Positions 1 to 39,417 of a stretch of DNA of 39,417 nt are shown piece by piece (positions within the stretch are counted from its first letter, which is position 1; each line of letters starts with the position of its first letter). This stretch comes from a virus (taxonomy: Duplodnaviria > Caudoviricetes), in IMG/VR virus record IMGVR_UViG_3300017780_004221, positions 1 through 39,417 of that record. One strand, 5' to 3'. The notes beneath the pieces were generated by a model that made no database searches, was not told where the DNA came from, and worked only from the letters and a program-made list of their open reading frames with translations. A program made the position numbers and the translations under genes.

Positions 1-123
1 CAGGAGTACGAAATAATCGATTAACCATAATGGCAATACCAATAACACGGGCAGAATACGAAAAGAAATTCGGGAAACCTCCTGTTGCTGCGACTTCCAC
101 TGCCCCTATAAAGATTACGCGGG
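1..123. repeat. Terminal direct repeat (assembly overlap of a circular or circularly permuted genome), copy 1
   Basis: 1-123 is identical to 39295-39417 (caggagtacg...attacgcggg). The ORF 37855-39318 and the start of the ORF at 30 read across the junction. Confidence 0.97.
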
Positions 124-2666
124 CAGAGTACGAGGCAAAGTTCGGGAAACCGGCACAAGCGCAGTCCCCTACCGCAAACATCCCAGTAATAAAACAACTT
201 TCTGCGGCAGGTGTTGGTATTGGTAGCCAGATTGGTAAAGCAGGACTGGGACTTGGGCAGGCAGCACTTAAGGGTGTCGGGGCTTTAGGTAACGTACTGT
301 CTCCAGGTACTGCTGCACGATATACAGAGCCTCTCGTAAGGAATATCGAGGGCATAAAGCAGAAAGTATATACTGATCCTTTCAAGCAGCAGCTTGAGTC
401 TACATCAGGTAAAATTGGTACAGGTGTGGGAGCAATTATTCCATATGTCGCTCCAACAGGAGCAATTACGAAGGCGCAAGCAGGAATTACGGGCGCAATA
501 TCTAAGATCCCGGTCGCTGGTAATCTGGCTAAGTTTGGCAAGGGCGCGCTAGGCGTAGCTGCTAGGGCAGTTCCAGAAGCGATTGGTGCAGGAGCTGTAG
601 GACTTGCCGTATCGGGAGGCGACACAGAACGGGCGAAGCGGGACGCTCTGCTCGGAGGCGCTTTTTCAGCGGGACTTGGCACCGTTGGCGCAGTGGGACG
701 TGGAGTTAAGGATAGCGGTCTGGCCCAGAAGGTACTGTCTAAGACGACGGGTATATCCAATCCTACTTTTGAAGCAGTAAAGAAAACTGGAATTATAAAA
801 GAAGCGACACCAGAACGAGCTTTGCAAAAAGGTAGAGAAGCAGTAGTTGGACTACGAACAAAGAATACAAAAATGTGGCAAGAGAGTCTTCCAAAAATTG
901 CTGATGAATATGAAGGACTGAGGATGGGACTTACTGAAAATCAAATGAAAAACTTTGCAAAAGTTGCGGACGAGTTTGGTATCAATGAGGATCTGTTGCC
1001 GCAAAATTTAAAGAATATGTCTGCTATCGAGTCCATGAATCTAATGAAGGCATTGAACGAAATTGATGGATTGGCAGCGACCGTATCTCCAAGAGGGGCA
1101 TTGATCCGAAGTCTAAAGAAGGAATTACGACCGGAGATTATCAGGTCATTTGGAGGTGAAAAGGGTAAAGTGGCCGAACTATGGAAAAACTACGCAACGA
1201 AACAGACCATACTTGATAATATGGACTCCATCGTCAAAGCATATAAGACAAATCCTACCCAGACAGTAACTGCAAAGAACAGACTTATGGCCATATTTGA
1301 CGAGAATAAGCCAGAGTTCCTAAAGGCAGTGAAAGAGATTGAAAAGGAAATGGGTATTGACATCACTTCTGAGGTGGCATCCACGAAGTTTCAGACACTT
1401 CTGCCAAAGGGCATATTAAAGGCGGACGGTGGACTTCCTACAAAGGCGGGAATAGTGGACAAACTTGTATCGGCACTCCTAATACCATTCACAAGCCCAA
1501 GATTGGCAGGAAAACTGGCACTTCCCTCAAAGGGGACTGTCGGTGAGATAGAGGCTCGGGTTTTTGGAGACTATGGTAATACGTCCAAGAGAAGTACTAC
1601 ACCCATTACAAGCCAAGAGAGTAGTATGACTACTCCGATTGCGCCTAGTATAAACAATAATATTGATAGCATACCTGCCACTCTACAATCATCTGCAAAT
1701 AAATCAAGTTTACCTGTGGATAAACCTAAGTTTGATCCTACAAAACAAGGCGGATTCGTCTCTATCGGCAAAAGGACGGTAAAGGAGATACCTGAGACCA
1801 CTAAGGCGGAGCTGTATAACGCAATCAAGTTCCTTAAGGGAGAGAAAAGTCCGATAACTGAGTCGGATTGGACGAAACTAGCCAAGAAGTTCGAGATAAA
1901 CGAGAACCAGCCGCTTGCTTCGGTAGTTAAAAGAATTGAGACCATATTGGACAAGACAAAGACTAAGACGGTTTTGCCTAAACCTAACAAACAGGGCGGT
2001 TACATAGCGCTTCCGTCAGCCAAGGAGGCGAAGAAGTTCGTATCGGGCGTTACTCCTGCGAAGGTGGTTACGGTTGCGGCAGGCCTCGGAGCAGGCAACA
2101 GAGTCCTATCCGATCAGATGGAAAGGACCGAAAAAAAGGCATTTGAGAAGGGTACGGCCAACATGCCCGTACAAGCTCCAAAAATGCCCGTAACCAAGAG
2201 TAATGCCCCATTGCAGGCATTCGTACCAAAGAGGTATGTACCAGCCGTACAGGAGGCTGTACAGGGTACAAGAATTAAACCGGCTGAACTTGCCGCTCTC
2301 GTTAACAGCGAGAACGGATGGTGGGACGAGACGCTTGTAAACGCAACAGGCACAGACACAGGACTTGGACAACACAACGCCGCAACCTATGAGGATATCA
2401 ACCGACTTTACAAGAAAAAGTACGGAAAGAGTTATAATAGAAAGAACGGGGAGGAGAACTTGAAAGCAACCGCTCTATGGCTCGATCACCTCATGGATAG
2501 AGAAGGTATAAACAGCCTTGAAGACGCAGTTAAGGCATACAGAATCGGTGTAGCGGGGCTGATGGCGGTCAGACAAGGTAAGGGCACAGGGGCGTTTACA
2601 GAAGCCCAGTTAAGGAGCATGGCAAACGACAAGCTCAAATCTTTTAAGGAATTTCTAAACTCATAA
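30..2666 (+). CDS. Internal virion/DNA ejection protein with C-terminal lytic transglycosylase (SLT-like) domain
   Basis: 878 aa; Ala/Gly-rich helical N-half. C-terminal SLT motifs: ALVNSEN (catalytic Glu), GLGQ (GLMQ-like), AYRIG (AYNAG-like). Follows another ejection-like gene. Confidence 0.75.
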   Translation: MAIPITRAEYEKKFGKPPVAATSTAPIKITRAEYEAKFGKPAQAQSPTANIPVIKQLSAAGVGIGSQIGKAGLGLGQAALKGVGALGNVLSPGTAARYTEPLVRNIEGIKQKVYTDPFKQQLESTSGKIGTGVGAIIPYVAPTGAITKAQAGITGAISKIPVAGNLAKFGKGALGVAARAVPEAIGAGAVGLAVSGGDTERAKRDALLGGAFSAGLGTVGAVGRGVKDSGLAQKVLSKTTGISNPTFEAVKKTGIIKEATPERALQKGREAVVGLRTKNTKMWQESLPKIADEYEGLRMGLTENQMKNFAKVADEFGINEDLLPQNLKNMSAIESMNLMKALNEIDGLAATVSPRGALIRSLKKELRPEIIRSFGGEKGKVAELWKNYATKQTILDNMDSIVKAYKTNPTQTVTAKNRLMAIFDENKPEFLKAVKEIEKEMGIDITSEVASTKFQTLLPKGILKADGGLPTKAGIVDKLVSALLIPFTSPRLAGKLALPSKGTVGEIEARVFGDYGNTSKRSTTPITSQESSMTTPIAPSINNNIDSIPATLQSSANKSSLPVDKPKFDPTKQGGFVSIGKRTVKEIPETTKAELYNAIKFLKGEKSPITESDWTKLAKKFEINENQPLASVVKRIETILDKTKTKTVLPKPNKQGGYIALPSAKEAKKFVSGVTPAKVVTVAAGLGAGNRVLSDQMERTEKKAFEKGTANMPVQAPKMPVTKSNAPLQAFVPKRYVPAVQEAVQGTRIKPAELAALVNSENGWWDETLVNATGTDTGLGQHNAATYEDINRLYKKKYGKSYNRKNGEENLKATALWLDHLMDREGINSLEDAVKAYRIGVAGLMAVRQGKGTGAFTEAQLRSMANDKLKSFKEFLNS
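1571..1672 (-). CDS. Nested antisense 33-aa hydrophobic membrane peptide (MLSILLFILGAIGVVILLSWLVMGVVLLLDVLP)
   Basis: ATG at 1672, TAG at 1571. Almost entirely hydrophobic. Preceded by its own promoter-like sequence. The overlapping + frame becomes S/T/P/I/N-rich low-complexity text exactly here. Confidence 0.6.
   Translation of the reverse strand: MLSILLFILGAIGVVILLSWLVMGVVLLLDVLP
1680..1723 (-). promoter_or_regulatory. Sigma70-like promoter plus DnaA-box-like site for the nested antisense gene
   Basis: Minus strand: TTATCCACA (1715-1723), 7 nt, TTGATT (1702-1707), 16 nt, TAGAGT (1680-1685), 7 nt, ATG. Confidence 0.55.
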
Positions 2667-5600
2667 TGAACCCACAACAAATACAACCAGAGGAAGACTA
2701 TAACGGAGACATTTTAGTTGATGCCACTCTTGAACAAAACAATAAGCTTGATGAACTCAATGATACTAACGAGATACAGGCGGAGGGGGTTATAAAGACC
2801 AACGAAAAGTTGGACGATTTAAATGCGACGGCGGATTTGATATTAGAGAAAATGACAGAAGAGAAAGAGGAGCCTATTAATACAAAACTCTCTTTTGAAA
2901 TTGATGGTGCGCAAATCACGACTATTGAAGGACCAAAGGGTGACAAAGGAGATAAGGGTGATAAAGGAGATAAGGGCGAGGCTGGTTTACAAGGTAAAAC
3001 TGGCAAACAAGGTCCGAAGGGTGACAAAGGAGATAAGGGTGATACAGGAGACGCTGGACCACAGGGAATACAGGGAATACAAGGCTTTCCTGGTAAACAA
3101 GGTCCCAGAGGAATTGATGGAACAGACGGTAAAGACGGTAAGGACGGTAAGGACGCACAGGAAGTCGCCGTTGACGCTCTTGTAAAAGAAGTAAAAGACG
3201 CTTTTTCATTTGATGAGATTAAAGAAGAGATAACCAGTGTGCATAATCGTGTATCAAAGATTGCAAGCAAAACTTATTCCCTTGTTGAACTTGATGACGT
3301 CAACCTGACGGGACTTACTCAAACTAACGGAAAGTATGATTTAGGATCAGGTGGTGGGGGTGGTGCTTCGGCGTTCACTGATCTCATTGATGTACCTTCT
3401 TCTTATGCTGGTTCTGCCCTAAAGGTGGTACAGGTAAATGCAGGAGCCACAGGATTGGAATTTGTCACAATTTCAGGAGGCGGGGATGCTTTGGTAGCCA
3501 ACCCACTTTCACAATTTGCAGCAACAACCTCACTCCAGCTCAAAGGTGTTATATCTGATGAAACAGGATCTGGTGCTCTTGTTTTTGCTGATACTCCAAC
3601 ATTGGTTACACCAGTTCTAGGAGTAGCAACAGCAACTTCAATCAATGGTGCAACTATTACTTCAGGAACATTAAATGGTTCAGTAACAGGTACAAATACA
3701 GGTGACCAAACGACGATTGTAGGCATTACGGGTACAAAAGCACAATTTGATACAGCCGTTACAGATGGGAACTTCTTATATGTAGGAGATGTAACCACTA
3801 ACGCCACTCATACAGGAGAAGTTACTGGTTCAGGAGCATTAACGGTAGATAAAACGGCGATTACAAATAAAACACTTGTTACGGCAGAAGCAGGAGATAA
3901 AATCCTAATTGCAGACGTGTCTGATTCAGAAAACCTCAAGTACGTCACAGCTCAAACCATTGCTGACCTCGCCACAGGAGGAGTATCTGACGGAGATAAA
4001 GGAGACATCACTGTATCAGCATCTGGAACTGTATGGAGCATAGATAACGCAGTCGTAGACATCGCCAACCTTTCAGCTACTGGTACTCCTTCTGGAACTA
4101 CTTTTCTTCGAGGAGATAACACATGGACGACACCAGCAGTAAGCGGCGATGTATCGAAGGTCGGTACGCCAGTTGACAACCAAGTAGGTGTATGGACAGG
4201 TGATGGAACACTAGAGGGAGATACTGCTTTCACTTTTGACACTACAACAAACTTTTTAACCGCTAATGGTAACCTAAGTCTAGCAACAGGAGGTTTCCTA
4301 GGATTTACTGGGGGTACTACGGTAGATACAACAAACTACTCTTTATTTGGCAATGCCACTTTAACACTCTTAAATGCTCGTTCAGGAGGTTCAATAGGAT
4401 TTAGAGTAGCAAATACAGACGTTGCTAACTTTACAACTACTGGAGGATTTGGGTTCGGATCTACTTTTTATAACCTTGATCCAGGAGCAAACAATATGAC
4501 AGTTGAAGGCAACCTTGGTGTTGGTGCATCTGCTCCAGCAACTAAACTTGATATAAACGGAGTAACTACCTTTAGGGGGAACATAATTGCAGGTACAGAT
4601 AACACCTATGATATAGGAGCATCAGGTGCTACACGACCACGAACAGGGTACTTTGGTACAAGTGTTATTGCACCAGCAGCAACATTTGCAAACTCTCTAA
4701 CAGGTTCGTACCTTACTGCGTCAGAAATGCTTATAACAGATGGCTCAAAGAATGTGGTATCAGCACCAGTTGCTACATACCCAAGTCTAACCGAATTGTC
4801 TTATGTGAAAGGAGTTACATCAGCAATACAAACTCAATTTACGGGTAAAGCAAATACATCTGGTGCTCTCACACAATTTGTTGGAAACGGAAACTATAAG
4901 GTTTGGTATTCTGATGGTTCGGGAGATGTTATAGAACTTGCTCTTGGTGCAGACGGAACGTACCTAAAATCAAATGGAGCTTCTTCGGCACCAAGTTTTG
5001 CTACACCAGCAGGTTCAGGTGACGTTTCAAAAGTAGGAACACCAGTCAATAACCAAATAGGTGTATGGACAGGAGATGGGACAATTGAGGGAGACACTAA
5101 TCTTAACTTTGATACTTCTACGGACACATTATCTACAGTAAATTTGGCTATTACAGGAACTATTGGAGTAGATATTACTTCACCTATTGCTAAAATTGAT
5201 GTTGTTGAGAACACAACATTTCCACAAACTTTACTTGGTTTGAGAAAAGAAACAGCGGGAGATTGGGGTATTAGTCTTGGTAATGAAACGATTGCTAATC
5301 TGTATATTGGTGCGGTCGATAACTTACCAACAGTGCAGTCCCGTTATTTCTGGAGAGCAAACTACAACACTGCAGGAGTCGCTTCAAGTACATTTAGACC
5401 AGTTGATACATCTTTGACAACTATTCCAGTTGTTGAAATTCAAGGAGTAGCAAGTACAACTGCTAATTATTTTAGTGTTACTACAAGCGGAGGGTCAATG
5501 GGAGACATATTTACAATTAAGTCTTCAGGAAACGTGGGAGTAGGAACTACTTCGGCGACAACAGGAAAGATGGAAGTTGTTGGTGGGGCATCAATTCCAG

Positions 5601-6736
5601 CAGTTTTTACTACAACAGGACCAGAAATAGCAAGATTTATAGCAGATGACCAGTATGGAGGTTTTCGTGTATGTACAACAAATACAACAGACGGGACACC
5701 TTATGTATCTTTTGCTACTGGTGCAAACATAGATGGAACAAGTTACGGAACACAGAAAGCCTATATTGCGTACTGGGGAGATACAGACGCATATGCGTCT
5801 GTTGGGTATAGCTCAGGAACTCATGCAATTGTTTGGAAAACAGGAGGAGCAACAGCAGGAAACATTGGAATTGGAACAACAAGCCCAAGTGTCAAACTAG
5901 AGGTGAGCGGGGCTACCCCCTCTTTTGGGATAATAGATACAGGTGGCACAAATGAGATGTTTAATGGTGTTAACTTCTCCTTCGGAGGAGGAACCATTCA
6001 TTATGCTACAGTAGCAATTAACCGCGACCCAGGAACTGGAACTTTTGTAAATACGGGGAGGGCAGCATCACAAATTAACTTTGAAAGTGCTGTAGGAAAC
6101 GCAGATATTGCTTTCTATACACATACTTCAAACAACACAACACCACTGGAAAGAATGAGAATACTTGGAAATGGAAAAGTTGGTATTGGTGAAGTTGCCC
6201 CGTCTGCATTCTTACATGTGTTAGGCACGACTGAGCAAATCCGAACAGGATATGATGCTTCTAACTACTACTCGACTACTGTATCCTCAGCAGGAGCAGT
6301 GACGTTCAATGCAGTGGGGTCTGGATCCCTATTCACCTTTTCGGATAACGTTATTGTAACAACAGCAGGAACAGCATCAGGAAGCGTACTAACGAACGAC
6401 GGAACACAGACAGTCACAAACAAAAGGGTTACCAAGAGGACGGGGACGACTACCTCATCAGCAACTCCTACCATCAATACGGATAATGTGGATTTCTACT
6501 CAATTACGGCACAAACGGTAGACATTACATCGTTTACCACAAACCTTTCAGGAACCCCTACGGATGGTCAGACGTTATGGATTGCTATTACAGGTACAGC
6601 AGCACGAGCGATTACTTGGGGGTCTTCGTTTGAGGCTTCTACTGTTGCGCTACCGACAACAACGGTAACGACAGCACGGCTTGACGTTGGGTTCATTTGG
6701 AACGCAAGCAAGTGGAGATGTATAGCGGCGGTTTAA
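2666..6736 (+). CDS. Long tail fibre/adhesin with N-terminal collagen-like (Gly-X-Y) region
   Basis: 1356 aa; GDKGDK/GPQG collagen repeats near the N-terminus, Thr/Gly/Ser-rich beta modules, repeated GN(V/I)G(I/V)GT fibre motifs. Confidence 0.8.
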   Translation: MNPQQIQPEEDYNGDILVDATLEQNNKLDELNDTNEIQAEGVIKTNEKLDDLNATADLILEKMTEEKEEPINTKLSFEIDGAQITTIEGPKGDKGDKGDKGDKGEAGLQGKTGKQGPKGDKGDKGDTGDAGPQGIQGIQGFPGKQGPRGIDGTDGKDGKDGKDAQEVAVDALVKEVKDAFSFDEIKEEITSVHNRVSKIASKTYSLVELDDVNLTGLTQTNGKYDLGSGGGGGASAFTDLIDVPSSYAGSALKVVQVNAGATGLEFVTISGGGDALVANPLSQFAATTSLQLKGVISDETGSGALVFADTPTLVTPVLGVATATSINGATITSGTLNGSVTGTNTGDQTTIVGITGTKAQFDTAVTDGNFLYVGDVTTNATHTGEVTGSGALTVDKTAITNKTLVTAEAGDKILIADVSDSENLKYVTAQTIADLATGGVSDGDKGDITVSASGTVWSIDNAVVDIANLSATGTPSGTTFLRGDNTWTTPAVSGDVSKVGTPVDNQVGVWTGDGTLEGDTAFTFDTTTNFLTANGNLSLATGGFLGFTGGTTVDTTNYSLFGNATLTLLNARSGGSIGFRVANTDVANFTTTGGFGFGSTFYNLDPGANNMTVEGNLGVGASAPATKLDINGVTTFRGNIIAGTDNTYDIGASGATRPRTGYFGTSVIAPAATFANSLTGSYLTASEMLITDGSKNVVSAPVATYPSLTELSYVKGVTSAIQTQFTGKANTSGALTQFVGNGNYKVWYSDGSGDVIELALGADGTYLKSNGASSAPSFATPAGSGDVSKVGTPVNNQIGVWTGDGTIEGDTNLNFDTSTDTLSTVNLAITGTIGVDITSPIAKIDVVENTTFPQTLLGLRKETAGDWGISLGNETIANLYIGAVDNLPTVQSRYFWRANYNTAGVASSTFRPVDTSLTTIPVVEIQGVASTTANYFSVTTSGGSMGDIFTIKSSGNVGVGTTSATTGKMEVVGGASIPAVFTTTGPEIARFIADDQYGGFRVCTTNTTDGTPYVSFATGANIDGTSYGTQKAYIAYWGDTDAYASVGYSSGTHAIVWKTGGATAGNIGIGTTSPSVKLEVSGATPSFGIIDTGGTNEMFNGVNFSFGGGTIHYATVAINRDPGTGTFVNTGRAASQINFESAVGNADIAFYTHTSNNTTPLERMRILGNGKVGIGEVAPSAFLHVLGTTEQIRTGYDASNYYSTTVSSAGAVTFNAVGSGSLFTFSDNVIVTTAGTASGSVLTNDGTQTVTNKRVTKRTGTTTSSATPTINTDNVDFYSITAQTVDITSFTTNLSGTPTDGQTLWIAITGTAARAITWGSSFEASTVALPTTTVTTARLDVGFIWNASKWRCIAAV
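3686..4126 (+). repeat. Fibre module A, copy 1 (441 bp; copy 2 at 9234-9674)
   Basis: 147-aa TGTNTGDQ...LRGDNTW block nearly identical in both fibre genes; contains a 68-bp exact DNA match (3800-3867 = 9348-9415). Confidence 0.95.
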
Positions 6737-6745
6737 GTAAACACA

Positions 6746-7423
6746 ATGGCAATTACTGACAGCTTAATTTCATATTACAAACTAGATGAGTCATCGGGTA
6801 ATGCTGCAGACAGTGTTGGAAGTAATACACTTACAAATACAGGCACAGCAACATATTCGACGGCTAAGATAAATAATGGGGTATCTCTTAATGGTTCAAC
6901 CCAGTATCTTGTAAAGACATCCCCTACTGGAATGCCCACTGCAGGAGGTGCACGGAGCGTATCAGCATGGATAAAACCCTCTGCCTGGACGGGAGATATT
7001 GTGCAATGGGGAGATAACACGGGGTCGGGGAAACTGTTTGAGTTGTATACATACTCGAACAACAACATAACCGCAGATGTGTCGGGGGGAACCGCTAGTT
7101 TTACCGTCTCTACTATGAGCGCAGGAACCTGGTATCACATTGTCCTAACATACCCAGGAAGTGGTACGACATGGACTTTGTACTTCAACGGATCCTCACA
7201 GACCGCGACGGGTGGGACACCAAATACAGACACGGCTGCAAGCCTTTGTATAGGAAGGAACTACGAGGTTGGTGTTGGAAACTTTTCGGGGATGATAGAC
7301 GAAGTGGGAATCTGGAGCAGGGCGCTAACCTCAACCGAAGTCTCACAATTGTACAACAGCGGAACAGGCCGCCAGTACCCGTTTCCAGGACTGGATGGGG
7401 CGGGTTTCTTAGGGATGATGTAA
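6746..7423 (+). CDS. LamG/concanavalin-A-like lectin domain virion protein
   Basis: YYKLDESSG, SVSAWIKP, WYHIVLTY, LYFNG, FSGMIDEVGIWSRALTSTEVSQLYN are typical Laminin_G_3 motifs. Confidence 0.85.
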   Translation: MAITDSLISYYKLDESSGNAADSVGSNTLTNTGTATYSTAKINNGVSLNGSTQYLVKTSPTGMPTAGGARSVSAWIKPSAWTGDIVQWGDNTGSGKLFELYTYSNNNITADVSGGTASFTVSTMSAGTWYHIVLTYPGSGTTWTLYFNGSSQTATGGTPNTDTAASLCIGRNYEVGVGNFSGMIDEVGIWSRALTSTEVSQLYNSGTGRQYPFPGLDGAGFLGMM

Positions 7424-7439
7424 AATATGTAAAGGTAAT

Positions 7440-10211
7440 ATGTCAGAAAAAGAAGTTAAACTAAAAATACAGGGAATTAAAGGAGATACTGGTCCACAAG
7501 GTGAGCAGGGTGTTCAGGGTGAAGGAGGTGTGGATGGTAAGGACGGGAAAGATGGTAAGGACGGAAAGATAGGAAAGACAGGCCCTAAGGGTAAGGACGG
7601 AAAAGATGGTACAGACGGAATTGATGGTAAGGACGGAATTGACGGCAAGACCATTATTGTAAAAGAAACGTTTAAAGAGATTGAGATAGAGTACGAGACG
7701 ATCAAAAATGTCCCAAACATACCTCAAATTGTCAGAACTATTACGCAGGATATTTCTGCTAGAACTTATGACGCAAGTGAAATCGTAGGTCTTACTGAAT
7801 TTATTGAAGAAAATGCTCCTGCAGGAAGCGGGACTCCGGCAGGCTCAACACCTGATGTTCAGATAAACGACGGAGGGGTATTTGGAGCAGTTACTAGTCA
7901 CACGGGTTCAATAGCAAAAGTTCTTACACAGGTTGATGGCAACGCCCCTACATGGGAATACCCAGAGACCACGACTAGCCTAACATTCATGCTTACTAAC
8001 GGGGCATCGGACGTTTCAGGGTACAAGGTAGCAGTAGATTTGCCGGACTACACTCCTGGCGCACTTGGAACGATAACGACAGCGGGCGTATCTACCACCC
8101 CTACTCTACTTGAGGAATTTGTGACAGAAACAGGACATCCAAACAAGACCGCTATTCCAGTAGGCGTATTCCAATTTCATTTTGAAACTGAAAAGGCGGC
8201 AGGTTCCAACAACTACTACTGCTACGCCGAGATATACAAAAGGACATCAGGAGGTACTGAAACTCTCCTTGCCACTTCGGACATATCAACACAGACAGCG
8301 GTCAATACCGTAGTAAGCCAGAACGTATCAGCAATCAATACCGTAGCAGATGTAATAAACGCAACAGATAGAATTGTTGTAAAGATTTATGCTGTCATGC
8401 TTTCCTCTACCGCTACAATTAGCCTATATGTTGACGATACGACTGCCTCAAGGTTCGAGATACCATCGACTACCCTTTCAGTTCCAAGCCTGCAAGAGGT
8501 TACCGATAGAGGTTCTTCAACAACAAATAACATTACAGTTCCAGATGACGCATATGATGCTACAACATGGAATGGTAACACTGCTGTACCTACAAAGAAT
8601 GCAATTAGAGATAAAATAGAGTCTATGGGAAGTGGAGGATACACAAACCTCACCCAATTCGTAGACCAAACACCTAACACGGTTTTTTACTCTGACTCAT
8701 CGGGTGATGTAACAGAACTCGCACTTGGACCAGATGGGACATTTCTAAAATCAAACGGAGCAACTTCAGCACCATCGTTCGCAACACCTTCAGGTTCAGG
8801 AGACGTATCTAAGGTAGGAACACCAGTTAATAATCAGGTAGGAGTGTGGACTGGAGACGGAACTCTTGAGGGCGATACCGCTTTAACCTTTGATACCGCA
8901 ACAGATGTTCTCACAACAGGAGGAGTAAACCTTACAGGACAAACAGCCTCTACTATTGCAGGTTTTGATGCGTCAAAAAATGTCGTTACCTTACCAACCG
9001 CAACGTATCCTTCGCTTACAGAGTTATCATATGGAAAAGGTGTAACAAGTGCTATCCAAACTCAAATTGACTCTAAATTAGCGACAACTACGGCTGCATC
9101 AACATATCAACCGCTCGACTCTGATCTAACTACTATTGCAGGACTTACTGCTACAACAGATAACTTCATTCAGTCAAAGGCAGGGGCATGGGCCTCACGA
9201 ACAGTAGCTCAGGTAAAGTCAGACCTTGGACTTACAGGAACAAACAGCGGAGACCAGACAAGCATTGTCGGTATTACAGGAACCAAAGCCGAGTTTGATA
9301 CAGCAGTAACCGACGGTAACTTCTTGTATGTTGGGGACGTAACAACAAACGCCACTCATACAGGAGAAGTTACTGGTTCAGGAGCATTAACGGTAGATAA
9401 AACGGCGATTACAAACAAGTCGCTGGTTACGGCAGAAGGAGGAGACAAAATCCTTGTGGCAGATGCTTCGGATGCAGACAATCTAAAGTACGTCACGGCT
9501 CAGACTATTGCGGACCTTGCCACAGGGGGCGTATCGGACGGGGATAAAGGAGATATCACCGTATCTTCATCAGGAACCGTATGGAGCATAGACAACGCAG
9601 TGGTGGACATTGCGAACCTTTCAGCAACAGGAACGCCATCTGGAACTACATATCTAAGAGGCGACAACACATGGGCGACTGTAACAGCTGGTGTTGCATG
9701 GGGTGCTATTACAGGAACACTGTCTGCCCAAACTGATCTCACTACATATGTAACGGGTTTGCCCGTATCAACATTCTCAAACGATGCAGGCTATGTAGAC
9801 GGATCAATAGTCTCAGGATATACACTTCTTACAGGAACGACATCTAATCTGGACTTGGGAATTTATTATGTTCTTGCAAGAAGGGCTACACTAGAGGAAA
9901 TTATTGTGGGTAACCCTACTGGGGAACGTACTGATTTCCTTTCTGCGGGAACTCTTAGGGGGTACAACTCTTCAAACGCTAATACATGGTCACTTAGTCC
10001 AACTGGGGGAGCCACTCTTACTGAGGTTGTAATTCCAAACGGAATGACGAACTCCGTGGTTCTTAACACTAGTGGAATTACCCTCGATACGGCAACGATA
10101 TCGACAACTGGAGAGTCTGGGTTCTACAAGGCGGACGGTACAATAGACAACACTACGTACGGTGACATAACACAGGCACAAGTGTTTGCCAGATTATCAA
10201 TTGGATTTTAA
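7440..10211 (+). CDS. Second collagen-containing tail fibre protein
   Basis: 923 aa; GKDGKDG collagen repeats; shares four modules with 2666-6736. Confidence 0.8.
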   Translation: MSEKEVKLKIQGIKGDTGPQGEQGVQGEGGVDGKDGKDGKDGKIGKTGPKGKDGKDGTDGIDGKDGIDGKTIIVKETFKEIEIEYETIKNVPNIPQIVRTITQDISARTYDASEIVGLTEFIEENAPAGSGTPAGSTPDVQINDGGVFGAVTSHTGSIAKVLTQVDGNAPTWEYPETTTSLTFMLTNGASDVSGYKVAVDLPDYTPGALGTITTAGVSTTPTLLEEFVTETGHPNKTAIPVGVFQFHFETEKAAGSNNYYCYAEIYKRTSGGTETLLATSDISTQTAVNTVVSQNVSAINTVADVINATDRIVVKIYAVMLSSTATISLYVDDTTASRFEIPSTTLSVPSLQEVTDRGSSTTNNITVPDDAYDATTWNGNTAVPTKNAIRDKIESMGSGGYTNLTQFVDQTPNTVFYSDSSGDVTELALGPDGTFLKSNGATSAPSFATPSGSGDVSKVGTPVNNQVGVWTGDGTLEGDTALTFDTATDVLTTGGVNLTGQTASTIAGFDASKNVVTLPTATYPSLTELSYGKGVTSAIQTQIDSKLATTTAASTYQPLDSDLTTIAGLTATTDNFIQSKAGAWASRTVAQVKSDLGLTGTNSGDQTSIVGITGTKAEFDTAVTDGNFLYVGDVTTNATHTGEVTGSGALTVDKTAITNKSLVTAEGGDKILVADASDADNLKYVTAQTIADLATGGVSDGDKGDITVSSSGTVWSIDNAVVDIANLSATGTPSGTTYLRGDNTWATVTAGVAWGAITGTLSAQTDLTTYVTGLPVSTFSNDAGYVDGSIVSGYTLLTGTTSNLDLGIYYVLARRATLEEIIVGNPTGERTDFLSAGTLRGYNSSNANTWSLSPTGGATLTEVVIPNGMTNSVVLNTSGITLDTATISTTGESGFYKADGTIDNTTYGDITQAQVFARLSIGF
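9234..9674 (+). repeat. Fibre module A, copy 2
   Basis: Matches 3686-4126 at protein and DNA level with the same length. Confidence 0.95.
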
Positions 10212-10221
10212 CAATAAAAAT

Positions 10222-11571
10222 ATGATTTTAGCATCAACAGACGACAAAATTAACGTAGTTACCACAGGAGCAGGAGCGTTTGATGTTGACGTGCAGGCAG
10301 GCTGGGCAGACCAGACAACAACAACATTTGAACCAGGCAAATTAAGCACTAATATTACGACGGCGACTTCAACTCAAGTCGTAGCACCACCAGCCTCTCT
10401 TACAGTACGACAGGTAAAAACGCTAGTGATCTCAAACGTCCATGCAACCGACACGGTTACGATTGAGGTAATTTACAATGACAACGTTATCGACGTTAAA
10501 ATGTACGGTAGGACACTAGCTCCAGGGGAATCTGCTATATACGACGGAGCAAAGTGGACTCCGTACAACTCGGCAGGAACACCAGTTAACATTGCTTCAA
10601 GCGCAGCAACTAACATAGTCGCACAAACATCAGCAGGAGCTGGAGTATGGGACAAACCTACAGACTTCACACCATCGTGGGTCAGAGTCATCATGTGGGG
10701 GGCAGGAGGTGGTGGAGGGGCTGGTGGTAACCTCGCAACGGCGACTATCGTCAAGGGAGGTGGTGGTGGAGGAGGAGGTGCATTTAATGATAGAACGTTC
10801 AGAGCAAGTGACCTTGGAACGTCTGAGAACTTTATCGTGGGTACTGGAGGGCCAGGAGGTGCTTCGGGAGCAACAGGAGCGGCAGGAAATGACGGAACCG
10901 CAGGAACGCAGACATCGTTTGGAACGGTCATTAGAATGCTTGCTGGAGGTGGTGGTGGAGGGCGAGGAGGTGCAATCTCGGGAGTAGCAACGGGAGGTGG
11001 TGGTGGTGGTGGTACGGGAGGTTCAGGAGCAACGGCTTCTGGAACGGCAGCAGGAGTGGCTGGATTACCTATCGGTTCGGCAGCGTATGTAGGAGGTTCT
11101 GGAACTCCAGGTCCAATTACAGCAATCACAACACACGTTGGAGAGTTTGGAGGCGGTGGTGGTGCAGGTTCAACAGCAGTACCAGCTTCAATTGGAGCGG
11201 GTGGGTCATCTCTTCGTGGAGGTGGAGGTGGAGGAACAGGAGGACACAAGACGGCTACGACACCAACACTTGTTGCTGGTAGTGCAGGAGGAGCTTCTAA
11301 CTCATACGTTATTGGAGGAGGAGGAGCAGTCGGACTATCGCAGGCTTCCCCTACGGCTGGTACGGCAGGTGCTACTGGTAACTCCGCTCTTGGTGGTGGA
11401 GGTGGAGGTGGAGGAGGAGCTACATGGGCGGCTGCGACAGCCGGTGCAGTAGGAGGAGCAGGAGGTGGAGGTGGAGGTGGAGGTGGTGGAGGTGGTGCTG
11501 GAACAAACCCTGGACTTGGAGGTGTTGGAGGGGCAGGCGGAGCGGGGGCAATTTACATTATTACTTACTAA
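10222..11571 (+). CDS. Glycine-rich tail/structural protein
   Basis: Start refined to ATG 10222 (after an A-rich leader and the upstream stop). VRVIMWGAGGGGG...GGAGAIYIITY Gly-rich fibre domain. Confidence 0.75.
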   Translation: MILASTDDKINVVTTGAGAFDVDVQAGWADQTTTTFEPGKLSTNITTATSTQVVAPPASLTVRQVKTLVISNVHATDTVTIEVIYNDNVIDVKMYGRTLAPGESAIYDGAKWTPYNSAGTPVNIASSAATNIVAQTSAGAGVWDKPTDFTPSWVRVIMWGAGGGGGAGGNLATATIVKGGGGGGGGAFNDRTFRASDLGTSENFIVGTGGPGGASGATGAAGNDGTAGTQTSFGTVIRMLAGGGGGGRGGAISGVATGGGGGGGTGGSGATASGTAAGVAGLPIGSAAYVGGSGTPGPITAITTHVGEFGGGGGAGSTAVPASIGAGGSSLRGGGGGGTGGHKTATTPTLVAGSAGGASNSYVIGGGGAVGLSQASPTAGTAGATGNSALGGGGGGGGGATWAAATAGAVGGAGGGGGGGGGGGGAGTNPGLGGVGGAGGAGAIYIITY

Positions 11572-11583
11572 ACTAAAAACAAC

Positions 11584-11847
11584 GTGGCAACAACAAACAT
11601 AACAATAACTCTTACTACCCCAAATGGAGTGACAGTAGCACAAGCAATAGAGTGGTTCACAGACCAAAATGGATATCAGGAGAACGTAGCCGACCCAGTA
11701 ACAAGACTACTTATACCTAACCCAGAGACAAGAGCAGTATTCGCTAAAAGAAGAATTGCGGAATATGTAAAAGATACTATAAAAGCAAGGCGGATAAATG
11801 AGGCTCGCAATGCAGTAGTTATCACAGATGATGTAGAGGCTAGTTAG
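11584..11847 (+). CDS. Hypothetical protein (possible fibre assembly/chaperone)
   Basis: GTG start, 87 aa, directly follows the Gly-rich gene. Confidence 0.6.
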   Translation: MATTNITITLTTPNGVTVAQAIEWFTDQNGYQENVADPVTRLLIPNPETRAVFAKRRIAEYVKDTIKARRINEARNAVVITDDVEAS

Positions 11848-11864
11848 TGTGTATCTATTATCAA

Positions 11865-11873
11865 TGGTAAAAT
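11865..11873 (+). promoter_or_regulatory. Extended -10 promoter for the lysis genes
   Basis: TGG-TAAAAT (hexamer 11868-11873), 8 nt before ATG 11882. Confidence 0.55.
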
Positions 11874-11881
11874 AGAAATAT

Positions 11882-12112
11882 ATGGCAACAAAAAAAGTTC
11901 AAACAAAGGAATGGTATACGTCAAAGACAATTTGGTTCAATGCTCTCACAGTTATAACTGTTGTTGCTACTATGTTTGGGTATATGCCCGACCAAGAGAC
12001 AGCAGAGACTACATCGAATGTACTACTTGCTATCTCCCCTATTATCAACCTGGCTCTACGAATGATTACCGATAAAGGTTTGTCTTTGCCTACTGCGAAC
12101 CTAAAAGGATAA
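11882..12112 (+). CDS. Putative holin
   Basis: 76 aa, two hydrophobic segments, WYTSKTIWFN motif typical of small phage holins; upstream of the endolysin. Confidence 0.7.
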   Translation: MATKKVQTKEWYTSKTIWFNALTVITVVATMFGYMPDQETAETTSNVLLAISPIINLALRMITDKGLSLPTANLKG

Positions 12113-12432
12113 TGGACGAACACGTCAACATTACGAATGTTGAGATTATGAGAAACGACATGTCGTACATGAAAAACGACCTTGCGGAAATTAAGGCTAC
12201 CTTAAAAATTGTTCTTGAGAAGTATGTCCACAGAGAGGAAATGGCATCTAGGTTTGATAGAGTACAAGCCGAACTTGATAAACGTTTTGATGGTGCTCAT
12301 GCAAGAATAGATATGAAATGCGATAAAGAAGACTTAGAAAAAATAAACACTATCCTATCTCGACTTAATTGGATAATTATAACAGGTGTAATGGGAGGTA
12401 TTCTTGCACTTGTGATTAGTTATTCACAATAA
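12112..12432 (+). CDS. Coiled-coil protein with C-terminal transmembrane anchor (lysis-associated)
   Basis: Heptad-like N-terminus, C-terminal WIIITGVMGGILALVISY; translationally coupled to the holin. Confidence 0.65.
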   Translation: MDEHVNITNVEIMRNDMSYMKNDLAEIKATLKIVLEKYVHREEMASRFDRVQAELDKRFDGAHARIDMKCDKEDLEKINTILSRLNWIIITGVMGGILALVISYSQ

Positions 12433-12463
12433 AAGATTGACACAACTGCATAGGTGTTATAAT
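12420..12463 (+). promoter_or_regulatory. Promoter with upstream DnaA-box-like site
   Basis: TTATTCACA (12420-12428), TTGACA (12437-12442), 15 nt, TGt-TATAAT (12458-12463), 6 nt, ATG 12470. Confidence 0.75.
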
Positions 12464-12469
12464 ACCCTT

Positions 12470-12634
12470 ATGGAAAAAACAAACATCACGCCTGAACAGG
12501 CACTTAATAATTTGTATATTGCATCGACGAGAGCATCAATGAGTAAAGTAGAACATGACGCCTGTCTTGAGTCGGCAAAAGTTCTACAAGAAGCAATCAC
12601 TCCTAAAAAAGAAATAACTAAGAAGCACGCTTAA
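12470..12634 (+). CDS. Small hypothetical protein (leaderless)
   Basis: MEKTNITPEQALNNLY..., 54 aa. Start refined from the TTG at 12437, which is the -35 box. Confidence 0.65.
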   Translation: MEKTNITPEQALNNLYIASTRASMSKVEHDACLESAKVLQEAITPKKEITKKHA

Positions 12635-12652
12635 CGGCGTGCGTTTTAACAT

Positions 12653-13657
12653 ATGAAAACTGGAGCACTCATAGATATACGATCGGATAAAGAAAAGGCA
12701 AAAGACTTTTCTACTTTTGAGATTGGTTCGTCATCTGAGGTAAAATACGTCACAAAAGCACGAGCATTAAAATCCATTAAGACTATAAGGGACCAAAAGT
12801 CTACCTCAAGTTGCGGAGCACATGCTGGTGAGTTAGCAGTATCTCACCTTGGAGGTAGTGAGTATTCCCAAGCAAAGATATACCGTAACAGACAAAACTA
12901 CCCAGGAGAAGGTATGTATATAAAGGACATAACGGACATTGTAACTGACTTAGGTGTTGCCCAAGCAGATACTGTAAAGAAAACAGAGCAGGCATATAAC
13001 GCAGTGTCTAAGGATTTTGTTAAGGTATTCAACACATCAGGATACACCCTAGATTATTCCCCCACCTTTGACGAACTTGCTCGGGTATCTAATGTCCTTA
13101 AATTACCTCAAATAATCCTTTTATTTTCTAAGAATGGAAAGGAATATGGAAAGACACGTCCCGTAGCAGATAAGACATTCACCGATTCCTCGTCTGCCCT
13201 TATAAGACACTTTGTGGTAATCCCACCGAACTCAGCCTTTGTTGATAAGAAAGAACATTTCCTTATGATACAAGACTCATCTGGTTTTGGAGACGTTTTT
13301 GTAAGGGAGTTTAGTCGTGATTGGGTAGAAAAACGAGTCCTCGCTTCTACCTCACTCTATGTTTCTGCCCCTAGTTCACCATCGAAACTTCGCCATAAAG
13401 GATATATCTTCTCAAGAGACCTTACAGTGGGTTCTATTGGAACAGATGTTAAAGTGCTTCAAGAAACACTACAGGATTTTGGTTTTCTACCCAGTACCTT
13501 AGTGTGTACATCTTATTTTGGTGGTATGACCTTAAATGCAGTGAAACAGTTCCAAAAGAAATATGAGGAAAGTATATTGTGGAAAGTAGGATTAAAATTA
13601 CCAACTGGTTACTTCGGAACTCAGACACGCAGAAAGATTCAGGAGCTTCTAACCTAA
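12653..13657 (+). CDS. Endolysin: papain-like (C1) cysteine peptidase plus peptidoglycan-binding domain
   Basis: IRDQKSTSSCGAHA (oxyanion Gln and catalytic Cys), RHFVV (His), IQDSSG. C-terminal DLTVGSIGTDVKVLQ...YFGGMTLNAVKQFQ...TGYFGTQT is PG_binding_1-like. Confidence 0.8.
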   Translation: MKTGALIDIRSDKEKAKDFSTFEIGSSSEVKYVTKARALKSIKTIRDQKSTSSCGAHAGELAVSHLGGSEYSQAKIYRNRQNYPGEGMYIKDITDIVTDLGVAQADTVKKTEQAYNAVSKDFVKVFNTSGYTLDYSPTFDELARVSNVLKLPQIILLFSKNGKEYGKTRPVADKTFTDSSSALIRHFVVIPPNSAFVDKKEHFLMIQDSSGFGDVFVREFSRDWVEKRVLASTSLYVSAPSSPSKLRHKGYIFSRDLTVGSIGTDVKVLQETLQDFGFLPSTLVCTSYFGGMTLNAVKQFQKKYEESILWKVGLKLPTGYFGTQTRRKIQELLT

Positions 13658-13662
13658 ATAAA

Positions 13663-13857
13663 ATGGATAGAAGAGGCTACCTACGGATTGAAATTGTGAG
13701 GTGTGAGCAGAAACTTTCACAACTTACAGACCCCGAAAGGATAGCCATAGCAGCATCTTACATTCTGTTTCTTAAAAGGAGCCTTAAGCGAAAGGGCAGT
13801 GGTTTTAATTCCTTGGGAGGTATTGCCGCTGACATGGTAGAGAGGATACGGGACTAG
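13663..13857 (+). CDS. Hypothetical protein
   Basis: MDRRGYLRIEIVRCEQKL..., 64 aa; ATG 5 nt after the endolysin stop. Confidence 0.55.
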   Translation: MDRRGYLRIEIVRCEQKLSQLTDPERIAIAASYILFLKRSLKRKGSGFNSLGGIAADMVERIRD

Positions 13858-14081
13858 CAAAGCATGTGCCTTGGTTTGCGGTATCCGATGATCTCAAGGG
13901 TAACTTCGTCGTAGATCAAAACCGTACTCATCAGAGCCTTGTCTTTGCCGCATTTGAAGACGACACCTTCATACGGATCGACCTCCTTTGCCTTCTTCCA
14001 CCTGTTAGGCGTGCATTTCTGGCAGTACGTCCATGACGGGATAGTAAGATACCCGTCGCACTTCTTGCATGTTTTTTTCAT
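13854..14081 (-). CDS. Small zinc-ribbon protein (leaderless)
   Basis: MKKTCKKC...YCQKC with two CxxC pairs; TGG-TATTAT lies 6 nt before ATG 14081. Confidence 0.65.
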   Translation of the reverse strand: MKKTCKKCDGYLTIPSWTYCQKCTPNRWKKAKEVDPYEGVVFKCGKDKALMSTVLIYDEVTLEIIGYRKPRHMLC

Positions 14082-14142
14082 ACTGTAATAATACCACCCT
14101 TTCAAACCACAAAACGGAGTTTTCCACATGTAAAGACCACAG

Positions 14143-14168
14143 AGATGGTAAAGATGGTAAAATGGTAA
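14143..14168 (+). promoter_or_regulatory. Tandem (AG/A)ATGGTAA x3 containing extended -10 TGG-TAAAAT
   Basis: agatggtaa agatggtaa aatggtaa; TAAAAT at 14158-14163, upstream of the transglycosylase gene. Confidence 0.55.
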
Positions 14169-14240
14169 CTATACAGACCCTTCCCGAAACGCCGTGAGCT
14201 TACCGACAATCAGATACGACTACCCCGTGGGGGACACACC

Positions 14241-14723
14241 ATTTTACGAAACACAATCATATTCATAGTCACGTTTATCCTCTGGTACTTTGTGGCTTTT
14301 TTTATGCTTAGCGGTATTGCGGAGGCTGAGGCCCCTGTATTTGTAGCCCAAAGCACGGACAGCGTTCTTGAGCCTTCCGTTGCCCCTCCTAAACCCCTCC
14401 ACAAGACCCAAAATGCCACCACATTGAAAAGAAACTGCGAGGAGTACCGAGATATCATAAGCCAGTATGAGTGGGACGTAGAGACCGCTATGGCCGTATG
14501 TTCTTGCGAGAGTTCTGGAAATGCTAATGTAGTAAACGATAATCCAAAAACAGGAGATATGAGCATTGGCTTAATGCAGATCAATATAATAGGGTCTTTG
14601 GCTAAAGAAAGACCTAGCAAGGAGTGGCTGCTTGTACCAGAAAACAATATTTTATACTCTTTTGAGTTATATAAGGTAAGCGGATTCAATCCATGGTCAT
14701 GCTTTCATAAACTGGACTTGTAA
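14241..14723 (+). CDS. Membrane-anchored/secreted lytic transglycosylase (SLT-like); probable ATT start
   Basis: AVCSCESSGN (catalytic Glu), SIGLMQIN, FNPWSC. The in-frame extension upstream of GTG 14292 supplies the signal segment LRNTIIFIVTFILWYFVAFFML...AEA. Confidence 0.75.
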   Translation: MLRNTIIFIVTFILWYFVAFFMLSGIAEAEAPVFVAQSTDSVLEPSVAPPKPLHKTQNATTLKRNCEEYRDIISQYEWDVETAMAVCSCESSGNANVVNDNPKTGDMSIGLMQINIIGSLAKERPSKEWLLVPENNILYSFELYKVSGFNPWSCFHKLDL

Positions 14724-14747
14724 TACAACTTTCGGTATAATGGACGC

Positions 14748-15338
14748 ATGTTATGCAAAGCAAAAGGCTGTAGTAGAAAAGTTGTAGCAAAAGGTTGTTG
14801 TGACAAACACTATAGAAGGCTATGCAAGTACGGTTCGCTCACTATCCCACGAAGATGGGTCAATGCTGATTACAAATGTTCAGTAAAAGGGTGTTCAAAG
14901 AGAGCAAAGACAAAAAGGCTTTGTGTTGCTCATTATAATTTGTTGCTCAAGTGGGGGACACCAAAAACAATAAGGAAATATAGAGAAAAAAGAATTTGCA
15001 TAATGTGCGAAACCTCCTTTAAGCCAATCAGTACCAAAAATCAAAGGTTTTGCTCGAGAAAATGTTATTCCGAATATGTTAAGAAGCAAGGGAAAAGAAA
15101 ACCAATTGTCATGGACAGGAAATATAGGATGGTATATCTCCCAAATCATCCAATGGCAAATGCCAAGGGACATGTTTATGAACACAGGCTTGTTATGTCA
15201 GAACATCTAGGCAGGACTTTAAGCAGTGAAGAATTGGTACACCACATAAACGAAATACAGGACGACAACAGGATCGAAAATCTTTTACTGACCACTAGGC
15301 AGGAACACGTAAAATTCCATTGGAAAAACTGCAAGTAA
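14748..15338 (+). CDS. HNH homing endonuclease (HNH_3 type) with N-terminal zinc-binding repeats
   Basis: [12 protein letters not shown]...[16 protein letters not shown]...EHVKFH; CxxxGC...CxxHY repeats; TATAAT (14736-14741) lies 6 nt before ATG. Confidence 0.9.
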
Positions 15339-15454
15339 TATTTCTGGTCCGTTTGCAGGGGTGTAGTATCATGTATATAATTAAAAAACCTACACGAGTA
15401 GGAACGTACTTCTGAAAAACCAAATATTTCACAGAGATATACAACTCTTTTACT

Positions 15455-15487
15455 ACAAAAGCCGCCCAATCAACAGGCGGCTTTTGT
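15455..15487. terminator. Bidirectional intrinsic terminator
   Basis: Perfect 12-bp inverted repeat acaaaagccgcc-N9-ggcggcttttgt. Confidence 0.85.
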
Positions 15488-15510
15488 TTATACACAATAG
15501 GTGTCATACT
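15484..15510 (+). promoter_or_regulatory. Promoter of the accessory operon, overlapped by a DnaA-box-like site
   Basis: TTGTTT, 15 nt, TGt-CATACT; TTATACACA at 15488-15496. Shares ataggtgt before the -10 with the 12437 promoter. Confidence 0.5.
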
Positions 15511-15533
15511 TAATAGTACCGCTCATTGTAATC

Positions 15534-15638
15534 ATGAAAAAATTACTACTCCATATTGTCGTGGCGATTGCGGAGTTCGTCTTCGTTTTCGTCCTTGTTG
15601 CAGTGTATCTCCTCACCCCAAAAGAAAAAAAGAAATGA
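15534..15638 (+). CDS. 34-aa single-pass membrane peptide (MKKLLLHIVVAIAEFVFVFVLVAVYLLTPKEKKK)
   Basis: Below the ORF-track cutoff; hydrophobic core, basic ends; ATGA-coupled to the next gene. Confidence 0.65.
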   Translation: MKKLLLHIVVAIAEFVFVFVLVAVYLLTPKEKKK

Positions 15639-16180
15639 CTCTTTTTATGGCTCGGGACGTCGCAATGTATGTCCCTCCTTTCAAAAATACATTCGAGAGA
15701 CTCTACGCAGAGCATCTTAACCACTTCGTGCAGTTTAGTACGGGCGAGATTGGGTTCCTTGTGAAACCATCTATCGCCGTTTGTCCTCCGACTCTGACTC
15801 TTGATCAAGATGTTCATACTTCTGTCGGAGAATGTGTAAAATCAACGTTCCTTGCCAAAAGCATGTCACTTGCTCTGTCACTCTATTTTGTCCAAGGTGC
15901 TCCGCTCCAAGAGACACTTACGTTTAGGACCGCCCCTATCAAGCGGGACACGTTCCTTTTCAGACTTGACCCTACTAACGCATCAATAAGAACGCTTAAA
16001 ATTATTGAGTCTATTCCTACTAAAGGAATGACCGTAAAATACGCACATCCATCTGACTTCTTGCCTATTGTAGATAAGTATGGTCATTTTGTAGGCTTAT
16101 CTCTCGGGAAGAGCGATTCAAACCTTGTTATTGTTTCGGCAAAAGACATCATGCAATTAATTGTATGGCAAAAAGAATAA
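15635..16180 (+). CDS. Hypothetical protein, possibly a degenerate trypsin-like fold
   Basis: EIGFLVKPSIAVC resembles the GSGFLV...LT strand. FLPIVDKYGHFVGL...IVSAKDIMQLI resembles the trypsin-like C-terminus. GxSGG is absent. Confidence 0.45.
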   Translation: MTLFMARDVAMYVPPFKNTFERLYAEHLNHFVQFSTGEIGFLVKPSIAVCPPTLTLDQDVHTSVGECVKSTFLAKSMSLALSLYFVQGAPLQETLTFRTAPIKRDTFLFRLDPTNASIRTLKIIESIPTKGMTVKYAHPSDFLPIVDKYGHFVGLSLGKSDSNLVIVSAKDIMQLIVWQKE

Positions 16181-16446
16181 AACGCACTAACAAACATCAT
16201 CGACGCAGTAGGAGTCGTACGCATGGTATTCCTTTCAATGGGAGTATCGACGGCATTCCAAATGTTATTGTGGTCGATTATAAAAAGCACCAAGCATTCC
16301 ACATGCTGTTCCCCTCGACGTGTCCTATGGACATTGCAAGGGTCCTGAATAATGTCTGGGTAGACCCAGCACATATGTTCATTGCTGTCCCTCGGGTCCT
16401 CGCTATTGAGATAGTCAAACAATACCACCTCCAGCAACCGTCATGA
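16165..16446 (+). CDS. Minimal HNH-like nuclease
   Basis: NKHHRRSRSR...PNVIVVDYKKHQAFHMLF fits an HH...N...H...H pattern. Confidence 0.6.
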   Translation: MAKRIKRTNKHHRRSRSRTHGIPFNGSIDGIPNVIVVDYKKHQAFHMLFPSTCPMDIARVLNNVWVDPAHMFIAVPRVLAIEIVKQYHLQQPS

Positions 16447-16538
16447 CTCAATTGTATCTGTTTCAAATCCGTGGGTATAACTCATACGTCTACTGGAACC
16501 AGTATGAACTGACTGACTTATATCCCGACTATCCATAA
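16443..16538 (+). CDS. 31-aa Tyr-rich micropeptide (MTQLYLFQIRGYNSYVYWNQYELTDLYPDYP)
   Basis: ATGA overlap with the upstream stop; fills the gap to the next small ORF. Confidence 0.45.
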   Translation: MTQLYLFQIRGYNSYVYWNQYELTDLYPDYP

Positions 16539-16544
16539 ACTAGT

Positions 16545-16634
16545 ATGAGTAATGAGATAAAGACAATAATGGCAGTCATTATCTGGTGGCTTGCCTTCTG
16601 TGTTTTTTTGTGGCTCTCAACCGCTCCCTCCTGA
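16545..16634 (+). CDS. 29-aa membrane peptide (MSNEIKTIMAVIIWWLAFCVFLWLSTAPS)
   Basis: Hydrophobic single helix; its stop codon lies in the operon terminator. Confidence 0.55.
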   Translation: MSNEIKTIMAVIIWWLAFCVFLWLSTAPS

Positions 16635-16653
16635 AAAGGAGGGGGTGGTTTTT
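16619..16653 (+). terminator. Intrinsic terminator
   Basis: aaccgctccctcct-GAAA-aggagggggtggtt, a 14-bp stem with GU pairs, followed by a T run. Confidence 0.85.
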
Positions 16654-16768
16654 AAAAAATTATCCCGAAAACGGCACTCCCGTCGCTGTCCGCTATCCCC
16701 AGCAAGTCAGTCGGTCAGACCGGGGAAGGGGATGGACAGGAGTGCGGTCCTCGGGACGAGGATTGTCG
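16654..16768 (-). ncRNA. Long irregular hairpin in a 3' region (structured RNA or terminator)
   Basis: Minus-strand stems tcccgaggac/gttttcggga, gcactcc/ggagtgc, tgtcc/ggaca and atcccc/ggggat, then taatttttt. Confidence 0.5.
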
Positions 16769-16987
16769 TTACAGGACGTGCCCACTGTCGTCCCACCCTT
16801 CGGGGTAGTTGTCGTTGTCGATATCCTCAATCTCAGGCTCAAACTCTTCCGAACCGAGTGCACCTGGAGCACCTATCTGGTCCTCTATGCCCTTAATGAA
16901 TCGGTAAGCAACAGATGTTTGATATGTCTCGTCGAGTACCTCATTTTTTAGTCTCTCCTGTTCGAGAGCGTGTTCTTTCATTTTCAT
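16769..16987 (-). CDS. Acidic hypothetical protein
   Basis: 72 aa; last gene of a tightly packed leftward operon. Confidence 0.6.
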   Translation of the reverse strand: MKMKEHALEQERLKNEVLDETYQTSVAYRFIKGIEDQIGAPGALGSEEFEPEIEDIDNDNYPEGWDDSGHVL

Positions 16988-16988
16988 A

Positions 16989-17195
16989 TTATATGTTTGG
17001 CGTTAGGGACAATAATACCCACATAAGACCGTATAAGACAGGAAGACCTACAAAGACAATCATAGAAACTTGGAATAGTGTTAGTCCTGTATCTTCTTTT
17101 TTAAACCCAAAGAAGTCGTCATTATCTGCGAGACGAAAATCTGCTTCAATCTTTTTTTTGGTCATTCGCTTTTTTCTAGTTTGTAAGTCTTTCAT
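16989..17195 (-). CDS. Small membrane protein
   Basis: 68 aa; basic N-terminus, C-terminal transmembrane segment. Confidence 0.65.
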   Translation of the reverse strand: MKDLQTRKKRMTKKKIEADFRLADNDDFFGFKKEDTGLTLFQVSMIVFVGLPVLYGLMWVLLSLTPNI

Positions 17196-17314
17196 TTTGT
17201 TTTTTCGTCAATTAGTCTGATAAGTGTTTTGCCTTCTTTCTTTGATAATTTCTTGAGGGACTTATACGCCTGTAGGCTTATGCGTATTGTCCTGTATTCT
17301 CTCTTTGTAGGCAT
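17192..17314 (-). CDS. 40-aa ribbon-helix-helix (Arc/CopG-like) regulator (leaderless)
   Basis: MPTKREYRTIRISLQAYKSLKKLSKKEGKTLIRLIDEKTK: beta strand TIRIS, helix, G, helix. Not in the ORF track; ATGA-coupled to the next gene. Confidence 0.7.
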   Translation of the reverse strand: MPTKREYRTIRISLQAYKSLKKLSKKEGKTLIRLIDEKTK

Positions 17315-17320
17315 GTATAT

Positions 17321-17401
17321 ATTGTATGCAATTGTGTGCAATAGTCAATGTACTACCTGTGTATAACCCAATATTGTCTTATATTATAAAGGTATTATAC
17401 T
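17321..17401. promoter_or_regulatory. Divergent promoter pair with central DnaA-box-like site
   Basis: Minus: TTGACT (17343-17348), 16 nt, TACAAT (17321-17326), 6 nt, ATG. Plus: TTGTCT (17374-17379), 16 nt, TATACT (17396-17401). TGTGTATAA at 17358-17366. Confidence 0.75.
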
Positions 17402-17438
17402 TAATGGGTGGATCATTTACAGGTTAAAGAATAACATT

Positions 17439-18080
17439 ATGTATAAGGGACTAGAACAAAAGGATGACAAGAAATACGTCAATATCCTAGGGTCAGATGG
17501 GAGTTTAAGAATAACCGTGGATGAGAGTACTCCAGGGGCAAAGCGCCGGGAGTATGAGACTTCTGACGGCAAGACAGGGGTAAAGTATGAGTTGGTATTC
17601 AAGTCGATATCGGGGTTGGTAAAGGACATCTCATTCTATGACGGAGACTACGGGAAGAACATCCTGATGGACTTCGACAATGACGGGGAAATCCTCACAC
17701 TAACAGTGAATAGCGCGTCAAACTTCGGGGAAGACCTTATGAAGAAATTACCTAACATCGACTTCTCGCAACGGGTACTTGTCGTACCGTATGCGTTCGA
17801 GGACGAGAAGGGAAAGACACGGAAGGGTCTGACTATCAACAACAACGGGGACAAGGTTCAGAACTTCTTTTATGACCCCGTCGCAAAGAAGAACGTAAAC
17901 AACTACCCGGATCCGAAGCCTAACAAGGGTGACAAGCCATACTCCAAGGACGACTGGAAGATTTACTTCATCGAGACCCGCAAGTTCCTTACGGAATACA
18001 CAGAGGAGAACATCATTCCAAAGTTCGCCGATAAGGAAAAGTTAGCGGAAGAGCAGGCGGAGCCGGTAGTGCCATTCTAG
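17439..18080 (+). CDS. Putative single-stranded DNA-binding protein
   Basis: 213 aa, beta-rich, acidic tail ending EPVVPF as in SSBs; single-gene unit with its own promoter and terminator. Confidence 0.55.
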   Translation: MYKGLEQKDDKKYVNILGSDGSLRITVDESTPGAKRREYETSDGKTGVKYELVFKSISGLVKDISFYDGDYGKNILMDFDNDGEILTLTVNSASNFGEDLMKKLPNIDFSQRVLVVPYAFEDEKGKTRKGLTINNNGDKVQNFFYDPVAKKNVNNYPDPKPNKGDKPYSKDDWKIYFIETRKFLTEYTEENIIPKFADKEKLAEEQAEPVVPF

Positions 18081-18088
18081 TAAGATAA

Positions 18089-18117
18089 TAAAAAGACCAC
18101 CTTCGGGTGGTTTTTTT
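18089..18117. terminator. Bidirectional intrinsic terminator
   Basis: A run, ccacc-TTCG-ggtgg, T run; lies between convergent genes. Confidence 0.9.
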
Positions 18118-18481
18118 ATACAACGTAGTGAGCCATATCACTTGCTTGTTTAAAGTCTAGTGTATTGCCTCGGTAGAGTTTAAGTGTTTCTGCTTCTATA
18201 AGAACAAATCCATCAGGATAGTTGATCACCACAAAGGTGGGTTCTTGATACGCATATTTATAGTCTGGAAGCCCCATAATCCCTTCTGTTCTTACGAGAA
18301 CGCCTTTAAGCGAGTATCTTAGTGCTTCAGAAAACTCTCGTTGCTCCTGCTTCCATTCTTTGAGTTTAAAGGTCTTAGATCCACGTGTATCTTTCATTTC
18401 AAACCAGCATGGGATTTTTAGTGGGTTAGCAAGAAGCCAGTGTCTAAAACGTATTGAAAAGTTTGCTTCTTGTTTTTTCAC
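18116..18481 (-). CDS. PD-(D/E)XK nuclease, putative Holliday junction resolvase
   Basis: N-terminal EANF helix, FEMK and PDY motifs; directly downstream of the helicase. Confidence 0.55.
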   Translation of the reverse strand: MKKQEANFSIRFRHWLLANPLKIPCWFEMKDTRGSKTFKLKEWKQEQREFSEALRYSLKGVLVRTEGIMGLPDYKYAYQEPTFVVINYPDGFVLIEAETLKLYRGNTLDFKQASDMAHYVV

Positions 18482-19704
18482 TTTAGTGCATCATTAAAAT
18501 CCTCTCCTAATTCTAATCTTTTAAATACTCTTTGATCCATACTATCTTTGTAATCACTTACAATATTAACATACACGTTCTTTTTTATATTATTTGCTCT
18601 CTGTATACGCCCCTGCATTTGATTGTAGTCTTCCCACTTGTAATCGTTAGATGCAAACACTATTGCTTCACACTTTGGAAGTGACCATCCTTTTGATATA
18701 CCTGCCTGCACTATGAGTACATACTTTTTTGATGCTTTGAGGTCTTCATTTAATTCTTTTCTATTCTTTGTTTTACCATTAAGGACATATGCTTCTGGTA
18801 TTGCTTCCTTTATTTTTTCAATCTGCGATGTCCATTTAGCTACTACTATCATTGTGTCGAATTGGAGTGCATAGTCTTTTATAGCTTCTATTTTGTTGTC
18901 CTTTATGTAAATGTCCTTTTGAAATTCGTTACCCAACAGGACACCATTCTCAATCTGATGTCTTTTAGAGTTTTTTGCACTTGGTGTCTCATAGTTCATA
19001 AGTTCTTCTTTGAGGTATATTTTTTGATCTGATGTAAGTTCTACTTTTTTAGTTATATATGTTTGCTCTGGCACATCGTTCCAGTCACTTAATTTACCCG
19101 TATACCCTAATTTCTTTACCAAATTTGCCAAACGTTCTTCTGTACCTTTTTTAACAGAATAGATTGGTGTGTAACTCCTCATCGGAAGTTCAAAATAAAA
19201 AGCATCTCTAAAATCGTGGTATTGATTTAAGTTAAGTTGATTTAGTAGCACACCCGCCGCAAACACAGTGAGCGGTGTTTTTGTAATAGTAGCTGATACA
19301 AGATAAAATCTTTTTGGGTTTATATCGTCTATAAACTTTTTTAGTTTAGTAAACACCTTGCTTGTATCTGGGTATTTTACATAGTTCTTTTGTTTTTCTG
19401 TTGGTCTTATACCCATTGCCCATGTTGCTTCATCTAATATTACAGTGTCATATTTTCTATGCTCAAACTTATCTAATCTAAAGTCTTCCTTTGATATAAC
19501 TGTGAGTTGTTTCTCTGCTCCCATTTCTTGAAGTTCTTTTTGCCATATCTCTTCATCACGTTGTTGCTTTTCACATATAACTAATATATCTCCTTCAGCA
19601 AGTGAGAGTGCTATTCTTGTTTTACCTGATCCACACCCAAGCCATAGACCAGTGTGTAATGGATCATCTAATATGATCTGTTTTTGATGTTTATAAAGAC
19701 TCAT
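18478..19704 (-). CDS. Superfamily 2 (SNF2/DExD-like) helicase
   Basis: LYKHQ Q-motif, GCGSGKT Walker A, ILDEAT, SAT motif III, QMQGRIQR motif VI. Start refined to MSLYKHQ. Confidence 0.88.
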   Translation of the reverse strand: MSLYKHQKQIILDDPLHTGLWLGCGSGKTRIALSLAEGDILVICEKQQRDEEIWQKELQEMGAEKQLTVISKEDFRLDKFEHRKYDTVILDEATWAMGIRPTEKQKNYVKYPDTSKVFTKLKKFIDDINPKRFYLVSATITKTPLTVFAAGVLLNQLNLNQYHDFRDAFYFELPMRSYTPIYSVKKGTEERLANLVKKLGYTGKLSDWNDVPEQTYITKKVELTSDQKIYLKEELMNYETPSAKNSKRHQIENGVLLGNEFQKDIYIKDNKIEAIKDYALQFDTMIVVAKWTSQIEKIKEAIPEAYVLNGKTKNRKELNEDLKASKKYVLIVQAGISKGWSLPKCEAIVFASNDYKWEDYNQMQGRIQRANNIKKNVYVNIVSDYKDSMDQRVFKRLELGEDFNDALK

Positions 19705-20329
19705 AGGTTGTGAGATCCTCAAGATCTTCGAGTGAAAGAACGACGGACGAAGGTATTACAAACCTGCATGGTATACCTGCGTACTCATCATCACCGAACG
19801 ACTCACCAATCCTTATGATTGCGTACACTGATCCCTTATGCGTGATCACGATGTCCTCGCTGCGGATTATGTCCATATCATCCTCCTTAAAACCTTCCAC
19901 CATTTCTATTTCTTTTTCAGTTGAAGGGTACATACCATTTTCCCAGGAATCTGCCTCTACCCAGTGCAATACCTCATCCCACAATGCCCCCATATTTGAT
20001 CCAGATGCCGCCGATTTGTTTATGGGGTAGTCCATGTATACCCCGCATGTTCTGTTTGACCTCCATTCAATCCCGAGGGCCTTTGCACAGTCGTTTTCCT
20101 TTGACTTTTCACCTTCTATCAACTTGTTAAATATATATTCCTTGAGGAGTTTGTCACCAAGCGTTTTGGGACGCTTGTAATCAGTGACTACCTGGTTTAC
20201 TGTCGCCCTGCTTATATTAAAGAACCTTCCCACCTCTGATTGGGAGAATCCCTTGCGCACTACTAGGTCTATAATAGCGTCGTTTCGAGCACCGATAATT
20301 TTTTGTTGTTCTATTGTTGGTCTTGCCAT
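19691..20329 (-). CDS. Protein with N-terminal helix-turn-helix (leaderless)
   Basis: GFSQSEVGRFFNISRATVNQVV is an HTH; promoter lies 6 nt upstream of ATG. Confidence 0.7.
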   Translation of the reverse strand: MARPTIEQQKIIGARNDAIIDLVVRKGFSQSEVGRFFNISRATVNQVVTDYKRPKTLGDKLLKEYIFNKLIEGEKSKENDCAKALGIEWRSNRTCGVYMDYPINKSAASGSNMGALWDEVLHWVEADSWENGMYPSTEKEIEMVEGFKEDDMDIIRSEDIVITHKGSVYAIIRIGESFGDDEYAGIPCRFVIPSSVVLSLEDLEDLTTYESL

Positions 20330-20335
20330 ATGTGT

Positions 20336-20399
20336 AGTTTATACCTGTGTATAACTTATGTCAAGGTTACTTGCAACTTTATTTTTGACAGGCTATACT
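20336..20399. promoter_or_regulatory. Divergent promoter pair of the replication module
   Basis: Minus: TTGACA (20359-20364), 17 nt, TAAACT (20336-20341), 6 nt, ATG, with TTATACACA (20346-20354) in the spacer. Plus: TTGCAA (20371-20376), 17 nt, TATACT (20394-20399). Confidence 0.85.
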
Positions 20400-20432
20400 T
20401 TACCCATTAGCAGCGAAAAAATACAAACCAAA

Positions 20433-22910
20433 ATGGACAACTACGTCGAAGATTACAACAAGTACAGGAAAGCGTTGCAGGAAAAAGGTTTCGTGGTGTT
20501 CCCAGTAAAAGGCACAACGGTAAGCACCTATAAGGAGGGAAAGGGTCCATACACTAACCCAAAGTATGCTCGGTTCAACAGTTTCCATTCCTTTAAAGAC
20601 AGTCCATACACTCAAGAAGAATCAGACTATTACTTCAGTACCGAAAAGGGTCGCATTGGTTTAGCTGTCTTGTTTGGGGAAGTAAGAGGACGGTCCAATT
20701 TGTACTTGGTAGGACTCGACGTAGACAGGATGATAGAGGGGACCATTGAGGATTTTTCGGACTTCTGTGTGGAGAGTGGTCTTGCCGTCATCCGGTCCGC
20801 AAGTAACGGACTGCACGTATATGGGTACTCAAACATTCCATTTCCCGATGCTGGCATTGAAGTTAGTATTGGAAGGTTTAAGGTAGGCGGCGATCTGTGG
20901 GGTAATGGCGGTAAGTATTTCGTAACGCCGCCCACAAAGCTAAACGGCGGTGAGTATAGGTCAACAGAATCTTTTATGGAGAGTCTTTTCCTGGATGATT
21001 TTAAACCATATCCAAAACTATTTATAGACTCTTTTGTTGAAGGTAGCCAAAAAAGCAACAACAAGATAGCAGAAATAAATCGTGTTCCGGTATCGAGTAC
21101 CGATGTAGCAGGGTTTATACAGGCATTCTCAAAGTTCCCAATCACAAAGAAAGAGGGTAGGCACGACACCCTTTTGAACATCGCAAAGAGCATATATAAA
21201 CGCATATACAACACAATGGGGGCTGACGAGGCTATCAGTCTGGTAGAGCAGGTACTCATTGGGCTAAAGAAAAACGGCGTAGTGGAGGATGGTGATGATA
21301 AGAGCAACCAAGAACTTACCGACATTGCCACGTACTGCTATGGGTATAGGAAGAAGTGGGAGGACGAGATCAGTACCCCAGAGTTCCAGAAAGTTATTGA
21401 TACGTACAGAAGCACCGGAACAATGCCTAGTAATGTGGACGACTATAAGCAGAAGTACGTTAGGAAGTACGTTAAGAGTTTTGACGTACAGAAGCACAAG
21501 GATGCCGTTGACAACCTAAAGAAACTAAAGGGTGAAATGCACCTTTTGGAAGGTAAGGGGCTTACTGACGCAAAAAATAGAGCAGTCATGCTGAAGGAAT
21601 ACATATATAATGAGTCCTACCAGCGCATCCTTTTCGACAAGCCACACCTAAAGTACGACCCTGTGGGGGATCGCCTGTACGATTACGCTGATAGTAAGGG
21701 CATCTATTACGAATTGGAAAAGAAGTTGCTCGAATCCGACGTGCTTGCGTGCCTGACCTCATATGGGCTTGATAGTCACGCCACTCGTGCTAAAGCTCAG
21801 GATACTATCGCCCGCATGCTTATCAGCGTCAATAAGTTCGTTCCTACAAAAAGTTCCTCTGTTACCTGCGTCGGCAACGGATTGTTGAATATCGATACGG
21901 GTGAGTTTACCCAATGGACCCCCTCGTTCGTTACAACCACTCGAATAAGTACCAAGTACAACCCAGACGTGACCATCGCTGGAAGTCGCTTTGAGAAGTT
22001 CCTAGATGAGGTTACGTGCGGCGACAAGGAGCAGTCAAGAATCTTGCAGCAGTTCTCGGGCTATCTGCTTAGTCCCACAACAAAATACCAAAAGGCACTA
22101 CTGCTGACGGGTGAGGGTAGCAACGGTAAGGGTGTGTTTACGAGGGCTTTGAAGGGGGTTGTTGGAAATGAAGCTTATTCAGTCATGAAGGCAGAGGATA
22201 TAAACAAGAATTTCGGCGTTGCCCACTTGCAAAACAAGCGTGTGAATATATGCGATGAAACGACGGACAAATACCTTGATACGCATGTACTAAAGAGTCT
22301 TATATCCGGCGAAGACCAGATCTGCGACGTTAAGCACAAGAACCAGATACATTTCACCCCTGAGGTTAAGATCATAATGACCGTAAATGACATGCCCACG
22401 GTTTCCGATACTTCATATGGATTTTATAGGCGGTTCATTCCTATCAGTTTCGATGCCAAGTTTGCACCAGAATTGGGTAACATTGACCCCGAATTGAGTT
22501 CCAAACTTGAGAACGAGGCTGAGATAATATTCATGTGGGCACTGGAGGGGTACAGAGACCTCAAGAAGGAGGGTGAGTTCTCTATAAAGGAGAAGAACGT
22601 AAACGCCCTTATTGACTACAAGATCGGGAATGACATTACCGAGAGATTTGTCATAAACAACTTCAAGCCTTCGGCGGGGAATTCGGTCACCCTGTTTAAT
22701 GTATATCAAGCGTACAGGGAGTACTCAAGATTGGTTGGAAAATTGCCAAAAAACATCGGAAATTTCTCTAAGGATTTGCGTAGAACTGCCCAGTACGGAA
22801 GTCTCTATTCTATTGAAGAGAGAAGGAGTGGACATGACCAAGTTAAAATTTCTGGCATCATTTTGACTGATTCTGAGGTCGAAAACATGTATTCTGGTTT
22901 CGAAATATAA
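20433..22910 (+). CDS. Bifunctional primase-polymerase (Prim-Pol) fused to a D5/P4-type SF3 helicase
   Basis: GFVVFPV, VGLDVD, SASNGLHVY, YFVTPPT (Prim-Pol); D5_N GLLNI; LLTGEGSNGKG Walker A, ICDE, MTVNDMP, GFYRRF. Start moved to ATG 20433, downstream of its promoter. Confidence 0.92.
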   Translation: MDNYVEDYNKYRKALQEKGFVVFPVKGTTVSTYKEGKGPYTNPKYARFNSFHSFKDSPYTQEESDYYFSTEKGRIGLAVLFGEVRGRSNLYLVGLDVDRMIEGTIEDFSDFCVESGLAVIRSASNGLHVYGYSNIPFPDAGIEVSIGRFKVGGDLWGNGGKYFVTPPTKLNGGEYRSTESFMESLFLDDFKPYPKLFIDSFVEGSQKSNNKIAEINRVPVSSTDVAGFIQAFSKFPITKKEGRHDTLLNIAKSIYKRIYNTMGADEAISLVEQVLIGLKKNGVVEDGDDKSNQELTDIATYCYGYRKKWEDEISTPEFQKVIDTYRSTGTMPSNVDDYKQKYVRKYVKSFDVQKHKDAVDNLKKLKGEMHLLEGKGLTDAKNRAVMLKEYIYNESYQRILFDKPHLKYDPVGDRLYDYADSKGIYYELEKKLLESDVLACLTSYGLDSHATRAKAQDTIARMLISVNKFVPTKSSSVTCVGNGLLNIDTGEFTQWTPSFVTTTRISTKYNPDVTIAGSRFEKFLDEVTCGDKEQSRILQQFSGYLLSPTTKYQKALLLTGEGSNGKGVFTRALKGVVGNEAYSVMKAEDINKNFGVAHLQNKRVNICDETTDKYLDTHVLKSLISGEDQICDVKHKNQIHFTPEVKIIMTVNDMPTVSDTSYGFYRRFIPISFDAKFAPELGNIDPELSSKLENEAEIIFMWALEGYRDLKKEGEFSIKEKNVNALIDYKIGNDITERFVINNFKPSAGNSVTLFNVYQAYREYSRLVGKLPKNIGNFSKDLRRTAQYGSLYSIEERRSGHDQVKISGIILTDSEVENMYSGFEI

Positions 22911-22919
22911 GGCTCGTTT

Positions 22920-23199
22920 GGGGCTAGGTGGGGCTAGGTGGGGCTAGGTGAAAATGAGAGTACCTATTTACATAGGTACTTTTTTATTGTGAAATGGTGA
23001 AAAACAGGGGCTGGGGCTAGGTGAGGGGCTAGGTGAAAAATTTACCTAGCCCCGTGTTTTAGCGTTATATACCACCACCATTTAGGGGTCGGGGCTAGGG
23101 GACTAGGTTTTTTCATATTTAATATAATCTAAATAAAAAGGTAAAAAAAGGCCTTTTCTATATGAAAACTAATTTCGCGTTTTTGACTCACCTAGCCCC
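22920..23199. repeat. Iteron-type replication origin (GGGGCTAGGT repeats around an AT-rich core)
   Basis: Direct copies at 22920, 22930, 22940, 23013, 23025; variants at 23091 and 23099; inverted copies at 23044-23053 and 23190-23199; AT-rich 23109-23175; immediately after the primase-helicase. Confidence 0.8.
22959..22985 (+). terminator. Intrinsic terminator of the primase gene
   Basis: agtacctat-ttac-ataggtact followed by a T run. Confidence 0.75.
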
Positions 23200-23249
23200 A
23201 ACACTTCTAGTGTTGTGTCAAGGTATTAACTCTACTTTTCTAAAAGATA

Positions 23250-23258
23250 TGGTATAAT
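23250..23258 (+). promoter_or_regulatory. Extended -10 promoter, leaderless terS transcript
   Basis: TGG-TATAAT, 6 nt, ATG 23265. Confidence 0.8.
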
Positions 23259-23264
23259 GTTGCT

Positions 23265-23609
23265 ATGAGCGAAACAGCAGACAACACTGAAAAAGTGCGT
23301 GGTATACCTTTTCAGAAAAATGACCCAAGAATCAACCTTGAGGGCAGGCCAAAAGACACTCCTGAATCAAAGATTATTAAGAAGGCTACTAAGGAACTTA
23401 TAGCCGAGTATAAGGAGGCTCTAGGCAGCGCTTTACCACTTATCAGACCCATACTGATCGCCAAGGCATTGGAGGGTGATATGACGGCGATAAAGGAGAT
23501 ACATGATAGAGTTATGGACAAGGCTAAGCAGCCGACCGACGTTACGACCAACGGCAAGGATCTGCCTATGCCGATACTTGGAGGGATGATGCAGGATGCC
23601 AAAGACTAA
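23265..23609 (+). CDS. terS: Terminase small subunit
   Basis: PFQKNDPRINLEGRPK (DUF5681-like), KALEGDMTAIKEIHDR, DVTTNGKDL; upstream of terL. Confidence 0.75.
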   Translation: MSETADNTEKVRGIPFQKNDPRINLEGRPKDTPESKIIKKATKELIAEYKEALGSALPLIRPILIAKALEGDMTAIKEIHDRVMDKAKQPTDVTTNGKDLPMPILGGMMQDAKD

Positions 23610-24024
23610 AGAACAAATAAAAGAATATAACCAGGAATACTCAAAAAGACCTGAGGTTATTGAGAGAGCAAGAATAAGGAACCAGGCTTTTAGGGAAAAA
23701 AGAAAGGCTTACAAAAAGACAACTTTAGGAAGAGAAGCTGAAAACAAGTATAGAAGGGCAAATTATCACAAGATTAGAAAGGAAAAAAGGCTTAAGGAAA
23801 GGTATGGGATGTCACTTGATGACTACCATCTTATGTCTTTGAGACAGAATGGGGTATGTGCAATCTGCAAGTGTGCTCCAAAAACACCACTACATGTCGA
23901 TCATTGTCACACAACAGGAAGGGTCAGAGGATTGTTGTGTGGTTCTTGCAACAGAGCACTAGGACTTCTGAAGGACAACTGTAAGTTTTTAGAGAATGCA
24001 ATAACCTATCTCATAGAAAGATAA
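23596..24024 (+). CDS. Endonuclease VII-family (homing) endonuclease
   Basis: YGMSLDDY...QNGVCAIC...LHVDHCHTTGRVRGLLCGSCNRALG. Confidence 0.9.
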   Translation: MPKTKEQIKEYNQEYSKRPEVIERARIRNQAFREKRKAYKKTTLGREAENKYRRANYHKIRKEKRLKERYGMSLDDYHLMSLRQNGVCAICKCAPKTPLHVDHCHTTGRVRGLLCGSCNRALGLLKDNCKFLENAITYLIER

Positions 24025-25208
24025 TGTATCAAATCACTACGGCAACAAAGAAAATAGCTGATATGAAGAAAAGGATCAAGGTTGTCCAAGGAGGGACTTC
24101 GGCTGGTAAGACAATCTCAATATTGATGCTTCTTATTGATAGGGCACAGACGAAAAAAGAATCAAGCGAACTTACTTCAGTTGTTGCAGAGTCTATACCT
24201 CACTTGAAACGAGGGGCATTGAGAGATTTTAAAAACATAATGCAGGGTCATAATTACTGGAAAGATAACCTCTGGAATGCTACAGACTCAGTATATACAT
24301 TTGAGAGCGGTAATAAAATTGAATTTTTCTCGACTGACAATGGAGACAAACTGAGAGGTGCGAGGAGAGATTGGCTTTTTATAAACGAGTCGAACAACAT
24401 TCCATTTGATGCTTTCGAGCAACTAGAGGTAAGAACAAAAAAAGGTGTATACCTTGATTTTAATCCTACGAATGAGTACTGGCTTTTCACTGAAGTTATG
24501 CCAAACAGGGACGACGCGGAAAAGATAATTGTTACCTACAAGGATAATGAGGGTCTCTCGCAGGAAATCATCGAGTCCATCGAGCAACGAAAGAACCGCA
24601 AAGGATGGTGGCAGGTATACGGCGAGGGACTTCTTGGCGAGGTCGAAGGAAAGATATACAAGGACTGGCAGATAGTGGACGAAGTACCCCATGAGGCGCG
24701 CCTGGAGCGTCGTGGCTTGGACTTCGGGTACACCAACGACCCGACGGCCATAGTGGACATCTATTACTATAATGGGGGATATGTTCTTGATGAGGTCTGT
24801 TACCAGAAGGGGATGAGTAACAAGTACATCGCCGACACACTGCTTGCGCAGGACAGGCAAGTGCTCACCATCGCCGACAGTGCCGAACCTAAATCTATTG
24901 ATGAGATCAAGAGTTATGGTGTAAACATACAGCCAGCAGTCAAAGGTCCTGGGTCCATCAACCAGGGCATACAATACGTTCAGGACCAGAAGATATCTAT
25001 GACTAAGCGCTCCGCCAACATCATCAGGGAGTACCGTAACTACCTCTGGTCAACCGACAGGGACGGCAAGATACTCAATGTCCCTGAAGGTGGGTTTGAC
25101 CACAGTCTTGATGCCGTAAGGTACGCCATGAGTTCATTTAGACCCTCAACACCCATTGTTGATGTCTTTAGGGACACACCGGCGCTTTACAGTGACATCG
25201 GCTTGTGA
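24024..25208 (+). CDS. terL: Terminase large subunit, PBSX family
   Basis: VQGGTSAGKT Walker A, LFINE Walker B, LDFNP, GLDFGYTNDP, ADSAEPKSI, DHSLDAVRY. Confidence 0.95.
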   Translation: MYQITTATKKIADMKKRIKVVQGGTSAGKTISILMLLIDRAQTKKESSELTSVVAESIPHLKRGALRDFKNIMQGHNYWKDNLWNATDSVYTFESGNKIEFFSTDNGDKLRGARRDWLFINESNNIPFDAFEQLEVRTKKGVYLDFNPTNEYWLFTEVMPNRDDAEKIIVTYKDNEGLSQEIIESIEQRKNRKGWWQVYGEGLLGEVEGKIYKDWQIVDEVPHEARLERRGLDFGYTNDPTAIVDIYYYNGGYVLDEVCYQKGMSNKYIADTLLAQDRQVLTIADSAEPKSIDEIKSYGVNIQPAVKGPGSINQGIQYVQDQKISMTKRSANIIREYRNYLWSTDRDGKILNVPEGGFDHSLDAVRYAMSSFRPSTPIVDVFRDTPALYSDIGL

Positions 25209-25224
25209 TGTCCTGATATAGGTA

Positions 25225-25230
25225 TATAAT
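25225..25230 (+). promoter_or_regulatory. -10 element upstream of the glycosylation cassette
   Basis: TATAAT in the terL-GT11 intergenic gap. Confidence 0.5.
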
Positions 25231-25259
25231 TTATTCATTAACAATAACAACAGGAAGTT

Positions 25260-25802
25260 ATGGTAAGTCCACACAAATTATTTGGTAGGCTCGGAAATTC
25301 AATGTTTCAATACGCTACGTTGATAGCACTCGCAGACACGGCGGAGTCGGACATATATTTTCAAGATATAAAATGGTTTGAAAATCATCAGGACAAGGTC
25401 CGGGAGATGTTTAATATTGGCATAGGATCAACACCTAAGATAGGCATACATGTGAGACGAGGAGACTATATCCAGTTCTCACATCAATACCCAAACCTGA
25501 TGGAGACCGACTACTATAGGAAGGCTATGGCAATGTTCAAGGAAAAGGACTTCATCGTGTTCTCGGATGACATCGAGTGGTGCAAGAAGCAGGACATCTT
25601 CAAGGGGTGCGAGTTCTCGGAAGGGAAGACGGACGTGCAGGATCTCAACCTTATGGCCTCATGCAACGGACTGATCATGGCAAACTCAACTTTTAGTTTT
25701 TGGGGAGCATATTTGGGACCTTCTAATAAAGTAGTTGTTTGCCCGAGACAAGAACTATGGGGTACGCCCATCTCATTACTGGATAAGTGGCACAAAATAT
25801 GA
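25260..25802 (+). CDS. Alpha-1,2-fucosyltransferase-like glycosyltransferase (GT11)
   Basis: GRLGNSMFQY, HVRRGDY, FSDDIEWCK and ANSTFSFWGAYL are GT11 signature motifs. Confidence 0.9.
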   Translation: MVSPHKLFGRLGNSMFQYATLIALADTAESDIYFQDIKWFENHQDKVREMFNIGIGSTPKIGIHVRRGDYIQFSHQYPNLMETDYYRKAMAMFKEKDFIVFSDDIEWCKKQDIFKGCEFSEGKTDVQDLNLMASCNGLIMANSTFSFWGAYLGPSNKVVVCPRQELWGTPISLLDKWHKI

Positions 25803-25972
25803 AAATAGAAATTTTAGACAGAAGAAAAGATAAGGATTTAGAGTGTTTTATTTTAACTACCAAAATAGATGATGTAGAATGTCTGTTTGCCATAAATAAA
25901 GAAGATAACTTTAATGATGTGGTTGATGCCTTTATTAAAAAAATTAGTGCTTTAAACATATGTCAAAAGTAA
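25799..25972 (+). CDS. Small hypothetical protein
   Basis: MKIEILDRRKDKD..., 57 aa; ATGA overlap with the GT11 stop; AT-rich. Confidence 0.5.
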   Translation: MKIEILDRRKDKDLECFILTTKIDDVECLFAINKEDNFNDVVDAFIKKISALNICQK

Positions 25973-26526
25973 CCATACTCATTCCGACTACTCCTGAAAG
26001 ACGGGAGCGACTACAGCAGACGATTGAATCAATCAGGGAGCATACGACATTACCATATAAGCTAACGATATATGAAAATAACTACGAAGGATACGTTAAG
26101 GCTATCCACACTCTTTTGGATGGGGTTGATGGCCTTGTGTGGTGTCTTAACGATGATGTCATTCTAAAGAATGATGCAGTAAAGATTCTATGCGACAAGT
26201 TTATCGAGCTGTACCCCAAATACAACGGGCTTCTTCAGCCAAAGGATGGCATACAGGAGGGAAATGTGGCGACCTTGCCGTTCTGTCACTCAAAGATAAT
26301 GAAAACTCTTACTCATGAAGGCTACCATCATAACTTCGCGGACCAGGAGTTCACTATGAGAATGAATGCTGCCGGACTGTACACCTATGTCCCGGAAGCC
26401 GTAGTGGAACACAACCACTGGATCAACGGCAAGGCCGAGCAGGACAGGACGTATTCGGATTCGCAAATACTGTTCCAGAAGGACCAAGAATTATTCGCTA
26501 ATAGATTACAAAATGGCTTCAACTAA
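25960..26526 (+). CDS. Glycosyltransferase family 2
   Basis: VTILIPT...LQQTIESI, CLNDD (DxD-like), FADQEF, VPEAVVEH. Confidence 0.85.
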   Translation: MSKVTILIPTTPERRERLQQTIESIREHTTLPYKLTIYENNYEGYVKAIHTLLDGVDGLVWCLNDDVILKNDAVKILCDKFIELYPKYNGLLQPKDGIQEGNVATLPFCHSKIMKTLTHEGYHHNFADQEFTMRMNAAGLYTYVPEAVVEHNHWINGKAEQDRTYSDSQILFQKDQELFANRLQNGFN

Positions 26527-27151
26527 ACCAAAGGTGATGATCGCAGTCCCGACTATGGGAGAAATCAATACGCTACTCGTCGTCATGATTACAAGGTGGA
26601 TTGCGGAGGCTTTCAATACCGGAAAGTATAACGTGTCATTCTATCCAACAACGTGCGTATCGCCTGTCGACAGGGCAAGAGAGGAGATAGTGGACGTATT
26701 CCTTGAGTCGGACTGTACCCACTTGTTCTGGATCGACTCGGACACGGTTCCGAAGTACGAGGCACTCACCACTCTTCTGTCCCATGACGCTGATATCGTC
26801 TCAGGACTGACGGCCATCATCGTCTATGACGAGACAAGGAAGGATTCGGACTCCAACGGATTCAAGAAGAAATGGAACTGCGTGGGCATGGACGAGAAAC
26901 ACCTGACACCCAACACCGGCGTGCATAAGATTCTCGGAGCGGGAGGTTCGTGCCTCATGGTCAAGCGGGAGGTATACGAGAAGCTGGAAAGGCCGTGCTA
27001 TAAATTCATCTATAAGGACGACAACGGGAAGGATGCTAACATCAGCGAGGACATCCATTTCACGCTTATGGCGCGGGCGAAGGGCTTTGAGCCTATCTGC
27101 GACACGTCGGTGATCGCCGCTCATTACAAGGGTATCTTCTGGGACCTCTAG
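26513..27151 (+). CDS. GT-A fold glycosyltransferase
   Basis: VMIAVPT, AREEIV, THLFWIDSD (DxD), GGSCLMVKREVYE, SEDIHF. Confidence 0.85.
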   Translation: MASTKPKVMIAVPTMGEINTLLVVMITRWIAEAFNTGKYNVSFYPTTCVSPVDRAREEIVDVFLESDCTHLFWIDSDTVPKYEALTTLLSHDADIVSGLTAIIVYDETRKDSDSNGFKKKWNCVGMDEKHLTPNTGVHKILGAGGSCLMVKREVYEKLERPCYKFIYKDDNGKDANISEDIHFTLMARAKGFEPICDTSVIAAHYKGIFWDL

Positions 27152-27152
27152 C

Positions 27153-27713
27153 ATGGAGCCATTCAGGGAACAGATGCGGTACGAGTACGACTTGGACTGC
27201 GAAAGCTACGTCATAGACCTCGGAGGGTATGAGGGGAGGTTCGCAAGCATATTGCACCAGGCGTATGCGTGCGACGTTGACGTATACGAACCGATAGACG
27301 CGTTCTTTCTCGACTGCGTGAAGAATCTGCAACCCTATCCGATAGTGAGGGTATTTCATTATGGGGTGGGAGGCAGCGAGAGGACTGAGACATTTCACGT
27401 CGAGACTGACCGAACGGGGGTATTTGCCAACGGAAACACGGAGGAGGTACGCATAAAGGACATAAAAGACGTTATCGGGGACAGGAATGTCGACCTAATC
27501 AAGATAAATATCGAGGGAATGGAGTTTGAAGTGCTTGAAAGGGTGCTGGAACTCGGCTTGCAGTCAAAATTGAGGAACATACAGGTGCAGTTCCATAAGA
27601 TTGCCCCCGATTCCGAGGAAAGATACGAAAAAATACGCGACGAACTGCTCAAGACGCACAAACTTACGTTCGATTACCCGTTCGTGTGGCAAAACTTTAC
27701 TCTCAACGCATAG
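27153..27713 (+). CDS. FkbM-family SAM-dependent methyltransferase
   Basis: VIDLGGYEG, YEP, DLIKINIEGMEFEVL, IQVQFH. Confidence 0.88.
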   Translation: MEPFREQMRYEYDLDCESYVIDLGGYEGRFASILHQAYACDVDVYEPIDAFFLDCVKNLQPYPIVRVFHYGVGGSERTETFHVETDRTGVFANGNTEEVRIKDIKDVIGDRNVDLIKINIEGMEFEVLERVLELGLQSKLRNIQVQFHKIAPDSEERYEKIRDELLKTHKLTFDYPFVWQNFTLNA

Positions 27714-27717
27714 TATG

Positions 27718-27726
27718 TGGTATAAT
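27718..27726 (+). promoter_or_regulatory. Extended -10 promoter of the portal operon
   Basis: TGG-TATAAT; ATG at 27768. Confidence 0.7.
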
Positions 27727-27767
27727 TTGGATATTAGCAGAGCAAGAACAGGAAATTCTTACTCATA

Positions 27768-29681
27768 ATGATTAAAAAAGAAACAAGAGACGCAATCGTT
27801 GCCCAAGCATTACAGGAAATATCATTCTCCAGGCAGTACAAGCAGGGAAAAACCTCCAACTGGAAGAAGAACGAGGATCTTTACTACGGAAAGAAGGTAA
27901 AGACCGACGAGGCCCGGGCAAACGTGGATCTTAACCGTATGCAGGAGTTCGTGCATACGTTTCTTTCAAAGATCGACAACGCCCTCACGTTCAAGTTCAC
28001 GCACCGGAAGGTCTCGCAGATTACGCGGGTAAAGAGGCTCAACTCGCTCAGGCAGTTCGATGCCAACAGGGACTTCTGGGATTTAAAAGACATTGTAGGT
28101 AAAAAACAAGCAGTAATATATGGACGAACAATCTTTTCTTATTTTGCAGACAGTGCTGAGGGGTATCAGCCTCATCTTGAGAATGTTGATGTCTACGATT
28201 TTTTAATCGACCCATCAGCAGGAGGTATCAATATCGAGAACGCCATGTACATGGGGCGGTACGGGGTCATCAAGACGACATCCCAACTGAAGGAGGGAGT
28301 GAAGAACGGCATCTACCTCAAGTACCCGACAAACGACCTTATCAATGGATCAGGGAACTCAACTGAATCCTCACAGGAGGAGACGAACAAGGCCTCACGA
28401 ACCTACGACACCAACGTTACCTCTTCACAAAAGGAGATTGGTAACAAGGACAAGTACAAGTTCTGGGAGTGGTATACAACGTATGACGGGGTTAGGTATT
28501 ACCTACTTCTTAACGAGACGGGGGCTAACGCCATCCGAGTAGAGAAACTTTCTGACATCTTCGAGTCTGACCTATACCCGTTCTGGACATACGCATGTTT
28601 CCCTGACCTTACAGAGTTCTGGGTTCCGTCCCCTGCTGACTACGTTCGTGAAATATTCATGGCTCAGGCGGTATCCATCAACCAGATGCTCGACAATGCT
28701 GAGCAGATCAACCGGCCGCAGAGAGTGGTGGACGTGACCATGATCGAGGACCTTGCGTCCCTTAAGTACCGAAAGGATGGGTACATTAAGTCAAAGGGCG
28801 ATGTCTCAAAGGCTATTAGGGAGGTACAGGTTCCAAGCATCAACACTCCAATCGAGGTGTTCAACATCCTTGAGACCATCCAGGAGAAGTCTTCGGGAGT
28901 GACTGCCGCCTCAAAGGGAATCGCGGAGGAGGACAAGGTGGGTATCTACGAGGGTAACCAAGAGAATACCGCTGACCGCTTCGGATTTATAAACAAGGCC
29001 TATGCCTTCGGATATCAACGATTCGCCCGACTATACGAGGCTGGGGTACGGGAACACCTTTCAAAGAAGATGGCGGTAGACATCATGGGACCTAACGGCG
29101 TTGAGATCGAGGAGGTTTCAAAAAGGGACATCTTCTGGAAAGGTGATACGTTTGGAGTCATGGTTGAGGCAAGCAACGCCGAACTTGCACTATCTATTGG
29201 TGAAAAGAAGCTTAAACTAGGCTTCTTACAGGCAAACGCCATGAACCCTATCCAGAACCCTAAGAAGGCATACGAGACGGAGGCTTCCATCAACGGCTTC
29301 TCAGAGGAAGAGATTAGGCAACTTATGGATACACAGAACTTTGGCGACGCTGACCTAATGTCGGAGGCTGAGCGTGATATCGAGATGATTATGGAGGGAA
29401 AGAAGATAGAGGTGAACCGAAAGGCAAGCATCGCCTACAAGCAAAGGTTCCTGGACTACGTTCTAGACAATGGGGAAAGCATTGACGACGTACAGTTCAA
29501 TGCCCTCAACGATTATATCGCCCAACTACAACCAGTGATTGACCAAAACCTTATATCATCACTCGCCGACGAGCAAGTAAAGCAGGCAATGTCTCCAATG
29601 GGATCACCTCCCATGGGAGCAGGACCTATGGCAGGACCGGAATTATCAAATAACACAGGATTAAATGAGCCACAAATATAA
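27768..29681 (+). CDS. Portal protein (P22-like)
   Basis: 637 aa after terL; DFLIDPSA, INQMLDNAEQINRP and QEKSSGVT resemble podovirus portals; Met/Pro-rich tail. Confidence 0.8.
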   Translation: MIKKETRDAIVAQALQEISFSRQYKQGKTSNWKKNEDLYYGKKVKTDEARANVDLNRMQEFVHTFLSKIDNALTFKFTHRKVSQITRVKRLNSLRQFDANRDFWDLKDIVGKKQAVIYGRTIFSYFADSAEGYQPHLENVDVYDFLIDPSAGGINIENAMYMGRYGVIKTTSQLKEGVKNGIYLKYPTNDLINGSGNSTESSQEETNKASRTYDTNVTSSQKEIGNKDKYKFWEWYTTYDGVRYYLLLNETGANAIRVEKLSDIFESDLYPFWTYACFPDLTEFWVPSPADYVREIFMAQAVSINQMLDNAEQINRPQRVVDVTMIEDLASLKYRKDGYIKSKGDVSKAIREVQVPSINTPIEVFNILETIQEKSSGVTAASKGIAEEDKVGIYEGNQENTADRFGFINKAYAFGYQRFARLYEAGVREHLSKKMAVDIMGPNGVEIEEVSKRDIFWKGDTFGVMVEASNAELALSIGEKKLKLGFLQANAMNPIQNPKKAYETEASINGFSEEEIRQLMDTQNFGDADLMSEAERDIEMIMEGKKIEVNRKASIAYKQRFLDYVLDNGESIDDVQFNALNDYIAQLQPVIDQNLISSLADEQVKQAMSPMGSPPMGAGPMAGPELSNNTGLNEPQI

Positions 29682-30039
29682 GATTATACAGAAGATGGAA
29701 GAGGCCGATGACACTATCATCGAGAAGTCAGGGGTAAAGGTAAAGATTACCCTTAGGGACATGGAGAAGCAGGCTTCGCAGGTACGAAAGATCAAGGAGG
29801 AACTGGAGGCACAGCTTCTGGTGGACAAAGCCCAAGTAACCAACTGTGAGGTCAACTACCCAGGAATCGAGGACGTGACCGAGGAGGAGGAGAAGCGAGC
29901 AATCGCTATCACTCTCCGAAAGGGAAACCTGAAGGAGATTGCCGAGATTGAGGCCAAATTGAAGGAGATTGACGAGGCTCTTGTTGAGTATGAGGAGGAG
30001 ATAGAAGAAATTAAGAAACAAACAGGACTCAATGGATAA
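29665..30039 (+). CDS. Acidic coiled-coil hypothetical protein
   Basis: 124 aa overlapping the portal end. Confidence 0.65.
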   Translation: MSHKYKIIQKMEEADDTIIEKSGVKVKITLRDMEKQASQVRKIKEELEAQLLVDKAQVTNCEVNYPGIEDVTEEEEKRAIAITLRKGNLKEIAEIEAKLKEIDEALVEYEEEIEEIKKQTGLNG

Positions 30040-30316
30040 AAAGGAAATAGAAAAATCATTGGGTAATCTAAAAGCCATCAACACGGCCATGAATTCTGAG
30101 GGGGGTGATATCCTTATTAAGACATATCATAAGGACGTGCTGATGAGCATGGATAAGATTGCCTATAACTTTTCTACCCTTTCACACATCGAGCTTGTTT
30201 CCGAGTGCGCAAAGTTGTACTCGAAGCTGGAGATACTACGAACCTTAAAAAACTCAAAGAAGAACGAGATAATCGCCGAAAACGATTTGAAGGAACTTCT
30301 TGAACTCGAATCGTAG
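30032..30316 (+). CDS. Hypothetical head-module protein
   Basis: 94 aa between portal and scaffold. Confidence 0.65.
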   Translation: MDKKEIEKSLGNLKAINTAMNSEGGDILIKTYHKDVLMSMDKIAYNFSTLSHIELVSECAKLYSKLEILRTLKNSKKNEIIAENDLKELLELES

Positions 30317-30379
30317 TTCGAGTGCTGCTCTTGTTGGCTTTCCTGTTCAGCCGACGAGGGCAGCACCCGCACTATGATT
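30309..30379 (+). other. ~30-bp RNA hairpin (possible RNase III or termination site)
   Basis: gtgctgctcttgttggct pairs with agccgacgagggcagcac (18 bp, 3 GU), extended by atcgtagt/actatgat. Confidence 0.7.
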
Positions 30380-30406
30380 GCACAGAACAGCATAGTGCTT
30401 TATAAT
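30378..30406 (+). promoter_or_regulatory. Sigma70-like promoter for scaffold and capsid genes
   Basis: TTGCAC, 17 nt, TATAAT. Confidence 0.8.
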
Positions 30407-30502
30407 ATAAGTAATAACAGGGGTCGGGAGACTCAAAATCTGTAACGCTTAAGTAGCGGTCAAAAAACTTGGTTGTGCCACAACCTAAAAAGGTGAAAAA
30501 AC

Positions 30503-31225
30503 ATGGATAATATCCAAAATACTAACGAGCCAGAGGTTATAGAGGCTCAGCCCGAAGAAGTTACGCCAGAGGTTACTGAACCAGTTTTAGGCGACATGTT
30601 GCAACGTGAGCCGGAACCAGAACACAAGGTAGAAACTATAGGGCTAGACAAGTTCCTAGACATTAAGAAGCAGAACAAAGAACTCAAGAAGGAGATGGAC
30701 AAACTGAAGTCTCAGATTGAGAACGGCGATGACGTTTCAAATGTCGATATAGACGAGATTGCAGACGAATACGGTGTTGACAAGGGATTCTTGAAAAAGT
30801 TTGAAGCCTCAATTCGTTCACAAATGAATAACGACTTCGAAGCAAAGGTCTCGGAAAAGTTAAAACCTCTTGAGCAGGCGGAGAAAGCAAAGCAGGCTAA
30901 TCAGACATTCGAGTCAATCTACAACCAGACACTCGAAAGAATGCCTGAATACGCCAACCTTATAGATAAGGACAGCTTGCGGACTCTTGCCTTCCAAAAG
31001 GAAAACGCATCACTTAGTTTGCCTCAACTAGTCGAAAAGATATACGGCCGGTCTCTCAGTGGAAAGAAGACCATAGAGACCACAACTCCACGAGGTGGGA
31101 AGGATCCTCAGGAAATCGACTTCAAGCTTGCACGGACTGACTCACAGTACTTCAGCGAAATCATGGCAGACCCTGCTATGAAAGCAAAGTACAACCAGAA
31201 CCTGGAAGCACGACTAGATTTGTAA
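30503..31225 (+). CDS. Capsid scaffolding protein
   Basis: Acidic N-terminus and coiled coil; directly before the major capsid gene. Confidence 0.75.
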   Translation: MDNIQNTNEPEVIEAQPEEVTPEVTEPVLGDMLQREPEPEHKVETIGLDKFLDIKKQNKELKKEMDKLKSQIENGDDVSNVDIDEIADEYGVDKGFLKKFEASIRSQMNNDFEAKVSEKLKPLEQAEKAKQANQTFESIYNQTLERMPEYANLIDKDSLRTLAFQKENASLSLPQLVEKIYGRSLSGKKTIETTTPRGGKDPQEIDFKLARTDSQYFSEIMADPAMKAKYNQNLEARLDL

Positions 31226-31270
31226 AATCCAAGAACAGGGTTAACAGATTTATAAACCCAATCATTATTT

Positions 31271-32485
31271 ATGGCATTAGACTCATTCCAGAAACACTTT
31301 GATAACTCATATCAGGAAGTGTTTCTAAAAACATTAGTTTCAAAGGAGGTGGCAAACACCCGATTTGAATCAGTACTTAAGTACGGAGAGTCAGTAGAGC
31401 GATTCTCTTACGACATCTCAGCTGTTCGAGTACGAACAGTATCACGAGGTTCAGCTTCAACAATCGATACAATCACAGACTCATCTGACCTGTTGACTGT
31501 AAACATCGAAAAGGAGGCAGTATTCTTCGTTTCAGATGGAGAGATGACACAGACTGGACCACTTAACCCAGCAGAGGTTATCGGAGGAAAGGTAGCCCGA
31601 AAGGTAGCTATCAACCTTGACGGTAAGGTATTTGCAGAGGTTCGAAATGCAACTTACGACTTTGACAACGGAGACCTTACGACTGGAGCTTCAACTGGAA
31701 CTCCTATCACACTGTCTTCAACAACAGTTCCACAGCTTACTACTCGAATGTCAGCAAAGCTACAGTACAAGAACAACCAGGATACCATGTCTAACATGAT
31801 CTTCGTTGTTGACCCATACTCAGCAGCAGACATCGCGCAGTATCTTCTTGGAAAGAGCATCGACCTTGCTGGTTCAGTGTTCAAGAACGGATACACAGAC
31901 GTTGTAAACAACGCTAAGATGTACGTTTCAAACAACTTGACTGGAGAAGCGGTACTCGGAATGGCAGCAATCCCTACAGCAACTAACACAGTTGTTATCG
32001 GAGGAGTTACATTCACATTCGTTACAACTATCGGAGCAACACCAGGAAACGTACTTGTATCTGGAACTGCTGACCTTGCACGAGCAAACCTTGCTGCACT
32101 GATCAACACACCAGGAACAACTACTCTAGTTGGAGTTGCCCTATCAGCAGCTGACCAGGCTATCGTCACAGACGACCTTGGACTCGTAGCTACAAACGAC
32201 AACACTGCTGACACTCTTACAATCGTAGGAACTGGATCAGGAGCACTCGTTGTATCTGCAACGTTCAACACGACTGCTGACTCATGGAGCAAGAACTTCG
32301 TTCATGCCTACTACGGAAAGAAGGGTGCTATCGACCTTGTCGTACAGGATCTGAAGGAAGTGGATATGCGACCTACAGCAGACCGACGTGGAACAAACAT
32401 CTTTACTTCATACCTTGCTGGAATCAAGACGTTTCCAGATGGAGCGAAAAAATTTCTCGACGTTCTTATCTCAAAGGGAGTTTAG
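31271..32485 (+). CDS. Major capsid protein (HK97 fold, P22-coat-like)
   Basis: 404 aa after the scaffold; strongly biased codon usage; YGESV, LTVNIEK, FVVDP, MYVSNNL and YLAGIKTF segments typical of P22-coat-like MCPs. Confidence 0.82.
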   Translation: MALDSFQKHFDNSYQEVFLKTLVSKEVANTRFESVLKYGESVERFSYDISAVRVRTVSRGSASTIDTITDSSDLLTVNIEKEAVFFVSDGEMTQTGPLNPAEVIGGKVARKVAINLDGKVFAEVRNATYDFDNGDLTTGASTGTPITLSSTTVPQLTTRMSAKLQYKNNQDTMSNMIFVVDPYSAADIAQYLLGKSIDLAGSVFKNGYTDVVNNAKMYVSNNLTGEAVLGMAAIPTATNTVVIGGVTFTFVTTIGATPGNVLVSGTADLARANLAALINTPGTTTLVGVALSAADQAIVTDDLGLVATNDNTADTLTIVGTGSGALVVSATFNTTADSWSKNFVHAYYGKKGAIDLVVQDLKEVDMRPTADRRGTNIFTSYLAGIKTFPDGAKKFLDVLISKGV

Positions 32486-32490
32486 TTTTC

Positions 32491-32526
32491 TAACTCTGCC
32501 CTCTCTAACCAGAGGGTTGGGATTAG
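32491..32526 (+). terminator. Hairpin after the capsid gene
   Basis: gccctct-ctaacc-agagggt with ctaa/ttag extension; weak U tract. Confidence 0.4.
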
Positions 32527-32533
32527 CAAATTT

Positions 32534-32704
32534 ATGGAAATCACACAGATCACAATAAACCAAACGCACATCGTTGCCCTTACCAAAAGTGGCACCCTCC
32601 TTGTTCGGCCCATAAAGTCGGTTGACCAGATGTGGGAGGTCATCGACCTGCCGGGAGCGAGCAACATTAGAAGCAGTGAGGATAAAAAACCAAAAATACA
32701 ATGA
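32534..32704 (+). CDS. 56-aa hypothetical protein (MEITQITINQTHIVALTKSGTLLVRP...)
   Basis: Below the ORF-track cutoff; ATGA-coupled to the adaptor gene. Confidence 0.6.
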   Translation: MEITQITINQTHIVALTKSGTLLVRPIKSVDQMWEVIDLPGASNIRSSEDKKPKIQ

Positions 32705-33324
32705 TCGCATCAGATATAATCACAAAGTTTGAACTGTTTATGGATGACACTACAGACCTTTCCTCTACCGAGGAACTGGACCTGCTGAACAAGATTTACT
32801 TCAGGGTGTGCATGGAGCGTCCGTGGGAGTTCCTGAAAAAGGCATTCTCCGGTACGACATCATCAAGCGTTTCATATGTAACACTACCTTCTGACTTCTC
32901 GTTCCTTACTCAGAACTACAACTATACCGATGCTTCATACTCGGCATCACGACCCGTCGTATTCGTAGGAACGACTTATCGACCATATGAAGTGGTTTCA
33001 TGGAGTGACCGAAGGCAGTATCGAGACCAGGATGGGTATTGCTATATCGACATTGCGAATGGACTTCTCTACTTTACTCTCCAGCCTACAGCGGCAGAAG
33101 CCGTAGAGTTCGACTATGCGTCCCTACCTACTGCCCTTACGCTGTCTGATACCCCTGTAATCCCCTCAAGGTTCCACGATATGCTCTATCATGGCATGTG
33201 TGTCGAGGACAATGTTATACAGCAATCTGACCGTGCCAAATCTTACTTGCCAGAAAATCAGCAAGCCTACAAAAGATATTTTGATGATTTATGCTATTTC
33301 AATTCAATGCTTATTCAACAATAA
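32701..33324 (+). CDS. Head-tail adaptor protein
   Basis: LLNKIY...RPWEFL...YVTLPSDF...PVIPSRFHDML pattern of podovirus adaptors; position after MCP. Confidence 0.7.
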   Translation: MIASDIITKFELFMDDTTDLSSTEELDLLNKIYFRVCMERPWEFLKKAFSGTTSSSVSYVTLPSDFSFLTQNYNYTDASYSASRPVVFVGTTYRPYEVVSWSDRRQYRDQDGYCYIDIANGLLYFTLQPTAAEAVEFDYASLPTALTLSDTPVIPSRFHDMLYHGMCVEDNVIQQSDRAKSYLPENQQAYKRYFDDLCYFNSMLIQQ

Positions 33325-33325
33325 T

Positions 33326-33754
33326 ATGCCAAAATCTAAAACAAGAATTTATAGAATATATAGAAACATGCTCAAAAGATGTTTTTTTGAGAAATATGAA
33401 CATTTTCATAGATATGGAGGAAGAGGTATAACAGTAGATAAAAAATGGTTATCTTTTGAGGGATTCTTTGAAGATATGCATTTGGGGTACGATGATAATA
33501 TGACATTAGATAGAATAGACAATGATGGTAATTATTGTAAAGAGAACTGTAAATGGTCAACAATGAAAGAACAAACATTAAACAGAAGTTCAAATAGGAT
33601 ATTATCTCTAGATGGTGTTTCAATGACACTAAAAGAATGGTCTGATAAAACAGGAATTAGACAGACTACCATTACACAAAGAATAGATTATGGAGGCTGG
33701 TCGGTTCGTAAAGCATTATCGATGAAGAATTTTTATAAACCAAATCTTGTATGA
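33326..33754 (+). CDS. HNH homing endonuclease
   Basis: YRNMLKRC...YGGRGITV...FFEDM...TLDRIDNDGNYCKENCKW; AT-rich; start refined to ATG 33326. Confidence 0.9.
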   Translation: MPKSKTRIYRIYRNMLKRCFFEKYEHFHRYGGRGITVDKKWLSFEGFFEDMHLGYDDNMTLDRIDNDGNYCKENCKWSTMKEQTLNRSSNRILSLDGVSMTLKEWSDKTGIRQTTITQRIDYGGWSVRKALSMKNFYKPNLV

Positions 33755-35619
33755 ATAAGAAAATCAGAGCTTTTTCAAAGGGCATACACAACCTCTTCTC
33801 TGATGAGATTATCCCAGAGGACGCGCTTTCAAATGCACAAGGTTGGGTGACAAAGGATGGGGTAATCGAACTTGCACGAGGTCGTGTGACATTTGGAGAT
33901 ACGGGAACTACTGGTTCATGTTCTGATATTCATATAGGATATAAAGTAAACGGAACACCTGTATATTTTAAGAAATCAGGTACAACCATAAAGGTCCTTG
34001 TGGGTTCCACTTGGACAAACCTTATCACGGGCCTTACAGAGGATGCCGCAACATCGTTCACCAACTACTCCTCAATTGCAGGGAACTTCACCTATATTTA
34101 CTCAACAGACGGGATTTGGAAGGTTGTTACAGCCAACCCAACATCATTCAGCACTATGTATGACGCGGCAAAGAACTTCAAGGGAGTCGCATTTATCGAC
34201 AAAGGACGTGCTATCCTCTGGGGAAGGGTCAAGGACAAGACGGGTTTGTACGGCTCATGGATAGACGCACAAAACGCAACTACCTATACAACTGTTTCAG
34301 GAGAGGCTCTTGTAGCCGTCGAGTCTGGAACCCTAGCCTTCAAGGCTGGAGGCGCGACACGGACTTGCTTTGCGGTGACTATTACCGACACTTCGTCAGG
34401 CGAGGTCTTCACCGACAACTATGACGGTACTCTTACGGGTTCAATCAGTGGTACAGGAACGATTAACTATACTTCAGGGGTGTTCACCATCACAGGACAG
34501 ACAGGAGCAGGAACAGCCTCATACCAGTGGGAAAACTCGAACGTCAAGGGAGTGACCGACTTCACCTTTACGGCAACACGAGTGGCGTCGGAAGGCTTTA
34601 TCTTTCCCCAGGACATCGGAGGAGACGGCATTCAGACGGTCATCCCGCTTGAAGGGAAGTACTTCTCGCTTAAGGAGAGAAGCGTGTATACCCTTGAGAT
34701 TGGAGAGACAGACCTGACGGCAGTAAACGAAGTGTTTCGTTCAAACATCGGAGTACCGTCGCGAAAGGGAGCCGTAGCGACATCGAAGGGAATCATCTTC
34801 ATGGACATCGCCAACGGGGAAATGCCAGTTATGAGATTCATTACTCGTAACCCGACAGGAGACAACTTCGACACGCTCCCAATTTTCCCTCAGTTTGATT
34901 TCTCTAACTACTCATACGCCGATACCGCCCTTACAGTGTACGGAGACTACGTTCTTGTGGCCTGTAAGTCAGAAGGAGCCTCCGCGAACGATACAATCCT
35001 ATTGTGCAACTACGTCAACGATACAGTGGACATTCTCGCTTACGAGGCACGAAGCTTCATGCAGTACAACGGAAATCTATACACGGGTGACTCGCTCTCG
35101 ACCTCGGTGTACACCACAATGAATGGATTCGATGACCTCGGATACGTCGTCGAGAACTTTGCAATAACAAAAGGTGAGTTCTACGACCTTGAGGAGCTCA
35201 AGAAGACGAAGAGACTGAGGCTTAAGGGACTTATCTCAACGGGGCAGAACTATTCGGTGTATGGTTCGTTTGATAACGAGGCCTACACCCTCCTTGGAAC
35301 CGTATCAGGAGACGCTACGTATGTAGATATGGAAAACCCTAACACGATCGGACTCAACCTTGTCGGTTTTGACGTGATAGGAGGCTCGGACTCGCAGGTG
35401 GCTTATCCGTACTATGCGGAACTGAAGATAAAGACCCCGAAGTTCAGGAAGATATACCTGAAGTTCGTCGCGAACGGGTTCGGGCACGCCTCGATCGAGT
35501 CGCTTGAGCACAGGGACATCTGGCTGTACGAGGACAAGATGCCAAAGAGATTTAGGCAGAAGCAGAACGTTTCAATTAATACAGGGACCGATACTGACTT
35601 GCCAGTACCCAACTATTAG
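33751..35619 (+). CDS. Tail nozzle/DNA stabilization protein (P22 gp10 or T7 gp12-like)
   Basis: 622 aa, beta-rich; N-terminal FSKGIHN...IPEDALSNAQG; position after the adaptor. Confidence 0.65.
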   Translation: MNKKIRAFSKGIHNLFSDEIIPEDALSNAQGWVTKDGVIELARGRVTFGDTGTTGSCSDIHIGYKVNGTPVYFKKSGTTIKVLVGSTWTNLITGLTEDAATSFTNYSSIAGNFTYIYSTDGIWKVVTANPTSFSTMYDAAKNFKGVAFIDKGRAILWGRVKDKTGLYGSWIDAQNATTYTTVSGEALVAVESGTLAFKAGGATRTCFAVTITDTSSGEVFTDNYDGTLTGSISGTGTINYTSGVFTITGQTGAGTASYQWENSNVKGVTDFTFTATRVASEGFIFPQDIGGDGIQTVIPLEGKYFSLKERSVYTLEIGETDLTAVNEVFRSNIGVPSRKGAVATSKGIIFMDIANGEMPVMRFITRNPTGDNFDTLPIFPQFDFSNYSYADTALTVYGDYVLVACKSEGASANDTILLCNYVNDTVDILAYEARSFMQYNGNLYTGDSLSTSVYTTMNGFDDLGYVVENFAITKGEFYDLEELKKTKRLRLKGLISTGQNYSVYGSFDNEAYTLLGTVSGDATYVDMENPNTIGLNLVGFDVIGGSDSQVAYPYYAELKIKTPKFRKIYLKFVANGFGHASIESLEHRDIWLYEDKMPKRFRQKQNVSINTGTDTDLPVPNY

Positions 35620-35638
35620 ACCGTGCTATAATAGCATT

Positions 35639-36379
35639 ATGAGAAAAGCAGATTTACCTGACAAAGAATGTGAGTTTTGTGAGAAAAAATACAACAGGGA
35701 AATCAGTAAATCTGGAAGACTAGAAAATCCGAAAAGATATTCAGATAGAAGGTTTTGTTCTGACGCTTGTCACAAGCTTTCCTTTAAAGAGAATAATCCG
35801 CTTAAAGGGATGAAATATGACGTCTCTTCCCATACTTATAAAGAAAAAAGGAAGTGCATGACTTGCCATGATTACATGGGGTATTCAATTGATGAGAAAG
35901 TACCATACAAACAGTGCCAGTCTTGTTACTTAAAAGTACTATCAGAGCACCAAAAAATTAAGAAATTGCCAGATAATCACTGCGTAGATTGTAACTTGAA
36001 ATTAAGTGATAATAATAGGATATATTGTCGATCTTGTTCTCATAAATTGGAGAGGAATCATAGATGGAAAGGGGGTATACCAAATGGGTATCATCAGAAT
36101 GTTCGTAGGGTTAGAAAACTTAATAACGGGGGCAATCATACACACCAAGAATGGGTAGATTTAAAAAAACAATATGGGAATATGTGCTTGTGTTGTAAGG
36201 GTGTTGAGCCTATGGTAAAATTAAGTAAAGACCACATAATACCAATCTCTAAAGGAGGCAATGATTTGATAGAGAATATTCAGCCACTATGTAAGTCCTG
36301 TAACAGTCGAAAATACAATAAAACAGGAACTGACTTTAATTATAAATTAAATACAATAAATAACCAAAATGTCAACTGA
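35639..36379 (+). CDS. HNH endonuclease with multiple zinc-binding motifs (leaderless)
   Basis: CLCC...DHIIPISKGGNDLIENIQPLCKSCNSRK; TGc-TATAAT (35627-35632) lies 6 nt before ATG 35639; AT-rich. Confidence 0.9.
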   Translation: MRKADLPDKECEFCEKKYNREISKSGRLENPKRYSDRRFCSDACHKLSFKENNPLKGMKYDVSSHTYKEKRKCMTCHDYMGYSIDEKVPYKQCQSCYLKVLSEHQKIKKLPDNHCVDCNLKLSDNNRIYCRSCSHKLERNHRWKGGIPNGYHQNVRRVRKLNNGGNHTHQEWVDLKKQYGNMCLCCKGVEPMVKLSKDHIIPISKGGNDLIENIQPLCKSCNSRKYNKTGTDFNYKLNTINNQNVN

Positions 36380-37853
36380 GGACCTAAGTCGGATAGCAAG
36401 TGACTTTGAAACGCAGCTTAGCGGAGCGATTGCAATTGGAGCGACCTCCTTCACCCTCCAGTCGGTAACGGATACCGATGCGGTCATCCTTTCGGACGGA
36501 ATATACTGCTTCACGATCGACCGAGACTCGACAGGAGCCAAGGAATACCTTATCGGACAGCTTACGGGGGCGACAAAAACGGTATCGTCTATTTCATCTG
36601 TCGGAAGACAAGGGGTACTTACTGCAAACGCACAACGAGCACACCGAATCGGAGCCAACGTGATCATCTCGGACCACTCAATCCTCGCAGCCATCTCGCG
36701 TATCTTCTCAGGTCAGGGAACCATCAACCCGGCAGCCCCTCTTGAGTACACGACTGCACCAACACTCTCAAGTGCTACACAGATTGCTACCAAGGGATAT
36801 GTAGACTCAGTAGTTTCAGGAGGTACCGTGAACACGGACCGAATCATTCTCGGATCGCAGACGGCAGGAGAGACAGTTGCAGCGGGAAACATCGTCTACT
36901 TCAAGTCATCGGACTCAAGATGGTGGCTTGCGGACGCAGACCTTACAGCAACTTTCCAAAATGTACTTCTGGGAGTCGCTCTTGGAGCGGGAACAGCAGG
37001 AAACACTATCTCGGGAGGAGTGCAAATCTACGGAAAGTGCGACTCGTTCACGGGCCTTACCGCAACAGCAACATATTATCTCTCGAATACAGCAGGAGCG
37101 GTATCAAGTAGTGCAGGAACAAACTCAGTTATTCTCGGACAAGCATTTGCAACAACTGGGATATTCTTCAATCCTGACTCAAGTGCAACTCTTGCCATAT
37201 CAACAAGTGCAGGAGCAGGAGATGCTGGAAAGCTTGTTAAAACAACCGCCTCAGGACTTATAGACAAGACGTTCACTACTGCACCAACTGTCCAGACATT
37301 CACCGCTTCAGGAACGTATACCGCTCCATCAGGCCTCAAATATGCGATTGTTGAGCTACAAGGATCTGGAGGCGCAGGAGGAGGAACAATAAACACAGAC
37401 CTTGCCTGTGGTGGGGGAGGATCGGGGGGATACTCAAAAAAGCTTCTTTCCGCCGCTACGATAGGAGCTTCTCAAACTGTTACAATCGGAACGTCAAACA
37501 GCACTACAAACTCATCTTTTGGAGCTATACTGACTTGTGGGTATGGTACAGCGGGTTCAAACGAGGAAATCGGTACGGGTGGATCTGCGACAGGCGGAGA
37601 TATCAATATTCCTGGAGGCCCTGGTAATTACGGCTCATATGCAGGTGCATCAAACCAGGATGCATACTCAGGAGGTAATGGTGCTGACAGTATCTTTGGT
37701 AAAGGAGGTCAGGCTGTGAAAGGTACTGGAAACGCTTCCGCTGGCACTGGATACGGTTCAGGAGGTGGTGGTGCTTGTACAACAGACAGTACGGACGTAA
37801 CCGGAGGCCCTTCCGCTCCAGGTTTTTGCATCGTAACCGAATACTACAACTAA
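36369..37853 (+). CDS. Tail fibre/spike protein with Gly-rich C-terminal domain
   Basis: IATKGYVD fibre motif; VQTFTASGTYT...VELQGSGGAGGG...GFCIVTEYY. Confidence 0.72.
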   Translation: MSTEDLSRIASDFETQLSGAIAIGATSFTLQSVTDTDAVILSDGIYCFTIDRDSTGAKEYLIGQLTGATKTVSSISSVGRQGVLTANAQRAHRIGANVIISDHSILAAISRIFSGQGTINPAAPLEYTTAPTLSSATQIATKGYVDSVVSGGTVNTDRIILGSQTAGETVAAGNIVYFKSSDSRWWLADADLTATFQNVLLGVALGAGTAGNTISGGVQIYGKCDSFTGLTATATYYLSNTAGAVSSSAGTNSVILGQAFATTGIFFNPDSSATLAISTSAGAGDAGKLVKTTASGLIDKTFTTAPTVQTFTASGTYTAPSGLKYAIVELQGSGGAGGGTINTDLACGGGGSGGYSKKLLSAATIGASQTVTIGTSNSTTNSSFGAILTCGYGTAGSNEEIGTGGSATGGDINIPGGPGNYGSYAGASNQDAYSGGNGADSIFGKGGQAVKGTGNASAGTGYGSGGGGACTTDSTDVTGGPSAPGFCIVTEYYN

Positions 37854-37854
37854 T

Positions 37855-39318
37855 ATGGCAACACTCGGACAATACAAAGGAATAGACATCAACCCAGGGG
37901 ACGACGCAAGCGTACAGGCACAGATCCGGGCTATCGACACTCCAACTACAGCAAAGCCAAAGGTAACGGCGGACACCCCTCTCTCAACTCCCCAGTCCTA
38001 TCTTAGTTCATATGATACAGGAACAAGTTATAAGAATGCTCAGGACTACAACAAACAATCAACTCTTTCAAAGTCCGAAGAATCAAGATACCGAAAGGGC
38101 GTCATGTCGCAGTATCAAGGGGAAATTGACGCAGCAAAGACCGCATACTCACGACTTCTTGCCGAGCAGCAGCAGGTGGGAGTAGGAAGACTGGGCGAGT
38201 CTACGGCAATACAGGCCAGAAGAGGGCTTCAGGGTTCCTCTTTTGGAACTGGTATGACCGAGGACGTGCGAAAGGTAAACCTTAACGCACAGGGGCAGGT
38301 TCTCTCAAGCCAGGCATCGGCAATCGCTAATATCATGTCACGGGCCAAAAAGGCCGCGCAGGACGAGATAGACTACCAGAGGGCAGCAAAGAAGGGAGGC
38401 CTCAAGGAATACCAGGATGCCAAGAAGTCGCAAGGAGAGCGAAAACAGGTCATCGTAGTTGACGTTGCCAAGAACCTGCTAACCCAGGGAATCGACTATT
38501 CAGCTCTGTCCCAGCAGGACCAGGCAGCACTCAAGGGCATGGGAATCTCGCAGCAGGACATCATCAACTCGTACCTTGAGCAAAAGAGCACCCAGGAAAA
38601 GGCAGAGGCGGAAGCGCAGGCAAAGGCCGAGCGAGAAGGCGCATTCAGCCTTTCTGAGGGACAAGCCCGATACGACTCAAAGGGAAACCTTGTGGCTGCA
38701 AAGGGAAAGACCTATGCACCGACATCTGGAGGAGGATCTGGAATAGGAGGAGGTTTGGCAGGCAACGTCTCTCCAGCCGCCAAAAACATACTTGAGCTTA
38801 TGAACAAGAACGGAGGTACGGTAAACGACTACGTAACGGGATCAAGCAGAGAGGCTCAGAACCTACGAAATGAGGTGTACTCAGCTCTTACCGGACAAGG
38901 AGGGGCAACAGACAAGACAAAAAGCCTGGCAACGGAAGCAAAGGCCGTCGTTGATAGTATGATTGCAAATAACGACTACAAGAAGTTCGGGTATTCTTCA
39001 ATAATCCCTGGGGCAAGAAGAACTACAGGGTACGGAGACATGCAACAACGAGCCGGTCAGATCTCTGCAATCCTTGCCAAGGACAACCTCGGTCTCCTTA
39101 AGGGAGCCATGTCCGATAAGGATCTTGCATTCATCGAGGCAATGTCGGGAGGCGTGGATACGTCTGGTACAATATCCGAAGCATTCGCAAAGGAGCGTAT
39201 CGCATCTATTCAAAAAAAGTTTGCGGACAAGATCGCGGAGTATGAGATGACATCGCAAGCACCACAAAGCACTATTACAGTAGGAGACGACGGGCAGGAG
39301 TACGAAATAATCGATTAA
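37855..39318 (+). CDS. Internal virion/DNA ejection protein
   Basis: 487 aa, Gln/Ala-rich helical; ARRGLQGSS, FSLSEGQARYD and GAMSDKDLAF motifs like those of podovirus ejection proteins. Confidence 0.6.
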   Translation: MATLGQYKGIDINPGDDASVQAQIRAIDTPTTAKPKVTADTPLSTPQSYLSSYDTGTSYKNAQDYNKQSTLSKSEESRYRKGVMSQYQGEIDAAKTAYSRLLAEQQQVGVGRLGESTAIQARRGLQGSSFGTGMTEDVRKVNLNAQGQVLSSQASAIANIMSRAKKAAQDEIDYQRAAKKGGLKEYQDAKKSQGERKQVIVVDVAKNLLTQGIDYSALSQQDQAALKGMGISQQDIINSYLEQKSTQEKAEAEAQAKAEREGAFSLSEGQARYDSKGNLVAAKGKTYAPTSGGGSGIGGGLAGNVSPAAKNILELMNKNGGTVNDYVTGSSREAQNLRNEVYSALTGQGGATDKTKSLATEAKAVVDSMIANNDYKKFGYSSIIPGARRTTGYGDMQQRAGQISAILAKDNLGLLKGAMSDKDLAFIEAMSGGVDTSGTISEAFAKERIASIQKKFADKIAEYEMTSQAPQSTITVGDDGQEYEIID

Positions 39319-39417
39319 CCATAATGGCAATACCAATAACACGGGCAGAATACGAAAAGAAATTCGGGAAACCTCCTGTTGCTGCGACTTCCACTGCCCC
39401 TATAAAGATTACGCGGG
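39295..39417. repeat. Terminal direct repeat, copy 2
   Basis: Identical to 1-123. Confidence 0.97.

Follow-up and report, generated by a model that had tools for sequence, protein, structure and literature searches.

The stretch of DNA analysed here (the window) is a complete podophage record of 39,417 nt (39.4 kb) with a 123-nt terminal repeat, and the sources listed as holding this phage DNA are freshwater metagenomes. It encodes a terminase, an SU10-type portal and adaptor, fibres, a primase, a helicase, glycosyltransferases and HNH genes. HTH and RHH-like genes are present as well; the 41 ORFs scanned included no integrase and no clear lysogeny module, so a prophage state is not evident. 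Near the start of the window, a short hydrophobic frame lies antisense within a long ejection-type gene, and the features of this locus, together with two comparator promoters from the same genome, are:

37855..39318, + strand: probable first ejection protein, 487 aa, adjoining the ejection-type gene through the 123-nt terminal repeat
30..2666, + strand: second large ejection-type protein, 878 aa, open across the antisense unit
30..1571, + strand: its conserved all-helical core, aa 1-514
1572..1730, + strand: its S/T/I/N/P-rich linker, the shadow on this strand of mini-gene plus promoter
2247..2567, + strand: its SLT transglycosylase cargo domain (Pfam SLT, aa 740-846)
2666..6736, + strand: tail-fibre-like gene, directly 3' of the ejection-type gene
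1571..1672, - strand: 33-aa hydrophobic ORF, ATG at 1672, 33 codons, TAG at 1573-1571
1680..1685, - strand: -10-like hexamer TAGAGT, 7 nt before the ATG at 1672
1702..1707, - strand: -35-like hexamer TTGATT, 16-nt spacer to the -10
1715..1723, - strand: DnaA-box-like 9-mer TTATCCACA, 7 nt upstream of the -35
1571..1990, - strand: 139-aa TTG-started extension in the same antisense frame, open upstream to a TTG at 1990
17192..17366, - strand: comparator, box with TTGACT/TACAAT and an ATG 6 nt later, 40-aa basic ORF (RHH-like by eye)
19691..20368, - strand: comparator, TTGACA/TAAACT with an ATG 6 nt later and the box inside the spacer, 212-aa HTH gene

The order of genes is portal, SU10 adaptor, the 487-aa gene, the 878-aa gene and fibre, which makes the 878-aa gene the last large one between the head/tail-nozzle genes and the tail fibre. 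The same order is found in L001, L094, L111, L119, L175 and L384, and it supports an ejection role for the 878-aa protein; the 487-aa gene itself gives a weak lead to PF16928 Inj_translocase (0.84). By language-model features, the named cluster nearest to the core is 74% PF26808 Phage_P22_gp16 (score 0.96, 176 shared), a feature score that is neither an alignment nor a fold match. A profile (HMM) search with the core gave no hit, and a fold search with its model (pLDDT 78) found nothing in the PDB, while all its BFVD matches were phage proteins that are unnamed or lack a characterisation. A complex prediction for the core with the 33-aa peptide scored 0.00, and its controls likewise did not fold, which makes it uninformative either way.

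The core belongs to a large family (1,157 representative proteins match its profile at E 0.001), and what follows it differs between members: SLT in the window and P0001, ART-PolyVal in P0011, a weak GNAT in P0154, a large unnamed module in P0002, P0006 and P0007, and in some relatives no cargo at all. Many of the more distant members terminate near the core, and P0004 has the linker and no cargo, its protein ending just past the promoter. Polyvalent proteins, as described in the main text of PMC5512222, are likewise injected, multi-domain and equipped with exchangeable cargo (ART, lysozyme, unnamed domains); that main text does not contain the word 'antisense' and describes no nested genes. 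The 33-aa ORF sits at the joint of the conserved core and the exchangeable C-terminal cargo.

The original prediction described a complete antisense mini-gene at this joint, and every coordinate of its anatomy checks, from the box through TTGATT, the 16-nt spacer, TAGAGT, 7 nt and the ATG to 33 codons and the TAG. The plus-strand frame also stays open from 30 to 2666 across the unit, as claimed, and is rich in S, T, I, N and P over 1572..1730. The peptide has 28 uncharged residues and one Asp near its C-terminus, with Lys and Arg absent; its hydropathy predicts a single-pass or hairpin membrane peptide, and searches of Pfam and PHROG gave no match. With the ATG 7 nt after the -10, the geometry appears to be leaderless. 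The promoter itself is weak, agreeing with consensus at 8/12 positions, and a generic promoter scan does not list the site. What the analysis supports is a probable leaderless antisense membrane-peptide gene within an ejection-type gene. We rejected the 139-aa TTG frame as the gene and consider it a shadow, because it runs through the promoter and across a module breakpoint at about 1730.

The 9-mer TTATCCACA next to the -35 matches what we take to be the DnaA consensus, and four further promoter-like sites in the genome also carry such a box. Seven ATGs in the genome pass a relaxed promoter rule and three of these have a box nearby, namely the 33-aa ORF, the HTH gene and the 40-aa RHH-like ORF, the latter two with the ATG 6 nt after the -10. 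The claimed recurrence of a 13-mer could be located at 17366-17354 and 20354-20342, as an inexact match (12/13), and the layout proposed as common to the free-standing promoters proved similar rather than identical, because the spacer is 15 nt at 12420 and the box lies inside the spacer at 20354. As a fixed part of the unit the box did not survive: among the hydrophobic cases in relatives described below, it accompanies only 1/15 nested and 1/4 free ones, and it is degraded in the nearest variant. In viral contigs, the box with a promoter gave 73 distinct sites (90 loci), none of them nested with a hydrophobic ORF. The box is an optional, accessory promoter element of host type, to which DnaA or a phage regulator may bind. 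In 81 genomes of the Patescibacteria phylum, the layout of a box followed by TTGAC has 50 matches vs 12 for the control, and in 41 genomes of a comparison phylum (that of a Clostridium genome) 16 vs 12. Loci with a related cargo module fall in Saccharibacteria/Patescibacteria bins in 9/21 genome cases and in 6/10 of the strongest, and these contigs may be co-binned phages; we infer a host among the Patescibacteria. A further box-led ORF of 34 aa, also of membrane type, lies at 15534-15638, distant from the ejection genes.

In five other runs, contigs meet the window sequence at the breakpoint near 1730 and differ from it upstream. Contigs X5-X8 carry a homologous variant upstream of this point in which the -35 is kept and the box is not (30 letters each), and X3 continues into unrelated sequence beyond it (30 letters); the -35 position in a related contig variant reads TTGACC. 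Within 1571-1672, contigs of 8 runs contained no variants. A homolog search among sequences with DNA returned only L001 and L002, over the N-terminal 52 aa, and the DNA of the closest homologs was not found in viral, metagenome or genome contigs or in phage records, so their peptides were read back from protein, with starts and stops unseen. In 9/10 of the closest homologs with a tail (7 clear and 2 weak; P0003 had none), the most hydrophobic back-read stretch along the entire protein begins between -5 and +35 residues from the core end, where about 0.5 would be expected.

For relatives with DNA, we fetched 160 loci with the unnamed cargo module, which gave 154 module ORFs and, after 43 were dropped as duplicates or for having less than 120 aa upstream, 111 non-redundant genes. 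Under a strict rule (a -35/-10 promoter 5-8 nt before the ATG, thresholds set after a first look at the data), antisense ORFs with a promoter were hydrophobic in 8/12 cases vs 103/1627 without one (OR 30, p 1.4e-7). The control set of 159 neighbouring long genes had three strict-promoter antisense ORFs, none hydrophobic, and ten codon shuffles gave 0-1 hydrophobic strict-promoter ORFs each. A detectable strict hydrophobic unit is found in 8/111 relatives, most having none. The window promoter fails the strict rule and passes the relaxed one, under which 15/41 nested candidates from 137 loci are hydrophobic.

Units of the same kind also stand free. Convergent membrane mini-genes lie right after the ejection gene in L119/L178, L251 and L212, and one lies before it in L098, all with near-consensus leaderless promoters. 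In L001, whose protein shares its first 52 aa with the window protein at 62%, a free-standing convergent unit of 23 aa with a near-consensus promoter directly follows a core-only gene. A hydrophobic antisense stretch after the core-only gene of L175 was left uncounted, its start and promoter not being clear. The peptides, nested and free, range from 21 to 118 aa, use two frames and lie at differing positions in the gene. Except for the near-identical L119/L178 pair (1 of all pairs), no homology was detectable among them in a comparison that left out three doubtful nested cases (L147, L201 and L394), and none matched a known family. On a rough FastTree tree (95/111 rows, with long branches and weak), nested and free cases are interleaved. 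The claim that the peptide is locked into the ejection gene is weakened, as it is not tied to one cargo for good: in relatives it is absent, free-standing or replaced, and the breakpoint lies at about 1730.

Because relatives carry different such frames inside or beside the same gene, a real membrane mini-gene is likely, and on sequence grounds the 33-codon antisense frame is probably, with fairly high confidence, a translated gene. The function that we favour for the peptide, with somewhat less than even confidence, is that it blocks DNA injection by competing phages. The host sigma-70 polymerase would read the unit early, against the late operon, and the leaderless message would yield a peptide in the cytoplasmic membrane that would act like P22 SieA and impede the conduit through which superinfecting kin phages inject their DNA. 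SieA, as described in the main text of PMC10883804, is 162-164 aa long, is predicted to form three helices and bears a conserved cytoplasmic motif; it is encoded by a temperate phage, in the interval from gene 16 to gene 9. The unit in the window resembles it in specifying a membrane protein from its own promoter, in its position between ejection and tail genes, and in being patchy and highly divergent among kin phages (PMC10883804, main text); moreover, the gene that carries it resembles the SieA target gp16 by features. The SieA-type position, at a gp16-like ejection gene and before a tail gene, is occupied by a nested unit here and by free-standing ones in L001, L119, L251 and L212. These counterparts directly after the ejection gene, together with the gp16-like features of the core, strengthen the analogy to SieA drawn in the original prediction.

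The unit is nevertheless not a member of the SieA family, as the peptide has 33 aa, lacks homology and any Pfam or PHROG match, and is not a 160-aa three-helix protein with the cytoplasmic motif; it may work like SieA. It also differs in being leaderless and wholly nested antisense in an open frame, whereas SieA, in the published account, is free-standing in a temperate phage and no integrase was found here. T4 Imm and Sp and HK97 gp15, as presented in the main texts of PMC11436027 and PMC10883804, differ as well, being free-standing genes of other virion types without a family match here. A search of the main texts of open papers turned up no description of antisense membrane genes nested in ejection genes.

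Alternatively, the peptide could be a real early membrane peptide with another role at the envelope, such as covering up or obstructing a receptor or pilus of the host, or tuning lysis or host contact, the linker of the ejection gene being merely a tolerant place to carry it. All evidence for a translated gene fits this equally well. So does the lack of relation among the peptides, with their spread of lengths and positions, their two frames and their scatter over the cargo tree, and the box-led 34-aa membrane ORF is an example far from ejection genes. However, the free-standing versions recur at the flank of the ejection gene, a known place of injection-blocking genes according to the main text of PMC10883804, and the neighbouring long genes hold no unit (0 in 159). 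We therefore regard another envelope role as rather unlikely, but worth taking seriously.

If instead selection acted on the promoter, its product would be an RNA antisense to the late ejection message, with the hydrophobic ORF arising as a by-product of linker composition. In BTP1, STnc6030, an antisense transcript that covers the 3' portion of a DNA-injection gene, confers self-specific exclusion; its authors interpret it as acting as RNA, and escape changes alter the injection protein (PMC7067206, main text). The likeness is the position antisense to a DNA-injection gene. The differences, as far as the main text describes STnc6030, are that it was published as non-coding with only ORFs >60 aa excluded, and that its start lies in the tailspike gene, from which it extends over the end of the injection gene, whereas the unit in the window is nested in an internal linker (PMC7067206). 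Here, the scan listed no strong minus-strand terminator 3' of the 33-aa ORF, so that transcription could continue into the core on the antisense strand.

A by-product is also suggested by the frame geometry. Each antisense codon is the complement of sense-codon positions 2 and 1 plus the previous position 3, so that the antisense counterparts of T, N/K, I/M, P and A are V, F/L, I/M, G and A; composition alone therefore makes a linker of this kind hydrophobic when read on the opposite strand, and given the sense residues a hydropathy of 2.2 is already reached by 29% of synonymous recodings of the span. Yet across the family, antisense promoter-like sites alone are not enriched (273 vs a mean of 321 in 20 shuffles), while ATGs 5-8 nt after the -10 are (20/273 vs 210/6419 in shuffles, p 0.002). 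A hydrophobic ORF is opened by 9/20 of these ATGs vs 6/210 in shuffles, and the excess of about ten promoter-spaced ATGs equals the nine hydrophobic cases. The enrichment of ATG placement and of hydrophobic ORFs points to translation, not only RNA.

A wobble-level signal in the second frame, where hydrophobicity rests on the wobble bases of the sense gene, also speaks against a by-product. Four of the five strong cases there clearly pass synonymous shuffling, with 3 (L126), 2 (L132), 0 (L186) and 0 (L243) of 3,000 shuffles reaching the observed value, and the fifth passes weakly (L096, 33/3,000). Six strong cases use the frame of the window, where shuffling has low power and is not passed: 2910 (L111), 2814 (L130), 944 (L094), 507 (L384), 256 (L099) and 125 (L115) of 3,000 shuffles reach the observed value, most of these cases failing because the sense residue largely fixes the antisense residue. 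Free-standing versions, moreover, would have scant pairing target. Selection for the RNA alone thus seems improbable.

Chance can be argued from the same geometry: an S/T/N/I/P-rich linker yields a hydrophobic antisense frame, the two proteins being coupled one to one, and the promoter and box matches would be coincidental. The weak promoter missed by the generic scan and the 103 promoterless hydrophobic antisense ORFs in the family are as this would predict. Against it, the region of the 33-aa ORF is the most hydrophobic stop-free antisense stretch among the 27 long genes of this genome, with the best Kyte-Doolittle (KD) hydropathy of 13,797 stop-free 19-aa windows (2.92; next 2.63) and of 9,741 stop-free 28-aa windows (2.85; next 2.39). 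The observed hydrophobicity was reached in 7/20,000 synonymous recodings of the sense-gene codons and in 17/3,000 when these drew on the gene's own codons; ATG, promoter and box arose together in 14/100,000 recodings, and with the hydrophobic ORF in 4/100,000, frequencies which are not genome-wide p-values, since the site was chosen after the fact. Serine codons are AGY, which reads as Leu on the opposite strand (TCN gives Asp/Glu), in 6/7 cases in the span vs 12/43 in the rest of the gene (p 0.006), a bias confined to the window. The coupling of promoter and hydrophobic ORF at the family level is missing in controls and shuffles. Outside the family, a generic promoter-GGTATG pattern at 117 distinct viral sites, from 5/64 parts of the scan, was nested once and never nested with a hydrophobic ORF. 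We consider it quite unlikely that chance produced the unit.

Type I toxins are of a size that the 33-aa peptide matches. That the peptide is such a toxin, restrained by the sense message, or that it pairs with the injected cargo (SLT in this phage) as its immunity protein, would suit its size and its location at the core/cargo joint of a polyvalent-like protein (SLT, ART-PolyVal, GNAT or unnamed cargo), but is very improbable, as the peptides do not track cargo (an identical module occurs with unrelated peptides or none), P0004 has the linker without cargo, the leaderless geometry (ATG 7 nt after the -10) leaves no long, structured regulatory 5' UTR, and an Rfam search of the window at E 0.1 gave no match.

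To our knowledge, protein genes that lie wholly inside another gene on the opposite strand, and that have comparative support, are rare among prokaryotic systems; gene-calling programs discard them. In the present case, nested units recur across a large uncultured phage family, in two frames and with free-standing forms at the same locus, and the two forms make a natural series for a long frame growing over a small gene. The nesting probably began with a core-only ejection gene followed by a free, convergent mini-gene, which was overrun when the core frame was extended; fusion of the extended core to a cargo module would then have turned the mini-gene into linker. The core-only L001 with its free gene, P0004 ending past the promoter and the fused window would represent steps of this series. 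The nesting may instead have come from de novo overprinting within an existing linker, a route that may account for the second-frame cases. Antisense overlapping genes of bacteria and viruses, where both strands likewise code, are usually read as new genes overprinted on old ones in the main text of PMC12315717; the difference here is that the small gene seems to be the older one, over which the long frame has grown, repeatedly and in two frames.

Our tentative proposal is that core-cargo fusion has, time and again in podophages of Patescibacteria, buried the exclusion micropeptide gene inside the ejection gene against which it guards. A single stretch of DNA might then, just as tentatively, serve as both the linker of an injector and its specific inhibitor, in a fast-changing lock-and-key family which, if this is true, has gone unannotated and would be recognisable from odd linker composition. 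Should the peptides block injection, they would amount to a large class of minimal conduit inhibitors (20-50 aa) that has escaped annotation, and it would be worth re-reading antisense 'RNAs' at injection genes, STnc6030 among them, as micropeptide messages. In a count made without a control set, downstream gaps of at least 70 nt contain a hydrophobic antisense ORF in 6/16 cases.

Position 1730 of the window, within the ejection-type gene, marks a module breakpoint: contigs from five sequencing runs agree on the cargo side of this position and diverge upstream of it. In one of the compared runs, X3, a single contig end at depth 3 diverges at 1572, the antisense stop, although this placement rests on 10 letters only.

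Across the related phage loci L094-L256, a C-terminal cargo module of ~430 aa is widespread and carries numerous invariant polar residues (alignment A2). The module has no Pfam match, and is probably an unnamed injected enzyme. Inside the cargo genes of two relatives, we found nested antisense membrane ORFs:

L243:5580-5936, minus strand, 118 aa; synonymous shuffles, 0/3,000
L186:6291-6461, minus strand, 56 aa; synonymous shuffles, 0/3,000

Both are larger than the ORF nested in the window, and they are the best test cases in the family. At a third locus, a long antisense stretch of hydrophobic character lies immediately 3' of a core-only ejection gene, one without the cargo module, together with a putative promoter of consensus type (L175:4800-5230, minus strand); this stretch has no clear start and is a candidate only.

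The DnaA-box-like 9-mer also accompanies other genes of the window:

12420-12634, plus strand, 54-aa ORF preceding an endolysin-like gene; box, TTGACA, 15-nt spacer, TATAAT
17192-17366, minus strand, 40-aa ORF, RHH-like by eye, predicted leaderless; box at promoter
19691-20368, minus strand, 212-aa HTH gene, predicted leaderless; box at promoter

The box-binding protein could be the RHH-like or the HTH product, rather than DnaA. In genomes of the Patescibacteria phylum, DnaA-like boxes placed 5-10 nt before TTGAC show a roughly fourfold enrichment, which is uneven, with at most 8 per genome (G009, G041, G046 and others).

A fifth box lies upstream of a free-standing ORF, which would encode a membrane peptide of 34 aa with a basic tail (15488-15638, plus strand). 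Elsewhere in the window, a gene for an FkbM methyltransferase and three that resemble glycosyltransferase genes are located between terminase and portal (25260-27713, plus strand), and three of the four HNH/endonuclease VII genes (14748-15338, 23596-24024, 33191-33754 and 35504-36379) interrupt the packaging and tail block.
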